DNA from: Candidatus Pacearchaeota archaeon
GTDB lineage: Archaea > Nanobdellota > Nanobdellia > Pacearchaeales > JAPDKA01
Assembly: GCA_038840695.1 (NCBI GenBank)
Contig: JAWBVE010000001.1
Coordinates: 44,896 to 108,895 of the forward strand
Length of the DNA stretch: 64,000 nucleotides
Reading direction: 5' to 3'
The position numbers and the translations under genes are program-made. How positions within the stretch are numbered: the first letter of the stretch is position 1; the number at the start of each line of letters is the position of its first letter. Shown piece after piece: positions 1-64,000 of this stretch. The notes beneath the pieces were generated by a model. The model worked only from the letters and a program-made list of their open reading frames with translations, was not told the DNA's origin and searched no databases.

Positions 1-25
1 TTAAAGTTTTTAAATTTTTATTTTT

Positions 26-625
26 ATGCCAAAATCAATGCCTACGCCTAAATTGGCTAAAGTGCTTTATTCTGAGGAGCTTGGAATAAGGCTTAATACA
101 AAAAGAGAATCAGAGCTTTTTAAGTGGTTTCTTGCAGCTTTTCTTTTCGGCAAACGTATAAATGAAAGCATTGCAAAGAGCACATGGCTTTGCTTCAAAA
201 AATCAAAAATTTTGAGCCCAAAAGAAATTCTAAAGGCAGGCTGGCATAAACTTGTTGAGATTCTTGATGAAGGAGGCTATGTAAGATATGATTTTAGCAC
301 AGCTGACAGGCTTCTCGAAATAAGCAAGACACTTCTCGAGAGATATGGCAACAAGCCCTTAACAAGAATGTATAGAGAAGCGAGAGATAGCAAGGATTTA
401 GAAAAAAAGCTTCTCGAGCTAAGAGGAGTTGGGCCTATAACAGCCAATATTTTTTTGCGTGAGCTAAGGCATATATTGCCGAAAGCAAATCCAGAGCCTC
501 TACCAATTGTTAAGAAACTAGCAAAAAAATATCATGTAAAGCTTCCAAAAAACAGACAAACAAGAGCCTTTGTTGAGCTGGAAGCAGCTTTAATAAGGCT
601 AAGAAAAGATAAAAACAAAAAGTAA
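26..625 (+). CDS. HhH-GPD superfamily DNA glycosylase-like protein (base excision repair)
   Basis: 199-aa ORF. Helix-hairpin-helix signature LLELRGVGPITANIFLRELR (LxxLxGVGxxTAxxxL), as in endonuclease III/AlkA-type enzymes. No Fe-S cysteine cluster seen. Substrate cannot be inferred. Confidence 0.5.
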   Translation: MPKSMPTPKLAKVLYSEELGIRLNTKRESELFKWFLAAFLFGKRINESIAKSTWLCFKKSKILSPKEILKAGWHKLVEILDEGGYVRYDFSTADRLLEISKTLLERYGNKPLTRMYREARDSKDLEKKLLELRGVGPITANIFLRELRHILPKANPEPLPIVKKLAKKYHVKLPKNRQTRAFVELEAALIRLRKDKNKK

Positions 626-715
626 AAATCAAGTAAAGAAAGAAAAAGTAAGAAAAAGTAAAGTAAAAGCAAAGAAAAAATAAGAAAAAGTAAGAAAAAG
701 TAAGAAAAAGCAAAG
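626..715. repeat. A-rich short tandem repeat (10-mer TAAGAAAAAG)
   Basis: Three perfect tandem copies of TAAGAAAAAG at 681-710, preceded by degenerate copies (GTAAGAAAAA, GTAAAGTAAAAG) from ~626. Lies between the stop of the glycosylase-like gene and the start of the RNase P subunit gene. Confidence 0.8.
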
Positions 716-1033
716 ATGATAAAAAAGAAAAATCAGAGAAAAAGACAAGAGAGGAGCGCTCTTGCAAGCGTGCTCGTGTTGTGGAGAGAGGCTTTGAAAG
801 CAGCAATGACTAACAAGGAACGAGCAAGGAATTACATAAAGCAAATTCGTGCTATTAAAAAGCATGTTAAAATAAAATTGCCTCCTGAGATAAGACGTGG
901 CTATTGCAAAAAATGTTATATTCCTCTAATAAAAGGCAGGACAGCTGAAATAAAAAAAATAAAAACAAAAAAAGGAATTTTAATAGAACTTAAATGCATT
1001 GAGTGCGGCGCAATTCGTCGATATATTTGCTAA
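716..1033 (+). CDS. rnp4: Ribonuclease P protein component 4 (Rpp21/Rpr2 family)
   Basis: 105 aa. Basic helical N-terminus followed by a Zn ribbon, RRGYCKKCYIPLIKGRTAEIKKIKTKKGILIELKCIECGAIRRY (CxxC...CxxC). This is the Rpr2/Rpp21 architecture. Confidence 0.7.
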   Translation: MIKKKNQRKRQERSALASVLVLWREALKAAMTNKERARNYIKQIRAIKKHVKIKLPPEIRRGYCKKCYIPLIKGRTAEIKKIKTKKGILIELKCIECGAIRRYIC

Positions 1034-1057
1034 TCCTAGCCTACTAGCCATCTTGCT

Positions 1058-4000
1058 CTAAAATGCCTCTTTTTTCTCAAAAGTTATCTTTACTTTAGAA
1101 CTTATTTCCCTTTCTTTTCTTTTTTTAATTAAAAATATCACCTTTATTATAACTAAAATCGCAAAGGCAGCCAATATAAAAATCAAAATTAAGCCAAGAT
1201 CAGCTATTTTATTCTCTTTTTCACATTCTTTACTTTCTTGATAAGCTATGCATTCAAAGTTCGTAGCTTCACTGCAATTATAACAAGTTCTTGTCTGCTT
1301 TCCATCAACACACTTGCTCCATTCACTACATTCTGGGCAAGCACATTTAAGCACTTTAACAGTGAACGAAACCTTTTTCCTTTCATAATCAAGCTCATCT
1401 AAGCTAATTTTAATATCGGCAATGCCATCATTAGTTATATCAACAAGCTTTGATTGGTTTACCCCTATTGTAAATCTTATAGGTAGGCTATAAATAGTAA
1501 TGTCGACACTATCACTATTTATTTTATTAATAACAATTTTGTGCTCAACTTTTTCATAAATAAAGTAAGCTGCTTCTCCTTCAGCAAGCCTTTTACATTC
1601 GCCAATACCAAATTTTTCTATTGGCTCTTTTATCTCACATACGACACTTGCCTCTTCTTTGATCTTTTCAGCTTCCCTTAGCTTTTCTTTCAACTTTTCA
1701 ATCTCTTCACTAGCATTTATAGCTCCGCCAGCGCCTTCGCCGCCGCCAGCTCCGCCACCTCCACCGGCTTGTATAATGCTAAAGTTTCTTGTTTCTGAAG
1801 TATTTGTATTGTTACTGTCATCCCAGCAAGTTACATTCCATTGATGTGAGCCAACTACAAAGCCAGAAACTGTTTGATTTGTCGAAGTTGAATTCAAACT
1901 TTCAATGCTTGAAGCTTTTACAATACCATCTATAGTTAAATTGCAACTTAAGTTAGAATCAAGATTGTCTAGCGCTGTCCAATTAAAGTTTATTGATGTT
2001 GCTGTTGTAGAAAAGCCTTGAGGAGGGAAGTTTAGGGCTATTGAAGGCTTGGTTGTATCTATCGTCACATTTCTTGTTTCTGTTGAATTTGAATTGTTCA
2101 AGTTATCATAGGCAGTTGCATTAAAGTAGTAAGTGCCTTCTGGAAGGTTTGTGAAGTTTGCAAATAGAGGTGAGCTTGTTGAAGTGCTTGAATTAATTAA
2201 GTTACCAGTTGAGTTGTATAAATAAATTGTAATGTTTTTTAGTCCACTTCCAGCATCAGAAGCTGTAACATTTACTTGTATGTAATCTCTATTAATTGTT
2301 GAGCCAGATGTTTCTGTTGGTGAAACAAAGTTAATTGAAGGAGCAATTGTATCGGCAATAGTAAAGTCTCTTGTCTCACTGACATTACTTAACTCGCTAT
2401 CTGTACAATTAATGCTCCAATTATGACTGCCATAGCTTATCCCACTAATCAAAAAGTTCGTCAACGTATTGTTTTGCACAGAGTTGTTGGTTTGGTTCAA
2501 AGCAGAATCAAGATAAATTGAACAGCTTAAAGTTGTATTCAAGTCATCTGTAGCGGTGAAATTAAAGTTAATGTCTTGCGTGTTATTGAATTGCGTATTA
2601 TTTTCAGGTAGATTGAGAGTTATTTGCGGAGCTTGATTGAAATAAATTGTTACATTTCTTGTTTCAGTTGAATTGCTATTGCCTGCCGCGTCATATGCAG
2701 TTGAATTGAAATAATAAATGCCATCACTCAAGCTAGTGAAATTTACAAAATATGATGAAGATACGCTCATTGTCTGATTTAATAAATGAGTTGAATTGTA
2801 CAAGAACACTTCTAAATAGTCAAGATGCTCGTCATCAGCCGTGACATTAATTTGTATGTAATTTCTGTTTATGGTTGAGCCTGATGTTTCTGTTGGCGGC
2901 ACGAATTCTATTGCCGGCGGCGTGTTGTCTATACTGAATTTGCCTGTCATAATGCTGTATGATGAAAGTCCTTCAGCTGTCTCATTCTCGAACACAACAA
3001 CTTTCAAGGAATAGTTGCCGTCTTGGAACATAGTTGTATTCCAGTCGTAGCTCGTAGTGCTTGCATTGCCATAATTCGTGACTATTGTTGCATTCTCGCT
3101 GTAATCCGGATTTAACAAAGTGATGTTGAACTGAAGGCTGTCATTTTCTTCATCATAAACATTACTCCATGATATTCGGATCGTTCCGCTTAAGATGTCA
3201 TTTGGTGCGGGAGATAGAATATACGGCACGGTTGGTGCATCATTCACTTCTGTAATGTTGAAGTATGTGTGCTCCGTGTCGTTTATTGCGCCATAATTGT
3301 CTATTGCGATAAATGTTACATTGTAAATTCCGCTTATGGAAGTGTCTGAGAATACTCCTTCATACAATTCAGGGGCGCTTATAGTCAAGTTGTCCCATGT
3401 GACATTTATGCTCCCCCAGCCAGTTTCTGCTGTTTCTGCTTCGAGGTTGATAAATAGGGCGCAAGGCATGTTTACATTATCAACATGTGCTTCCTCATAC
3501 CAATCATTAGCTGTATGATTCCAAGTGTAGAAAGTGAAATTGTTTCCTTCTCTCTTTATTCTGAATTTACCATATGTATCGTTTGTCGGCCTTTCTGAAA
3601 TATAGTCTGAAATGTTGCCGTCGTTTATAAAGACATCATAAGTTCTGCCATAGCCTGTCCAGTTTCCTATCGACATGAAGATAATCTTTGATGAGCTAAG
3701 CAATGATGGGTTTTCTATGAGGCTGAATAGCATAGCGTAATCTATACCTTCCTCATGAGTGATGTTGAAAGAGATACTCATATCGAAGTATTTGCAAACA
3801 GGGTAAATTGAAACAAGCCCGCAGTATGTGTCTGTTAATGGTGAGCCATTTCCGCTTATTGCTGTGTAAGCCATGTCAGGAACGGTTGTATCAATATCTG
3901 CAATGCATATCTGATCTGTTCCTGTATGATTTTCTATTGTCCACGCAATTCCGACCGTGTTTGTGTCGAAGTTATCAGCGTTTGGCGGAATGTATAGCGT

Positions 4001-7000
4001 GACATTTTGCTTTGAAGAATTTGGTAAGGTTACTTCTGCGACTGTTAGGTTTAAGCTGTCAGGATCTGTTATGTTTGCGACGAGCACGACAACATCTTCC
4101 TCATCAAAGACCTCTCCTGGTGAAGGGTGTAATATCACAACGCTAGGAGGTATTCCTATAAATACATTTCTTGTTTCTGAAACATTCCAGTTGTTGCTTG
4201 TGTCATTTGCATAAACTTTGTAAGTGTAGTTTGTGTTTCCTGTTAAGCCTGTCTTGTTAGTATAACAAGTTACATTTGTTCCTGAGCCTACTTTTGTCAT
4301 GCTTTCGTTTGAGCCATTCCATTCTAGGATGCAAGCGTCGATATTGCTGAGAATATCTGACACGCTTGCATTGATTGTTACCCAATCTCGACTTAGCACA
4401 GCGTTGTTATTTGGGGTTGGTGAGACAAACACGATTGATGGGCCAATCGTATCATTAATTGTAAAGTATCTTATCTCAGAAACATTGCTCAGCTCGCCGT
4501 CACTGCAATTAACACTCCAGTTGTGGCTTCCATAACTTATTCCATTAATCAAGAAATTCGTTAAAGTGTTGTTTGCTGTACTTGAGTTTGTTTGATTCAA
4601 AACATTGTCGAGATAAATGCTACAGTTTAAAATTGTGTTCAAGTCGTCTATGGCTGTAAAGTTGAAATTTATGTTCTGAGTGTTGTTAAATTGTGTGTTG
4701 TTGGCAGGCAAGTTTAGAGTTATTTGAGGCGCCTGGTTTGGAGGTGCTGTCCAATTTATCTTTAAACTTCTGTTGGCATCGCCCCAATCGCTTTGCGATG
4801 CATTGTCATAAGCAAGACAATTCCATGTATAATTGCCAACTCCTAAAGTCAATATCCACTGACTTGAGTTGCTCGTGCCAGAAATATTTGTTGTTTGGTT
4901 CAGCGAGAAGGATTGGTTCGTTGCGTTTGTTATATAAAGTGAGATATTCTTGAGCTGGATATCATCTGCAGCAGAGCAATTAAATGTAACATTGACATAA
5001 GGCGCCGAATCATTCCAATAATTATCTACAGGTGCGTTGAGTGTTGTAGTTGGGGGGTTGTCAGACGGTGCAGCTGTCCAATTAAGTTTTACAGTCCTGT
5101 TTGCTGGGGCAAAAGCTGACTGACTTGCATTGTCATAGCATTGGATATTCCAAATGAAAGTTTTGTTTGTTAAATTGTTAAGGCTGAAGTTTGTTACATT
5201 GTTTTTGCCTGTAATTGTTTGTGTCTGATTTAGATGCCATGTTCCAGTATAGTTATGCCACAATGAGCAATTTACAAGGTCATAATCATCAGTTACAGTT
5301 GCATTGAATGTTAAATTAACATACTGGCTTGTGTCATTATAATAATTGTCTTGAGGGTGATCAAGTGTAACAGTCGGAGGATTGTCTGGAGCATTGTAAT
5401 TCACAGTAACAGTCCAGTTGGCAGCAGCAAAAGAGCACGCCGATTCATTATCGCATGCTTGACAATTCCATAATATCGCACCATTGCTTAAATTAGTTCT
5501 TTCGAATGTTGTTTCATTGCTTGTGCCAGAAACAGCAACAGTGCCATTAGCCTGCCATGTTCCTGTATAATTCCAGTAAAATGTTATGTTGCTGAGCTGT
5601 AGGTCATCTGTTGCATTACAGGTGAAGTTTACAGCATTGCTTGTTGTAACACTTCCATTGCTCGGTGAAACTAATGTAACATTTGGCTTCAATATATAGG
5701 TTATGTTTGCATACATGTAATCAATCCATAGGTCAACATTGTTGTCGCTCTGCTCTGTGCCGTCAAAAATAATTATCAACTTTCTTGCTGAAGCTACAGG
5801 GTCTGGTTTGCTATTTAACCAGCTTGTGATGTCACCACAGACAGCATTTGGGCTACCCCCAACGTCACTCCAGTTTAGACAAGTTGCCTGTGTTTTTGGC
5901 ACAGCTACTGTGTATGTTGGAGTTCCAGTCGCGTTCTCGCCGGCATAAATGCCACAAGCATCTCCAGCATCATCACCAAGGATAGAATCACGATAAGCAA
6001 GAATGCAGACAGTTGCATTTGTTATCAGTGCATTTGTTGGTATAAAAGTACTATTTACAGAAACATTTAACCTATTAATAACTGCCCCCTTACCAACCCT
6101 AAACTGCTCATATTGAGTGTCGTCAGTTGCAAGGTAAGAGAAGGTGCAGGTTCCTGGAGCACCACCTTCAGTACATTCTATGATATATTGCGGAGGCAAT
6201 TCTGCATAAGCAGGATCTTCTGGCGTTAGTGTGAATGAATAATCTTCGCCAGGAACAATTGCCATCAAATAAGTCCACTCGCCATTGCATTTTCGCTCTG
6301 TGAAATCCCACTCCTTGCATTTCCATAGCTCATTGCCCTTAGCTGTAATAGTCACAAGCGCTTCTGTAAAATTCAGTGCTGTTGGATCAATGGCATAAAC
6401 TTCTACAGAGTCAGCAGGGCCAGCTGTTTCTGGCACATCATCAATTGCAACAGCTCCTTCAAAATCATTGTCTATATCAACATCAAACCTTATTTCTTTT
6501 ATTGGAAAACTAGCCGGAATTATTTTTACATTATATTTGCCTTTCTTTAGCTTTATTGTTTCATTATTTGACTGTTCATAAATTGTATTTGCTTTTTCAT
6601 ATATAATTACTGCATCTTCCAATCCCTCATGCTTTCTTACCTCTATCCTTACATTATATGTAGGCACTGCTCCGAAGCCAATTTTTTCACTCGCCTCACC
6701 TACCTTTATCTCAAAATAATCTCTTTCAGGATTAAAGTTGTAAACTATGAGCGTAACCTTTTGTTCTGCTATTGAGAAATTTTGGCTTAGTTCATAACTT
6801 AAGGAATCTTGAGTTTCTATCTTTATTGGCATGCTTTTTGTTGAGGTATGATGAAATGTTATGCTTAGAATGCCAGTTTCATTATCATAGCTTACAGCAT
6901 CGATAACAACATTAAAGCCAGGATCATCTTCGACGAGCTCATAATTTACTTTACTAATATTAACCATGCCTTCTTCTCCCTTCTCTTCCCTTTCTATTTC

Positions 7001-7876
7001 TCTCGAAGCGACCCAATACTCTATTTTATCTATTTCAAGCTCGCCAGAAGCTATTTCAATAAGAAGCTTATATTTATTTTCTGTTAAGTTTAGTGAACAT
7101 GTTTCAATACATACATTATTAAAACTTATCGTTTTTGCTATTGTTTTTGTTTCTGTCCTGACTTCTTGCTCTTGTTCTTGTGCCTGAGCAAGAGTCTCTT
7201 GCTCTGCTTCTTGCTCTTGCCTTGATTCATTCTGCTCTGCTACCGGCTCTGTTGAAGTTGTTAAGTTTTCACCTGCGGCTGTTTCATTCTTAATTGTTAG
7301 TTTAATTGTTAGTGATTCATTTGTTTCATTTTCTGCCTCAGTAGCTTTGCTTTCATTTTGTTTTGCTTCTTGCTCAGAATTAATATCCTCTTGCCCAAGC
7401 AAAGCATCAATAGCCTTGCCAGTAATATCAAAGCGGCCAGCGCTCTTGTTTTTCAGCTCTTTTAACAAAGCTCCATCAAGAATTAAATAGAGCTTGCCTG
7501 CATCAAGATAAACCTTAAAATCATTGTTATTGCCATTGACATCATTGTTATTCCCATTATTATCGCTATAATTATATTTATATCTTCCCGAGAGAGTTAA
7601 GGCTTTAAGCAGGCTTCCTTCTGGCACATCAAGCTCAATCTCTAGCTCTGTATTTTTATCAGTAACAAAATTTATTTCCTTTACATTTTTTGTTGCACCT
7701 TTTACATCCTTTACAGTAAAGCTTGTTAAGCTTGTCAAAGTCGTTAAAGTGTTAAGAATATTTGAAATATAGAGGAAAAGCAAAAGGGCAAGTAGAAAAA
7801 ATGAGAGCCCTATTATTATTAGAACTTTAGATTTTCTTGCCTTTTCTTTCCCTTTAGCCCCCTTTTCTTTTTTCAT
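1058..7876 (-). CDS. Giant (2272 aa) membrane-anchored, heavily N-glycosylation-sequon-rich surface protein with repeated Ig-like modules
   Basis: Single uninterrupted ORF. Features in order:
- N-terminal K-rich tail plus TM segment (SKVLIIIGLSFFLLALLLFLYI).
- At least eight ~100-aa modules sharing the pattern P..L..P....VNFT...DD..L.N.S.Y....NQT...G.Y.WN..C.D.
- A jelly-roll/LamG-like central region.
- Poly-Gly linker GGGGGAGGGEGAGG.
- Cys/Trp-rich module.
- C-terminal TM segment followed by KKRKERE.
N-x-S/T sequons are extremely dense. Confidence 0.85.
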   Translation of the reverse strand: MKKEKGAKGKEKARKSKVLIIIGLSFFLLALLLFLYISNILNTLTTLTSLTSFTVKDVKGATKNVKEINFVTDKNTELEIELDVPEGSLLKALTLSGRYKYNYSDNNGNNNDVNGNNNDFKVYLDAGKLYLILDGALLKELKNKSAGRFDITGKAIDALLGQEDINSEQEAKQNESKATEAENETNESLTIKLTIKNETAAGENLTTSTEPVAEQNESRQEQEAEQETLAQAQEQEQEVRTETKTIAKTISFNNVCIETCSLNLTENKYKLLIEIASGELEIDKIEYWVASREIEREEKGEEGMVNISKVNYELVEDDPGFNVVIDAVSYDNETGILSITFHHTSTKSMPIKIETQDSLSYELSQNFSIAEQKVTLIVYNFNPERDYFEIKVGEASEKIGFGAVPTYNVRIEVRKHEGLEDAVIIYEKANTIYEQSNNETIKLKKGKYNVKIIPASFPIKEIRFDVDIDNDFEGAVAIDDVPETAGPADSVEVYAIDPTALNFTEALVTITAKGNELWKCKEWDFTERKCNGEWTYLMAIVPGEDYSFTLTPEDPAYAELPPQYIIECTEGGAPGTCTFSYLATDDTQYEQFRVGKGAVINRLNVSVNSTFIPTNALITNATVCILAYRDSILGDDAGDACGIYAGENATGTPTYTVAVPKTQATCLNWSDVGGSPNAVCGDITSWLNSKPDPVASARKLIIIFDGTEQSDNNVDLWIDYMYANITYILKPNVTLVSPSNGSVTTSNAVNFTCNATDDLQLSNITFYWNYTGTWQANGTVAVSGTSNETTFERTNLSNGAILWNCQACDNESACSFAAANWTVTVNYNAPDNPPTVTLDHPQDNYYNDTSQYVNLTFNATVTDDYDLVNCSLWHNYTGTWHLNQTQTITGKNNVTNFSLNNLTNKTFIWNIQCYDNASQSAFAPANRTVKLNWTAAPSDNPPTTTLNAPVDNYWNDSAPYVNVTFNCSAADDIQLKNISLYITNATNQSFSLNQTTNISGTSNSSQWILTLGVGNYTWNCLAYDNASQSDWGDANRSLKINWTAPPNQAPQITLNLPANNTQFNNTQNINFNFTAIDDLNTILNCSIYLDNVLNQTNSSTANNTLTNFLINGISYGSHNWSVNCSDGELSNVSEIRYFTINDTIGPSIVFVSPTPNNNAVLSRDWVTINASVSDILSNIDACILEWNGSNESMTKVGSGTNVTCYTNKTGLTGNTNYTYKVYANDTSNNWNVSETRNVFIGIPPSVVILHPSPGEVFDEEDVVVLVANITDPDSLNLTVAEVTLPNSSKQNVTLYIPPNADNFDTNTVGIAWTIENHTGTDQICIADIDTTVPDMAYTAISGNGSPLTDTYCGLVSIYPVCKYFDMSISFNITHEEGIDYAMLFSLIENPSLLSSSKIIFMSIGNWTGYGRTYDVFINDGNISDYISERPTNDTYGKFRIKREGNNFTFYTWNHTANDWYEEAHVDNVNMPCALFINLEAETAETGWGSINVTWDNLTISAPELYEGVFSDTSISGIYNVTFIAIDNYGAINDTEHTYFNITEVNDAPTVPYILSPAPNDILSGTIRISWSNVYDEENDSLQFNITLLNPDYSENATIVTNYGNASTTSYDWNTTMFQDGNYSLKVVVFENETAEGLSSYSIMTGKFSIDNTPPAIEFVPPTETSGSTINRNYIQINVTADDEHLDYLEVFLYNSTHLLNQTMSVSSSYFVNFTSLSDGIYYFNSTAYDAAGNSNSTETRNVTIYFNQAPQITLNLPENNTQFNNTQDINFNFTATDDLNTTLSCSIYLDSALNQTNNSVQNNTLTNFLISGISYGSHNWSINCTDSELSNVSETRDFTIADTIAPSINFVSPTETSGSTINRDYIQVNVTASDAGSGLKNITIYLYNSTGNLINSSTSTSSPLFANFTNLPEGTYYFNATAYDNLNNSNSTETRNVTIDTTKPSIALNFPPQGFSTTATSINFNWTALDNLDSNLSCNLTIDGIVKASSIESLNSTSTNQTVSGFVVGSHQWNVTCWDDSNNTNTSETRNFSIIQAGGGGGAGGGEGAGGAINASEEIEKLKEKLREAEKIKEEASVVCEIKEPIEKFGIGECKRLAEGEAAYFIYEKVEHKIVINKINSDSVDITIYSLPIRFTIGVNQSKLVDITNDGIADIKISLDELDYERKKVSFTVKVLKCACPECSEWSKCVDGKQTRTCYNCSEATNFECIAYQESKECEKENKIADLGLILIFILAAFAILVIIKVIFLIKKRKEREISSKVKITFEKKEAF
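2312..2638 (-). repeat. Internal module copy B of giant ORF (NQAPQITLNLPENNTQFNNTQD...FVSPTE)
   Basis: About 109 codons. Roughly 80% identical at protein level to copy A at 4412-4738 and clearly related to 53338-53637 in another gene (by-eye alignment). Confidence 0.8.
4412..4738 (-). repeat. Internal module copy A of giant ORF (NQAPQITLNLPANNTQFNNTQN...FVSPTP)
   Basis: Paralogous to 2312-2638. Shared strings include ITLNLP.NNTQFNNTQ.INFNFTA.DDLNT.L.CSIYLD..LNQTN and GISYGSHNWS.NC.D.ELSNVSE.R.FTI.DTI.PSI.FVSPT. Confidence 0.8.
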
Positions 7877-8252
7877 TTATTTATTGAGGTTTTTTCTCCT
7901 TAAAAAAATATTGGATTGATTAATACCTCTTGCAAATAATAAAAAAGAATAAAAAAGCAGCCTCTTCCTTAGATAATGCATAAAAATAAGATGAAACTTT
8001 GATAAAGATTTGATAAAAACTCAAAGTCCGCCGAAAAATTTGAGCTAGGGAAAAATATTTAAAGAAAACAGCATTAATTTTTTATAAATTTCTAACAAAA
8101 AAGGAAAATGGCAAAAAAGAAAAAAGGCAAAAAGAAGAAATAATCTAACAAAACTTCGTTTTATTTTTTCTTTTTTATTTTTATTTTTTCTTTTTCTTTT
8201 GCCACTGATCGTGAATAAATAAAAAATAAAAAGAGCTTAGTTTCTATATTGA

Positions 8253-9404
8253 ATGGATCTTTGGGATAGAATTGCTGAATTTACTAAGCTTCCGTCGAGA
8301 GAGAATTTCTCTGAGCTTATAGATCTTACTGAAGACGTACAATTAGAGAACTGGCCCTATGAAGAGAAGATAAAATACATTCTCGATAGAATAGGAAGCT
8401 TAGACAGCAATGCTGCACTATTTCTTCCAGAGCAAATTTTATTTAAAGTAGATGCAAGGACTGTCATGAAAAATTCAAAGCAGCTAAAGCTAAGAAGAAT
8501 AAAATCAAGAAAAGAGGCAATAGAAAATGAAATAACGCCTGAAAAATTAATTAAGGAGAAAATTGAAGAGCTGCAAATAAAATATCAAGAAGGCGAAGAA
8601 AAGCTGATAAGAGAAAATTATGGCTGGATAAATTTTAGAGGAATCACAGATAGAAAAAATAAAAATTATTTTATAGGAGACGCGATAGAGGCTTATTTAT
8701 ATTGGAAAGAATTTGGCAATTTTATGAATGTAAAGCGATATGATACTCTCGAATCTTTACTTAAGGAGCAAAGGCGTGAGATACCGCTGGAAATAAGGGC
8801 AAACATTGCCAAAGAAATTAAAAAAATAAGAAACAGAAAAACTCTTACTGAAAAAGAAAGAGAGCATTTGGGCTTTATAAGAGGGCTAATAATTAAAAAG
8901 CAAGCAGAGCGAATAGTAGAAGTGCCCTCGAGAAGTAAGAGAGAGTATTATTCAATAAAATTTAGAAAACTCCCACTTTCCTTTCCTGATTCAATCACAC
9001 CACAGCTAAACAAAGAATTTTATGGAACATGGCAGGATATAGTTATTGAAAGTTGCCCCTGCGCTGAAAATAAATATTTTATTTCTTACATAAATCCTGC
9101 TGAAACTTGGTATTGCTTTCACCAGATCGTTGCATATAGAAAGATGATAAGCCTTGATTGGAAAAAGGAAAATGATAGCTATGTGCCGGCTACATATCCT
9201 AATCCTTACATAGCATGTTCACCTTTCTTCAAGCCTCATAAAGAAAGCATTCAATTCTATGAAAAATGTAGAAAACAAGTCTTTGTGAAAAAAGTGGGAG
9301 AGGAAGATGGAAGAGAAAAGGTTGTTTATGAGCATCTGCCAAGAGTCTATGCCACACTCTTCTTAATGAAACAAGTTATAAGAGGGAAGGTTGAGCTTTT
9401 GTAA
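8253..9404 (+). CDS. SWIM zinc-finger domain protein, function unknown
   Basis: 383 aa. Contains a CxCx(19)CxH motif, CPCAENKYFISYINPAETWYCFH, matching the SWIM finger signature. The rest is charged and helical with no other motif recognised. Confidence 0.55.
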   Translation: MDLWDRIAEFTKLPSRENFSELIDLTEDVQLENWPYEEKIKYILDRIGSLDSNAALFLPEQILFKVDARTVMKNSKQLKLRRIKSRKEAIENEITPEKLIKEKIEELQIKYQEGEEKLIRENYGWINFRGITDRKNKNYFIGDAIEAYLYWKEFGNFMNVKRYDTLESLLKEQRREIPLEIRANIAKEIKKIRNRKTLTEKEREHLGFIRGLIIKKQAERIVEVPSRSKREYYSIKFRKLPLSFPDSITPQLNKEFYGTWQDIVIESCPCAENKYFISYINPAETWYCFHQIVAYRKMISLDWKKENDSYVPATYPNPYIACSPFFKPHKESIQFYEKCRKQVFVKKVGEEDGREKVVYEHLPRVYATLFLMKQVIRGKVELL

Positions 9405-9447
9405 AGTGAAACGTTAATTTTTTAAATATTTTTTTTCTCTTATACTC

Positions 9448-10152
9448 ATGTTTAATATTTCAGTAGTTATCCCTACAATTAATTCTGAAAAATTTATCAA
9501 AAGAACAGTAGATTATATTTATAACTACTTAGAAAAAAACAAAAAGAAAATCGGAATTAAAAATTATGAAATAATTCTCGTTCCACAATCTAGCGATGAT
9601 AATACTTTTGTTATAATAAAAAAGATCATAAGCAAAAATAAGAAAGTTAGAGCAATTTATTTAGATGAGAGGGGTAAAGGAAATGCATTAAATAATGGAA
9701 TAAAAGCAGCAAAAAATAATTTTGTATTGATGATAGATGATGATCTATCTTATCCTATTTCTTTTCTGCAAGATGCAGCAAAATATTGTAATAAGTATGA
9801 CATAATCATTGGATCGCGATATATAAAAAAACCAAAACTTCCTTTAAAAAGAAAGATAGCATCAATTGGCTATAAAATATTGCTAAGACTACTTTTTAAT
9901 CTAAAATTTAAAGATACACAAAGTGGTTTAAAATTAATAAATAAAAAAGTTTTTAAGAAAATTGGTTACCCAAAACAAAAAAGATATGTGTGGGATACAG
10001 AACTTTTATGGAAAGCAAGTAAAGCAAAATTAAAAATCTACGAAATTCCAATTAAATATAATTTTAGAGAAAATGTGTTAAGATTGAGAAAAGCTGTACC
10101 ACAAATGTTTTATGATTTATTAAAGCTACGAATTTCAACTTTTAAAAAATAA
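9448..10152 (+). CDS. Family 2 glycosyltransferase (dolichyl/polyprenyl-phosphate sugar synthase-like)
   Basis: 234 aa. N-terminal VVIPTINSEKFI (GT-A Rossmann start) and DxD motif LMIDDDLSYP. Size and layout match DPM1/ArnC-like GT2 enzymes. Confidence 0.8.
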   Translation: MFNISVVIPTINSEKFIKRTVDYIYNYLEKNKKKIGIKNYEIILVPQSSDDNTFVIIKKIISKNKKVRAIYLDERGKGNALNNGIKAAKNNFVLMIDDDLSYPISFLQDAAKYCNKYDIIIGSRYIKKPKLPLKRKIASIGYKILLRLLFNLKFKDTQSGLKLINKKVFKKIGYPKQKRYVWDTELLWKASKAKLKIYEIPIKYNFRENVLRLRKAVPQMFYDLLKLRISTFKK

Positions 10153-10228
10153 TATCGAAAATAATATAAACAATAAAAATTTGAAAAATAAAGAAATTCG
10201 AGATTGTACAAATAATAAAAGAGGCAAA

Positions 10229-10603
10229 ATGATAAAAATGCATCCACTGATTGTAGTTGCTGTTTGCATAATATTTGGAAGTTTAGGACAGATATCATTA
10301 AAATATGGCCTTTTTCAAATTGGCTTGATTTCTCTAAGAGATATGTTTTTTTCAAAATTTTTCAATATAATTTTTCAACCATTTATATTTTTAGGAATTT
10401 TACTTTATGCCTTCTCTATGTTTTTGTGGCTAGTCGCGATATCGAAGCTTGAACTTTCTTTTGCCTACCCATTATTGAGTATTGGCTATATAATTGTCGC
10501 GATACTTTCATTCATAATTTTCAAGGAAAATATTACTTTAATAAGGTGGACTGGAATAATTTTAATTGTGATTGGTTGTTTTTTATTAACTAAAAGTATT
10601 TAA
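10229..10603 (+). CDS. Small DMT/EamA-type 4-TM membrane protein (ArnE/ArnF-like lipid-sugar flippase candidate)
   Basis: The track ORF starts with TTG at 10181; I prefer ATG 10229 (MIKMHPLIVVAVCIIFGSLGQISLKYG). Four predicted TM helices of ~120 aa. Sits between a GT2 and a GT-C enzyme, as in Arn-type clusters. Confidence 0.6.
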   Translation: MIKMHPLIVVAVCIIFGSLGQISLKYGLFQIGLISLRDMFFSKFFNIIFQPFIFLGILLYAFSMFLWLVAISKLELSFAYPLLSIGYIIVAILSFIIFKENITLIRWTGIILIVIGCFLLTKSI

Positions 10604-10605
10604 AA

Positions 10606-11997
10606 ATGTTAAAAAAATTGAATAAACAATACTTATTTTTGATTTTAATTTTAGTTATAGTTTTTTTAATTAATTTAATAACTATTTTAAAAATCCCTAA
10701 GCAAATTTTGTTTGGTGACGAAGCATTTTATTTTGACCAAGCAGCAAAAATTAGAGAAGGAAAATTTATAAATTTTCAAAATACTCAACCATTACTTTAT
10801 CCATCTTTTCTTTCTATTTTTGTTGGCTTTAATTCTACTTTTTTATTTAGGTTAGTAAATTTGTTTTTATTTATTATAGCATTGATTTTATTTTTTATTT
10901 ATTCGAAAAAACTTTTCGATAATTATTTATTTTCTTATATAGCTATGATCATCTTTGCATTTAACGGTATGATAATGTTACTTGCTGTAAGTATCTATAC
11001 TGAAATTTTATTTTTTGTTTTTATGCTTTTATGCTTTATGATTTTTGATAAAATAGAAGATGAAAATAAGATTTTTCCATGGCTAGTTTTTGGATTAGTT
11101 CTCGGTTTGACTTTAGAAACTCGAATTACTGGACTTTTTGTTGCGGCATTTTTCTTAATTTATATTTTAATAAAAAATGATTTTAAGTTCCATCACTTTA
11201 TTTCTTTTTTTCTTGCTTTTCTTATTTTAATACCATGGCTATTACTTGGTGGGTTCAAATTTTTGTTTGAAAAACAAGTTGGAAGTTATTTTAGAATAAT
11301 TGGCCCCTTTAGCTTTATTTTTAAATATTGGTTACCATTTTTACCCTTTTTATTATTTGGCATTTATGTCGCATTCAAAGAAAAAATTGAACTAATGAAA
11401 AAAATTCTTTTGTTCTGCCTTGTTTGTTTTATTATTTTAATTTCTTTTGGTGGATTCATGATGTTTGAGAGGCATTGGGCTATTATTTTCCCTTTTTTGA
11501 GTATTATTAGTGTGAAAGGTTTTGAAAAAATAATAAAGTGCTTAAAAAATCTTAGGTTAAATCTCTTTAGAATTTTTTTTATTTTATTAGTAATTTCTTT
11601 TTTTGTTTTTTATTTTTATATAAATATTACAAATTTCAAATTACCAAGTTCGATTTATTCTCAAAAGCTATATTTGCGAATTCCTGAAAATTGTATTGAA
11701 ATTAAAGAATGGAAAGTTAATAATAAAACAGTTTCTTTACCAGTTTTTGATCAAAAAGATAGAGCAGTTTATTCAAATATTACTACGCTAGAAGAAAAAT
11801 ATAATAAAATTATCTTATTTTATACTGATGACTATGGATCTATAAAAATAAATAATACTCTCATAGGGGAAATGCATGATCCACTTAATCCACATATTTT
11901 TTATTTTAATTTTACCAATGAAAGCTGGAAAATTGATGTTGAGATTATAAATACAATGAATGTTGGAGGAATAGGACAAGTACTTATTTGTAAATAA
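10606..11997 (+). CDS. GT-C fold membrane glycosyltransferase (ArnT/PMT, GT39/GT83-like)
   Basis: 463 aa and polytopic. An acidic motif sits in the first extracytoplasmic loop (ILFGDEAFYFDQA, the DE motif of PMT/ArnT-type enzymes). Small C-terminal soluble domain. Confidence 0.65.
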   Translation: MLKKLNKQYLFLILILVIVFLINLITILKIPKQILFGDEAFYFDQAAKIREGKFINFQNTQPLLYPSFLSIFVGFNSTFLFRLVNLFLFIIALILFFIYSKKLFDNYLFSYIAMIIFAFNGMIMLLAVSIYTEILFFVFMLLCFMIFDKIEDENKIFPWLVFGLVLGLTLETRITGLFVAAFFLIYILIKNDFKFHHFISFFLAFLILIPWLLLGGFKFLFEKQVGSYFRIIGPFSFIFKYWLPFLPFLLFGIYVAFKEKIELMKKILLFCLVCFIILISFGGFMMFERHWAIIFPFLSIISVKGFEKIIKCLKNLRLNLFRIFFILLVISFFVFYFYINITNFKLPSSIYSQKLYLRIPENCIEIKEWKVNNKTVSLPVFDQKDRAVYSNITTLEEKYNKIILFYTDDYGSIKINNTLIGEMHDPLNPHIFYFNFTNESWKIDVEIINTMNVGGIGQVLICK

Positions 11998-12058
11998 ATA
12001 AAAATTTTAAAAACTTAAAAATTAAATAAAATTTAATAAATTTAATTAGAGCGTTGTA

Positions 12059-13999
12059 ATGAAAAAGCTAACAATAGTGCTACTAGCATTATTAACATTG
12101 ATAACTATTTTACCGTGTATATATTTTTGGTCTACACAATTAAGTTGGGATATGCATGGACATTTCTTTTCTTCTTATTTTATTAAAAAATATCTATGGC
12201 CTTCTTTCAGTGGGTGGAACAATCTTTCGTTAACAGGATATCCTCAAAACTATTTTTATCCTCCCCTATTTCATTGGATTGTAGCTTCTTTGGGATTTGT
12301 TATGCCATTAGAAATTGCATTTAAACTTATGGTTAGTTTATCTTTAATATTTCTTCCAATTGTTATTTATTTTGCTTTAAGAAATTTAAAATTTGATGAA
12401 GATGAAGCGATACTTGCAACATTATTCATCTATTTATTTTTTCCAATAATGAAAGGTGATATTGGGGGAGACTTTTATAGTACTTTACATGTTGGTTTAG
12501 TTACCTATCAGTTTAGCTTTTTTCTATTTTTTTGTTTTTTAACCGCTTTAGACTTACAATTTTTAAATAAGAAAAGAAACTTGTTGGCAGCTTTATTAGC
12601 AAGCATGGCATTTTTGACTAGTATATTTATGATAGTAATAATTTTAATTTTTTTGCTTATTTTTGCAATACTGAACGTTAGAACAAAAAAACAACAAATA
12701 AATTTTATCCTAATCTGTATATTTATTTTTTCTTTAATTGCGTTTTGGGCTATTCCATTTTTTAAATTTATAGCTTTTACAAAAGCCCTAAATATTCCTG
12801 GTGGGGCACCCCAACTTCATCCGTTTTTATTATCTTTGATGATAGTTAGTATCATAATAATCGCTATGAAAAATGATAAAAAAAGTTTTCCTTTTATTTT
12901 ATTGGCTATAATATTTTTGATTTTAACTATGTTCGGTTCACTTACAAAGCTAACTTTACATTTCTTTAGATTTCATAGCATTAACTATTTTTTATTTGGT
13001 ATATTACTATCACGACTTTGTGTTATAACCTCTTTTAAAAAATATCATAAATTTATTTGTATTTTTTTAACTTTATTATGTATGGCATCCGTAATAATTT
13101 TTACTGGTGCTTTAGGTATGAATGATGTTATTACAAATTTAAATATGCCGATCATCAAAAAATTAGTAGAAAAAGAAGATGGGTATGGAATTGTAATATC
13201 TACTATTCACCCTACAAGATCTCAACATGCAATAGCCAATTCTTTTCTCTTAAATAATATAGCAATGGTTGATGGGTTATTTGTTGAATCATCACTTAAT
13301 AGTAGAGCTATAAATAGCTTAAAGAAAGAACTCAATCCTAGCGCCTTTACTTGGGGAGTTGCTAATTATTATGTTAATGAATCTGAAATTAGGTTCCTTC
13401 TTCCTTATCATATAAAGTATTTAGGTATAAGTTTTTTATTTTTAGATAATTGGACTTACAAAGAAAAATTGAAAATTATTAATCCAAATGAAGTATATGA
13501 AGTTGATGTTAGTTTAAATGAAAATATTTCTAAATTTTATTTACTGAAAGTTAATAATAGCTTATTTGAAATAGTCAATGCTGTCCATCCCGTAAATAAA
13601 AAAGATTTTGAGAAAAAAATCCAGGAGTGGTGGGGCGATAAGTATTTAATAAATCATATACTTATAGAATCTGATTATCCCTTACCAGAATATAATACTG
13701 ATAATATAAATGCTTCGGTAAAAATTTTAGAAAAGAAAAATAATTATATTAAGATTTTTGTTGATTCACCAAAAGAAGTTTTTGTACTAATAAAGATATC
13801 TTATTTCCCAAATTGGCATGCTTTTAGTAATAATAAAGAAATAAAAATTTATAGGGCATCACCAAATTTTATGGTTATTTATGGAAAAGGTGTCATAGAA
13901 TTAAAGTTTATTAGAAGTTGGATTGAAATTGTAAGTTTAATTATTTCTTCGTTAGCTTTAATTTTATTGCTTTCTTCTTTTTTTAATTTTTTTGATTAA
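12059..13999 (+). CDS. Large polytopic GT-C/YfhO-like membrane protein with C-terminal extracytoplasmic domain
   Basis: 646 aa. More than 10 TM helices, then a ~250-aa soluble domain ending in YFPNWHAFSNNKEIKIYRASPNFMVIY plus a final TM segment. This resembles the YfhO/PTPS-related GT-C family by motif recollection. Confidence 0.5.
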   Translation: MKKLTIVLLALLTLITILPCIYFWSTQLSWDMHGHFFSSYFIKKYLWPSFSGWNNLSLTGYPQNYFYPPLFHWIVASLGFVMPLEIAFKLMVSLSLIFLPIVIYFALRNLKFDEDEAILATLFIYLFFPIMKGDIGGDFYSTLHVGLVTYQFSFFLFFCFLTALDLQFLNKKRNLLAALLASMAFLTSIFMIVIILIFLLIFAILNVRTKKQQINFILICIFIFSLIAFWAIPFFKFIAFTKALNIPGGAPQLHPFLLSLMIVSIIIIAMKNDKKSFPFILLAIIFLILTMFGSLTKLTLHFFRFHSINYFLFGILLSRLCVITSFKKYHKFICIFLTLLCMASVIIFTGALGMNDVITNLNMPIIKKLVEKEDGYGIVISTIHPTRSQHAIANSFLLNNIAMVDGLFVESSLNSRAINSLKKELNPSAFTWGVANYYVNESEIRFLLPYHIKYLGISFLFLDNWTYKEKLKIINPNEVYEVDVSLNENISKFYLLKVNNSLFEIVNAVHPVNKKDFEKKIQEWWGDKYLINHILIESDYPLPEYNTDNINASVKILEKKNNYIKIFVDSPKEVFVLIKISYFPNWHAFSNNKEIKIYRASPNFMVIYGKGVIELKFIRSWIEIVSLIISSLALILLLSSFFNFFD

Positions 14000-14593
14000 A
14001 ATAGATAGAAAAATAATCAAAATGATCAAAATTATTCCTACTATAATTGCTACATCTGTTTTGCTTAGTTGCATCGGTCTTTTTGGTTGTTCAATTATTC
14101 TATACTCTTCTTTCTTTTTTTCTTTAATAATTAAAGTAAAATTTTTTACAAAATTTTTTTGTACTGAGGAAAAATTATATATACCAGGATATTCTCCTAA
14201 GGCCTCATTTGGTATAAAAAATGTAATAACAAAAGTAATAGTTTGATTTAAATCTAAATTATCTATGAGGGGGGGATTTATTATATACCAACTCTCATTT
14301 ATTTTTTCTAAATTAAGTTTTAATTTGGTGATTGGTAAACCGAGATTTGTAACATTTACAAATATCTCTTTCGTTTCTCCTTGTAGTATTTCTATTATTT
14401 CAGGAGCAGTGATATTAATTTCAAAAATCCCCGCTCTATGTGGTGCGACTTTTTTCACTCCTGCAACCACCTCCTCTTTTTCTCTTATAATGTAGATTGC
14501 TTTACAAACTATTTTTCCATAAAATAAAAATAATAAAGCTAATATTAGAAGTATTAGTACCAATATTGTTATGTATATTTCTTTTTTTTCCAT
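13964..14593 (-). CDS. Bitopic surface protein with CARDB/NEW3-like beta-sandwich
   Basis: 209 aa. N-terminal signal-anchor, central segment ILQGETKEIFVNVTNLGLPITKLKLNLE...QTITFVITFFIPNEALGEYPGIYNF, then a C-terminal TM segment plus KKIKKRRKQ tail. Confidence 0.5.
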   Translation of the reverse strand: MEKKEIYITILVLILLILALLFLFYGKIVCKAIYIIREKEEVVAGVKKVAPHRAGIFEINITAPEIIEILQGETKEIFVNVTNLGLPITKLKLNLEKINESWYIINPPLIDNLDLNQTITFVITFFIPNEALGEYPGIYNFSSVQKNFVKNFTLIIKEKKKEEYRIIEQPKRPMQLSKTDVAIIVGIILIILIIFLSILIKKIKKRRKQ

Positions 14594-14610
14594 TAGTAAG
14601 ATTGGTATTT

Positions 14611-16065
14611 TTATTTTTTAATTTTTCGCTTAATTTTCAAAAAAATAGATATTAACAAAATCAAAAGCAAAATTATTGAAAAAATTATCAAAAGAATTAA
14701 CCAAAATGGTTTTTTACTTTTTTCTTTAATAATGAATGATGATGTGCTTGTGGCAGAAACATAAAATAGCTTTTTACTTTTATCTTGTATTGCTGGAACT
14801 TTAGTACATCTGTTTCCCTCGCATTTTTCAATAAATAGATTATTTTCATTCTTGTATTTGAATCCTTTGTATGATAAGTAGGCATCAATCCTTTCATATG
14901 GAAGATATAATAAATTAATTTCATATTTCCTCCCCGTCGATGTATCTTCCTTAGTAAAAATTACTGTTCCTGGTATTGGCTGTAATTCTACGCCATAAAA
15001 TATTACTTGTGAAGAAGTTTCTTCATCATCAACTTTCAAATCAAATACATCAGTTACGAGAAAATCAGCGCTATAAGGATAATAAGAATAATAAGAAAGG
15101 CTACTTTTGGCTGAATCGATTTTCTCTTTTGTATAATAATCATAAATAGTAAAATTCAAAGATTTATTTGAATGCATTCTTGTCTTTCCCAATTTTTCTA
15201 ACCAATCTATTTCAAGTAAAATATCACCTGAAATATTATTAGATGAATTAAAGAATATTTGAATTCCTTCTTCTGATAATTCTTCTTTTAAGAAATTGGC
15301 AATATCGAATTTTTTTATTTCCTCAAGAGGTGATGGTAAACTTAAAGTTAAATTTTTTGTTTTTCCTATTAATATTAATTTAGGATTTTGTGCTGGAGTA
15401 TATGGAACAGTTCTCACACTTAAATTAAGCCCGCTATACTTTATAGCCCATATAGAAATATTGTTTAGATCTTTTAACATTAAATGTTCGCATTCTTCTT
15501 CTATCATATAATTTGGAGGATAATAATGCCAATAAGAATAGCAACGAAGGGGGGAAGAAATAGATTGAAAGAAGGAATCAATACCTCCCCCCCAACCAAC
15601 CTTTCTTACTTTAATTCTCCAACCCTTTTTAAAATTAAATCCACTAAATGTGAGCCATGAAGGAAGTTCTCCCCATTCACAATATTCTATCCATTGACCA
15701 GTATACGCATTATATCCTACTATTTGACACCAGGATGATGTCTGAAACCAAACGCTAGCTGTGCAATTTTCTAATCTATAGTTACTTCCTCTTATCACAA
15801 ATTCAGGACTAGTGGCACAAATATCAGGAGTTTCAGGAAAACCAAAAATAGTAAGTCGTGCAGATCTATAAAAAGGTATCCATACTCCATAAAGATATCC
15901 AACTTGTGGCCATAAAATACTAAAAACTTCTGTTCTCTTACCCAAAACTACAGAGTCAAGATATCCTCGCACAGAAGTACTTGTTATTTCACTTCCAATG
16001 AAAGGAAAAATTAATAAAAATAATAAAACACTGCTTGTAATTATGAGTATTAATCTATCTTTCAT
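14611..16065 (-). CDS. Secreted, C-terminally anchored W/Y/C-rich protein, unknown function
   Basis: 484 aa. N-terminal signal-like segment (LILIITSSVLLFLLIFPFIG) and C-terminal TM segment plus KIKRKIKK. No family recognised. Confidence 0.55.
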   Translation of the reverse strand: MKDRLILIITSSVLLFLLIFPFIGSEITSTSVRGYLDSVVLGKRTEVFSILWPQVGYLYGVWIPFYRSARLTIFGFPETPDICATSPEFVIRGSNYRLENCTASVWFQTSSWCQIVGYNAYTGQWIEYCEWGELPSWLTFSGFNFKKGWRIKVRKVGWGGGIDSFFQSISSPLRCYSYWHYYPPNYMIEEECEHLMLKDLNNISIWAIKYSGLNLSVRTVPYTPAQNPKLILIGKTKNLTLSLPSPLEEIKKFDIANFLKEELSEEGIQIFFNSSNNISGDILLEIDWLEKLGKTRMHSNKSLNFTIYDYYTKEKIDSAKSSLSYYSYYPYSADFLVTDVFDLKVDDEETSSQVIFYGVELQPIPGTVIFTKEDTSTGRKYEINLLYLPYERIDAYLSYKGFKYKNENNLFIEKCEGNRCTKVPAIQDKSKKLFYVSATSTSSFIIKEKSKKPFWLILLIIFSIILLLILLISIFLKIKRKIKK

Positions 16066-16410
16066 TTCATAACCTTTTTTTATTATTGATTTTTTTATCT
16101 TTTAAAAACTTTTCTTTTTACGGAATTAAGGTTTAAGCCAATATACTTGGCATTACAATAGTCCCAGAATTGCATTTATAGTGCTACATGCTACATTGTT
16201 TTCTAGTGTTTACCTCAACACAACTCGACCATTCACTGCACCAGGAAAAATTGACATTCAACAAGTTTTAAGCTAATAAAAGCTATATTATGAGCAATCA
16301 TTATCTCCAAATATCATTATCCAAAATATACAAGCTAGATTAAAGTTAAGGAGTGCAAATTTATTCCCATTGTTTATGTTGTGTGTTAGTTATTTATGTA
16401 TTAAGCCTAG

Positions 16411-16608
16411 CTAAGCTTTCTTAAACTTTGCAACAAGTTTTATGTAATCTTCATGGCCAAGAAACATTCTCCTGCAGCAATAGCGCACTAGCCCGAGCTC
16501 ATCAAGAACCTTGCCAGCATCCTCTCCCTTGCTAATTCTTTCCTTAAACTTTTCCCATAAATGTGCTATTGGCTTACCACATGAAAAACAGCGTATTGGA
16601 ATTATCAT
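16411..16608 (-). CDS. rpoN: DNA-directed RNA polymerase subunit N (Rpo10)
   Basis: 65 aa. [14 protein letters not shown]...[10 protein letters not shown] is the canonical RpoN/Rpb10 zinc-bundle sequence. Confidence 0.95.
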
Positions 16609-16768
16609 AATTTTTTAAAAGAGAAAGATTTTTAAAATTTATGCATCTATTTTTAGAAGAGTAAAAGAGGAAAATAGATAAGGAATAGAAAATGAATAAG
16701 GGATCTAATTATTTGACATATAATGCTAATGATTTTGCAAATTTTCTTGGCAAAAATACAATAAGAAA

Positions 16769-17047
16769 GTGAAGGAAGAAATCAAGGAGAGGCTGTTTTA
16801 TTCAGCTGTGTTGCTTTATTTGAAACATAAAGAGCAGAAAGAAATAATAAGAATTAATGAAAGAATAAGAGGCTACATTGATGGCTTTAGCATAGAGATA
16901 AATGGTGGGGGAAATGGCAGGTTAGGCATTAGAGTTAGTAGCTGCATCACTTCTGATGGCATTGATAAATTTTTAAGTGATTTTCATACATTCGCTGATG
17001 AAAACATTGAAAAAATTGTGATTAAAGCAAGAGAAAGTAAAAAATAA
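16769..17047 (+). CDS. Hypothetical protein
   Basis: 92-aa ORF with a GTG start that overlaps (GTGA) a 26-codon upstream mini-ORF at 16692-16772. No motif recognised. Confidence 0.35.
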   Translation: MKEEIKERLFYSAVLLYLKHKEQKEIIRINERIRGYIDGFSIEINGGGNGRLGIRVSSCITSDGIDKFLSDFHTFADENIEKIVIKARESKK

Positions 17048-17049
17048 AA

Positions 17050-17847
17050 TTAAATAATTGAAATCTCAAAGGTAGGGCCAAAATCAAGTGCTATAATTTT
17101 ATCACATAAGCGAAGAACCGGAGGCGCTCCCTTATAATTTTTATAGCCTTTTTTTCCGATGATTGCTCTTTTTATTTCAACATCTATACTTGAGACATCC
17201 CCATAAAAGAATTTTTTAATGCTTGCATATACTGTATTCCTATAATTTTTAAAATTTATATGATAAGCTCCGTCAAAGTTAGAATATTCAATATATTTGC
17301 TTTCGCTTTCATCAAACCTATAATTTTTAAAATTGTGCTCTTTTATAAAGTCTAGAGTAATTTTTTCTATTGCAGAGCATGAGTCCAGTTTTATCTCTTG
17401 TTCTTCAAAAAAAATTTTTTCTTTTAGTGGCTTCAAGGGCTTTGAGTAAAATTTCTGGCTTTCCTTGATTATTGCATTATAAAGCTCTTCGTCACCAGCT
17501 TCCCTCCTTTCTCTGATCACTTTATATAAAGATGCCCCGCCTGGCAATTTTATTAGCTCAGCAGCGCTTTTTCCTACTAGCCCTAATTTTTTGGCTTTTT
17601 CTATAATTTCTTTATCATCATCCATGGAATTCCAACCATATCTGTCCTTATTTTTCCGGAGTTTTATTCCCCTTTCTTTTAATATTTGATATAAAAGGAA
17701 AGGAGGCTTTTCACCTCTTTCCTCTGCATATTTTATCCTTCTTATTAGATCCTCATTTGACAATTTTTCCAGAAAAAGCCTCCGCGCACTCTTTTTTCTT
17801 CCCCTTTCTCTAAATCCTTTGTTTAGGGGAAAAAGGATGAAGCTCAT
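17050..17847 (-). CDS. Hypothetical protein inserted between rps9 and rpoN
   Basis: 265-aa ORF whose start lies 5 nt after the rps9 stop. Basic, helical N-terminal half. No family recognised. Confidence 0.55.
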   Translation of the reverse strand: MSFILFPLNKGFRERGRKKSARRLFLEKLSNEDLIRRIKYAEERGEKPPFLLYQILKERGIKLRKNKDRYGWNSMDDDKEIIEKAKKLGLVGKSAAELIKLPGGASLYKVIRERREAGDEELYNAIIKESQKFYSKPLKPLKEKIFFEEQEIKLDSCSAIEKITLDFIKEHNFKNYRFDESESKYIEYSNFDGAYHINFKNYRNTVYASIKKFFYGDVSSIDVEIKRAIIGKKGYKNYKGAPPVLRLCDKIIALDFGPTFEISII

Positions 17848-17852
17848 TGTGC

Positions 17853-18329
17853 TTATCTATAACTTTTTTGTCTTTTTGCTCTTGCCTTACTATCTCGTGG
17901 CTTTCTCATCTCTTTTCTTCTCACATCAGCATCAACAAGACTTCGAGAATAACTTAAGAATGCTTTTTCTAGCTCTTTGCTTTTTGTGAATGCAACGAGA
18001 GCTCTTGCAATAGCAAGTCTCGCGGCTTCTGTCTGGCCCTGAATACCCCCACCTTTGACATTTACAGCTATGTCAACTCCTTTCAATTCAGGGCCAATCA
18101 CTGATTGTGCTATTCTTAGTGGCTCTTCTATTTGTAGCCTTCTATAGATATCAAAAATTTCAAGAGGAATGTTATTTATCTTGATTATGCCCTCTCCAGG
18201 CTTAATAGTGGCTCTTGCTATAGCACATTTTCTCTTTCCACTTACAACTAAAACTTCCTTAGCTTTTGACTTCTCCACTTCCTTGCTTTTTGTTTCTTTT
18301 TTTTCTTTCTTTTCTCTCCCTACTTGCAT
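17853..18329 (-). CDS. rps9: 30S ribosomal protein S9 (uS9)
   Basis: GKRKCAIARATIKPG...GGGIQGQTEAARLAIARAL...KARAKRQKSYR. Carries a K/E-rich N-terminal extension. Confidence 0.95.
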   Translation of the reverse strand: MQVGREKKEKKETKSKEVEKSKAKEVLVVSGKRKCAIARATIKPGEGIIKINNIPLEIFDIYRRLQIEEPLRIAQSVIGPELKGVDIAVNVKGGGIQGQTEAARLAIARALVAFTKSKELEKAFLSYSRSLVDADVRRKEMRKPRDSKARAKRQKSYR

Positions 18330-18799
18330 TTTCCTCCTCTTAGCAAGTTTTCAAGCTCACCCAAAGTTATAAAATTTAAGAATTGTTTTTTTAAAGTTTT
18401 TTCATAGTCACTTGGACTTGTTAAACTTGGCATGCCTTCAAGCTCTTTAGGAAAACCTTTATAGCAGTGAACTCTTTTAAAGGCTTCTTTACCTCTTGCC
18501 TTTTTCCATGGCAACATTCCTCGTATAATCCTTCTCAGGAGCTTATCAGCAGTGGAAGGCCAATAAGGACCTTTTTGCCAACCCCTACCTTTCCTTCTCA
18601 GTGTTAAGTACTTATTTAATATATTTTCCTTTTTTCCAGAGATGATAGCTTTCTCGCAATTCACAACAGCTATTTTTTTCCCGAGCAATGCTTGTTTGGC
18701 AACAAAGGCTGCAAGTCTTCCAACAACACAGCCTTCTGCATCAAAAACAAGCCATTCATTTTCTTTTGTGTTTTTGTTCATGCCTTTCATTTTTATCAT
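18320..18799 (-). CDS. rpl13: 50S ribosomal protein L13 (uL13)
   Basis: VFDAEGCVVGRLAAFVAKQALLGKKIAVVNCEKAIISG is a typical uL13 N-terminal core. Overlaps the rps9 start. Confidence 0.95.
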   Translation of the reverse strand: MIKMKGMNKNTKENEWLVFDAEGCVVGRLAAFVAKQALLGKKIAVVNCEKAIISGKKENILNKYLTLRRKGRGWQKGPYWPSTADKLLRRIIRGMLPWKKARGKEAFKRVHCYKGFPKELEGMPSLTSPSDYEKTLKKQFLNFITLGELENLLRGGKCK

Positions 18800-18847
18800 T
18801 TCATTTTAACATTTTATCATTTCATTTTTATCATTTCATTTTTGAAT

Positions 18848-19234
18848 TTAATAAACTAACTTTATGCCTTCTCCACTTTTATTTTTTTCATATACCTGCT
18901 CTATACTTAAAAGCTCAGAGCCATTTTGAGCGAGCTGAGACTTTGCAGAGTTACTTATTTTATAACAAGCAAGCCTAATCGGCTTTTCGAGAACTCCAAA
19001 GCCAAGCACTTTGCCAGGCACCAAAAAAATTTTTTCACCTTCAGCTTCTTCTTTTAAAGCCTGATTTAGCTTTTTTATATTTACTTCTATGGCCTTGCTC
19101 CTCGGTCTTGCAAGTAGTCTAGCCACGTTTACCCAAAATTCACTCTTAGAGCTTTTAAGTTTATAAATCAGTTTTCTAAGCAACAAATCAGTCTTCTTAC
19201 TTGCTCGCTTTGCTATTTTTGTTTTGCTTATCAT
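18848..19234 (-). CDS. rpl18e: 50S ribosomal protein L18e (eL18)
   Basis: 128 aa. WVNVARLLARPRSKAIEVNIKKLN...LVPGKVLGFG. Sits in the conserved position after rpoD. Confidence 0.9.
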   Translation of the reverse strand: MISKTKIAKRASKKTDLLLRKLIYKLKSSKSEFWVNVARLLARPRSKAIEVNIKKLNQALKEEAEGEKIFLVPGKVLGFGVLEKPIRLACYKISNSAKSQLAQNGSELLSIEQVYEKNKSGEGIKLVY

Positions 19235-19285
19235 TTTATGCTTTACTGATTTGAGCTTTGCTATTTTTAAATCTTATTGTAGGGA

Positions 19286-19369
19286 TGCGGGGGAGAGGAT
19301 TCGAACCTCTGAAGGCACTAAGCCATACGGTCCTTAGCCGTACCCGTTTGTCCACTCCGGCACCCCCGC
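19286..19369 (-). tRNA. Class II tRNA-Leu, anticodon read as AAG, no encoded CCA
   Basis: Manual cloverleaf fold:
- Acceptor stem GCGGGGG/CCCCCGC with discriminator A.
- D-loop with GG.
- Anticodon stem TACGG/CCGTA and loop C-T-A-A-G-G-A (U33, G37).
- 15-nt variable arm with a GGC/GCC stem.
- T-arm AGAGG-TTCGAAT-CCTCT. Confidence 0.85.
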
Positions 19370-19436
19370 GCCTAATGCAAAACTAACTTATTAAGAAAAA
19401 TAAATATAAAAATCTTACACACTTACTCAGCTAAGC

Positions 19437-20216
19437 CTATTTTATTTTAGCCAATTCAGCAAGATTGGCGTCGAGAGCTTCTATGGCCTTTATAAAAATA
19501 TCTTTTGGTTTGAGATAGCTAAAGCTCTCTATATCAAAAACAAAATCACTCTCACTTAACTCAAGCTCAATTTTTGTTTCAGGCCACTTATCTTTAATAT
19601 AGTCAAGAATTTCATATTGCTTTTCATCGAGCTCTTCGCCTTTTTCCAAACTTATTTTAAATTTTTTTAGCATTTCTTTAACTTCAGGATTTTCAAATGC
19701 TTTTGCCTTGGCATCAAAGCTTTTCAAGAGGGCTAGAGGATAATAAGTAAAGAGTCCTGCCTGATACTTAGCATGCTCGAGAGCTTTTCCTAGCTTTATG
19801 CTTGCTACTAGCTTTATTTCTTGTCCACTTTCAAGCCAAACAACAGGCATCTCAGGAAAAAGAGGCTTTGCTTCTCCCTTAATGCTTGATGCATAAATCA
19901 TACAGCCTTCTTTTTTCCCTTCAACTTCAAGCTTTACTTTTAATGTGCACTTACTACATCCTTTACCCTTGCAACTACACTTCTCTCTTTCATTTATCTC
20001 TCGATTAGGCACGAATGGAATCAAGCAAAGTCTATTAGCTAAGATTTCATCATAAAGCACAGAGCTATTCTCAGTGATCTCAAGCTCATCAATGGCCGGC
20101 ATTGGTATTTCAAAGCTGCTTCTTCTTATAGCATTGGCTATCGTATAATTTATCCCTCTTACTATAAACCTAATTTTCTCTTCATTGCTTTCCAGGATTT
20201 CTACTTTAATAGCCAT
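19437..20216 (-). CDS. rpoD: DNA-directed RNA polymerase subunit D (Rpo3)
   Basis: 259 aa. FIVRGINYTIANAIRR near the N-terminus, Cys cluster CSCKGKGCSKC, and position between rps11 and rpl18e. Confidence 0.9.
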   Translation of the reverse strand: MAIKVEILESNEEKIRFIVRGINYTIANAIRRSSFEIPMPAIDELEITENSSVLYDEILANRLCLIPFVPNREINEREKCSCKGKGCSKCTLKVKLEVEGKKEGCMIYASSIKGEAKPLFPEMPVVWLESGQEIKLVASIKLGKALEHAKYQAGLFTYYPLALLKSFDAKAKAFENPEVKEMLKKFKISLEKGEELDEKQYEILDYIKDKWPETKIELELSESDFVFDIESFSYLKPKDIFIKAIEALDANLAELAKIK

Positions 20217-20385
20217 TTTTAATTTTGTTTTTAACTTTGTTTTTAGTTTTGTTTTTTGATTGTTGATTTGATTTGTTATTTTTTAGATTTGCTTTTTAAA
20301 TTTTTTGTTTTTTATTTTGCTTAACAATTAATTTTTTCGCTTTATTTTTTCTATGTTCTTTTCTTTTTATGCTTTTACTTTTTTT

Positions 20386-20781
20386 TTACACTCTCCTTCC
20401 TCTTCTTCCGCCAGGAGGTTTGGGTCCTCCTCTTGGATATCTTGTAACATCAATAACACTTAAAATTTTGAGTCCTTCCTTTGCGAGTGACTTGACAGCA
20501 CTTCTTGCGCCAGGGCCAGGCGTTGGATTTATTTTTCCTCCTCGGCCTCTGATCCTAATATAGAGTGCATTAATGCCGAATTCTTTTGCTTTTTCTGCAG
20601 CTCTTTTTGCAACAAACAAAGCCACAGTAGGATTTGCCTTTAGCCTATCATGCTTTGTGACCATACCTCCCGAAACCCTGCTTAAAGTATAACCACTAAG
20701 ATCTGTAATATGAACTATCGTGTTGTTGTTTGTGCTGTAAATGTAAGCTATTCCCGGGATTTCTTTTTCTTTCTCAGCCAT
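20386..20781 (-). CDS. rps11: 30S ribosomal protein S11 (uS11)
   Basis: GIAYIYSTNNNTIVHITDLSG...ALYIRIRGRGG...GPGARSAVKSLAKEGLKI. Confidence 0.95.
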   Translation of the reverse strand: MAEKEKEIPGIAYIYSTNNNTIVHITDLSGYTLSRVSGGMVTKHDRLKANPTVALFVAKRAAEKAKEFGINALYIRIRGRGGKINPTPGPGARSAVKSLAKEGLKILSVIDVTRYPRGGPKPPGGRRGRRV

Positions 20782-20808
20782 CTTTCATCATTATCAAGCT
20801 TGATTTAT

Positions 20809-21459
20809 TTAGCTTATTTTGCTTATTTGATTTATTTCATTTTCTTTCTCAATAATTTCTTTCTCAATAACTATCTTGCCTTCTCCTCCTTCTCTTCCCT
20901 GACTTTCTCCACTTTCCAAGCCACGTAAGCCTCCACTTGGGCCACTGCTTTCTTCTAAGCCTACAAGACTTTCAGGGCTTTCGCTTTCACTACTCTTAGC
21001 GCTTTCGGCTTTCAGCCTACAAGTTATTTTATCCTCCTCATCCAGCTTAACTAAGTAACTAGGAACTGTTATCCTTTTTTCACCTAGATAAATATGCCCA
21101 TGTGCAATCAGCTGCCTTGCATGCTTAATTGTATTTGCAAGACCACGCTTATAGACTATTGTTTGTAATCTTCTATTCAGGATTGCCCTTCTATCGAGAG
21201 TAAGAGCATCATCTATTGTTGCATTAAAAGGCAAAAATCCTCTAGCTGCAAGCCTAGCAATAAAAGCTTGCTGTTGTTCTGGAGAAGCTTTAATAAGACC
21301 TTTTGCAATTTTCCTTATTTTTTTTATTAAATAATCTGCTTTCCATATTTCATGCATATTTTTTAATCCATATTCCTTCTTTATTTCTTTCTCCTCTAAA
21401 AGCCTTGCCTTACTCCAGAGCTTTTTCGGCGTAACAAACTTTTTTTTGAATCTCCTCAT
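20809..21459 (-). CDS. rps4: 30S ribosomal protein S4 (uS4) with acidic/Gly-Ser-rich C-terminal extension
   Basis: LDRRAILNRRLQTIVYKRGLANTIKHARQLIAHGHIYLGEKRITVPSYLV (S4 domain). About 55 extra low-complexity C-terminal residues. Confidence 0.9.
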   Translation of the reverse strand: MRRFKKKFVTPKKLWSKARLLEEKEIKKEYGLKNMHEIWKADYLIKKIRKIAKGLIKASPEQQQAFIARLAARGFLPFNATIDDALTLDRRAILNRRLQTIVYKRGLANTIKHARQLIAHGHIYLGEKRITVPSYLVKLDEEDKITCRLKAESAKSSESESPESLVGLEESSGPSGGLRGLESGESQGREGGEGKIVIEKEIIEKENEINQISKIS

Positions 21460-21470
21460 TTTTCTTAATT

Positions 21471-21944
21471 TTATCTTTTCTTTGATTTGGCTTTTTCAAC
21501 TCCAACAGCAGCGCCAGTCCTGAAATGGCTCTTTGTGCGTTGGCCTCTGACAGGCAAGCCCATCGAATGCCTTATCCCTTTGTATGATTTAATTTTTTTC
21601 ATTCTTCTTATGTCAAATTCCTTAGCCAAATCGAGCTTAGTTGTAAATAAGTGCAAGTTTTCACCACTAACTCTGTCTTTTTGTCTATTTAAAAGCCACG
21701 GCGGAAAATTTTTTATCACATCCGGCAATGAATTAATTTTCTTTATCTCATCCTCACTCAATTGACTTAATCTTTTTGTTTTATCAATATTAAAATAATT
21801 GCATACTGCATTAGCCAAACTAAAACCTATCCCTTTTATCCTCGTCAATCCAGCTATTACAGGTTTTTCTGCAGGTATATCAGTATCTAAAAGCCTCACA
21901 AATCCTTCAGTACTTTCCTTTTTCTTTTCTCTTTCCTTTACCAT
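21471..21944 (-). CDS. rps13: 30S ribosomal protein S13 (uS13)
   Basis: IAGLTRIKGIGFSLANAVC...YKGIRHSMGLPVRGQRTKSHFR. Confidence 0.95.
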   Translation of the reverse strand: MVKEREKKKESTEGFVRLLDTDIPAEKPVIAGLTRIKGIGFSLANAVCNYFNIDKTKRLSQLSEDEIKKINSLPDVIKNFPPWLLNRQKDRVSGENLHLFTTKLDLAKEFDIRRMKKIKSYKGIRHSMGLPVRGQRTKSHFRTGAAVGVEKAKSKKR

Positions 21945-22012
21945 TTTCTTAAATATTCGAGAAATTTAAAAATGTTGTGCTTGCGAGCAAGAAACAATTG
22001 ATTCACAAAAAA

Positions 22013-22570
22013 CTACTTCACAAAAAATTTGTATTTCTCCTTTTGAGTGCATTCTTGAATTATCTTTTTTTCTACAGCTTTGAATGGATCTGGAATGTTT
22101 TTTACTCTTGCCTTTATATCTTCTACGCTTTCAAAAGGTTTTTCTTCTCTAGCCTTTAATATTTGCTCTGTATGCTTTTTTCCAAAGCCAGGAAGCATTT
22201 CAATCATATGGACTCGTTTATTTATGGCTTGAGCCTCATTAAAAAATTTTACAATAATCTCAGGCTTTTCTTTTAAAATTTTGTGCACTACCTCTTGTAA
22301 ATTTATTTTAGCCGTTTCTGTAAGCTTTTCAGGATTAGCACGGCCTTTTATAAAATAAATTTTATCGCGCTGCCCTTCTCCGATATAAACTTTTTCTTGA
22401 AGCTCTATTTTTACACCTTTCCTAGGAACAAGCTCAAGTAAGGAAAAATGTTCTGTGCCAAGAGCTATTATAATTGGCATTCTTTCTCGACTTAATGCAT
22501 AGCCATAAGGCAAATAATCTAGTACTATTGCCCATTCTTCCTTTGCCATTTTTTCCATTTTTTTCTCCAT
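22013..22570 (-). CDS. DUF655 family predicted RNA/nucleic-acid-binding protein (HhH)
   Basis: AIVLDYLPYG...FSLLELVPRKG...FFNEAQAINKRVHMIEMLPGFGKKHTEQILKAREEKPFESVEDIKARV matches the DUF655/COG1491 pattern. Sits in the conserved position after rpoF. Confidence 0.8.
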   Translation of the reverse strand: MEKKMEKMAKEEWAIVLDYLPYGYALSRERMPIIIALGTEHFSLLELVPRKGVKIELQEKVYIGEGQRDKIYFIKGRANPEKLTETAKINLQEVVHKILKEKPEIIVKFFNEAQAINKRVHMIEMLPGFGKKHTEQILKAREEKPFESVEDIKARVKNIPDPFKAVEKKIIQECTQKEKYKFFVK

Positions 22571-22584
22571 TTTTTCTTTTGCTT

Positions 22585-22986
22585 TTATTTTTTATATTTT
22601 GCAACAATCTCGAGTATTTTTTGCATCTCATTTTGGTCAGGACTTATGCTACCAACAAAAATTTTTCTTAGCTCATCTGCATCTCTTGGCACTATATCAA
22701 CTATCTTTACAATGTGTTCATCGTCAAGTTTGGCAAGCTGTAGAGCCTTTAACTCTTCTCTCAGCTTTTTTGCCTCATCAAAATTTAGCTTAGCAAATTT
22801 ACTTGCATATTCTAAAGTTTGCTCTGCTCTTCTATTTTCTTCTACAGCTTCTTCAGCCTCTTCGACTTTTTCAGCTTTTTCTTCTTTAGCCTTTTTCTCC
22901 TTTCCTTCCTTTCCCCCCTTCCCTCGCTTCTTAAGTAACTCTTTAATCTCAGCTAAGCTAAGTGGATATTTTTGTGTTATTTTCAT
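22585..22986 (-). CDS. rpoF: DNA-directed RNA polymerase subunit F (Rpo4)
   Basis: 133 aa. LSLAEIKELLKKR...LEYASKFAKLNFDEAKKLREELKAL...IVKIVDIVPRDADELRKIF. Located in the rpl21e-rpoF-DUF655 synteny. Confidence 0.8.
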   Translation of the reverse strand: MKITQKYPLSLAEIKELLKKRGKGGKEGKEKKAKEEKAEKVEEAEEAVEENRRAEQTLEYASKFAKLNFDEAKKLREELKALQLAKLDDEHIVKIVDIVPRDADELRKIFVGSISPDQNEMQKILEIVAKYKK

Positions 22987-23089
22987 TTTAAACTTTTTCC
23001 TTTTCTTTTTGTTCTTATTTATTTCTTATTTTTATTTCTTATTTTTTTACCTTTTATAAGAAGTAATCTTTATTTTTAAATTTTATTTT

Positions 23090-23356
23090 TTATTCGAGCT
23101 TTTTTAAATGTATGGGGTGGGTTATAATTTTTTTAATTTTGCTGCCTTTTTTAACATTTACAATATAAAATTTTCCTTGTTTTCCAGCAATAATCCCTGT
23201 AAGCCCTCTATAAGCTTTTGGATAATTTAGAGCTAGGCTTGGCGGTGCATTTAAGCAAGGTGTTAAACAAACCCTATCGCCTTCCGAAAGTTCCTTAAAA
23301 TACTCACTCAGCCTAAGTTTTCCCCTTTGCCTTAGCCTTAAACTGAGCCTTTTCAT
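23090..23356 (-). CDS. rpl21e: 50S ribosomal protein L21e (eL21)
   Basis: 88 aa. GDRVCL...YRGLTGIIAGKQGKFYIVNVKKGSKIKKIITHPIHLKKL is a typical SH3-like L21e. Confidence 0.85.
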   Translation of the reverse strand: MKRLSLRLRQRGKLRLSEYFKELSEGDRVCLTPCLNAPPSLALNYPKAYRGLTGIIAGKQGKFYIVNVKKGSKIKKIITHPIHLKKLE

Positions 23357-23366
23357 TTTTCAATTT

Positions 23367-23813
23367 TCAAATTTTTTCCTTTTTAAGCTCTTTAATATCA
23401 ACACCAAGCTCAGCCTTGCTCACACTTTTTCTATCATATTCTCTATCTTTATATTCTCTTGTTATTTCTCTTAACATTCCTTCAAAACATTCGCTTAGTG
23501 CATGAAATATATTTTTGTGCTCGCTTCTCGCACTAAAACGCTTGCCTCCAGAGAAAATTTCAGCCTCAATCTCATGGAAAAAAAGTTTGCTTCGCTCATG
23601 AATTTTGAGCTTGACTTTTACTTCATCATATTCATGCAATATATTCTCTATTTTTTGCACATAATGACCAGCTATTTTCTTTACTATACTTAATTCAGAA
23701 GGGTCAAGGTTATTAAAACCTATAAGCCTTATAGCTTTTTCTTTTCCAAGCAAAATTTCATACCGGCTTTCTATGTCTTTTTCTTGGGCTTTTTTTTCTT
23801 CTTTTTCTGCCAT
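23367..23813 (-). CDS. HPF/RaiA (S30AE)-like ribosome-associated protein candidate
   Basis: 148 aa. A beta-alpha-beta-beta-beta-alpha pattern can be threaded onto RaiA/HPF: IRLIGFNNLDPSELSIVKKIAGHYVQKIENI / VKVKLKIHE / HEIEAEIFSGGKRFSARSEHKNIFHALSECFEGMLREITREYK. Compare the ...[27 protein letters not shown] part of E. coli RaiA as I recall it. Confidence 0.4.
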   Translation of the reverse strand: MAEKEEKKAQEKDIESRYEILLGKEKAIRLIGFNNLDPSELSIVKKIAGHYVQKIENILHEYDEVKVKLKIHERSKLFFHEIEAEIFSGGKRFSARSEHKNIFHALSECFEGMLREITREYKDREYDRKSVSKAELGVDIKELKKEKI

Positions 23814-23885
23814 TCCCCAATATGCTTTACTCCTTTAAAACTTTTTCTTTTCAAAACTTTTTAAATTAAAGTGGCTTTGTTTTTT

Positions 23886-25097
23886 ATGCAAGTTATTGCT
23901 GATTTACATATTCATTCAAGATTTTCTCGAGCTACAAGCAAAGATATTAGCATAGAGAATTTGGAAAGATGGGCAAGGCTTAAGGGCATAGGCTTGCTTG
24001 GCACAGGTGATTTTAGCCATCCTGAATGGCTTAACGAGCTAAAAAATAAGCTTACTGAAAATGAAGGAATTTTAAAGACAGAGAGTGGCTTTCCATTTGT
24101 TTTAAGTAATGAAATTTCATTAATTTATAGTAAGGAAAATAAGGGAAGGCGAGTTCATCTCATTATCCTTGCTCCGAGCTTTGAAATTGTTGATCAAATT
24201 AATGCTTATCTAGAAAGTAAAGGCAGACTTGATTATGATGGAAGGCCAACTTTTAATCTTTCTTGTGTTGAGCTTACTGAAAACTTGATGTCAATTAGCA
24301 AAGCTATAGAAATAATTCCAGCCCATGTCTGGACTCCTTGGTTTTCTGTTTTTGGTTCGATGTCTGGCTTTGATAGCATGGAAGAAGCTTTTGAAGATAA
24401 AGTAAAATACATTCATGCATTCGAAACAGGCATGTCTTCTGATCCAGCAATGAACTGGCGTTTAAGTAAGCTTGACAAATATTCCATCCTTTCATTTTCT
24501 GATTCACACAGTTACTGGCCCTGGCGGCTTGGCAGAGAGGCAACTGTCTTTGAGCTTAAAGAAAACTTTAGCTATAATGACTTAATTGATGCAATAAGAA
24601 ATAAAAAAATTGCATTTACAATTGAGACCTCTCCAAGTTATGGCAAGTACCACTATGATGGCCATAGGCTTTGCAATTTTTCATGTTCACCAGAAGAAGC
24701 AAGAAAGCTAGGCAATACTTGTCCAATTTGCAAGAAACAGCTAACAATCGGAGTAATGCATAGAGTTGAGGAACTTGCTGATAGGCCGGCAGGCTTTAGG
24801 CCAAGCCATGCAAGACCTTTCAAAACTCTTTTGCCCTTACACGAGATTATTGCAAATGTGCTTGGCTTACAGCTATTTAGCAAAAAAGTTCAGCGAGAAT
24901 ATGAGGCATTGATAAAGAACTTTGGAAATGAGTTTAATATTTTGCTTAATGTTGAGCCAGGCAAGCTTGCGAAAGCCACAAATAAAGCGATTGTTGAAGC
25001 TATAATTAAAAATCGCGAAGGAAAAATAAAAGTTGTTCCTGGCTATGATGGTGTTTATGGAAAAATAATCCTTGAAACCCAACAAAAACTTTTTTAG
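23886..25097 (+). CDS. Endonuclease Q (PHP-domain, deaminated-base endonuclease)
   Basis: ADLHIHSRFSRATS...GLLGTGDFSHPEW at the N-terminus (PHP metal site). Zn finger CPICKKQLTIGVMHRVEELADRP. About 400 aa, as in Thermococcales EndoQ. The track start GTG 23871 is possible; I prefer ATG 23886. Confidence 0.8.
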   Translation: MQVIADLHIHSRFSRATSKDISIENLERWARLKGIGLLGTGDFSHPEWLNELKNKLTENEGILKTESGFPFVLSNEISLIYSKENKGRRVHLIILAPSFEIVDQINAYLESKGRLDYDGRPTFNLSCVELTENLMSISKAIEIIPAHVWTPWFSVFGSMSGFDSMEEAFEDKVKYIHAFETGMSSDPAMNWRLSKLDKYSILSFSDSHSYWPWRLGREATVFELKENFSYNDLIDAIRNKKIAFTIETSPSYGKYHYDGHRLCNFSCSPEEARKLGNTCPICKKQLTIGVMHRVEELADRPAGFRPSHARPFKTLLPLHEIIANVLGLQLFSKKVQREYEALIKNFGNEFNILLNVEPGKLAKATNKAIVEAIIKNREGKIKVVPGYDGVYGKIILETQQKLF

Positions 25098-25131
25098 AAA
25101 AAACTTTTTTAGAAAAAAACAGAGAGAAGTT
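25098..25131. terminator. Bidirectional oligo-T termination zone between convergent genes
   Basis: T6 run on the + strand at 25105-25110, just after the EndoQ stop. T7 run on the - strand (A7 at 25113-25119) just after the pilin-like gene stop. Tandem AAAAACTTTTTTAGA x2. Archaeal terminators are oligo-T tracts. Confidence 0.35.
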
Positions 25132-25605
25132 TTAAGGCAAGTTTTGTGTTATTAAAGCTTCACTACAAATGATCTTTTTTCCTTTCTCGTCAGTTCTATA
25201 AGGCAAAATTTTAATTTGAGTTATGCTAGGGCATCTAAACTCATAAAGGATTTCATTGCTAGGAGAAAGTTGAGTTAAGAGAGCTAAAGTTGTTTGGTTG
25301 CAAATACCACTCGCATTAAAGCCCACAATGTTTATTCCGCTTATATTGAAAAGGCCAATATTTTTTAAAGTAAAATTAATTCCATCGCTATTTTTAGTAT
25401 AATTTTCAAGCCAGACAGAAACTCCTTCAGGGCATCTTATTTCTTGAGGCATTCTTGTTTTGTATTGCAGAAATGTATAAACAAGCCCGCCTAGGCTAAC
25501 AGATAGCAAAATGAGTAGCACATAACTTACAATCAAACTCACTCCTCTTTTATCTCCTTTGTCCTTTTTTTCTTTTTTCTTATTGCCTTGAAATAAAAGT
25601 TTCAT
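25132..25605 (-). CDS. Archaeal type IV pilin-like protein (class III signal peptide)
   Basis: A K-rich leader ends in KRG, followed by VSLIVSYVLLILLSVSLGGLVY. This is the [KR]G|x prepilin peptidase motif plus a hydrophobic helix. Confidence 0.6.
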   Translation of the reverse strand: MKLLFQGNKKKEKKDKGDKRGVSLIVSYVLLILLSVSLGGLVYTFLQYKTRMPQEIRCPEGVSVWLENYTKNSDGINFTLKNIGLFNISGINIVGFNASGICNQTTLALLTQLSPSNEILYEFRCPSITQIKILPYRTDEKGKKIICSEALITQNLP

Positions 25606-26236
25606 TTTCTCTTTTAGTTCTTAAAACAAGATAAAAGCTTTCATAACCACTTAAGTCAAAGCTATGATTTTGGGAGCCGAGCTGCACAACGATGTTTGTT
25701 GTTGGTTGTGGTGGGAGAAATGATTTTCTAAAATTTTCTCTCGCCTTTTCATATTCATAAGCTTTTGTCACTATCCCAGCCTTTATCTCACCAAGCGAGA
25801 GTGTAGAACTTATGTTTTTCCGTCCTCCTTCTAATTCAGCAACTATATTACCGTCCCTATAAACATAAGCTTTTTCATCAGCAAAGTTATAAACAATAAC
25901 ATTGCTTTGATTTCCCCAAACATAAATGAGCTCAAGCCTTGGATCTTGTGTTATTCCATACTTCACAAATTCTAGCGTTAAATTGTCAAGATATTCTTTC
26001 ATATCTATCGGCTTTCCTTCAAATTCTGTAAGTTTTCCCTTCGCCAAAACTTCTATGCTCTCAAACTTGAAATTTTTTCCTATATCATAAATTTTTGGCT
26101 TTTCAGTTTTTTTTATAATGCTCGGAGTAAATGAAAAAATAATTAGTATGCCAATTAGGCTAGCAAAAATGAAAAACTGAGCCTTTTTATCAGTTCTAGC
26201 TTTTTTAACTATTTTTTCTTTTCGCCTCTTTTTCAT
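25580..26236 (-). CDS. Archaeal type IV pilin-like protein (class III signal peptide)
   Basis: KKARTDKKAQFFIFASLIGILIIFSF: a basic leader, the KA|Q motif, then a hydrophobic helix. Overlaps the downstream pilin-like gene. Confidence 0.5.
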   Translation of the reverse strand: MKKRRKEKIVKKARTDKKAQFFIFASLIGILIIFSFTPSIIKKTEKPKIYDIGKNFKFESIEVLAKGKLTEFEGKPIDMKEYLDNLTLEFVKYGITQDPRLELIYVWGNQSNVIVYNFADEKAYVYRDGNIVAELEGGRKNISSTLSLGEIKAGIVTKAYEYEKARENFRKSFLPPQPTTNIVVQLGSQNHSFDLSGYESFYLVLRTKRENETFISRQ

Positions 26237-26338
26237 GAACTAATAGAAATTTTAAATTTAAAATCTTTTTTGAATTCTAAGAACTATGAGCAAGCAAAGC
26301 AGCAAAGCAGTAAAAAGCAAGAGCAAACTCAAAAGTAC

Positions 26339-27718
26339 TTAAAAGTAGCGCTCGAGGTCAATATTGCTAACTTTCTTTGAGTATTCTTTCCATTCATTAA
26401 TCCCGAGCTTATAAAGTGAATCTATAATAAAATCACCTAACCATTTTCTTAGCATTATACTTCTATTCATGTATTCAAGTGCCTCGTGCAAATTTCTCGG
26501 GAGCATTTCAGCTTTTTCTTCATGATAATAATCTTTCTTCTCGCACTCACCAAGCTCAAGCCGAGCCTCAATGCCGCTCAAGCCAGCAGCAAGTATGGCT
26601 GCTATGCATAAATAAGGATTGCAGGAAGGATCTGGAGAGCGATATTCAACTCTTGTTTGGTTTTCATTGCACGAAACCTTGCAGAGAGCTGTTCTATTTT
26701 CATAATCCCACGAAATGACCGTCGGCGCTTCATAACCAGGCACAAGCCTCTTATATGAAATTGGCAGAGGATTTGTTATGGCAGTTATTTCTTTTGCATG
26801 TTTTAAAATTCCTGCTATGTATTGCTTGGCAATGCTTGAAAGTTGCTTTTTTTCATAATCATAGAATAAGTTATAAATTGTTCCGTTGATAGTTACTGCT
26901 AAGCTCTGATGTAAGTGCATGCCACTACCATTCACATCTTCTTTAAATTTTGGAATAAATGATGCTTTATGCTTATGCAATTTTGCAACTTCTTTTATTA
27001 ATGATTTTAATGTCATAGTTGCATCAGCTATTCTTAATGCATTTCCATATTCCATAACTATTTCATATTGATAAGTTGCAACTTCAGTATGATATTTTGC
27101 CCTTTTTATTCCCATTTTTTCTAAATTGTTCATTATTTCTTTCAGAATTTCGTCAATTACCGTTGATGGCTGAATAAAATAGTGATTATTTTTAATTGTA
27201 GAATCAGTGAGTAAATTTATTATGTCATAACTTTCAGGCAAAAGCAAGAACTCAACTTCAGGAGCAAAGTGAGCATGATATTTAGTTATTTTATTTTGGT
27301 AAATTTCTTTTACTCTATTTTCTAAAGTTTTTTCCATCATTTTTTCAACTTTTTTCAAAATTGTTCGAGAGCATCCAGCAAATGGTTCGAGATTTGGCTT
27401 ATAAACATCACATATGACCCGTGCCGTATTATTCAGCCATGGAATTTGAGTAAAAGTTTCCCAATCAGGAACTAAAATTAAATCACTTTCTGTTGGTGGG
27501 ACTATTTTGCCAAAAGCAGAAGAGCCATCAACAGAAGTATAGCCTCTTGCTAAAGCTTCCTTGGATGTGGTAACTTCACGAATTCCTCCTTGCATGTCAG
27601 TAAATTGACATTTTATAAATGAAATTTCTTTAGGAATTTTTTTTGAAGAAAAAGCCGCCTGTGCCCTTTCTCTTAATTCTTCTTCACTTATTTTTTCTTC
27701 TAGCACTTTTTCATCCAT
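26339..27718 (-). CDS. glnA: Glutamine synthetase family protein (type I-like)
   Basis: FIPKFKEDVNGSGMHLHQSL, HTEVATYQYEI and RSPDPSCNPYL are GS catalytic motifs. The track ORF extends to 27829, but those 37 residues look spurious, so I prefer ATG 27718 (MDEKVLEE). Confidence 0.85.
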   Translation of the reverse strand: MDEKVLEEKISEEELRERAQAAFSSKKIPKEISFIKCQFTDMQGGIREVTTSKEALARGYTSVDGSSAFGKIVPPTESDLILVPDWETFTQIPWLNNTARVICDVYKPNLEPFAGCSRTILKKVEKMMEKTLENRVKEIYQNKITKYHAHFAPEVEFLLLPESYDIINLLTDSTIKNNHYFIQPSTVIDEILKEIMNNLEKMGIKRAKYHTEVATYQYEIVMEYGNALRIADATMTLKSLIKEVAKLHKHKASFIPKFKEDVNGSGMHLHQSLAVTINGTIYNLFYDYEKKQLSSIAKQYIAGILKHAKEITAITNPLPISYKRLVPGYEAPTVISWDYENRTALCKVSCNENQTRVEYRSPDPSCNPYLCIAAILAAGLSGIEARLELGECEKKDYYHEEKAEMLPRNLHEALEYMNRSIMLRKWLGDFIIDSLYKLGINEWKEYSKKVSNIDLERYF

Positions 27719-27895
27719 TCTGAGTTCAATTTTTAGCTTTTTAAAATGTTTTGTCCTGAATTTTACTTCCAAATAGAAATAAAAAAGGAAAGTTAGAAAA
27801 GCTAAAAGCTTTTTGCTTGCTTTTTGCATTGCTAATTTTTGCTTAAAATTTGTTAAACTTGGTTAAATTTTAATATTTGCTATACCTTTAGTTTC

Positions 27896-30649
27896 ATGCA
27901 AAAGGGAGGGATGCAAAAGAGGGGAGCAGTCAAAACCATACAAGCTAGGCAAACTGAACAAGCTGAGCCAGCTGAAGTGCAATGGCATGCTATTAGCTTG
28001 GAAGAAGCTTTTAAAAAACTTAACTCAAGCAAGGAAGGCTTGACTAAAGATGAAGCCAAAAGAAGGCTTGCTATTTATGGCCCAAACGAAATTAGAGAAG
28101 TGCATAAAATAAAGCCACTCACTATCTTCATCTCACAATTTAATTCTTTTTTTGTTTACTTGTTGTTAATTGCAGCTTTAATAGCGGCAATTGTTGAGCA
28201 TTGGCTTGACTTTTTTGCAATAATGGCAATAATAATTTTAAATGCCTCTCTTGGTTTTGTACAAAATTATAGGGCTGAGAAAGCAATCGAAAATTTAAAA
28301 AAAGTTTTAGTTTTGAAAGCAAAAGTCTTGCGTGGTGGTGTTTTGTATGAAATTGATGCAAACGAAGTTGTGCCAGGAGATATTATTATTTTAAGCGAAG
28401 GCGACAAAGTTGTGGCTGATGCAAGGCTAATTGAAAGCCATGAGCTGCAAACAAATGAAGCAATTTTGACTGGTGAAAGTGTTCCTGTTGACAAGATTTC
28501 AAAAAGTATCAGAGCTGATGCTCCAATTAGCGAGAGAAAAAACATTGTTTATTCTGGAACAAGTATTGTGAGAGGTAGTGGCAAGGCTCTAGTTTTTAAC
28601 ACTGGAATGCGAACTGAGTTTGGCAAGATTGCATTTCTTGTTCAAGAGGTGAAAAAAGAAAAAACGCCACTACAAGCAAAACTTGATAGCTTCGCAAAAG
28701 CAATTGGAATTATTGTTATAGCTCTTTCATTCATTATATTTGCTCTTGGAATTGTTTTTGGTGTAGATAAGCTTCAAATGGCTTTTACATCGATAAGCTT
28801 AGCAGTTGCTGCAATTCCAGAGGGGCTACCTGCTGTTATAACTATATGCTTGGCTATTGCAGTTAGGCGAATGTATAAAGTTAAAAGCCTCATAAGAAAA
28901 CTTCCTGCAGCTGAAACATTGGGCAGAGTAACTGTGATTTGCACTGATAAGACAGGAACAATAACAGAAGAAAAAATGCACGTTGTGAAGTTTTTTTATA
29001 ATGGCCGAGTTGTAAGCAAAGAGCATCTTGAGCTAGATATTAAAAATGTTAAAAGTAAAAAAAGTGAAAAAAGTAAAACGGCAGAGATGCTAATAAAGAC
29101 AGGCATACTTTGTAATAATGCACGCGTCGAGAAAATAAATAATGAAGAATTTTTCTTTGGTGATCCTACAGAGCAAGCATTACTTAGAGCTGCCTCACAG
29201 TTTGGATTTGATAAGCAAGTCTTAACAGCAAGCGAGCCAAAAGTTAAGGAATTTCCTTTTACATCAGCTAGAAAGTTAATGTCAGTAATTAGGCAGAAAG
29301 AGAAAGGCAAAAAGCAGGAGCTTATTAGCTATGTTAAGGGTGCTCCTGAAGTAATCATAGAGAGATCAAGATATGAAATGATTGATGGCAAGCTGATTAG
29401 GTTAAATGCATTAAGAAAAAATTACTTGATGCAAGTTTATGCTCAATTAGCTAATGATGGCTTGCGTGTACTTGGTTTTGCTTTTAAAAAACTTAAGAAA
29501 AGTCCGAAAATAAGCCAGAATGATGCAGAATCAGGATTAGTTTTTCTTGGATTTCAGGCTATGCTCGACGTGCCGAGGCCAGAAGTCAAAAATGCTATAA
29601 AAAAATGTCAAGAAGCTGGAATTGCTATAAAGATGATAACTGGCGACTCCTTACTTACAGCACAAGCAGTGGCAAGAGAAATAGGTTTGAGAGGTGAAGC
29701 CATAACTGCTGATCAACTTGAAAAATTGAGTGATGAAGAGCTGAAGGAAAAATTGAATAGCTATACTATATTTGCAAGGGTTACTCCAGAGCATAAATTG
29801 CGAATCGTGAACTTGCTTAAAGAACAGCATGAGATTGTTGCTGTAACAGGCGATGGCGTAAATGATGCGCCAGCATTAAAAAAGGCTGACATAGGAATAG
29901 CAATGGGGATTCGTGGGAGCGATGTTGCAAGAGACGTGGCAGATATTGTGCTTGTTGATGATAATTTTGCATCAATTGTAAAAGCTGTTGAAGAAGGCCG
30001 TCGAGTTTTTGATAACATAAAAAAATTTTCATATTATCTTTTAAGCAGCAATTTAGCAGAAATCTTTATTATTTTAAGTGGCTTGTTGCTTGCTTCAAGG
30101 CTAGGATGGCCAAGCATTCTAGCTCTTTTGCCACTACAAATCTTATGGATAAATTTAGTTACTGATGGCATAATTGCTTTAGCTTTAAGCGCAGAGCATG
30201 GCGAAACTGATATAATGACAAGAAAGCCGAGCGGTAAGTTATTTACATTTCCTATAGTATTAATTTGGTTTTTGCTTGTACTTATAATTGTTGCAGGAAT
30301 AATTGCAATAACAAGTAGCATAAATATTAAAGCTCCAGTGAAGCTACAAACAGTAATTTTTACGGCGCTTGTATTCTTTGAAGGTCTTAATGCTCTCAAC
30401 TTTAGAAGCTTCAAGGAGCCTATTTTTAAGCTAAGACAAAATTGGTGGCTTGTGCTTGCAATTGCAATTTCCTTTGCATTACAAATAGTAATTGTTGAGT
30501 TGCCCTTCTTGCAACAATTTTTCGGCACAACACACTTAGCATTAACAGAGCTTTTGATAATATTCCTTGTATCCTGCTCAATTCTAGTTTTGGGCGAAAT
30601 TTTTAAAGTTGCGAGAAATAAATTACAAGAAAAAAGCCTCAAAAACTAA
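27896..30649 (+). CDS. P-type ATPase, type II (Ca2+/cation-transporting, SERCA/PMCA-like)
   Basis: ICTDKTGTITEE (phosphorylation site DKTGT), TGES, MITGDSLLTA, and VTGDGVNDAPALKKADIGIAMG. 917 aa with 10 TM segments. Confidence 0.9.
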   Translation: MQKGGMQKRGAVKTIQARQTEQAEPAEVQWHAISLEEAFKKLNSSKEGLTKDEAKRRLAIYGPNEIREVHKIKPLTIFISQFNSFFVYLLLIAALIAAIVEHWLDFFAIMAIIILNASLGFVQNYRAEKAIENLKKVLVLKAKVLRGGVLYEIDANEVVPGDIIILSEGDKVVADARLIESHELQTNEAILTGESVPVDKISKSIRADAPISERKNIVYSGTSIVRGSGKALVFNTGMRTEFGKIAFLVQEVKKEKTPLQAKLDSFAKAIGIIVIALSFIIFALGIVFGVDKLQMAFTSISLAVAAIPEGLPAVITICLAIAVRRMYKVKSLIRKLPAAETLGRVTVICTDKTGTITEEKMHVVKFFYNGRVVSKEHLELDIKNVKSKKSEKSKTAEMLIKTGILCNNARVEKINNEEFFFGDPTEQALLRAASQFGFDKQVLTASEPKVKEFPFTSARKLMSVIRQKEKGKKQELISYVKGAPEVIIERSRYEMIDGKLIRLNALRKNYLMQVYAQLANDGLRVLGFAFKKLKKSPKISQNDAESGLVFLGFQAMLDVPRPEVKNAIKKCQEAGIAIKMITGDSLLTAQAVAREIGLRGEAITADQLEKLSDEELKEKLNSYTIFARVTPEHKLRIVNLLKEQHEIVAVTGDGVNDAPALKKADIGIAMGIRGSDVARDVADIVLVDDNFASIVKAVEEGRRVFDNIKKFSYYLLSSNLAEIFIILSGLLLASRLGWPSILALLPLQILWINLVTDGIIALALSAEHGETDIMTRKPSGKLFTFPIVLIWFLLVLIIVAGIIAITSSINIKAPVKLQTVIFTALVFFEGLNALNFRSFKEPIFKLRQNWWLVLAIAISFALQIVIVELPFLQQFFGTTHLALTELLIIFLVSCSILVLGEIFKVARNKLQEKSLKN

Positions 30650-30668
30650 AACAAAAGCAAAGCTTACT

Positions 30669-31619
30669 ATGTTGGTGCTTAATTTTTTATTTTTTGTTAT
30701 TTCATGCGTGGTTTTGTTTGGCTCTGGAATTCTGCTTGTTAAAAGCTTGGAAAATATTGCTAGATTTTTGCGCATTGCCGAATTTACAGCAGCGTTCATT
30801 ATTATGGCAGTAGCAACAAGTTTGCCAGAGCTTTTTGTTGGAATTTTTAGTGCAATTGAGAAAACAACTTCCATAAGCCTTGGAAATATCGTCGGAGCTA
30901 CTATATTAGATCTAACACTTGTAACAGGATTGATCATTATTGCTTCGAGAGGAATAAAGATAACAAGTAAAGCTACAAAGCGAGACGCGCTATTTATTCT
31001 TATACCTCTCTCCCTCTTACTTGTCCTATTTTTTATAGGCAATTCACTCTCGCGAGTTGATGGTGCAATTCTTGTTGCTGTATTTTTTATTTACTCTTAT
31101 TTATTAATTAAAGAAAGAAAAAAAGAGTTCAAAGAAAAACTTGAAGATAAGGTAAATAGATATAAAGCTGTTTTTCAATCTATGGCTTTTATTATTTTAC
31201 TAGCCATCATGCTTTTTTCGGCTAAGTTTGTTATTCATTATGCAATCCTTTTAAGTTCTGACTTAAAGTTGCCGCCAATAATGATTGGCTTATTTTTAAT
31301 TTCTATAGGCACTGTGTTGCCAGAGCTAACTTTTGGCATAGCCGCAGCTTTGAAAAATAAGGGAGAAGTTGCATTAGGCGATCAGATAGGAACAATAGTG
31401 ACTAACTCAACTTTAATTATAGGAATAGCTGCTCTGATTTATCCTGTAACAACAAACGTTTTGCTATTTATGATAAGTGCTGCATTTCTTATTGTCTCTG
31501 CCTTCATTTTTGTTACTTTTTTCCAAACAGGAAAAAAGCTTTATGTGATTGAAGGCATTGCACTAATTTTGCTTTATCTTCTTTTTGTTTTCGTCGAATT
31601 TTATGTCAAACTTATGTAA
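30669..31619 (+). CDS. Na+/Ca2+ (CaCA family, YrbG/NCX_Mj-like) exchanger
   Basis: Two alpha-repeats, GNIVGATILDLTLVTG and GDQIGTIVTNSTLIIG, with 5+5 TM topology. The track start TTG 30609 overlaps the ATPase, so I prefer ATG 30669. Confidence 0.8.
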   Translation: MLVLNFLFFVISCVVLFGSGILLVKSLENIARFLRIAEFTAAFIIMAVATSLPELFVGIFSAIEKTTSISLGNIVGATILDLTLVTGLIIIASRGIKITSKATKRDALFILIPLSLLLVLFFIGNSLSRVDGAILVAVFFIYSYLLIKERKKEFKEKLEDKVNRYKAVFQSMAFIILLAIMLFSAKFVIHYAILLSSDLKLPPIMIGLFLISIGTVLPELTFGIAAALKNKGEVALGDQIGTIVTNSTLIIGIAALIYPVTTNVLLFMISAAFLIVSAFIFVTFFQTGKKLYVIEGIALILLYLLFVFVEFYVKLM

Positions 31620-31697
31620 AAAGATAGCAAAAATTAAAAAAACAAAAGAAATGATAAGAAAGTGAGAACAGATAAGGCAAGGAATGATAAGGAAAAG

Positions 31698-31705
31698 TAT
31701 ATAAA
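31698..31705 (+). promoter_or_regulatory. Candidate archaeal TATA box upstream of RuBisCO gene
   Basis: TATATAAA about 85 nt upstream of ATG 31790, within a purine-rich leader. AT-rich background makes this weak. Confidence 0.25.
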
Positions 31706-31789
31706 TTTTGAGGGGATGAAATTTAAAGAAAAATGCAATAAGTAACGATAAAAGAGGGGAAGAAAGCAAAAAATAAGAAGGCAAAGAAT

Positions 31790-33040
31790 ATGAGATATGA
31801 AGATTATATTGATCTAAGCTATAAGCCCAAGGCTGACGAGCTTGTTTGTCATTTCTATGTTGAAGCCAAGAGAGGAAAAGAGTTGAGGCGAGCGATTGGC
31901 GCTGTTGCTGCAGAAAGCAGCATTGGAACGTGGACAGAAGTCACGACGGAAAAATCATATATGGCAAGACTTGCTGCAAAAGTTTTTGAAATAAAAAAAG
32001 TTAGCAAAAATTCTGCCAATGTGAAAATTGCTTATCCTCCTGAGCTTTTTGAACCATCAAACCTGCCAAACATAATGTCGAGCATAGCAGGAAATATTTT
32101 TGGAATGCGAGACGTTGAGTGGCTAAGACTTAATGACATAATCTTTCCTAAGCATATTGCAAAAAGTTTCAAAGGGCCGAAATATGGCATACAAGGAATA
32201 AGAAAAATTACAAAAGTAAAAGATAGGCCTCTTATTGGAACAATAATCAAGCCAAAGATCGGTTTAAATGCAATAGATCATGCAAAGATTGCTTATGAGG
32301 CATGGCTTGGTGGCTGTGATATTGTCAAGGATGATGAAAACCTAGCTAATCAGGCATTTAATAAATTTGAAGATAGACTAAGAGAGACGCTTGCGATGAA
32401 AGAAAAAGTAGAGAATGAAATTGGTGAGAAAAAAATTTATATGATAAACATAACTGCAGAAACAAATCAAATGCTAAGGCGAGCAAGGCTTGTTGAGGAT
32501 TATGGTAATGAATATGCGATGGTTGATATAATAACTGTTGGATGGGCAGCTTTGCAAACATTGCGCGATGCAGATTTTAACTTAGTATTGCATGGTCATA
32601 GAGCAGGGCATGCAGCGATTGATAAATATAGGAAGCATGGAATAAGAATGAAAGTTATTGCAAGGCTGGCTCGGCTTATTGGTTTAGATCAGTTGCACAT
32701 TGGAACAGGTATAGGAAAAATGTTTGAAACTACTGAAGAAGTTCTAGAAAATAGGAAGGCTTTGGTTGATGAATTCTATGGCTTAAAGCCTGTCATGCCC
32801 GTTGCTTCAGGAGGCTTACATCCGCTTATAATTCCGAAGCTCTATGCAATTTTTGGCAAGGATGTTGTGCTGCAATTTGGTGGAGGCATTCACGGCCATC
32901 CTCAAGGAACACTTGCAGGAGCAAGAGCTGTAAGACAAGCATTAAATGCTGTATTGCAAGGCATAGCCCTTGAGGAATATGCAATAGTGCATAAAGAGTT
33001 AAGGGCTGCATTTGATAAGTGGAAGTATGGGAAGGCATAA
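31790..33040 (+). CDS. rbcL: Ribulose-1,5-bisphosphate carboxylase/oxygenase large subunit, form III(-like)
   Basis: 416 aa. Catalytic motifs are intact: GTIIKPKIGL, DIVKDDENL (carbamylated Lys context), HGHRAGH, GGGIHGHP. No small-subunit gene is nearby. Confidence 0.9.
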   Translation: MRYEDYIDLSYKPKADELVCHFYVEAKRGKELRRAIGAVAAESSIGTWTEVTTEKSYMARLAAKVFEIKKVSKNSANVKIAYPPELFEPSNLPNIMSSIAGNIFGMRDVEWLRLNDIIFPKHIAKSFKGPKYGIQGIRKITKVKDRPLIGTIIKPKIGLNAIDHAKIAYEAWLGGCDIVKDDENLANQAFNKFEDRLRETLAMKEKVENEIGEKKIYMINITAETNQMLRRARLVEDYGNEYAMVDIITVGWAALQTLRDADFNLVLHGHRAGHAAIDKYRKHGIRMKVIARLARLIGLDQLHIGTGIGKMFETTEEVLENRKALVDEFYGLKPVMPVASGGLHPLIIPKLYAIFGKDVVLQFGGGIHGHPQGTLAGARAVRQALNAVLQGIALEEYAIVHKELRAAFDKWKYGKA

Positions 33041-33077
33041 AAAATAAAAATGCTAAAAAGTCAAAAAATGCACAAAA

Positions 33078-33461
33078 ATGCTAATGCACGGAAAAAGCAA
33101 AACAGTAAAAATGGCAAAAAAGATAAAAGCAAGAGAGAAAGCAGAAAAGAAAAAAACATTTAGAGTTTTATTCGCATTGATAGCTTTAATAGTTATTGCA
33201 TTAGTGATTGCAATATTTGCAGTGGAAGTAAAAAAATCAAGAGCAGAGAAGCCAAAACCAAGAGAGCCTTTTTGTGGAAGCTCGACTGAAGGAGCGTGTT
33301 TGAGCAATAGTGATTGTATTCAGAGTGGTTGCTCGGGCCAAGTTTGTCAATCAAAGCAAGAAGCAAGAATGATAACAACATGCGAATGGCGAGATTGCTT
33401 TAATGCAAGTGCGTATGGCTTAGCTTGCAGGTGTGTAGGCAGAAAGTGCAAGTGGGCATGA
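33078..33461 (+). CDS. Membrane-anchored small cysteine-rich secreted protein
   Basis: 127 aa. K-rich N-terminus, a TM segment (VLFALIALIVIALVIAIFAV), then a 60-aa domain with 10 Cys: FCGSSTEGACLSNSDCIQSGCSGQVCQSK...TTCEWRDCFNASAYGLACRCVGRKCKW. Confidence 0.6.
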   Translation: MLMHGKSKTVKMAKKIKAREKAEKKKTFRVLFALIALIVIALVIAIFAVEVKKSRAEKPKPREPFCGSSTEGACLSNSDCIQSGCSGQVCQSKQEARMITTCEWRDCFNASAYGLACRCVGRKCKWA

Positions 33462-33518
33462 ATGGCGTGAATGCGACGGGCAAAATTTGTAAAACTTATT
33501 TGTAAAACTCATTGTGCT

Positions 33519-33547
33519 GCACAAGCGTGCTTAGCTTTTGCTTGTGC
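33519..33547. terminator. GC-rich hairpin between convergent genes
   Basis: Perfect 8-bp stem GCACAAGC (33519-33526) / GCTTGTGC (33540-33547) with a 13-nt loop. Preceded by the direct repeat ATTTGTAAAACT x2. Function uncertain. Confidence 0.25.
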
Positions 33548-33583
33548 TTGCGCTCATCGGCAATCGGTGTGCTAAATCCTTGC

Positions 33584-35290
33584 TTAGTAAAGTATTCTAT
33601 GCAATTCTTTCAAATAATCTATTTGCTGTTTTTTTAGTAGCTTAAATTGTTTTTTGCTAAGTTTTTTTATCATCTCTATACTATGCTCAGCCCCCATTAT
33701 AAGAGGCATTATTACAAAATCAGCTCCAGCATTATAAAGCTCAATCGCATCATCTATTCTATGTGCAGTCACAACAACAAAGACATTTGGATAATTCTGC
33801 TTGAAATATTTTGTTAAGCTGATATTGCTTTCTTTTGTTGGTATAGTTGAGATAACAACTTTTAACTTGTTTAGTGGCAATTTATCTAGAATGTCTATTT
33901 CAGTGATATCTCCGTAAAAGGCTGAAATTCCCTTGTCACTTAAAGCTTTGATTATCGTTGGGTTAAAATCAATCACAACTATCCTCTCTTTATATTTTTC
34001 TAAATTTTTGATGAAAACAGAGCCCATTCTGTGGCAGCCTATAAGCAAAATTGTTTTTTTTCCTGGATAGAGCCTGCCTGGCTCCTTAAGCAAGGGAAGC
34101 TTGTCAAAAACTTTGAATGGGCCATAAAAAGCTCTGGAAAGCTTCATTGTGTAAGGTGTTAGAGCTATTGAGATAACAGCCATCAAAACAATCAAATCAA
34201 AAGCTGGCTGAGTTATTGCTGAAATGCTAAGCGCATAGAGGCCAAGAATTAAAGTAAATTCGCTAAGCTGACCAAATGCAAAGCCAATGTCAAGGGCTAA
34301 CTTTGATTTATAGCCTCTTATGCGCAAAAGCATAGCAGTTATGAGTGGCTCGATGAAAATTAAAATGAGCATTGCAGGAATCAATGGAAGAAGAATGCTT
34401 TTTGATATGCGCGTGAGCCACATTCCTATAAAAACAAAAAAGATTATGCAAAAAAAATCCTTAAGTGATTTTACCTTTGCCTCTATGTCAAGCTTATAAG
34501 GAGTGCTTGCAAGAATTAAGCCTGCCCCAAAAGCGCCTATTGCTATTGAAAGCTGTAAAAAATGAGCAAGAGTTACAAAGAAAAATAGCGATGCTAGTGA
34601 AAATAAAAATAAATACTCGCCAGAGCTCGAGGTTTTTTCAATTAACTTTTTTATAGGATAACTTGCAAGAAAACAAAGTAAAAAAAGAAAAGCAAGCTTT
34701 ATCAAATTTATACCTATTAAGCCTGGCGTGCCTGAAATGAATGCAAGTATAGCTATAGCTATTAAATCCTGCACAAGCATAATCCCTATAACAAGCCTTC
34801 CTTTTAGCGAATCAATTTCATTCTTATCGCTAAGTAGCTTTAATACAACTATCGTAGAACTAAATGAAATGGCAAGGCCCAAAATTAGTGCTTCTCTCTT
34901 TAAAAAGCCAAAATGAATTAGCAAGAAATAACTTATAGCACTAACTATTGCAACTTGCAAGATGCCTACTACTATAGATATCCCAGTAGTTTCCTTAAAT
35001 TTTTTCAGATTTATTTCCAAGCCGGCAAAGAAAAGCAAGAGGCTTATCCCTATTTCTGCAAAGCCATTTATAGTTGTTTTATCAGGAATTAGACCAAAAA
35101 CCAAAGGGCCAATAATGATTCCTGTAACAATATAAACCAAAACTAGCTCTTGCCTCAGAGCTCGAAAAATGAATGCAAGAATTGCTGCTATTATGAAAAG
35201 CAGTGCAATACTTATCAAAATTGTCTGGCTTTGTGTTAGTGTTTGAAAAGCAGAAAAAAAATTCTTAAAAAAATTAAACATAAGTGACAT
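33584..35290 (-). CDS. CPA2 (Kef-type) monovalent cation:proton antiporter with C-terminal RCK/TrkA-N domain
   Basis: 568 aa. About 12 TM segments of Na_H_Exchanger type, then a Rossmann motif KKTILLIGCHRMGSVFIKNL. Confidence 0.8.
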   Translation of the reverse strand: MSLMFNFFKNFFSAFQTLTQSQTILISIALLFIIAAILAFIFRALRQELVLVYIVTGIIIGPLVFGLIPDKTTINGFAEIGISLLLFFAGLEINLKKFKETTGISIVVGILQVAIVSAISYFLLIHFGFLKREALILGLAISFSSTIVVLKLLSDKNEIDSLKGRLVIGIMLVQDLIAIAILAFISGTPGLIGINLIKLAFLFLLCFLASYPIKKLIEKTSSSGEYLFLFSLASLFFFVTLAHFLQLSIAIGAFGAGLILASTPYKLDIEAKVKSLKDFFCIIFFVFIGMWLTRISKSILLPLIPAMLILIFIEPLITAMLLRIRGYKSKLALDIGFAFGQLSEFTLILGLYALSISAITQPAFDLIVLMAVISIALTPYTMKLSRAFYGPFKVFDKLPLLKEPGRLYPGKKTILLIGCHRMGSVFIKNLEKYKERIVVIDFNPTIIKALSDKGISAFYGDITEIDILDKLPLNKLKVVISTIPTKESNISLTKYFKQNYPNVFVVVTAHRIDDAIELYNAGADFVIMPLIMGAEHSIEMIKKLSKKQFKLLKKQQIDYLKELHRILY

Positions 35291-35333
35291 TTTGCTGTTT
35301 GCTCTTTTTTCCTTTTCCTCTTTTCCCCTCTTT

Positions 35334-35576
35334 TTATTTTTTTATGTGAAACTTTTTTATAATCTTTTCTATTCTTGCGAGCATTTCTTTTTTGAGCCCA
35401 ATAAAAAATCCTCCTTCCTTGCCTTGACAATAAGTCACTTCTCCTGGCTTTATTATTTCATTAAGCAAGGGATGCTCTACATCTATGTGTGTTATCCTTG
35501 CTCTACTTTTGCCTTTTTCATGTATATAAACTACAGCTCCTTTCAAAGCATATTTTCCTTCACCAGGCCCAGCCAT
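35334..35576 (-). CDS. Hypothetical small protein
   Basis: 80-aa ORF with normal composition. No motif recognised. Confidence 0.4.
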   Translation of the reverse strand: MAGPGEGKYALKGAVVYIHEKGKSRARITHIDVEHPLLNEIIKPGEVTYCQGKEGGFFIGLKKEMLARIEKIIKKFHIKK

Positions 35577-35607
35577 TTTGCATTTTCATTTTCATGCATT
35601 TTCATTT

Positions 35608-36282
35608 TCATATTCTCTCCATGAGCCCGACTATAAGCAAGAGATATGCAAGCAAATAAGCTTCAATACCATAAAGATATTTTGCTGAAATAAAAAGCTG
35701 ACGAATTGCAGCAAGCTCTTGAGTAGAAAAAAGAAAAATGAAAATTCCAATGAAAGCAATTCCAGCTATAATTAAAAATATTAAGTTAATCTTTTTTGTG
35801 TCGTAGATCATAGCTATGATATTGAAAATAAGGCATGGAAGGCCGAGCAAAACAAAGCATGCCCATATCAAATTAACATGAGGCCTTAACATTAAGCCAA
35901 AAAGATAATAAAAAATAAATATCAAAGATGGAATAAAAAATTTTATTCTTGAAATTTTAAAAACTCCTTCAGCCGGAGCTTCAACTTTTTTCTTCTTCTC
36001 TTCAAGTTTTTCTTCTATCTTGATTGGAGCGAGTGGCTTGGCTGCAGGAAGTGAAGGTGGAAGCTCTGCTCGAGTAGCAGGCACAGCAGGCACAGCAGGC
36101 GCAGCTGGAGCTGCTGGAGCCGATGGAATCCTAAGCCCTTTCTTTTCAGCAAGGATTTGATTTGCAACTTCTATTATATCCTTTTTCTCATAGCCAGCTT
36201 GAATCAAGCTAATAATTGCATCATTTAAATTTTCCCCTCTTTCAAGAGCATGCAGCAAAGCGTATTTTATTTCTTCTTTCAT
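35608..36282 (-). CDS. Membrane protein with Pro/Ala-rich linker
   Basis: 224 aa. Soluble N-terminal domain, the linker PSAPAAPAAPAVPAVPATRAELPPSLPAAKPLAP, then 4 TM helices. Confidence 0.55.
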   Translation of the reverse strand: MKEEIKYALLHALERGENLNDAIISLIQAGYEKKDIIEVANQILAEKKGLRIPSAPAAPAAPAVPAVPATRAELPPSLPAAKPLAPIKIEEKLEEKKKKVEAPAEGVFKISRIKFFIPSLIFIFYYLFGLMLRPHVNLIWACFVLLGLPCLIFNIIAMIYDTKKINLIFLIIAGIAFIGIFIFLFSTQELAAIRQLFISAKYLYGIEAYLLAYLLLIVGLMERI

Positions 36283-36504
36283 TTTTCAAAAGCATATGCA
36301 AGATATGCAAGCATTGTATTATTTATTTGACTTTCCTTTTTTTATTTAATTTTTTATTTAATTGTGTTTTTTTATTTTTCAAGAGTATTCTTTCACTTTT
36401 ATATTTTTTTAATCATTATTCTTTGCAGATACCTTCCTTCTTATATTCTCATTTAAGTATATTTAATTTTGATTTAATTTAAGAAGTTGGTCTATTTTAT
36501 TTAT

Positions 36505-39033
36505 TCAATCTTCGATATCAATTCCCAACTGTTTAAGGGCTTCTTTTATTTTATTTTCATAGTCTTCCTTCTCTATAGACCCCCCGTGTGCAACTATCTT
36601 AATCTCTACATCATCAAACTTAGATTGAATATAATTTAAGAGCCCTAAAATTTGAGAAACCCTGCCTTTAGGAATCTTTATCAAAGGTAATTCTAATCTC
36701 GTGATAGTTTCTTTTTGCGATTTCTCATCAACTGCAGTTTCATTTTTTACTTTTTCTTCTAATAGCTTATCCTCAGGCTTAGCTTCAAATTCTCTCTCGC
36801 AGATTGTACTATCTATTAAAATTTCATTTTCACTGAATCCAACAGTAGGATTTTTTTTCCAATAAACTGGGATTATTTTTCCATCTTTTAATTCACCAAG
36901 CCCAAAAATTCCTTGCATTACCCCTTCTTTGATAGATTCTTCTAAAGCCAATTTGCTTAAAATCCTGTCCTCACCAAGGGTCTTTAAGGAGTTTTCATAG
37001 ATGTTCTTAGTAGAAACATATTTTCTTCCTTCAAGATATCTTCCTTTAATTGCTAGAGGTCCAATTTTTTCGATTATGATCTTTTCTGACTTGAGCTTTT
37101 CAAATACGTCGGCAGGAAGATTTATTTCAAATCCATATGTGGGAATGCCTAAGTCTAACTCTTCTAATTTGTTTTTTTGTGGAACATAAATAAGACGATA
37201 GACTTCTCTTATTTTTAATTTTATATTTTCCTCTTCTTTCTTTAGAGAATTTTTAATCTCAAGTTTTTGCTCTTCAGATAGCTTAAGTGATCTGTCTATT
37301 TGCAAATCTTCAAATGCAATTTTTCTTTTTAAAGAATTTTGTAATTCTTGTTTTTTTGATTCTACTGGAGCCAAAAAGAAAATAGTATTTCTATTAACTC
37401 TCTTAGAATTTCCTTTATTTTCTATTATATCTTTTATGAAAGTTTTATTGTTTTGTTTTAAGATAACTAATTTTAGGTTTGTATCATCAGGGATGTCATT
37501 TGAATTTTCTGGCCATAAGTAAGTTTTAAGCTTACCCTCTTTGATACAATTTTTGAGGTATTCAAATTCCTGTTCCTCAACAGTATAATCTTCTATATTC
37601 TCCATTTTATTTAACAAAATGCGATTAATGTTAGGTTGATTTGTGAAAAATATTTTTCCATCTTGATACTGTAGATAGAACAATCTTTCTTTTAACATAT
37701 TTACTGCTTCAGAAACTATGCTGGAAGGGATATCAAAATAAGATAATGAATAAGATAATAACCTTTTGATTTCATTTATATTTGTGCCTTTTTCTGGTCC
37801 TCCAGAAAATGAGTAAAGGAATATTGTTGTAGAACAACGTGTTCCCAACTGTAAGCCTTTGTAACTTTCTCCTAAAGAATTATCCACTTGCTTTGAACCA
37901 GAATTTTTATCAGTTATGTCAGCAGCAATCACACTATCAAATTCATTTCCAATATGTTTCAACAACTCTCTTCTTATCTCTGGATTTTTTAGATTAACGT
38001 CAGCTAAAGATATATAACTTATGTTTTGATTTTTAAGATTGTAAAGGACTAACGACAATAATCTAAGAACACCTCTGGTCCTTTGAAATGTTGGAAAACT
38101 GCCCCATCTGTGATAAAAACATTCAATAACCTCTGGCATAAATGGGTAAGATTCATTAAATTTTTTCTTATACTCGGATGGTTCTACGCCTGGTGGTAGA
38201 ATGTTTTCTTTTTTTAAATAATCGACAATATCAGACACTATTTTCTTAGCTTCATTCTCATCTATTTGTGAAAACAACCTTTTTCTTATGATGCTCGATA
38301 TTTCATCTTCTTCTACAGGAGTATATGATTTTTCAACTCTTCCTAATCTTTCTGATAGCAGGTTAAGCAAGTGTTGATCTTCTTCACTATATTGAGTTCT
38401 AGAAGGGGAGGTTACGAGCAAAATACATTTGTCAAGAGAGCTAACAGCCTCTGTTAATCTTTTTATAAAAGATAATACTTGAGAATCAAAAGTAGATTCA
38501 CCAACTTTTATGCCTCTTGCCGGAATTAGATATTCAACAAGTTCATCAATCAACAACATAACTGGCTGTTTAGATTTTAGAATTTGTCTTATCTTTTCAC
38601 CAGATGGAACTATTCTTCCCTTAAGCTCTTTCACTTTTCCTGTGAGTTGTCTTTCCAATTCCTCCCAGATTATCGTGTCGGAAGGAGAAAGTTTATCGCC
38701 AACAAATACAAAAACATTTGATTTCCACTCTTTAGCTTTGTGATAAAGGCCTATTAACGCGTGTGTTTTTCCTCCTCCAAATGGTGTCTGTAATTGAATT
38801 ACTGGATCACCCCCTTTGCCTTTTAATCTTTTTTCTACTACCTTGTACAAATTGTCTAAACCTTTTGTAACAAAAGTCTTTTTGAAAAATGTTTCAGCAT
38901 CTTTGTATTCATCAGGACCCCGTCTATTGAAAACTTCCCATAAATCAGCAGCAAAGATGTCCATTGTTAGTCTACCTTCTAGTATATCGCTATGCGGAAC
39001 TGCTATTGTATGAAATGGCTTCATTTTATCCAC
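36505..39033 (-). CDS. DUF499-family P-loop ATPase (third gene of helicase-methylase-ATPase operon)
   Basis: The N-terminus FHTIAVPHSDILEGRLTMDIFAADLWEV...FFKKTFVTKGL...LQTPFGGGKTHAL (Walker A) and PVMLLIDELVEYL (Walker B) match DUF499/COG1483 as I recall it. The alternative start ATG 39024 forms an ATGA overlap with the methylase stop. Confidence 0.8.
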   Translation of the reverse strand: MDKMKPFHTIAVPHSDILEGRLTMDIFAADLWEVFNRRGPDEYKDAETFFKKTFVTKGLDNLYKVVEKRLKGKGGDPVIQLQTPFGGGKTHALIGLYHKAKEWKSNVFVFVGDKLSPSDTIIWEELERQLTGKVKELKGRIVPSGEKIRQILKSKQPVMLLIDELVEYLIPARGIKVGESTFDSQVLSFIKRLTEAVSSLDKCILLVTSPSRTQYSEEDQHLLNLLSERLGRVEKSYTPVEEDEISSIIRKRLFSQIDENEAKKIVSDIVDYLKKENILPPGVEPSEYKKKFNESYPFMPEVIECFYHRWGSFPTFQRTRGVLRLLSLVLYNLKNQNISYISLADVNLKNPEIRRELLKHIGNEFDSVIAADITDKNSGSKQVDNSLGESYKGLQLGTRCSTTIFLYSFSGGPEKGTNINEIKRLLSYSLSYFDIPSSIVSEAVNMLKERLFYLQYQDGKIFFTNQPNINRILLNKMENIEDYTVEEQEFEYLKNCIKEGKLKTYLWPENSNDIPDDTNLKLVILKQNNKTFIKDIIENKGNSKRVNRNTIFFLAPVESKKQELQNSLKRKIAFEDLQIDRSLKLSEEQKLEIKNSLKKEEENIKLKIREVYRLIYVPQKNKLEELDLGIPTYGFEINLPADVFEKLKSEKIIIEKIGPLAIKGRYLEGRKYVSTKNIYENSLKTLGEDRILSKLALEESIKEGVMQGIFGLGELKDGKIIPVYWKKNPTVGFSENEILIDSTICEREFEAKPEDKLLEEKVKNETAVDEKSQKETITRLELPLIKIPKGRVSQILGLLNYIQSKFDDVEIKIVAHGGSIEKEDYENKIKEALKQLGIDIED

Positions 39034-41708
39034 CCGCCTAATTTACTTTGAGTTTTTAAGTTTTTAATTTTTTCCATTAGTCTTTCCTTCATGCCTGAAG
39101 GGAAACACCCCTCTAATAATTTTTTTTCTTTGCTTTCATTAGGTAAGCATTGAGTTATTGCTTGAACTACTCTGTAAAATGCTTCACTGTTACCATAAGA
39201 CTCTGAAAGCTTCTTTAATAATTTTTCTTTATCTCCTTTCTCCCATAAGAGCAAAACATAATGCAGAACATCTATCAACTCTTCAGACTTTTCTAAATCT
39301 TTTATGTCTCTTTCTTTTGGACCTAAAACTCTTATGAATTCCTTTTCTTTTCTTATGAATCCTTTATTCCACTCTCTTTCAAGGTTTATCCCAAAGCTTT
39401 GTGCAAGTTTTCTTGCTTCATCAAAATGAACTTTTGCTTCACCAAAATTCCACCTCCACAAAACATAAAATCTTGTTAATGGTGAAACTTCTCCTGTAAA
39501 GCCATCGTGAAGAATTTGTCTAACTGCAAAATTAGCTGTAATCTCTCTAATCTCTTCCAATAGTTTGTCTGCCTTTACTTCTTTACCTTCATCATCAATA
39601 ACTTTCTCATATTTTCCAAAAACCTCAATTCCTGCACCAATTGCAGCAATAAAGAAGTCTGCTCCAGAAATTCCTTCTTGCCACAATCTTTCAAGCTTTT
39701 TATCAAGATAATCTCTTAATTCTCTTCTTACTTTTGGATATAAACCAATGCCTTTCTTTTGGATTTTTCTGGCAACGATGTAGATTGATGATTGAAGTGC
39801 TGCAGTTTCTTTAGCCAACAATCTGGATTTCATCTCTGTGCTAATAGGCCAAGATGCTGTTATAGTTAAACCAGATTCTAAAAGAGCATTTATAATAGTT
39901 TCCCAACCAGCAGTTGTTTTGTGAGCATAAACAATAATAGCAATACTATTTGGTTTTAAAACCCTATAGATTTCCTGGAAAGCTTTTTTGATCATGTCCT
40001 CAAAAAATTTTTTTGCTTTTTCACTATTTCCTTGTCTTATAGGATTTGAAACTATTTCTTCAGATTTTGGAGTTAATGGCGTCATAAACAAATCAGGATA
40101 TAAATCACCAATACTTCTTTTAAGCCATACATAAAAGAAATCAGAAAGTTCAGCATAATTAATATTGTCATAATACGGCGGATCTGTGAAAACCGCATCA
40201 AAAAAGTTGTCAGGATAGGGTAGAGAGGTAGCTGAGGATTGAGTGACTATTGTTTTTTCTTTAATATATAAATTATTCTCTAAAAAGAGATTTATCCAAT
40301 CGAAATTAGATTTCCAACCGAATGAAATTCCTATCGGATTTGTTTCAGTATAATCATAAATAAAAGGTATAGCCTGTCTTCCAAAAATCATTGACGGCAA
40401 CTCTCTCCCATTGTGCCAAGATTGAAATGAAGTATCATAACTTGCTAATCTATCTATCCCTAATCCCAAATAACTCCCCACGGCCCTTACATACTCTTCT
40501 TCATATCCTTCTTCAAGCATCTTCTTGTATGCAAGCCTTACCTTCTCTGTAAAAGTTATCAATGCTAACTTCTGCCGTGAGTTGAAAAGGTCACCCCATT
40601 TTGTTATACCATATCCTCTACCTGCAACTGTTGTTGGATCATTTACATTCATCTCTTCATCAGGCACAGGATCAAAGCCCCATTCTTCCATTAGATGTTG
40701 TCTTTTCTTTTCCAAATATTTCTCTGCTTTTTCGTAAGCTTCTAAATCTTTTCCTGTTGCTATTCTGTAGAATTTTCCTTGTTTTTTTGGATTATGTAAA
40801 ACAACAGCAACCATTCTCTGTCCAGCTCTGCCTTCTTGGAATTGTTTTCTAACATCTTTATCAGAAACAACATTCCCACAAACCAAGCAAGTTGCTATTG
40901 CTCTTGCAACAGTTCCTTTTTCAGGATCAAAATCTTTGGGTATTTTTTCATAACCAGTTCCAACAATCTTGAATTCTACTTTCTTACCTTTAACATAAGG
41001 ATAGAGAGAAATTTGTCTTCCTGGTTTTTTAGCAAGCCAGAATTGTCTCATTAAAGGAATCTCTGCCTCACATCTTGGATTTTGACATTTTATTGTTCTT
41101 GCCCAGATATAACCAACAGGAATACTTTCTTCAACTGATTTTCCAAAATGGGTTTTCTTTTCTTCTTTATCATTAGGATAGAATTGTGCTAATTCTTTCT
41201 TTGCTTCTTCTAAAACCCAATCTCCCCACTTCTTAACATCTTTTACAAGCTTTTCGCCATATTTTTGAGGATATTCCAAAGTGCATTTTTCAATTAAAAC
41301 TGCTACAGGATTATAATCATTAGCATAAGTTTCACAACCAAGCCTTAAGGCTTCTAATGGAATGCTTCCACCACCAGCAAAAGGATCAAGAACTTTTGGT
41401 GGTTTTCTATTATTAGCTTCCAAAATATCTTTTCTTGCCCTCTCTATCAAGTTTTTATTGTTAGAATTCTCCCATTTGCATAATTCAATAATAAAATTTC
41501 TTTTTTTGTTCCATTCTTCATTATTTTTTGCTGCAGGAATCAAAGCAGCATAAGCAGTTGCTCTTGAACTTGCTAAAGGACGGCGAGCCCACCAAATATG
41601 TAAAGTGGATATATGACCGTGTCTTATATTTTTCTCTTTAGCAGATTCTTCTGAAACTTCTTTAACAGGAAAACTTTCTTCAATAAATCTTTTATCCATT
41701 TTTTTCAC
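39021..41708 (-). CDS. DUF1156-type DNA methyltransferase (N6-adenine/N4-cytosine) with Zn ribbon
   Basis: N-terminal FIEESFPVKEVSEES...STLHIWWARRPLASSRA (DUF1156). Motif I LDPFAGGGSIPLEALRLG, motif IV FTDPPYYDNINY, and Cys4 CQNPRC...CLVCGN. Confidence 0.85.
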   Translation of the reverse strand: MKKMDKRFIEESFPVKEVSEESAKEKNIRHGHISTLHIWWARRPLASSRATAYAALIPAAKNNEEWNKKRNFIIELCKWENSNNKNLIERARKDILEANNRKPPKVLDPFAGGGSIPLEALRLGCETYANDYNPVAVLIEKCTLEYPQKYGEKLVKDVKKWGDWVLEEAKKELAQFYPNDKEEKKTHFGKSVEESIPVGYIWARTIKCQNPRCEAEIPLMRQFWLAKKPGRQISLYPYVKGKKVEFKIVGTGYEKIPKDFDPEKGTVARAIATCLVCGNVVSDKDVRKQFQEGRAGQRMVAVVLHNPKKQGKFYRIATGKDLEAYEKAEKYLEKKRQHLMEEWGFDPVPDEEMNVNDPTTVAGRGYGITKWGDLFNSRQKLALITFTEKVRLAYKKMLEEGYEEEYVRAVGSYLGLGIDRLASYDTSFQSWHNGRELPSMIFGRQAIPFIYDYTETNPIGISFGWKSNFDWINLFLENNLYIKEKTIVTQSSATSLPYPDNFFDAVFTDPPYYDNINYAELSDFFYVWLKRSIGDLYPDLFMTPLTPKSEEIVSNPIRQGNSEKAKKFFEDMIKKAFQEIYRVLKPNSIAIIVYAHKTTAGWETIINALLESGLTITASWPISTEMKSRLLAKETAALQSSIYIVARKIQKKGIGLYPKVRRELRDYLDKKLERLWQEGISGADFFIAAIGAGIEVFGKYEKVIDDEGKEVKADKLLEEIREITANFAVRQILHDGFTGEVSPLTRFYVLWRWNFGEAKVHFDEARKLAQSFGINLEREWNKGFIRKEKEFIRVLGPKERDIKDLEKSEELIDVLHYVLLLWEKGDKEKLLKKLSESYGNSEAFYRVVQAITQCLPNESKEKKLLEGCFPSGMKERLMEKIKNLKTQSKLGGWIK

Positions 41709-44700
41709 TTTTCTCCTTAATTTGGTTTAATGTAATAAGATATCTTACAATCTCAATTTTCTCTTCTGGGTTCAAATTTTTTGCAGGATTTTGGATGATG
41801 TGTAATTCCGGCTTTTTTGCACAATTGAAAACAACATATAAGTAATAATCATCCCCAAATCTCTGCGCTTTAAACCACTCGTTTTGTGTTAAAACTATGC
41901 TTCCAACATCTGCCCTTGCCTTAACTTCAATGTATCTAATTTTACCTTCTTTATCGTAAGACCTTATATCAAATCCAAGGTTCTCAGAAGACACATCTTC
42001 AGGATTTCTACCATTAACTCTTTCATATTTCATAGCTTCTTCCATTCCTATTCTTTCAATTTCCTCATCACTTTTCATGTAATCAGAAACAGTTTCTGCT
42101 GGTTTTACTCTAATAATTCCAACAAATTTTGGCATATCCATAGTTAATGTTTGCTCTCTTTCTATTCGGTCTTTTAATTCTTCCAATGCTTTATGATATT
42201 TTTTCAATTGCTCTTCTTTATTTCTTATAGCTAAATCAACATTTTCTCCCCTTTCCTTTCTTTCATGAAGCTCAATTATCTCCCCATCTAACTTAACAAG
42301 AAAATATTCTAATGACTTTATTCCATATTTTTCTTTGATTTTTGCCTCTCTCTGCCTTTCTTCTAATTTCTGTTTTTTATAATTCTCCATTTCAGAAATG
42401 ACTTTTGAAACAATCCTCTGTTCTGTTGGTTCAATATTAATTTGCTCTTTTTGGGTATCTCCTTCAACAAGATCCCATAAAATTGTTGGAGCTACCGATT
42501 CAACTTCATTTTGATTAACATAGATTGAAAAAAGTTTTTTGCCCACGATATTGTTTAAACCGTCCTTTATTTCGCCTTCATAAAAGACAATATATCCATC
42601 AAGCCGCCCTTCAGGATCAATAAACACTGCACCTTTTTTCAAATCATTACTGCATGTTCTTTCTACATATTCAAGAACTGCTTCAAATAAGGGATGGCCA
42701 AAAGATACAAATTCAGCATCAGGATTATTAAATGCAATATCCTTATCAAAAGTAATCTTTGGATATGATTTTAGCAAAGAACCAAATTTTCTTCTAAAGT
42801 AATCCTCCTCAGCTATAACTCTAATATCATAAGGAATAGATTCAATTGTAAGGAATCCATCTTTTCTTATTTTAAATTTTCCTCCAGCAAATGAAAATGC
42901 TTTTTTAAAGAATGCTTCTGTGTATTCTGGGATTAACTTATATTCTCTAGCTTTATTAGCCATTTCTTTGATTCTAGTGTAATCAATATATCGAGAAGCA
43001 AGACTTTCGCCCAGATTATCTTTAACTTTTGAGATATAAGCTTCATCGACTTTAATATCAATTTCTTTGAGAATTTCTTCTCTACTTCTAGCACCTGCAG
43101 CAGCTTCTATAAGCAATTGTTGCAAATTTTTTCCAAAGAAAACTTCCCCAATTACATCAAATACTTTGTCACTACCTAAAACATTCTTTATTTCTTCTAA
43201 TTTATCAAATATTCTACTCAGAACTTCCCCTTCTCTTGTATCTTGAGCAACAAGGTTAAAAACAAAAACTTCGTATTTCTGACCATATCTGTGAATTCTT
43301 CCCATCCTTTGTTCTAGTCTGTTGGGATTCCAAGGAATATCATAATTTATCATTAAATTACAAAACTGAAGGTTGATACCTTCACCAGCAGCCTCTGTGG
43401 CTACCAATATTTGTTTCTCATTTTTGAATATTTTTTCTGCTTCTATTCTTTGATTTAAATTCATTCCACCATGTATGGTTACGGTGGTATAACCCCACTG
43501 CCTGATCTTTTTTTCAAGATACTCTAAAGTATCACGAGACTCTGTAAATACGATGACTTTTTTATTAGGATATTTTTTGTTTAAATCTTCTAAAGTCCTT
43601 TTTAACTCCTTTAATTTTACTTCAGATTCTTCTTTTACTATTATTTTGGCCTTCTCGATAAGATTTTTCAAAGTTTCTATCTCTTTCCTTAATTCCTCCT
43701 TGTTTTCTGCAACACTCAAAGTTTCCCACAATTCTTCTTCTTTCCATCTATCTTCCTCACTTAAATCTTCGACTGCTTCAAAATCAAAAATATCGGATTC
43801 GAATTTTATCTTAGAATCAGCTTTTTTCTCTAATTCTTCTAGCTTTGCCTTTCTTCTTTCGAGAGAATTTAGTAGTGCATAAACACTCGAAGCCAATCTT
43901 CTTTGTAGAATAACAAGAGCAAAAGCAATATTCCTCTTCTTTTCTTTAGCTAATGCTTTATTATATTGCTCATTAACGTACTTTGATACTTCATTATAAA
44001 GATGTTTTTCTTTTTCAGATAAATTGAATTTAAGAGTTTTAATATATCTTGGTAGAAATAATGGTTCTCCATTGAAACCTTTCAAATCTTCTTTTATTCT
44101 TCTTATGAAAAGCGGATTATCCTTGTTTTCAATAGACTGTTGTAGCATTTCACTAGTCGCAAAAAAACCAGGCTCTAATAAGTCTATAAATAATCTAAAG
44201 TTCTCTGGGTCTCCTTTATGTGGTGTGGCAGTAAGAAAAAGCAGGTTATCAGAATTTCTAGAAAGAATTTCACCAAGTCTATACCTACGGGTTCTTTGTG
44301 TTTTTTCACCATAGATATAAGCACTCATTTTATGGGCTTCATCTACTATAACTAAATCAAAATGAGTAGCTATTAATGATGGTAGTATATCATCTTGTTT
44401 TGCAAAATCTATAGAAGTTATAATTTGATTTTCCTTCTCCCAAACATTTTCTCCATAATGAGCATCAACAAATCCTCTATCAATTACAACAAAACTTTCT
44501 TCAAATCTTTCTTTCATTTCTCTTCTCCATTGATCTTTTAAATGACCTGGAACAACAATTAAAATTCTTCTGATGAGGTTTCTCAATTTTAATTCTTTAA
44601 CTATCAAGCCAGCCATGATTGTTTTGCCAGCACCAGGATCATCTGCAATAAGAAATCTTATTCTTGGTAATTTTAGAATATAACCATAGACTGCTTCGAT

Positions 44701-45018
44701 TTGATGAGGAAGCGGGTCTACTTTTGAGACATTAAGAGCTAAAAATGGATCGTAAAGAGATGCGTATCTATATCTTTTCCCTTCTAACGCCAAAAATACT
44801 TTATGTGGTTTGCTTAAAAAATCACTTTCGATTTTTTCAAGAGCAAGGTTGTTGATCTCATTTAAAGGAATCAGTTGATCTATATGAGTTCCTGAATGAA
44901 TTGTAGAACCTACGATACGGATGTAATCTTCTAATTTATCGATTCTCTTAATTTCGATTGGTTCTTTCCATCTTTTACTTCTTACGATTGTACCAACTTT
45001 TAATTCTTCAACCTCCAT
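41692..45018 (-). CDS. SNF2-family helicase fused to C-terminal DUF3883/PD-(D/E)xK-like nuclease domain
   Basis: Helicase motifs: LIADDPGAGKTIMAG (motif I), DLVIVDEAHKM (DEAH), LLFLTATPHKG, ILVATEAAGEGINLQ, and NYDIPWNPNRLEQRMGRIHRYGQ (motif VI). C-terminus: GFDIRSYD...IRYIEVKAR...VLTQNEW...DDYYLYVV. The track uses TTG 45027; I prefer ATG 45018. Confidence 0.85.
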   Translation of the reverse strand: MEVEELKVGTIVRSKRWKEPIEIKRIDKLEDYIRIVGSTIHSGTHIDQLIPLNEINNLALEKIESDFLSKPHKVFLALEGKRYRYASLYDPFLALNVSKVDPLPHQIEAVYGYILKLPRIRFLIADDPGAGKTIMAGLIVKELKLRNLIRRILIVVPGHLKDQWRREMKERFEESFVVIDRGFVDAHYGENVWEKENQIITSIDFAKQDDILPSLIATHFDLVIVDEAHKMSAYIYGEKTQRTRRYRLGEILSRNSDNLLFLTATPHKGDPENFRLFIDLLEPGFFATSEMLQQSIENKDNPLFIRRIKEDLKGFNGEPLFLPRYIKTLKFNLSEKEKHLYNEVSKYVNEQYNKALAKEKKRNIAFALVILQRRLASSVYALLNSLERRKAKLEELEKKADSKIKFESDIFDFEAVEDLSEEDRWKEEELWETLSVAENKEELRKEIETLKNLIEKAKIIVKEESEVKLKELKRTLEDLNKKYPNKKVIVFTESRDTLEYLEKKIRQWGYTTVTIHGGMNLNQRIEAEKIFKNEKQILVATEAAGEGINLQFCNLMINYDIPWNPNRLEQRMGRIHRYGQKYEVFVFNLVAQDTREGEVLSRIFDKLEEIKNVLGSDKVFDVIGEVFFGKNLQQLLIEAAAGARSREEILKEIDIKVDEAYISKVKDNLGESLASRYIDYTRIKEMANKAREYKLIPEYTEAFFKKAFSFAGGKFKIRKDGFLTIESIPYDIRVIAEEDYFRRKFGSLLKSYPKITFDKDIAFNNPDAEFVSFGHPLFEAVLEYVERTCSNDLKKGAVFIDPEGRLDGYIVFYEGEIKDGLNNIVGKKLFSIYVNQNEVESVAPTILWDLVEGDTQKEQINIEPTEQRIVSKVISEMENYKKQKLEERQREAKIKEKYGIKSLEYFLVKLDGEIIELHERKERGENVDLAIRNKEEQLKKYHKALEELKDRIEREQTLTMDMPKFVGIIRVKPAETVSDYMKSDEEIERIGMEEAMKYERVNGRNPEDVSSENLGFDIRSYDKEGKIRYIEVKARADVGSIVLTQNEWFKAQRFGDDYYLYVVFNCAKKPELHIIQNPAKNLNPEEKIEIVRYLITLNQIKEKSEKNG

Positions 45019-45023
45019 TTTTC

Positions 45024-45257
45024 TCAACCTTTAGACATTTCTTTAGTAGCTTCTTCAGGGCTTATTAACTTGTATAACCTCTTTCTTGAGTCTTCAGGGA
45101 ACCAACCCCTTTGTTTCATTTCAGATAAAATAATACTTACCATCTTATCTTTATTTAATATTTTGGAAGTCTCTTCATAATTAAATTCTTTATTTTTAAA
45201 CTTAGTCCAGAGTTTCTAATACGCTTTCATTATCAACCTAGGTAAAGGTTCTACCAT
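45024..45257 (-). pseudogene. Small leader ORF of the defence operon interrupted by an in-frame TAG
   Basis: Hand translation gives MVEPLPRLIMKAY*KLWTKFKNKEFNYEETSKILNKDKMVSIILSEMKQRGWFPEDSRKRLYKLISPEEATKEMSKG*. The TAG is at 45216-45218. The TGA stop lies 5 nt before the helicase ATG. TATA-like TTATAAATA and TTTATAAA sit just upstream. Confidence 0.35.
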
Positions 45258-45473
45258 TTTACATCACCTATATTTATAACATAATTAATAGTTTAAAAAG
45301 TTTATAAATTTATCAACTTCAACGCAAGAGCTAATCCAAATATAGCAGCAATAATGAGCAGATATACGCTACAAACACTAGGTTCAATCTTGCATATTAG
45401 CTGTGAGATTATTATAGCAATTTCAATCCAAACTCTTCTTCACTAATTTAAATAAACTTACCAAATATTTAAT

Positions 45474-46295
45474 TCAATTTACGTTAAATACATAAAAAAG
45501 TTCTTCTCCCTTTTTTATTTTTTCATATCCTATCTTGTTTTCATTGAGCAGGTTTTCAAACCAGGCTCTTTCCATCAGATGCCTTTTTCCTCCAAGACTT
45601 CGCAAAGAGAAACTAACAATTTTAGTGCCCCCCAGCATTAAAATTTTCTTGCTAAATCCTGGCTCAATGGCTTCGAGCGCATCTAGAACTTTTAGAAAAA
45701 GATAAATTGTTTTGCTTTCTTTAAATTTTGTGAAATCAATTGATGAAATATCAGCATTGATTATTTTTGCATTTATTTTCTTTTTCTCTGCGAATTTCTC
45801 GAGAAGTTCTGTTATGTATCCATCAATATCATAGCCAACATAGCTACATTGAGAAAAATCAAAACCATACTTATAAAGCCCAAGCAAATTAAAACCACAA
45901 CCAAAGTCAATAATTTGTGTTGGTTTTGTCTTTGCCAAGAACTCAATAAGCCAAGGATAGCCTTTTTCTCTTTCTCTTGCGGCAAAATTAGCCTTTATTA
46001 CAGCATCAATAATTTCATCCTTATCAATATTATCCAAAAAAAATTTAAATTTTTTATAGAATTTTGGCTGCATTGGTGTTAGGATTTTTCGCAAAAATTT
46101 TCGAACTGCTTTAATATAATCTTTAATATTCTTGTCTTTTCTCTCAAACCTCTCAAACTTTTGCACAATCTTTAAAGCAATCTTCAAAACAAAGGCCCTG
46201 TTAAGCTTTCTAAATTCTGGTTTTTTACAAATTTCTTCAATCTCTTCTTCAATAAGCTCTTTTTCCTGTTTTTTCCCTTCAAGCTTTTCTTTCAT
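45474..46295 (-). CDS. FmrO (Arm/Rmt)-family 16S rRNA (guanine1405-N7)-methyltransferase homologue
   Basis: IIDFGCGFNLLGLYKYG...YVGYDIDGYITELL...IYLFLKVLDALE...KIVSFSLRSLGGKRHLME...EELFYVF is collinear with ArmA motifs as I recall them: ILDFGCGFNPLALY / YHAYDID / VVFLLKMLPVL / FVISFPIKSLSGKEKGM / NELVYI. Confidence 0.65.
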   Translation of the reverse strand: MKEKLEGKKQEKELIEEEIEEICKKPEFRKLNRAFVLKIALKIVQKFERFERKDKNIKDYIKAVRKFLRKILTPMQPKFYKKFKFFLDNIDKDEIIDAVIKANFAAREREKGYPWLIEFLAKTKPTQIIDFGCGFNLLGLYKYGFDFSQCSYVGYDIDGYITELLEKFAEKKKINAKIINADISSIDFTKFKESKTIYLFLKVLDALEAIEPGFSKKILMLGGTKIVSFSLRSLGGKRHLMERAWFENLLNENKIGYEKIKKGEELFYVFNVN

Positions 46296-46301
46296 TCTTT
46301 T

Positions 46302-46829
46302 TTACTTGCTTTTTTGCTTGCCCCAAGCAACGATGCCAAGTAGCACAAGGAAAACAAGGTTTAAGATTGGAAATGGATAAAAGATTGCCCACCAACCAGG
46401 CCTTCCTAAAAGCTTAAATGTTTTCCAAAGCCAGATGACAGAATAAATGCAAAGTAATATGTAGCTAATGCCAGCAATTAAAATTAAAACTAACGTTGCC
46501 TCGAATGATATTATTAAAAGAAGTGGAAGAAATGAAGAAAATAGAGCAAGAGAAATAACTAATGGAATAAACAATAAGAGTGGCCACCAGTGCATTTTTG
46601 CAAGCTGAGAAGCAATCAAGAGCGGCCCTATTCCAGGAATCCAGGCTATGCCAGGCCACTTATACTTTCCTTTCTTTGCTATCGCCATGAATGCAAAAGA
46701 AATATAGATATAGAGAGCTATGGTTAAGATAATAAGGAGAAAAGTCACTAGCATCATAACAACTAACATTTTAGAAAGCATTTCTAACCCTAACACTGCC
46801 ATTGCTTCTGCAGCTTCTTTAGCCATCAA
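46302..46829 (-). CDS. Polytopic membrane protein (DUF5684-like repeats)
   Basis: 175 aa with 4-5 TM segments. Two motifs, KKGKYKWPGIAWIPGIGPLL and LLGRPGWWAIFYPFPILNLV, resemble the K.G.PGW...IP family. Confidence 0.45.
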   Translation of the reverse strand: MMAKEAAEAMAVLGLEMLSKMLVVMMLVTFLLIILTIALYIYISFAFMAIAKKGKYKWPGIAWIPGIGPLLIASQLAKMHWWPLLLFIPLVISLALFSSFLPLLLIISFEATLVLILIAGISYILLCIYSVIWLWKTFKLLGRPGWWAIFYPFPILNLVFLVLLGIVAWGKQKSK

Positions 46830-46936
46830 ACCTTACTGCCTGGAGCTTTTTAAATAATTACTTTTAACTAGTCTTCTTTCTGTTTCTCTAAAGTAGTAGC
46901 AAAAAAACTTTTTAAATCTTAAAATCAGCTTATATT

Positions 46937-49063
46937 ATGAAAATCCAGATTAAGGCTGAAGAGCATAGAGGAGAGGATGATTTCATAGTAGATAAATCAC
47001 TTGGCCTATTTGCTGTTTTTGATGGCGTGCATAATTGGCGAGGATATTTTCCAGCGAGCATTGTAAAAAAGCGAATTCTTGAAAGATATGATGGCGATCC
47101 ATCCAAGCTAGAAAGCATTTTGCTTGATTCAGATAAAGAGTTAAAAGAGTATGGCATAGCTACGACTGCAGCTATTGTTGCTTTGCACGATGACATTATG
47201 CATGTCTTCTCAGCTGGCGATTCTGTAGTTTATTTAGTAAGGAAAGATAAGGGCGAATATAAGATAGAGAAAATTACTGAGGAAGATAATGCTTACTATG
47301 AATTTATTAGGAATGGCAAGGAGCAAGAAGCAAAAGCAAGAAAACAAATTCTTGAAAGAACTTTGACTAATGGAATAGGAATTCTTAAAGAAGAGAAAAT
47401 AAAGTATAAGCAAATAAAAATAGAGCCTGAAATGAAAATTATTCTTGCTACGGATGGAGTAACGAGATATGTTGGCAATGAGCTTCTACAATCTGTTGCG
47501 ATTGGTGATACAAGCCCAGAGCAGTTATTCTATGCTATAAAAGAAAAAGAAAGTAAAGAAGGGAGCAAAGATGATAAAACCTTAGTTATTGTTGACTTTG
47601 AAAATTACAAGCCAAAAAAGCTCGAAATTCCTGAAGTTCCGAAAAAAGAACAAAAAGCGAGTATTTCTTCTCTCCTTGAAGAAGCTGAAAAAATAATGCG
47701 AATAAGTGAAGATGACGAGCTGCCTTGCTTTATTGCTGGCAAAAAAGACCGAGCAATCGAGAGCTTATGCGAGGAGGAAAGTGGGGAAGAAGCTGAAGAA
47801 GGGGCTGAAGAGGGGGCTGAGGAGGAAGGATATGGGTATGAGTTCAGGGGGGATGTAGAGATAGAGGCAGAGGCAGAAATTTGTGCAGGAAAAAAGAAAA
47901 GAAAAGAAGATGAAGAGGATGAGTATCTTTTAGAAGAAGCTATATTAAAATCAGAGCAAGCAAAGCTAAAGCAAGTGCCACAAGTGCCAGAAGACACAGT
48001 AGCTAAAATATTGAGTATATTGGGCATATCAAAGGATGGAGTGCATAGAGAAGAAGGAGAAATGGAAGAAATTGGTGAAGGTGAAGAAACTAGCAGGAGT
48101 GATCGGGATCGAGCATCAAATCAAAGCCACGAAAAGCCTTGGAAGAAATTTGTAAAGACAATAGCTCTTACTTTAGCTATTGCAGCTTCTGGTGCTTTAA
48201 GTATTCTTGGCACGAGCAAAATTTACAGGAGTTGTACAAAAATGCAAACAATCAAGCCTATACCCACACAAATCTATCAAGTTCCTCCAGTCACTCAAGA
48301 AATTTCGCAAGTAACAGTAACTCAGACTCATCCTTCTCAAACTCAAGAGCCGCAAATTTATTCGCTAATAAAAAATGCAAGGAAAAGAGTATGGCTTGAT
48401 AACAATACAAAGAAGCCTGATGGCAATGAGCTTGAGTTAAAAGTTATTGGTGATGCATGGGACATTTCTGGGATGCAGGGCGTTAAGTTTGATGAACTTT
48501 ATCTTTTGCTAACTTTTGAAGATGGTAAAAAAACTGTTTTTAAGTTTGATGAAAAGGGGAAGACAAAAGGCTATATTACAGATGGCAAGCCTAACTCAAA
48601 CATAAAAACTGCTGAAGTTGTTTCATTGTCTAAAACATCAAAAGGCAGGCTTTTGAATGTTTATGCAACGTATGTAAAGGAAAAAAGTGAAGGAAAGAGT
48701 GAAGGAAAGAGTGAAGAAAAGAGCAGAGAAAGTAAAAGCAAATCAAGCGCCGGCTATGGTGGCTATAGTTATGGCTTATCAAAGCTTAATACGCTTAATG
48801 CAGGCCTCTTCGAAATTGATACAAAAAAGCTGGCCCGTGCTTATGAGAAAGATAAAATAAGCAAGATAAGCCACAACACAATAAGCTACAATACAATTGT
48901 TGATATTTATTTAAATCATAGCGTTGAGGATGCAAGGCAATATTTATCAGAGCTGCTTGGCTATGAGATATCTAAAAAGCACTTTTATGCTTTACTCGAT
49001 GAGTATTTTGGTGGTATAAGAAAAAAGCCAAGAAAACAAAGAGAGCCTATAATCAAAGCCTAA
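46937..49063 (+). CDS. PP2C (PPM) Ser/Thr phosphatase fused to acidic linker, TM helix and large extracytoplasmic domain
   Basis: PP2C motifs FAVFDGVHNWRG, TTAAIVAL, VFSAGDSVVYLV, ILATDGVTRYV, DDKTLVIVDF. Then E-rich stretch (EEAEEGAEEGAEEEG), TM segment IALTLAIAASGALSILG, and a ~280-aa C-terminal domain with a (KSEG)n stretch. Confidence 0.75.
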   Translation: MKIQIKAEEHRGEDDFIVDKSLGLFAVFDGVHNWRGYFPASIVKKRILERYDGDPSKLESILLDSDKELKEYGIATTAAIVALHDDIMHVFSAGDSVVYLVRKDKGEYKIEKITEEDNAYYEFIRNGKEQEAKARKQILERTLTNGIGILKEEKIKYKQIKIEPEMKIILATDGVTRYVGNELLQSVAIGDTSPEQLFYAIKEKESKEGSKDDKTLVIVDFENYKPKKLEIPEVPKKEQKASISSLLEEAEKIMRISEDDELPCFIAGKKDRAIESLCEEESGEEAEEGAEEGAEEEGYGYEFRGDVEIEAEAEICAGKKKRKEDEEDEYLLEEAILKSEQAKLKQVPQVPEDTVAKILSILGISKDGVHREEGEMEEIGEGEETSRSDRDRASNQSHEKPWKKFVKTIALTLAIAASGALSILGTSKIYRSCTKMQTIKPIPTQIYQVPPVTQEISQVTVTQTHPSQTQEPQIYSLIKNARKRVWLDNNTKKPDGNELELKVIGDAWDISGMQGVKFDELYLLLTFEDGKKTVFKFDEKGKTKGYITDGKPNSNIKTAEVVSLSKTSKGRLLNVYATYVKEKSEGKSEGKSEEKSRESKSKSSAGYGGYSYGLSKLNTLNAGLFEIDTKKLARAYEKDKISKISHNTISYNTIVDIYLNHSVEDARQYLSELLGYEISKKHFYALLDEYFGGIRKKPRKQREPIIKA

Positions 49064-49090
49064 GCTAATCTTGAGCTAATTTAAGCTAAA

Positions 49091-49771
49091 ATGAAGCCTA
49101 AAAAAATTAATGTGCATTACTTTGACAGCAAGTCAGAGCGCATGTACTATGTGCTAGGGGCCTTTTATGGCTGTTGCACTATTTCTGAAAGCAAGAGGCT
49201 AACATTCAGATCAAGGCATTACGAACTTGTTGAAATAGTTAAAAAAGAACTGGAATCTGAGTATGAGATAGTTGCTGATTCTAGAGGCAAGAGCTCCTAT
49301 TTCTTTTCACTTGATTACAATGAGCATTGCTCACCACTATATCATAAGCTTAATGAATTGGGCTTAAAGCCTAAAAAATCAGAAAGGAAATTTCCAAAGA
49401 TTGAAGAAAGCTATTTAAGTCATTTTGTTAGAGGTTTCTTTGATGCAAGAGCAAATCCTCATTTTTATAAAAATAAATTTTGTATAACTCTAACCTTCAA
49501 TCATAAATTTTTAAGCTCACTAAAAAATATTTTTGAGCAAGAAGGAGTTTCTTTTAAGTTGCATAAAGATTATTTTACTTTACAAAAATATGGCGGTGCA
49601 ATTTATGACAATGTTAGTAAAATAAGAGCTTTTCTTTATGAAGGCAACAGCGAAAATTTGCTTTATCTAAAAGAAAAGAAAGAGCTCTATGATAGAGCTA
49701 TTTATTATGGATTAAACTTAAAAGAAAAAAGAAAAAAAGAAAAAACTTTTAAAGTTGGTTTAACTGATTAA
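49091..49771 (+). CDS. Free-standing double-motif LAGLIDADG-fold protein with degenerate catalytic residues
   Basis: Motif 1 is YYVLGAFYGCCTI and motif 2 is LSHFVRGFFDARANP. Each is followed by the beta-sheet/helix pattern typical of homing endonucleases. The acidic residue at the catalytic position is replaced in both motifs (C and R). Confidence 0.45.
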   Translation: MKPKKINVHYFDSKSERMYYVLGAFYGCCTISESKRLTFRSRHYELVEIVKKELESEYEIVADSRGKSSYFFSLDYNEHCSPLYHKLNELGLKPKKSERKFPKIEESYLSHFVRGFFDARANPHFYKNKFCITLTFNHKFLSSLKNIFEQEGVSFKLHKDYFTLQKYGGAIYDNVSKIRAFLYEGNSENLLYLKEKKELYDRAIYYGLNLKEKRKKEKTFKVGLTD

Positions 49772-49775
49772 TGAA

Positions 49776-52043
49776 ATGAAAGGCAAGAGTGGTAGGGGGG
49801 GCAAGAGTGGCAGATCCGGCAAGGGCAAGTTCTTGAGTTTGGCATCTATGTTATTTTCAATGCCTTTTCTTTTTGGTTGTGGGAAAGGTATAAATCTAGA
49901 AGGAAGGCTCGAGCGAGTGATTAGAGGAAAAGCGGTTGTAGTGAGAGATGGTCAGCTTATTCCTGAAAGAGTTAAGATATGTAATCCTGGCGATGATTTA
50001 TTCTCATGTGATGCTGAAAGCATTACTTATTCAAGCTATAATGGAGACTTTGAGTTAAAAACAAAGTCAGACAAGCTTTTGATTTTTGAAAAAAGCGATG
50101 AATTGCCAGATGGCTATGAAAAAGTCAAGGCCAAAGCAAAAGAGACAGATATCGGAAAAGTAGAAATTGAATGTAAAAAGAAGAAAGATTTTAATTGTTT
50201 TATTGCTCTTGACAAGCAAAATTATTGCAGTGGCGAGAGCATGGGAATAGAAGTAACATGTAAAAATAATGCCGCTACCCCCTATAACTTAGAAATAAGA
50301 TTTGTAAATGAGAAGGATAAATTGATTTATGATAAAATAGGGAAATCTGGCCCTGTTACGAGTTGGGAAACCACTTATTTGATTCCATTAACATGGCCAT
50401 TAACAAATAGCCGGGAAGGAGCTGATTGGAAAGCATATCTTTATAGCATCTCAGAAAAATATGGTGAAAGTTATGAAGACAAAGATAATTTTAATTTGTT
50501 AGATATCTGCAGTACGCCGCCAGATCAACTAAGTCTTGCGATTGTGATTGAAAATGGCAAAGGTTTTGTCAATTATAGAGATGTTAATGTAAGCTATATT
50601 CCGAGTTCAGAGGCTGAACAGCTTGCAAGATGTGTTACTGAAGGCGAATGCGTGCCAACAAGCTATGAGCAGTTCAGAGATAATGAAGTAATAAGCCTGC
50701 CTGGAGGCTCTGGAGAGAAAAGGGTTTATGGAAAGGCGAAGAAAGCAGAAACAGAAAGTGATATCGCGAGCGACAGCATTATTCTTGATGTTGATGCTCC
50801 AACAGTTCAAATAAATGCAAGGCAAGAGAATCTTGATAATGGAGATGTTGCAAACGACGTGCTTGCTGAAATTTGCATTAGCGATAATTACGGCATTGAA
50901 AGTGCAGAAGCAAGCCTGTATGGGCCAGGCAACGAGCTCATACAAAAATCGCCTCTTGAGCTTATTCCTGACCAAAGCTGCGCAAAGCAAGGAGAAATTG
51001 GCTACAAAGCAAGCATCAATTTTAACAACATGCCAGAAGGCGGGGATTATACAATAGTTGTAGATGCTAAAGATCTTGCAACAAACAAGGGAAGTAACCA
51101 GGCAACCTCGCTTCTTGACCTCACACCTCCAGCAATCGCACTTAATGTTTTGGATCATCTATTGAAGACATATGTGATATACCCCCCACAGTCAAGTAGC
51201 CCAACCACAGATGCAGAAACTCAAAAAGGCCTCGATGGTAGCGAATTCAGATATGCTCATAAATATGCTAATGGACAACAAAGCTGTGACTCAGCAGGAA
51301 ATTGCTATGATGGAAAGCTTGACATAAAAATTGAGGCTAGTGATGAGTCTGGCCTGGAAAAGATTGTGGTTGATTGGGGTGATGGGAGCATTGAGGAGTT
51401 TCCTGGAAACATAACAAGAGCAAGTCATGCTTATGCAAGAAATTCAATGGAGGAGACAGGTGATTATTCAATCAAGGCAAAAGCTTGTGATGTCTTTAAC
51501 AATTGCTCTGAGTCTGGGCCTAAAAAAGTTAAAATCGTTATGACACAGGAAGATGCTGACCTAGCTTTCTGGAGCAATGTGTATCCAAGTGTGCCAGGCC
51601 TTTCCGTTATGGAAATGTATGGCTATGATTGTGACAAAGCAATTAAGGCAGGTTATACAGATAGATGTATTCAACTAGATGATTCTTGGAGGAGAGTAAA
51701 TATGAGTAGCTTGGGCGCAGATTTTGTAAATGATTTTTATCAACCAGGGCAAAAGGTTGGGCATGTTTATATAACTCCGGAAAAACATGATCATGTTGGC
51801 GATAATAATTATAATTATGCTTCTTATTGCATTGCTAATGTTCCTTCGGAAAGTGGACTTGCAAATTGTGAAATTGCTACCGGACTAAATGTATGGTACA
51901 GAGCACGAGGTCCCCCACATCCTATTCCCATCATACCGACTGACTACGGAACCTTTACTTCAAGAAATTGTAACCTTCCAGCTGATGGCTACGAGAAATT
52001 GTATTGTGCTTATAAATTTGAGGACGATCGAGGAGACTTTTAA
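49776..52043 (+). CDS. Secreted lipoprotein-like protein with PKD domain
   Basis: G/K/S-rich N-terminus, then lipobox-like FLFGC. PKD signature KIVVDWGDGSIEEFPGNITRASHAYARN...GDYSIKAKACDVFNNCSE. 755 aa. Confidence 0.65.
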   Translation: MKGKSGRGGKSGRSGKGKFLSLASMLFSMPFLFGCGKGINLEGRLERVIRGKAVVVRDGQLIPERVKICNPGDDLFSCDAESITYSSYNGDFELKTKSDKLLIFEKSDELPDGYEKVKAKAKETDIGKVEIECKKKKDFNCFIALDKQNYCSGESMGIEVTCKNNAATPYNLEIRFVNEKDKLIYDKIGKSGPVTSWETTYLIPLTWPLTNSREGADWKAYLYSISEKYGESYEDKDNFNLLDICSTPPDQLSLAIVIENGKGFVNYRDVNVSYIPSSEAEQLARCVTEGECVPTSYEQFRDNEVISLPGGSGEKRVYGKAKKAETESDIASDSIILDVDAPTVQINARQENLDNGDVANDVLAEICISDNYGIESAEASLYGPGNELIQKSPLELIPDQSCAKQGEIGYKASINFNNMPEGGDYTIVVDAKDLATNKGSNQATSLLDLTPPAIALNVLDHLLKTYVIYPPQSSSPTTDAETQKGLDGSEFRYAHKYANGQQSCDSAGNCYDGKLDIKIEASDESGLEKIVVDWGDGSIEEFPGNITRASHAYARNSMEETGDYSIKAKACDVFNNCSESGPKKVKIVMTQEDADLAFWSNVYPSVPGLSVMEMYGYDCDKAIKAGYTDRCIQLDDSWRRVNMSSLGADFVNDFYQPGQKVGHVYITPEKHDHVGDNNYNYASYCIANVPSESGLANCEIATGLNVWYRARGPPHPIPIIPTDYGTFTSRNCNLPADGYEKLYCAYKFEDDRGDF

Positions 52044-52095
52044 TCCAAAAATTTTATAAGCCTCTATTTTTTATTTGTTAATAAGCTGATTTGAA

Positions 52096-54555
52096 ATGAT
52101 AAAAAAAGAGGAAAAAAATATCGATAGGCCAATTATAGCAGCATTATTTTTCCTTTTTTTATTTTTTCTATTGCTTATAATTTTGTTTATTAAAAGTAAG
52201 ATTAGTATAACCATATCTAGCATAAATGTGCAACAAGAACAGAATTGCAATTATGCTGGAGGTGATTGGATAATAAGTGACACAAACGTTATTTGTGAAA
52301 ATAGAGAAATAAACATTGATGGAAATTTGATTATTAATGGCACAAGCGAAGCAACTTTTAACAATGTCACTCTTTTTATTGCTAATTCCCTATTTTTAGA
52401 AGACAATGCAAAACTTGTTTTGAATGGAAGTGAGCTGAGCTTGAATATCAGCGATCCGAACCCATTGGAATTCAATATTTCTACAGGAGTTAATACTAAT
52501 CTTACTTTTTTTTATTCTTCTATAAAAAATAACGCTTCTGGAAATTATAAAATAAATATTTCAGGTTATTTTAATCTAATAAATAGCAATACATCAAACC
52601 AGACAGAATTAGAGTTTTTTGGAGATAAAGAGGTATATTTAATAAATTCAATAATTAGCTCGAGGGCTGTTAGGTTTGATGCCGCACGAACTGGCAAAGT
52701 TGTTGCTGATAATATTATATTCAATAGCCCGTGTCAATCATCAACTGAGACCTTTGATGTTGAGCAGAATGGTTCACTCATAATAAGCAATTCTATTTTT
52801 TATTGTACTTTAGAAACAAACGAATATGCTAATCTAACTATTGAAAATTCAAATTTCAATAACATTTCATATTTTAAAATGCAATCCTATGCTGAAATCA
52901 GAAACAGCAATTTTGATAGCTTGGACTTAACTTCTATACCAATACTAAACTTCACTACTCTTTCGAATATAACGAATAAAGTAGTTTTATCTTCAGTTAT
53001 TCCAGGAGGAGATGAGCCAAGACTTTATGGTAACATCACGATGCCACCAACAATTACATGGAATCCTGGCTCTGACAGGCTTATTCGTTATTACCCAATC
53101 TACCTTCGCGACCAATTTGGAAGGCCTCTCAGAGGCTGGCATGTTAACATAACAAGAAACAGTGATGGAGCATTAATAAGTAATGGCACGACTGATGCTA
53201 ATGGCAGAGTTGAACTTAACATAACATTTAATGCAAGTAATTATGCCGCAGGCAATTTCACTCTTGCTTGGAATGGCACAGCAGACATAAACTTGCTTAA
53301 TAATACGCCAATCATCATAACAGAAATCCTTCCAGACAACGCCCCGCTAATAACTTTAAACTTGCCCCTAAACAATACACAATTCAATAATACGCAAGAC
53401 ATAAGCTTCAATTTTACTGCAAGCGATGATCATAATTTAACACTCATTTGTAGCATTTATCTTGATAATGTCTTGAATCAGACAAACAGTTCTGTACAAA
53501 ATAACACTCTGACAAATTTCTTAATTGAAGGCATTTCATATGGAAGCCATAGATGGCATATTAATTGTTCTGACGGAAGCCTGAGCAATGTAAGCGAGAC
53601 AAGGCTTTTTAGTATAGCTGACACACTTCCACCAATTTATAGCAATGATGCAGACAACTCATCAGGAAGCGTTGTTGAAGGAGCAATAGTTAATGTTGGT
53701 GTGTTGTGGCAGGATAATTATCAGCTAAGCAAAGCCATTTTCAGAACAAATCAATCTGGCTCATGGCAAAATGTCTCGCTCTGTGATTTGAGTGGAAATT
53801 TGGCATGGTGTAATGTTTCTATAAATACAAGTGGAGATGCTGGCAAGATAATTTGCTGGAATCAATGGGCCAATGATAGCTCTGGAAACATCAATGCGAG
53901 CATGCCTGAAAGCAGTCATTGCTTTGCTGTTAGTGCTAGTGGCTCTGGCGGCGGAGGGGGAGCAGGCGGCGGTGGCGGGGGAGGCAATTGTGTGCCGAAC
54001 TGGCAATGCCTTGCTTGGAGTGCCTGCGTTGATAATCAGCAAACAAAGTTATGCATTGATTTGAATGGTTGCGAGCAGAGCAAGATTGAAATAATTTTTT
54101 GTAATGATGAAAAGCTAAAGCTAGAAGGCTGTAGGCCGATATGGCAGTGTGAGCTTTGGGGACCTTGTGTTAATGGCTTTATGACAAGAAATTGTAATAT
54201 TTCAAATGGTGATGAGCTTTATGCATGCATCTACAATGTCTTGCCACCAAAATTAAAAAATCTAACAAAACAAGAAGTAATAGCTCTTGCTAACCAAGGC
54301 GAGCTCGAGAAGTATTTTGGCTATTATTGGAAAAAGCCTGAAACAAGAAAGAGTTGCGGCACAGCAGGAGGCATGCCAAATACAACCGAGCAGCAGCAAG
54401 TAATTGAGCAACAACCAAAGTTACAGCTTTGCGTCATGCCAAGAATCTTTTTTGTCCTGCTTATAGCTTTTTGTATTTTGTTTTTTGTGAAAATTATTTT
54501 ATTAGTAAAGCTAAATAAAGTTAAAAGACAATTGAAAGCTGAGCTTTTAAAATGA
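52096..54555 (+). CDS. Sequon-rich anchored surface protein sharing modules with the 2272-aa protein
   Basis: N-terminal TM segment and a beta-helix-like N-rich region. One copy of the ITLNLP..NNTQFNNTQD module (53338-53637). Poly-Gly SGSGGGGGAGGGGGGG, two Cys/Trp modules (WQCLAWSACVDNQQTKLC and WQCELWGPCVNGFMTRNC), and a C-terminal TM segment plus basic tail. Confidence 0.8.
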   Translation: MIKKEEKNIDRPIIAALFFLFLFFLLLIILFIKSKISITISSINVQQEQNCNYAGGDWIISDTNVICENREINIDGNLIINGTSEATFNNVTLFIANSLFLEDNAKLVLNGSELSLNISDPNPLEFNISTGVNTNLTFFYSSIKNNASGNYKINISGYFNLINSNTSNQTELEFFGDKEVYLINSIISSRAVRFDAARTGKVVADNIIFNSPCQSSTETFDVEQNGSLIISNSIFYCTLETNEYANLTIENSNFNNISYFKMQSYAEIRNSNFDSLDLTSIPILNFTTLSNITNKVVLSSVIPGGDEPRLYGNITMPPTITWNPGSDRLIRYYPIYLRDQFGRPLRGWHVNITRNSDGALISNGTTDANGRVELNITFNASNYAAGNFTLAWNGTADINLLNNTPIIITEILPDNAPLITLNLPLNNTQFNNTQDISFNFTASDDHNLTLICSIYLDNVLNQTNSSVQNNTLTNFLIEGISYGSHRWHINCSDGSLSNVSETRLFSIADTLPPIYSNDADNSSGSVVEGAIVNVGVLWQDNYQLSKAIFRTNQSGSWQNVSLCDLSGNLAWCNVSINTSGDAGKIICWNQWANDSSGNINASMPESSHCFAVSASGSGGGGGAGGGGGGGNCVPNWQCLAWSACVDNQQTKLCIDLNGCEQSKIEIIFCNDEKLKLEGCRPIWQCELWGPCVNGFMTRNCNISNGDELYACIYNVLPPKLKNLTKQEVIALANQGELEKYFGYYWKKPETRKSCGTAGGMPNTTEQQQVIEQQPKLQLCVMPRIFFVLLIAFCILFFVKIILLVKLNKVKRQLKAELLK
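53338..53637 (+). repeat. Third copy of the ITLNLP/GISYGSH module (inter-gene repeat)
   Basis: NAPLITLNLPLNNTQFNNTQDISFNFTASDDHNLTLICSIYLDNVLNQTNSSVQNNTLTNFLIEGISYGSHRWHINCSDGSLSNVSETRLFSIADT aligns residue-for-residue with 2312-2638 and 4412-4738 (minus strand). Confidence 0.8.
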
Positions 54556-54884
54556 AAAAGGAAAAGAAGGCAAGAGAGGAAAGGCCGGAAAAGCAAGAAA
54601 GACAAGAGCAAGAAAGGCAAGCAACAATCAATTTTGAAAAGTTAAAAAAGCAAAAAAAGAGGCTTTTTATTGCAAGCGTGCTTGTTTTGCTACTTTTTAC
54701 TGCTACTGGAATAGTCCTGCTCTCGCTTAAAAAATGCCCTGAATGGCTTTTTATTAATCTTATAGTTTGTGTTGCATTGTTCCTTATCTTTTTCTTTAGC
54801 TATCTTGTTTATAAAGAAAAGAAAAAAGAAGGAAAAGAAGAAAGTCTAAAATCTTCTGCAGTTAGTGGTAATAAAAATATTTAA
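54552..54884 (+). CDS. Small membrane protein with E/R/Q-rich N-terminus
   Basis: 110 aa. ATGA start/stop overlap with the upstream surface-protein gene. Two TM helices. Confidence 0.5.
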   Translation: MKKEKKAREERPEKQERQEQERQATINFEKLKKQKKRLFIASVLVLLLFTATGIVLLSLKKCPEWLFINLIVCVALFLIFFFSYLVYKEKKKEGKEESLKSSAVSGNKNI

Positions 54885-54907
54885 ACAGGCTTGGTTTTTT
54901 TTGTTTT

Positions 54908-55801
54908 ATGTCGCTAGCAAAGAAGATAGCATCAGTCGCTCTTGCAACAAGCCTTGCCTTCAATGGCTGTACGACTTGGTGGAGGCTTGGAACAAGAACA
55001 AAGAGCGAGTTAAAAGATACCTATTCAGAAAAATCTGTTGAAGAAAAAACTAAAGCGGCTAGAGGCATAGATTATAGCGTAAGTGTTAATGAAAATATCT
55101 TGAGATTAAGCTCTTATGAAGGAAAATATACAATTAGATATGTTGAAGAGTACGAGATACCGATTAAAGTTTATGAATTTACAGAAGTTGAAAGGAAAGA
55201 AAAGCATTTTAAGGATGAGATTTGCGGTTCCTTAGGTGTGTCAACTGGCTTAGGGAGCCTACTTCTATATGCTGAAGCTGATGGTGCTTGGGTTATACCT
55301 GCTATGATATTAACTTTTCTTGGCGTCGGTTTAGGTACAATTGCTGCTTGCATTTTTCCTGCACTGGACACAAAAGATATACCTATCAGGAGCTGGGATA
55401 GCATTGAGAAGGGAGAGAGAAGAAAAATTGGTGAAAAAGAAATAAGTAAAAGGATGAATGAGGCAAGGCCAGTTTCATTAGACCTAATTTTGAAGTTCCC
55501 TACTTTAAACTATACAACAAAAGTTAGAACAGATGAAAAGGGCTTGGCGGAGATTGATCTAACAAAGATTGATTCATATTTGACGCTTGACAAATTCTTG
55601 AAGAAAAACTATGTAAGGACATATGAAAAAATATGCAATTTAAATGAGGCTTATAACAGTGTTGGAAGCACAAAAGTTCCTTTGATAATTGAGTTTGCAG
55701 AGAAAGACAAAAAGTCAGAGAAAAAAATGCTTGAGGTTGAGATAAAGCTAGACGATAAAGGAAAAATAATGCAAGCTTTAAAAGAAAAGTGCATGTTTTA
55801 A
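54908..55801 (+). CDS. Putative lipoprotein/membrane protein
   Basis: 297 aa. Signal plus lipobox-like SLAFNGC and a central pair of hydrophobic helices. No family recognised. Confidence 0.5.
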   Translation: MSLAKKIASVALATSLAFNGCTTWWRLGTRTKSELKDTYSEKSVEEKTKAARGIDYSVSVNENILRLSSYEGKYTIRYVEEYEIPIKVYEFTEVERKEKHFKDEICGSLGVSTGLGSLLLYAEADGAWVIPAMILTFLGVGLGTIAACIFPALDTKDIPIRSWDSIEKGERRKIGEKEISKRMNEARPVSLDLILKFPTLNYTTKVRTDEKGLAEIDLTKIDSYLTLDKFLKKNYVRTYEKICNLNEAYNSVGSTKVPLIIEFAEKDKKSEKKMLEVEIKLDDKGKIMQALKEKCMF

Positions 55802-55870
55802 GCAAACTTTAACAAAATTTTACAAAATTTATTAACAAAAGCTTTATAAGGCTTGAATTTTTCTTATTAA

Positions 55871-56179
55871 ATGAAAAATTTGGGACTTGCTGATAGAGTA
55901 ATAAGGCTAATAATAGCAATAATACTGGCACTGCTTTGCTTTGCAGTGGGAAAAGTGCTTGACATAATTTTCATTGTCATTGCAGTAATACTCTTGCTTG
56001 AGGCATTGTTTGGATGGTGCCCAATTTATGCCTTGCTTGGAATTTCAACAGCAAAGCCAAAGCTGGCAAAGCCAACTACTCCGGCTGTGCCACCTGTGCC
56101 AGCGCCATCTGCGCCAAAAGTTAGGGCCAAGGCAAAAGCAGCAAAAGCCAAGGCAAGAGCAGCTAAGAGGAGAAGATAA
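55871..56179 (+). CDS. DUF2892 (YgaP-like) membrane protein with Pro/Ala/Lys-rich tail
   Basis: NLGLADRVIRLIIAIILALL...LLLEALFGWCPIYALLGIST matches the DUF2892 signature (DR..R ... CP.Y...G). Confidence 0.7.
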   Translation: MKNLGLADRVIRLIIAIILALLCFAVGKVLDIIFIVIAVILLLEALFGWCPIYALLGISTAKPKLAKPTTPAVPPVPAPSAPKVRAKAKAAKAKARAAKRRR

Positions 56180-56500
56180 GTAGAGTTAGGAGAGAGGTAG
56201 GAAGAGAGAAGGAGAGGAGGAAGAGAGGTAGAAGGGAGCGAGAAAGAGGGGAGAGAGAAGGGAAGAAGGAAAAGAATAAAGAAGAAGAAAAAAGAAGAAA
56301 GAAGAGAAGGAAGAAAAGGAAGAAGAAACAGAAAGAAGGAAGAGGAGGGGAAGGAGGAAGAGGAGGGGAAGGAAGGAGGAAGAGGAAGAAGAAAAAGGAA
56401 GGAAAAGGGAGAAGGAAGAAATAAAATAGAGTAGAGAGATTTGGAGAAGAAAAAAAGGAAGAGAAGCAGGAAGAGGGAAAAAGAAAGGAAAGCAAGAGAA
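56180..56500 (+). repeat. Long homopurine/homopyrimidine tract
   Basis: The + strand is almost exclusively A/G. By my reading, 56278-56421 (144 nt) contains a single pyrimidine (C at 56329). Includes a tandem ~18-nt duplication of AGAGGAGGGGAAGGAGGA around 56341-56378. Lies between convergent genes. Confidence 0.9.
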
Positions 56501-56515
56501 TTTATTAGATCTCGT

Positions 56516-57079
56516 TTATTCGATCTCGAAAAGTTCATAAAGAAATCTGTCTATTGCTCTGTCAATTTCAGTAACATTTCCTCTTATGAAAATGCAATTA
56601 TCTGTTTTTCTTACTTCAGTTCTGCTTTCAATGCCTTTTTCAAAAATAATAAGCAAAGACGAGCAATCTTTTACAGGAAGCTCTTCATTGTAGCAAGTAT
56701 AGTTGCCTAAGTCGCTTGAAGGACAAGCCTCATTGAGTATTGAGAAATAACTTAGATAAGCAAGAAGCCGCGATGCTCTTTCAGCAAGCTCTGGCTCGCT
56801 ATAATAGTAAAGTTTTTTTCCGAGAAAAAATCCTATGTAAGGCTTGAAGCCTAGCTCTGGTGTCTCAGCTTTTTTGTAGAGTGTTCTAACAATTATCTCT
56901 TCATTGCCAAGCCTAACTTTATGCTCGTAAAAACCGCTTTCAGCTCTTTCTTCTCTTCTTGCAAATTCAAGCGCAAAGCCAACAACACTTAAGATCATGA
57001 GAGCTGCTATTATCAAAGATAAAATAATTCTGTTTCTTTTTTCTTTTCTCTGTCTTTCAGCCTTTGTTTCTAGCCTCAT
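56516..57079 (-). CDS. N-terminally anchored hypothetical protein
   Basis: 187 aa. Basic leader plus TM segment (IILSLIIAALMILSVVGFAL). No family recognised. Confidence 0.5.
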   Translation of the reverse strand: MRLETKAERQRKEKRNRIILSLIIAALMILSVVGFALEFARREERAESGFYEHKVRLGNEEIIVRTLYKKAETPELGFKPYIGFFLGKKLYYYSEPELAERASRLLAYLSYFSILNEACPSSDLGNYTCYNEELPVKDCSSLLIIFEKGIESRTEVRKTDNCIFIRGNVTEIDRAIDRFLYELFEIE

Positions 57080-57099
57080 TTTCCTTATTTCATCTTTCC

Positions 57100-57834
57100 T
57101 TATTTTTCCAATAATTTTTTTAAAGTTAGCGCATTGTGAACAGCATATGCATTAAAATCATTATTGAAGTAGCAATAAACTTCTTTTGCTTTCGCCTTCT
57201 TAATTTTTTTTGCCCATTCTTTAAGCTCAGCATCGCTATAATTTGAGCCATACCATTGCTTTTTGCCATGAAATCTTATATAAATAATGTCAGCTGTCTT
57301 AACAAAATCTTCTGGCAGCCTTGGAGCAGAAACTATGCTGAATATTGCTTTATCCTGCATTAGCTCATACGTGCTTTCATTCCACCAGCTTGGATGTCTA
57401 AATTCGATAACATTTTTATAGCTTTTATCTAGACATGCAAGAAATTGCTTGAGCCTTTGTTTGTCAAAATGCAAGGAAGGAGGCAATTGAAAAAGAATGC
57501 AGCCAAGATAATGGCTTAGTAAATCAGCAAGCTTATAAAAATCCCTTACTAATCGCTCTACATTTACAAGCTTTTTAATGTGTGTTATTAACTGATTTGC
57601 CTTCAGTGTATAAATGAAGCGCTTTCCACTTTCTTGCTCTATCTTTTTTGCTTTATTAAGCCAACCTTTAACTGTACTTTCCTTAGGCCATCTATAGAAT
57701 GACATGTTTATTTCCACTGTATTAAAATGCTTTGCATAATAATCAAACCACTTATAGCTTGGAAGCTCTTCAGGATAGAAAAGCTTTCGCCAATGCCAAT
57801 AAACATAACCACTCGTCCCAATCCAGAATTTCAT
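57100..57834 (-). CDS. DUF72 (UPF0759) family protein
   Basis: MKFWIGTSGYVYWHWRKLFYPEELPSYKWFDYYAKHFNTVEINMSFYRWP is the hallmark DUF72 N-terminus. 244 aa. Confidence 0.85.
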   Translation of the reverse strand: MKFWIGTSGYVYWHWRKLFYPEELPSYKWFDYYAKHFNTVEINMSFYRWPKESTVKGWLNKAKKIEQESGKRFIYTLKANQLITHIKKLVNVERLVRDFYKLADLLSHYLGCILFQLPPSLHFDKQRLKQFLACLDKSYKNVIEFRHPSWWNESTYELMQDKAIFSIVSAPRLPEDFVKTADIIYIRFHGKKQWYGSNYSDAELKEWAKKIKKAKAKEVYCYFNNDFNAYAVHNALTLKKLLEK

Positions 57835-57838
57835 GACA

Positions 57839-58762
57839 TCATGACATTGTTATTTCATATTTTTTTATAAAATCTTCTTTTCTTAAATCCTCTTGTTCAG
57901 GACGCTTGTATTTATCATAAGCTCTTGGCACAAATGTTATTAAATCTATTCTTCCTTCTTCCATTTGGGCCATTCGAGCTCGAGTCTCTGTCTCGGCTGT
58001 GCTTGGATTAATAGCTGTGTCTCGATGGTTTCTTATCGTTTTTTCTATCCTACTTTGAATTTTGCTAGGCTTTTGCATTGCTTTTATATTTTCCTCTATG
58101 AACTTTAAGTATTTTTCATTTTTTTCACTATCTTTCCTTATTTCATAGTCTTTAACTGTTTCCTCTTGCTGATTTAAATCCCGATGACTTATATACTGCT
58201 GCTTTTCTTTTACTTTCTCATCATAACTTTTATTTTCAGTTTCTACTGTTTTCACTCTCGCTTCAGTATGGGCAATTTTCTCTAATGAGACTTTAGGTTG
58301 AGAAGATAATGTTGTGGAGGATTGGGTTGGACCTAGTTTAAATAAAAACAAAGATAGATCACCAAAGTCTGCCTTATCAAAATTAGCATTAATATTGTTT
58401 GTTCCATTAACATTGTTTGTTCCTTGCTGCCCACTTTCATTTTCACTTTTATTTTCTGCCTTTTTCTCTTCTTTTTCTTCTTTTTCTTGTGCCTTTCTTC
58501 TTTCTTCAAATCTTTTTTTTAGTTCCTCCCATGCCTTTTTAAGCTCCTCAGTTTCTTTTTCTTTAAGTTCATTAGCTATTTTTATGTCTAACCAATTTTC
58601 TTCTGTCTTTTCTTCTTTTTCTATTTCTTGCTTTTCCTCATTGTCCTTTTCCTTATTCTCTTCGCCGCCATTCTCTTTTTCTTTGTTCTCATTCTCTTTA
58701 TGCTCATTCTGCTTGCCTTGCTTCTTTCTTTTTTTCCTTCCCATAACATAAAATATCTTCAA
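57839..58762 (-). CDS. Highly charged E/K/N-rich protein, unknown function
   Basis: 307 aa. Long low-complexity E/K N-terminal half and a more ordinary C-terminal ~120 aa. Its stop lies 4 nt before the DUF72 start. Confidence 0.45.
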   Translation of the reverse strand: MKIFYVMGRKKRKKQGKQNEHKENENKEKENGGEENKEKDNEEKQEIEKEEKTEENWLDIKIANELKEKETEELKKAWEELKKRFEERRKAQEKEEKEEKKAENKSENESGQQGTNNVNGTNNINANFDKADFGDLSLFLFKLGPTQSSTTLSSQPKVSLEKIAHTEARVKTVETENKSYDEKVKEKQQYISHRDLNQQEETVKDYEIRKDSEKNEKYLKFIEENIKAMQKPSKIQSRIEKTIRNHRDTAINPSTAETETRARMAQMEEGRIDLITFVPRAYDKYKRPEQEDLRKEDFIKKYEITMS

Positions 58763-58828
58763 AATTTTTAATTTTTTCTTTTCTCTTTTCTAATGAAAAA
58801 TTTATAAACTGTTTTTCATCTTCCTTTC

Positions 58829-59197
58829 ATGCTCTCTAGCTGCGTGAAAGAAAGGAAAGGATTTTATTTGAAAGAAGCACTTGATTATTTAGTACTGGCA
58901 ACTTTTGCTATTGGGGCTTTTTTTACAGTTTTTTATCCGTCAATAAAGAAATATAATCGATTTCTTCACTTTTATAGATCTTCTCAGCGACTAGAATACC
59001 GGCTAAAGGCAGGAGATAATATAACAAAGTTATGCCGTAGTGAATTGCTTGAAACTGAATTTAATGATTATATTACAATCTGTCGTGATTTGGTCATTGA
59101 AGAAAATGACATAAAAAATAGTCGAAAAATGCATATAGGCCAGGTAATTTATATGCGTGATTTAAATAGGGATGGAAAAATTGGTAACAAAGAATAA
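58829..59197 (+). CDS. Membrane-anchored LysM-like domain protein
   Basis: 122 aa. One TM segment (LVLATFAIGAFFTVFY), then YRLKAGDNITKLC...NDIKNSRKMHIGQVIYM, which resembles a LysM repeat (Y.V..GD.L..I....N.I.....L..GQ.L.I). Confidence 0.35.
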   Translation: MLSSCVKERKGFYLKEALDYLVLATFAIGAFFTVFYPSIKKYNRFLHFYRSSQRLEYRLKAGDNITKLCRSELLETEFNDYITICRDLVIEENDIKNSRKMHIGQVIYMRDLNRDGKIGNKE

Positions 59198-59240
59198 ACA
59201 ACATGCGCTGGACTGAAGCAATAGAAGTTCAATTAAATCA

Positions 59241-59690
59241 TTATTTTGGCTTTTCAAATTTGGCTAGTTTGAGAGTATAAATACTATTGGTTTTTGAACC
59301 ATTCTTTGCAAGACAGCTTATATCTATCTGCTCACTTGTCAAATATATTTTTTCATTTTTTTTATATTCAAATTTTAAGAGCACTTCATATTTTTCTAAA
59401 TTCTTATCTGTATTTTTATCCTTGCCATTCCCATTCCTGTTATTAAGAGTTAATTCCCCAAGCTTTATCTCAAGCGTTGCCTCTTTTTTACTTTCATTAT
59501 TTTCATTATTTTCAGTTATTAATTTATAACAACCTTCTCTTATTGCGCTTTTCATCACCTTAATTAAACCACGCATTTCATATTTGTTATATCCATTTGG
59601 CTGAAGAATAATACTATAGTTAGTTGAAGGAATTGAAGCCCAAATTATACTATATCCTGAGGGGAGATCTTCACTGAGGTTGATTTCCAT
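59241..59690 (-). CDS. Hypothetical protein
   Basis: 149-aa ORF. No signal peptide or motif recognised. Confidence 0.4.
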   Translation of the reverse strand: MEINLSEDLPSGYSIIWASIPSTNYSIILQPNGYNKYEMRGLIKVMKSAIREGCYKLITENNENNESKKEATLEIKLGELTLNNRNGNGKDKNTDKNLEKYEVLLKFEYKKNEKIYLTSEQIDISCLAKNGSKTNSIYTLKLAKFEKPK

Positions 59691-59902
59691 TTTTGATCTG
59701 ATAAAAAATGAATAAAAAAACTTTAAAGTTTTAATTTAAAAAGATTTGTGATACTACCCAAGTGATAAAGTTGGAAAACGAAAAAACAAAAACAAAAGAG
59801 AAAAACAAAGAAAAAAGAAAAAAATAAAAAACAAAAAAGAAAAAAGAAAACAAAGACAAAGAGAAGAGGAAAGAATTAAAAACTGCTCTGTTCTAAAAAA
59901 GA

Positions 59903-61234
59903 ATGAGAGTTTATGCTGTTGGCGGCTATAGTGAAGTTGGAAAGAATATGACTGTTGTTGAGCTTGGCGAAGATGCCTTTGTTTTTGATGTTGGGCTATA
60001 TTTGCCGCCTATTGTTGAAATGGAAGAAAAAGAGCGAGTGAGTAGTAAAGTTCTAAACAATGTTGGAGCCCTTCCTGAAACAAGCACTATTGATAAAATA
60101 GCATCAAAGATAAGAGCAATTTTTATAAGTCATGCGCATCTTGATCATGTTGGTGCAACGCCCTACATTGCAGCCAAATACAGTGCTCCAATTTTAGGTA
60201 CTCCTTACACAATAGAGATTCTAAGAGAATTAGTTAATGAGCTGAGTGAGGAAGAAAAAAAGCGCTTTCAAAACAGGCTTATTCCATTAATGCCAAATTC
60301 CTCTTTTGAGATAAGAGGAAAGTCAGGAAATTATAAAGTTGAGTTTATACATATAACCCATTCAATTCCTCAGTCCTCTATAATTGCTCTGCATACTAGA
60401 GAAGGAGTTATTGTTTATGCAAATGACTATAAAGTTGATAATTATCCTGTGCTCGGGCAAAAGCCAAATTACAAAGCTCTAGAAAGAGTTGCAGAAGAAG
60501 GAATAAAGTTATTAATCATGGAATCTCTTTATGCTGATGAGGAGCGCAAGACTTTTTCAGAAAGTGTTGCAAGACATATGCTTAGAGATGTTATGACTGG
60601 TTTGGATGGGAAGGGAATAATTATAACAACATTCTCCAGCCATATCGCAAGACTAAAAAGCATAGTTGATTTTGGCAAAGAGCTTGGACGAGAAATTTTA
60701 TTTTTTGGCAGAAGCCTAAAGAGATATGTTGGTGTAGCCAATAATATCGGCATTTGTCCTTTTTTTAAAGATATTAAGCTTTTGTCATTTAAAGGTCAAG
60801 TGAATAGATATTTCAAAAAAGTTCAAAAAAATCGGGAGAGATATTTAGTAGTATGTACTGGTCATCAGGGCGAGCCAGGAAGTGTTCTTGATAGGCTAAG
60901 CAAGGGTGAATTTCCATTTAAGCTAGAAGCTGACGACAATGTGATCTTTTCTACTCGTGTAATACCAACACCAATAAATCAAGCCAATCGTGCTATGCTC
61001 GAGAAAAGATTAATGAAAAAGCGAGTGAGAATTATAACAGATGTTCATGTGAGCGGGCATGCTGGTAGAGAGGACATGAGAGATATGATAAGGCTTTTGA
61101 ATCCAGCCTATATCTTGCCAAGCCATGGAGGCTTACAAAAGCGCTCAGCTCTTGCAGAACTAGCAGCTGAGGAAGGCTACAAGCTTGGCAAAGAAGTTTT
61201 ACTTGTTGAAAATGGAAGTTCTTTTGAGATTTAA
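59903..61234 (+). CDS. rnj: Archaeal RNase J (beta-CASP metallo-beta-lactamase family)
   Basis: ISHAHLDHVGA (HxHxDH). About 440 aa, the compact archaeal RNase J size. C-terminal HVSGHAGREDM (beta-CASP motif C region). Confidence 0.85.
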   Translation: MRVYAVGGYSEVGKNMTVVELGEDAFVFDVGLYLPPIVEMEEKERVSSKVLNNVGALPETSTIDKIASKIRAIFISHAHLDHVGATPYIAAKYSAPILGTPYTIEILRELVNELSEEEKKRFQNRLIPLMPNSSFEIRGKSGNYKVEFIHITHSIPQSSIIALHTREGVIVYANDYKVDNYPVLGQKPNYKALERVAEEGIKLLIMESLYADEERKTFSESVARHMLRDVMTGLDGKGIIITTFSSHIARLKSIVDFGKELGREILFFGRSLKRYVGVANNIGICPFFKDIKLLSFKGQVNRYFKKVQKNRERYLVVCTGHQGEPGSVLDRLSKGEFPFKLEADDNVIFSTRVIPTPINQANRAMLEKRLMKKRVRIITDVHVSGHAGREDMRDMIRLLNPAYILPSHGGLQKRSALAELAAEEGYKLGKEVLLVENGSSFEI

Positions 61235-61871
61235 AAACAAAAGTTTTAACCGAAGTTTTAACCGATTCTTGAATGAGAAGAAGCAGGCACTGAGTAAGAC
61301 AGATAAATCGAGAAAAGCAAGCATAGATGCAAAAATAAAGCAGATTATTACTTTAATAAACAAAAGTCCCTTTTTTTATACAACATCAAGCTGCTCAGGA
61401 AGAGCTTTGCTTATGCAAGAGAGCTTTAAAAAAATGCCAAGCGCAATTCTTTTTAGTTGGCATGATAAGTTAAGCATGAAAGAGCTGCTCGATGCAATAG
61501 AAATTATTAAAAAAAATCTAAAAAGTTCAAAAAGCAAAAGTGAGAGAAAAGCAATTATTTATTTTAAATTTGAGTCTCCAATAATTCATGTAAAAGCCTT
61601 TGATATTGATAAACTTGCTTTGCTTTGTCAAATAGCACGAGATTCTGGATTTAAAGAAAGCGGCTTTTATTTTATAAGCAAAAGGCGCTTTCCAATTGCT
61701 GAAATAAAAGCAAGCGAAGCCTTAAGCTTACCAATTTTTTACAAGGACTTATTGCTTGATAAAAACTACATAAGAGTTTTGGTTTCAGAAACAAATAAAA
61801 GATTTAAGCAAGCAGAAAGAGCATTAAAAAAATTTGAGAGAGCATTAAAGGCATTAAAGACATTAGAATAA
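61212..61871 (+). CDS. taw3: tRNA wybutosine/wyosine-synthesizing protein 3 (Taw3/TYW3 family methyltransferase)
   Basis: FLNEKKQALSKTDKSRKASIDAKIKQIITLINKSPFFYTTSSCSGRALL is the TYW3 hallmark (D.S.KG.ID...TTSSCSGR). I prefer ATG 61212 over the track TTG 61185. Confidence 0.8.
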   Translation: MEVLLRFKNKSFNRSFNRFLNEKKQALSKTDKSRKASIDAKIKQIITLINKSPFFYTTSSCSGRALLMQESFKKMPSAILFSWHDKLSMKELLDAIEIIKKNLKSSKSKSERKAIIYFKFESPIIHVKAFDIDKLALLCQIARDSGFKESGFYFISKRRFPIAEIKASEALSLPIFYKDLLLDKNYIRVLVSETNKRFKQAERALKKFERALKALKTLE

Positions 61872-63038
61872 AATTTCAGCGATCATGCCGAGGATAAAGA
61901 CAATGATTAAAGCAGCTCTAAGGGGCAGGCTAAGTTTTATACTATATTCTGGTTTTCGATCGCCGAGCTTTGCTCGCGAGTGAGCAAGCAGGATTAAAAT
62001 TCCTGTTAAGCCACCACTTATTGCTCCAGTGATTCCTATAATTTTTACAAAGCCGGCAAGCTTAAAGAGAGCAATCAGCAAAAAAAGCAAGAAAGGAAGA
62101 AAAGTTGCTAGAAGCCAGGCATAAAAATGCCTAATTTTTAAATCAAGCTCATACATATCACGAATGGCATTTGTTAAAGCAAAGCATGCTGTGAACATTG
62201 TAAATACAGCAAGCAGACTTGGAATTTTGCCTAGTGCAATAGTGGCTATTTCAGGAGTAGCTTTGCCTGCAAAGCCGACTATGGCAAGAGTAAAGATGAA
62301 GTAAATAAAAAAAGGAATGGCCATGCCAAAAATAATTGCTTTTTTTAAGACTTTTTCATTTCCCTTTATCTCTTGCTCAACTTCTGGCAGAGCTGAAAAG
62401 CAGAGATAAGAAAAAAGCACAACGCCATAAGGCAAAAACCAATCAACAGGGCTTTTACTAAAGCTGCTTATATTTTGAAAATTAAATTTTGGCAAGAAAG
62501 CAATGGCTAAAACCAGAGAAATGGTAATTACAATAAACATAACAGCTGTTTCGCCTTTCTCTAGCATGGAAATGCCGTAATAGCATAGAAGCGCTATTAA
62601 AGCAAAAAAAGCTATGCTAAAATAAATTGAACTAGCCGTTGAGCCTGTAAAAATAAAACTAAGAACCTGGCCCTCACCAATAAGATAAGCTATAATAGCT
62701 CCGTATATGCCAAAGGCCATTGCAAAATGCATTATTAGCCTTGCAGGCTTGCCGAGATAATAGCTAATATAGCCAGGCAACTGATGTATTGCTTTAGTTC
62801 TTAATATAAGCTCGCCGAAACAAAGATTTGTTAGCATAACAAACAAGCAGAGTAAAATTAAATGGGCTAAGCCTATAAAAAAGCCTGACTTAGAAAAAAC
62901 ATAAGGAATTCCGAGAAAGCCTGCTCCGATTGCTGTTCCTGTTATTGTTGCTATCGCCTCAAGCAGTGCTAAACGCTTTCCTTTTGTTTTTTTCTTTTTC
63001 CTTGCATTTTTCCGCTTTTCTTTTTTCATTTTCCCCAA
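61863..63038 (-). CDS. Amino acid permease (Trp/Tyr permease / Aa_trans-like)
   Basis: 391 aa with 11 TM segments. N-terminal ATITGTAIGAGFLGIPYVFSKSGF is typical of this transporter family. K-rich N-terminal tail. Confidence 0.7.
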   Translation of the reverse strand: MGKMKKEKRKNARKKKKTKGKRLALLEAIATITGTAIGAGFLGIPYVFSKSGFFIGLAHLILLCLFVMLTNLCFGELILRTKAIHQLPGYISYYLGKPARLIMHFAMAFGIYGAIIAYLIGEGQVLSFIFTGSTASSIYFSIAFFALIALLCYYGISMLEKGETAVMFIVITISLVLAIAFLPKFNFQNISSFSKSPVDWFLPYGVVLFSYLCFSALPEVEQEIKGNEKVLKKAIIFGMAIPFFIYFIFTLAIVGFAGKATPEIATIALGKIPSLLAVFTMFTACFALTNAIRDMYELDLKIRHFYAWLLATFLPFLLFLLIALFKLAGFVKIIGITGAISGGLTGILILLAHSRAKLGDRKPEYSIKLSLPLRAALIIVFILGMIAEILF

Positions 63039-63997
63039 ACTCCAGCAACAATTAGAGGAAAAATTATTGTCACATCGCCTTCAACATGTACAGAATTTTT
63101 TTCATAAGGCTCAAAAAGTTTTATTTTCCCCCAGGTATAAGCCTCGCTCGGCTTTGAACTTGATGTTGAGCCATCCCATTCATTGCTCGTTGTGATATAA
63201 ACTGCATATTTTACTCCCCCTTTAAATATGTGTGCGTTCAAGGCATAGTGTCTAGGCGTCCCGGAGCCCAGTGCTATGAGCCCTGTCTCACTCGCCTTAA
63301 AGGGCCAATTATTCATATTAAAAAGATCTTCGCTAACATCAATTTTAAAATCTTTATGCTTATGTTTGAAAAACCATACAATGTCGCCTATCGCTCCGTC
63401 GAGAAAACTAGGAGAAAAAAGGGGAATTTTATTTTTATATGCCCAATACACAATAGAACTTGTTTTTCTTTTTTCTTTTTCCAGTCTTCTACCGAACTCC
63501 TGCACTAGCTCTATGCTACTAACTATTTTTCCACTCCTTTTTTGCCTTTCATAGAAGTATTCTAGAATAGGAAGAAGCCATTGCTCAAATTTTATGTAAA
63601 GCTCGTCTGAAACATAAATGTTGCCAGTTCTGTTTAAGCCTCTAACATAAAGCTCTTTTGCATCAGCCTCAAAATGGCCGAGCACGAATGGGCCAAAGCA
63701 TTTCATTATATCTTCTTCAATGCCTCCTCCAGTCGTGCATAATGCATGAACATGCTTATGCTGAACAAGCCATCTAATTATATCTCTAATCCCAGAAGTT
63801 ACCAGATTAGAGGTATAAGTTAATATAATTGCACATTTTTCTCGTCGCATTTTTTTTATTAAATCTATAGCTATTCCAAGATTTGTTGCTTGGAAGCCTG
63901 TTTGCTTAAATGCTTTCAAAAAACTTTTTATCTCGAAACCTTTATCAAAATCATAGCCCCTCACAGGCACGAATTTTTTTAGCTTTATAGCTTTCAT
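63026..63997 (-). CDS. dys: Deoxyhypusine synthase
   Basis: FQATNLGIAIDLIKKM...LTYTSNLVTSGIRDIIRWLVQHKHVHALCTTGGGIEEDIMKC...ALGSGTPRHY...WGKI are DHS family motifs. 323 aa. Confidence 0.9.
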   Translation of the reverse strand: MKAIKLKKFVPVRGYDFDKGFEIKSFLKAFKQTGFQATNLGIAIDLIKKMRREKCAIILTYTSNLVTSGIRDIIRWLVQHKHVHALCTTGGGIEEDIMKCFGPFVLGHFEADAKELYVRGLNRTGNIYVSDELYIKFEQWLLPILEYFYERQKRSGKIVSSIELVQEFGRRLEKEKRKTSSIVYWAYKNKIPLFSPSFLDGAIGDIVWFFKHKHKDFKIDVSEDLFNMNNWPFKASETGLIALGSGTPRHYALNAHIFKGGVKYAVYITTSNEWDGSTSSSKPSEAYTWGKIKLFEPYEKNSVHVEGDVTIIFPLIVAGVWGK

Positions 63998-64000
63998 AAA

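Follow-up and report, generated by a model that had tools for sequence, protein, structure and literature searches.

In the window, i.e., the whole stretch of 64,000 nucleotides analysed here, the genes hmaA, hmaB and hmaC almost certainly constitute, judging from their sequences, an intact and compact Hma system, also designated Type-1 BREX-related. The locus is largely ordinary, being a further member of a named family of anti-virus systems and not an undescribed module. What is new here, as read from DNA and protein comparisons, are the bounds of the cassette carrying the genes, a hypervariable module within the HmaB methylase and the pseudogene status of the small leader gene preceding hmaA. 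For the locus as a whole, the explanation favoured by us, with somewhat better than even confidence, is an ATP-dependent restriction-modification (RM)-like system whose specificity would be set by this module and which would have originated as a cassette.

Identity and Organization of the Gene Cluster

An earlier note on this DNA mentioned a triad of helicase, methylase and ATPase to which a defence-annotation tool had given a name. The system in question is Hma, named by Payne 2021 (PADLOC), reported from 1,500–2,400 taxa and renamed in 2026 as the Type-1 (DUF499-centred) BREX-related (BR) system (NAR 2026, PMC12839542). All three genes are encoded on the minus strand. The first, hmaA (41692–45018), specifies a RapA-like Swi2/Snf2 helicase of 1108 aa that carries a PD-(D/E)xK nuclease at its C-terminus. 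The product of hmaB (39021–41699) is an alpha-class N6-adenine DNA methyltransferase of the DUF1156 type, 892 aa long, in which strands 2 and 3 are separated by a large insert, and that of hmaC (36505–39024) is an 839-aa DUF499 (BrxC-like, ORC/Cdc6-type) AAA+ ATPase without an N-terminal HEPN domain. Each protein ranks best against its own PADLOC model (7.7e-206, 4.2e-148 and 5e-118 for HmaA, HmaB and HmaC, respectively, with one gene each). The PADLOC definition of Hma requires the genes to be adjacent on the same strand, separated by no more than three embedded genes, with no pseudogene among the three; here, they overlap by 8 and 4 nt, enclose no embedded genes and comprise uninterrupted ORFs totalling 2,839 codons with every catalytic residue intact. 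The predicted synteny was likewise recovered, as among the 35 informative genome loci, i.e., those in which the upstream sequence extends for 8 kb or more, hmaB precedes hmaC on the same strand in all cases and hmaA does so in 34.

Identical genes are annotated in GCA_038846035.1 (contig JAWBQH010000007.1, Candidatus Pacearchaeota) with the starts ATG 45018, ATG 41699 and ATG 39024. The NCBI label of the window is also Candidatus Pacearchaeota, in agreement with the attribution to a DPANN archaeon made from the letters alone. The earlier note was correct in describing three large, overlapping and co-directional genes, and the ATGA overlap of hmaB and hmaC is exact at 39021–39024. Its 17-nt overlap of hmaA and hmaB, however, applies only when hmaB starts at GTG 41708, whereas the start at ATG 41699, favoured because homologues begin with M-x-DKRF, results in 8 nt (41692–41699). 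The profile matches came out as it had predicted, with SNF2-rel/ResIII/Helicase_C plus NOV_C (= DUF3883) in HmaA, DUF1156 plus D12/N6_N4 MTase in HmaB and DUF499 in HmaC; all quoted motifs are present in the respective genes, and the catalytic residues are unbroken, being invariant across homologues of all three proteins. Markers of the other BR types were not found in neighbouring ORFs by Pfam and PADLOC, neither DUF3780 and HKD nuclease of Type 2 nor PglZ and iSTAND of Type 3, and HmaA itself gave no PLD/HKD match.

Helicase-Nuclease and ATPase

HmaA shows Pfam matches to Helicase_C, ResIII, SNF2-rel_dom and NOV_C. Its SNF2 motor core with motifs I to VI is encoded at 43282–44721 on the minus strand (Pfam: ResIII at aa 103–270 and Helicase_C at aa 475–582, numbering of the 1111-aa ORF), and the NOV_C (DUF3883) PD-(D/E)xK nuclease domain at 41794–42060 on the same strand (Pfam NOV_C, matched along the entire profile at 3.1e-24). 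The motor motifs DDPGAGKT (aa 126–133), VDEAHKM (225–231) and QRMGRIHRYGQ (570–580) are followed by the nuclease motifs GFDIRSYD, IEVKAR, LTQNEW and YYLYVV (1015–1063), and in 31 homologues the Walker A residue K132, the DEAH box 226–229 and motif VI are as invariant as the nuclease residues D1017, E1031, K1033 and E1047. The latter correspond to D1084, E1104, K1106 and E1121 of Halomonas HmaA, which are needed for nicking and defence (Liu 2024). This Halomonas protein alone protects E. coli from T4 via its helicase and NOV_C nickase, with infected cells showing growth arrest instead of lysis (Liu 2024). The characterization of the triad as experimentally uncharacterised does not hold for HmaA, but it stands for the roles of HmaB and HmaC. 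By sequence, the closest solved relative of HmaA is RapA (6e-41), and this match takes in HmaA from residue 23 and RapA from residue 74 onwards, the latter being within the N-terminal region of RapA. The Pfam hits and invariant residues provide the Swi2/Snf2 motor and C-terminal PD-(D/E)xK nuclease by which the Type-1 BR helicase is recognised; the published description also includes an N-terminal Tudor domain (NAR 2026, PMC12839542).

In HmaC, Pfam DUF499 was matched at 6e-30, and the motifs FGGGKTHAL (aa 82–90) and LIDE (158–161) comprise Walker A residues G83–T87 and Walker B residues D160/E161 that are invariant in 66 sequences. A search of the HmaC sequence against the PDB returned no match. 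The AF2 model (pLDDT 83.9), on the other hand, has Acinetobacter BrxC (9zll/9zdx, E 2.5e-7) as best Foldseek hit, followed by ORC/Cdc6 proteins, and Pfam and Foldseek together place in HmaC the BrxC-related ORC/Cdc6-type AAA+ core of the Type-1 BR ATPase. The description of the latter includes a C-terminal RRM/ferredoxin-like domain (NAR 2026, PMC12839542), and at the site expected for this domain DSSP assigns zero strands in the model.

The Methylase and Its Hypervariable Module

HmaB matches DUF1156 (Pfam, 3.8e-23) as well as MethyltransfD12 and N6_N4_Mtase, with the DNA-methyltransferase matches passing the cut-offs. Its motifs are WWARRP (aa 36–41), DPFAGGGS (105–112), DPPY (506–509) and four cysteines (C205, C210, C271 and C274), and D105/G109–111 of motif I, the DPPY residues and the four cysteines are invariant in 72 sequences. 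Alpha-class DNA N6-adenine methyltransferases typically have a DPPY motif IV and the order motif I, insert, motif IV. In the AF2 model (pLDDT 83.8, pTM 0.78), strand 2 at residues 123–128 is followed by an insert at 131–482 and strand 3 at 483–487, so that the DUF1156 N-terminus and the 4-Cys TRD insert after core strand 2, which define the N6 methyltransferase of Type-1 BR systems, are both seen. Searching the PDB gave no match to the HmaB sequence and, for the model (Foldseek), just generic Rossmann methyltransferases at E > 1e-3.

At the end of the insert, residues 412–484 (40248–40466, minus strand) form a hypervariable, recombinationally swapped module. Across this part, DNA identity falls to 38–47% over about 300 nt, whereas the flanks hold 85–97%. 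The module in the window is 100% identical to that of homologue P0121 from locus L086 at a backbone identity of 94%, and merely 23% identical to that of P0122 from locus L082 at a backbone identity of 92%; the same module is also found on backbones that are just 64–66% identical. Among 121 homologues, 63 module types were distinguished, in contrast to 2–4 for control segments. This typing drew on full-length HmaB matches, as the module alone returned nothing when used as query against the word-indexed protein database. Neither hmaA nor hmaC shows a comparable patch, and in hmaC none was found to co-vary with the module, the similarity of this gene not tracking module type: compared with L086, the window shows 99–100% identity in the module and about 85% in hmaC, and compared with L082, 45% and about 91%, respectively. 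For hmaA, the comparison with L086 is confined to the last 270 nt of the gene covered by that contig. Residues 412–484 probably set the DNA specificity of HmaB, and this candidate determinant would contact DNA; among the PDB matches to the model, there was no informative DNA-bound relative on which to place it. As HmaB is the sole carrier of a hypervariable module, restriction probably reads its target via HmaB, similar to BREX and to RM of Types I and III.

Leader Pseudogene, Candidate Promoter and Probable Origin of the Cassette

Upstream of hmaA, the earlier note listed a small leader ORF. Its stop TGA at 45024–45026 is indeed separated from the ATG of hmaA by 5 nt, but in the window this gene is a pseudogene. 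The reading frame of the wHTH-like leader extends back to ATG 45257 (45024–45257, minus strand) and carries, relative to the intact 83-aa copy of L082, a 15-nt in-frame deletion and an in-frame TAG at 45216–45218, at the position of Ser14 of intact copies. Recoding of this TAG was considered and rejected, as the homologue has Ser there and TAG terminates 5 of 50 ORFs of the genome, which marks it as a true stop. The leader family comprises 55 cluster representatives, all of about 80–90 aa, and Pfam matches of the leader to MarR_2 and TrmB stay below threshold. In L083, the leader is likewise broken next to intact hmaABC, which suggests that it is dispensable after establishment.

A TATA-like box, TTTATAAA (45301–45308, minus strand), precedes the leader ATG by about 45 nt. 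Cassette homology starts at this candidate promoter element, the first of the blocks that all loci with a leader have in common; both this box and the SD-like GGTGAT are retained in the window, which lacks the upstream portion of the conserved promoter region. Within the conserved promoter, an operator was sought, yielding only imperfect AT-rich inverted repeats that are not significant against the AT-rich background and whose upstream arm is absent in the window. Elsewhere, leader and promoter, often together with an integrase, head several different RM-like cassettes; the search for these loci ran on a single sequence, as the family alignments were too divergent to serve as queries.

The bounds of the transferred 8.9-kb cassette (36453–45312, minus strand), consisting of putative promoter, decayed leader, hmaA, hmaB, hmaC and a 3′ tail of about 50 nt, became apparent from blastn and from sliding-window identity. 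DNA identity is about 90% to L082, from a metagenome-assembled genome (MAG) of Aenigmatarchaeota, and about 84% to L083, from a Nitrosocaldaceae MAG, and collapses to background at both ends, with unrelated flanks in the window, L082 and L083. This comparison supports horizontal transfer across archaeal phyla, part of which may be mis-binning because the taxon labels derive from metagenome bins. Hence, the earlier suggestion of an acquired island is sustained with regard to transfer, but base composition lends it poor support. The block is weakly more AT-rich, as had been noted by eye (GC 0.324 and GC3 0.223 versus 0.341 ± 0.044 and 0.273 ± 0.046 in other ORFs), and composition and codon usage were discarded as evidence of foreign origin, with GC3 deviating by about 1 SD and the Jensen-Shannon distance inside the range of other long genes. 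The neighbour proposed to be an accessory methyltransferase (45474–46295) shows a weak FmrO-type rRNA-methylase match and is positioned outside the transferred block. In accordance with the note, neither a separate specificity subunit nor an integrase is found nearby; another PADLOC-recognised defence gene is likewise not found there. A wider defence island was also considered and dismissed, as ten neighbouring proteins, including a 2272-aa protein and AT-rich island genes, gave no PADLOC match. Remnants of an integrase were not detected in the window by tblastn at E ≤ 1.

Proposed Mechanism and Alternative Explanations

In the favoured RM-like mechanism, HmaB would act as an alpha-class N6-adenine DNA methyltransferase marking a short motif in host DNA, recognised mainly via residues 412–484. 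HmaA would be the effector, a RapA-like Swi2/Snf2 translocase whose PD-(D/E)xK nickase nicks or cuts unmarked incoming DNA, and HmaC, as a BrxC-like ORC/Cdc6-type AAA+ ATPase, would probably assemble or license the complex on DNA. The roles earlier proposed for methylase, SNF2-nuclease and DUF499 ATPase, i.e., marking self, restricting and sensing or regulating, equal the model of the 2026 comparative study. The 8.9-kb cassette probably came in as cargo of archaeal integrative elements forming one family, the conserved end of which would consist of integrase, promoter and small wHTH leader; here, the integrase would have been lost and the leader has decayed.

An unlikely competitor is a self-sufficient HmaA, i.e., an infection-triggered, abortive-infection-like helicase-nickase to which HmaB and HmaC would be dispensable, unless they function independently of it, and which would work without epigenetic discrimination of self and non-self. 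It would explain the protection and growth arrest conferred by Halomonas HmaA alone (Liu 2024), and in the same Halomonas study passage through a host expressing HmaB left T4 unaltered. Moreover, hmaB and hmaC are missing from about 15–20% of hmaA neighbourhoods. T4 DNA is glucosyl-hydroxymethylated, and because of this hypermodification the passage is a weak, uninformative test of HmaB. The strict, near-universal gene order, the overlapping genes at this locus and the invariant catalytic residues of HmaB also speak against an autonomous HmaA, and the shuffled methylase module is hard to explain with it unless sequence specificity matters for defence. Methylation by HmaB of RNA or a small molecule, which would render the triad non-epigenetic, is very improbable. 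Such a role could be read from the generic small-molecule and RNA Rossmann methyltransferases retrieved by Foldseek and from weak Pfam matches to UPF0020 and Cons_hypoth95, but it is opposed by the above-cut-off matches to D12-class and N6_N4 DNA methyltransferases, the PADLOC matches to a Type II MTase model (2e-63) and PglXI, the DPPY motif IV in alpha-class order, the fixed position beside a DNA translocase-nuclease gene and the TRD-like shuffling of the module.

Low probability is also given to a BREX-like exclusion, with methylation marking self, foreign replication being blocked without cleavage and the HmaA nuclease having a minor or backup function. Type-3 BREX has counterparts of all three proteins (BrxHII, PglXI and BrxC), and a relationship has been proposed in the literature (including NAR 2026, PMC12839542); however, PglZ, the component that defines BREX, is absent from the locus, and the nuclease that HmaA has in addition to BrxHII possesses invariant residues and is needed for defence in Halomonas. 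The decayed leader could mean that expression is altered or lost, and just as improbable as exclusion is, in our judgement, a silent relic whose operon became unexpressed or started to decay once the integrase had been lost and the leader inactivated. The nonsense codon and deletion in the latter, the lack of an integrase trace in the window and the missing upstream part of the promoter would fit, whereas the uninterrupted reading frames with intact catalytic residues, the retained TATA-like box and SD-like sequence and the combination of broken leader and intact hmaABC in L083 argue against it.

Beyond the RM-like mechanism itself, a tentative two-part reading is put forward, to which, taken jointly, we would give slightly less than an even chance. 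In its one part, the module of about 73 residues at the C-terminal end of the HmaB insert, just before motif III/IV, would set specificity, and not the conserved Zn-ribbon "TRD apex"; it would be exchanged by recombination between cassettes, with HmaA and HmaC being generic and restriction being read via the methylase. In the other, the integrase/promoter/wHTH-leader unit would be a chassis of hot-spring archaea carrying interchangeable RM-like cargos, namely Hma, Type IIG and HKD-Snf2 with Eco57I-like methylase. If true, this chassis would by analogy be the archaeal counterpart of mobile RM units controlled by C proteins.

As an Hma system, the locus adds little, the family being catalogued in thousands of genomes and partly validated. 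Its modest value is threefold. A DPANN archaeon is seen to encode an RM-like system of several genes in intact form, RM and CRISPR having been reported to be under-represented in this group and compact single-gene defences to dominate. The bounded, shuffled HmaB module provides a testable hypothesis on specificity and on the coupling of restriction to methylation, for which the pair of window and L086 versus L082 represents a natural experiment, and the shared unit of promoter, leader and integrase suggests a way in which mobile elements of archaea swap defence cargo.

Comparison With Known Systems

With Type 3 BREX (BrxC, PglXI, BrxHII, PglZ, BrxA and BrxF), the system shares the BrxC structures as best matches of the HmaC model and PADLOC matches to PglXI (1e-18) and BrxHII (2.8e-117). 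It differs in the extra nuclease domain of HmaA, the DUF1156 N-terminus of HmaB and the absence of PglZ, BrxA and BrxF from the locus; PglZ was not found among the flanking ORFs, and the cassette is limited to the leader remnant and the three genes. Class 1 DISARM (DrmA, DrmB, DrmC, DrmD and DrmMI) likewise combines an Snf2 helicase (DrmD model, 2.4e-152) with an N6-adenine methylase, but HmaA scores far better against the HmaA model, DrmD lacks NOV_C, and no gene for DrmA/DrmB (DUF1998), DrmC or PLD is nearby. Type III RM (Mod and Res) resembles Hma in having an ATP-dependent SF2 motor that bears a PD-(D/E)xK nuclease at its C-terminus and works beside a methyltransferase. In Type III enzymes, Mod holds the sole specificity module, which is shuffled between alleles, and HmaB is similarly the only protein bearing such a shuffled module. 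Hma differs from Type III RM in its motor, which is of the Snf2/RapA and not the Res type, in a methylase of the alpha class that has DUF1156 and in an obligatory third gene for a large AAA+ ATPase, and no Type III model ranks above Hma in PADLOC. The leader alone is reminiscent of the C proteins of RM systems, as a small HTH-type gene directly upstream, presumably co-transcribed and common to unrelated RM cargos, but neither a sequence relationship to them nor an operator was found, and the copy in the window is a pseudogene.

Compared with Hma as described, which has no wHTH leader, the window copy carries a decayed one, and it represents the minority compact form, with 63–67% of Hma systems carrying embedded genes. 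About 56% of Type-1 BR ATPases have an HEPN fusion (NAR 2026, PMC12839542), which HmaC lacks. The host of this copy belongs to DPANN, which the text of the 2026 survey does not name. Apart from these features, the proteins, their order and their strand are the same as in Hma/Type-1 BR systems, with nothing essential being different.

Family Assignment and Integrity of the Hma Operon

On its minus strand, the window carries three long ORFs in head-to-tail order, hmaA (helicase-nuclease, 41692-45018), hmaB (DNA methylase, 39021-41699) and hmaC (ATPase, 36505-39024), all of which are annotated genes on contig JAWBQH010000007.1 of GCA_038846035.1, a MAG labeled Candidatus Pacearchaeota (DPANN lineage) in which an identical stretch was found. 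The ATGA overlap of hmaB and hmaC claimed in an earlier note on this DNA is exact, whereas the 17-nt overlap of hmaA and hmaB holds only with the upstream GTG chosen there and shrinks to 8 nt with the homolog-supported ATG start. All motifs quoted in that note were located at the expected places, and its Pfam forecasts were borne out for the helicase (SNF2-rel_dom, ResIII and Helicase_C plus NOV_C, the present-day name of DUF3883), the methylase (DUF1156 plus D12-class and N6_N4 methylase families) and the ATPase (DUF499). In PADLOC-DB, the Hma models are the top hits of the respective proteins (HmaA 7.7e-206, HmaB 4.2e-148, HmaC 5e-118), with DrmD, BrxHII, PglXI and generic Type II methylases as runners-up. 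Judged by its sequence, the operon is a textbook member of Hma, a named, widespread and partly validated defense family, and the overall interpretation previously given to it is sound and the finding correct. Payne et al. (2021) had defined Hma ("helicase, methylase, ATPase") on the basis of 1,638 operons from 26 phyla; hence, the earlier statement that a defense-annotation tool (PADLOC) had named the triad was right. More recently, it has been renamed Type-1 DUF499-centered BREX-related system, found in 2,446 taxa including 203 archaeal ones, with HmaC, HmaB and HmaA derived from BrxC, PglXI and BrxHII of Type-3 BREX, respectively (2026 NAR paper, PMC12839542).

The order of the triad is kept across genomes, and the catalytic residues of methylase and helicase are unbroken, as alignment showed. 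Scanning the genome collection with an HmaC profile gave at least 580 loci from many bacterial and archaeal phyla. Of the loci retained, 35 reach at least 8 kb beyond hmaC on its upstream side. There, all 35 carry hmaB and 34 carry hmaA, on the strand of hmaC and with the order unchanged. A compact operon as in the window was found in only 6 of these 34, while the others show gaps of 0.4-3.9 kb that probably hold embedded genes. Such extra sequence lies between hmaA and hmaB and/or hmaB and hmaC in most Hma loci from other genomes (L002, L012, L016, L020, L021, L027-L029, L034, L036, L039 and others) and is consistent with published embedded defense genes: in a 2024 preprint, 62.7% of 1,485 curated Hma systems had other defense genes embedded among the hma genes. 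Invariant residues comprise motif I (D105, G109-111), the DPPY at 506-509 and the four cysteines in HmaB (72 sequences), Walker A (G83-T87) and Walker B (D160/E161) in HmaC (66 sequences) and, in 31 HmaA sequences from genome loci, Walker A K132, DEAH 226-229, TAT 263-265 and motif VI as well as the nuclease residues D1017, E1031, K1033 and N1046-E1047.

By sequence, the closest solved relative of HmaA is RapA, with the match taking in part of the RapA N-terminal region. The AlphaFold2 model of HmaC (pLDDT 83.9) is nearest to the recently released structures of Acinetobacter BrxC (9zll and 9zdx, E 2.5e-7, about 560-580 aligned columns), with ORC/Cdc6 structures ranking after these; this resemblance of the model independently supports the BREX relationship. 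HmaC begins straight at the DUF499 core and is thus without HEPN fusion. The HmaB model (pLDDT 83.8, pTM 0.78) has a Rossmann core into which about 350 residues are inserted between strand 2 (123-128) and strand 3 (483-487), and a Foldseek search with it gave no informative solved relative.

Transfer of the Cassette and Its Chromosomal Surroundings

The closest HmaC homologs are from an Aenigmatarchaeota MAG (91% identity) and a bin labeled Nitrosocaldaceae (84%), compared with about 50% for typical bacterial proteins. At the DNA level, the cassette at 36453-45312 is about 90% identical to the former locus (L082) and about 84% to the latter (L083), and at either end a few tens of bases suffice for identity to drop to background. 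The flanks are unrelated among the three, with an FmrO-like gene and an unannotated 224-aa ORF in the window, a tyrosine integrase and a Lon-like gene in L082 and cas4-cas1-cas2 in L083. Sharply bounded DNA identity between unrelated flanks therefore makes horizontal transfer of the cassette well supported, with the caveat that the taxon labels are those of metagenome bins. The 84% identical cassette adjoining cas4-cas1-cas2 (L083:1-12666, GCA_038896295.1), binned to a different archaeal phylum, represents either a recent cross-phylum transfer or a mis-binned DPANN contig. Position 40644-41991, running from the NOV_C-encoding 3' end of hmaA into the beginning of hmaB, is 96-97% identical to L086 from a second Aenigmatarchaeota MAG but only 81-84% to L082, while for hmaC the ranking is reversed, L082 being closer to the window. 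These opposite rankings indicate that the cassette is a recombinant mosaic, beyond the variable module described below.

The suggestion of an acquired island stands as far as transfer is concerned but not in its compositional part, as GC3 is only about 1 SD below that of other ORFs and codon usage is ordinary. Other PADLOC-recognized defense genes are not present in the window, which agrees with Hma systems occurring mostly outside defense islands (2024 preprint). With genes for a RuBisCO large subunit (31790-33040, plus strand) and glutamine synthetase (26339-27829, minus strand) a few kb away, the Hma block is set among ordinary chromosomal genes. The supposed accessory methyltransferase beside the operon (45474-46295, minus strand) turned out to be a marginal match to the 16S rRNA methyltransferase FmrO (29.8 bits versus a cut-off of 27) without a PADLOC match, and it lies outside the transferred cassette. 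Farther on, a SpoIIE-like gene is found at 46937-49063, inside which the operon-bearing contig JAWBQH010000007.1, 34 kb long, ends (about 47905).

In composition, the strongly AT-rich stretch at 9448-16065 (gene GC 0.23-0.29 and GC3 0.16-0.23, versus about 0.34 and 0.27 elsewhere) fits a foreign or surface-glycan island far better than the Hma block does; it holds a family-2 glycosyltransferase gene and several ORFs without Pfam or PADLOC match. A 2272-aa ORF at 1058-7876 (minus strand), with one bacterial Ig-like domain (Big_7) as sole Pfam match, presumably encodes a giant surface protein. Such proteins are common in DPANN genomes.

A Leader Gene Shared With Other Cargos

The small ORF noted ahead of the helicase gene (45024-45257) does trace to a real gene, intact with 83 aa in L082, but in the window it is decayed by a TCA to TAG change at codon 14, TAG being a genuine stop codon in this genome, and by a 15-nt deletion removing a conserved-length stretch ahead of the D-x-RKR-x-Y-x-L 'wing'. 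The L083 copy is frameshifted. The leader family, with 55 cluster representatives each about 80-90 aa long, has no Pfam model and matches the winged-helix families MarR_2 and TrmB only below threshold. It does not belong to Hma systems in general. On metagenome contigs, leader copies 79-94% identical, together with a conserved promoter of about 130 bp, are placed 4-5 nt upstream of differing cargos: a Type IIG RM enzyme (PADLOC 4e-197), a GHKL ATPase pair, an AP-endonuclease-like gene, Hma, or an HKD+Snf2 helicase paired with an Eco57I-like methylase, behind which one locus carries an RmrA-like HTH-peptidase and DUF4411. DNA homology among these loci ends exactly at the leader stop codon. Examples of the unit from hot-spring metagenomes are L082:29-1692 and L088-L095 (e.g., L089:9497-12248, L093:427-7262 and L094:8963-18196), besides 45024-45312 in the window. 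In most such loci, the leader is preceded by a divergent tyrosine integrase, whole or in fragments; none was found in the window. In our reading, these loci are integrative elements of one family, in which the integrase/promoter/leader end is conserved and the RM-like cargo can be exchanged, and the window copy would be immobilized. The leader may plausibly act as a regulator in the manner of RM controller proteins. Inverted repeats in the promoter were indistinguishable from the AT-rich background.

A Swappable HmaB Module and the Proposed Mechanism

Sliding-window comparison of the cassettes revealed one segment of about 300 nt (about 40240-40600) at 38-47% identity in every pairwise comparison, the remainder being at 85-97%. 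It corresponds to HmaB residues 412-484, directly ahead of motif III/IV. Compared with the window protein, HmaB from L086 (P0121) has a 94% identical backbone and a module identical in 73 of 73 residues, whereas the L082 protein (P0122), at 92% backbone identity, shows only 23% in the module. Among 121 HmaB sequences, pairs whose backbones are at least 90% identical are bimodal in module identity (above 80% in 67% of pairs, below 50% in 27%), and the converse case, with backbones sharing only 64-66% identity but modules sharing 91%, is also found. Single-linkage clustering at 70% resolved 63 module types, versus 2-4 for control segments of equal length. The Zn-ribbon part of the HmaB insert, treated as apex of the target-recognition domain in the 2026 NAR paper, is conserved between close cassettes. 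In the cassettes compared, of which L086 covers only the last 270 nt of hmaA, neither hmaA nor hmaC shows a module-like patch, and HmaC similarity does not track the HmaB module type.

The claim that the system is uncharacterized is partly outdated: Halomonas HmaA alone protects E. coli against T4, requiring the helicase and the NOV_C nickase with catalytic D1084, E1104, K1106 and E1121, while HmaB was without effect on T4 and its role, like that of HmaC, was left unexplained (Liu et al., 2024). An autonomous, Abi-like HmaA, to which this sufficiency of a single protein is favorable, is the main rival to an RM-like scheme, for which the swappable module in the methylase speaks. In the latter, HmaB would mark self DNA, the Snf2-nickase HmaA would restrict and the BrxC-like ATPase HmaC would assemble or license. 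From homology, the Halomonas HmaA experiments and the module pattern, we lean moderately toward this division of labor. The same RM-like model as in the earlier note has been put forward in the 2026 NAR paper, and later mechanistic work on Hma was not found in the literature search.

The Hma triad itself being already known, interest lies mostly in the HmaB module and the shared leader/integrase chassis, both of which are testable. A role of the module as specificity determinant was not found described in the Hma literature searched. We infer that the module may set the sequence specificity, with restriction being read through HmaB. In Type I HsdS and Type III Mod proteins, target-recognition domains are shuffled, and the pattern of the HmaB module is that of these domains.
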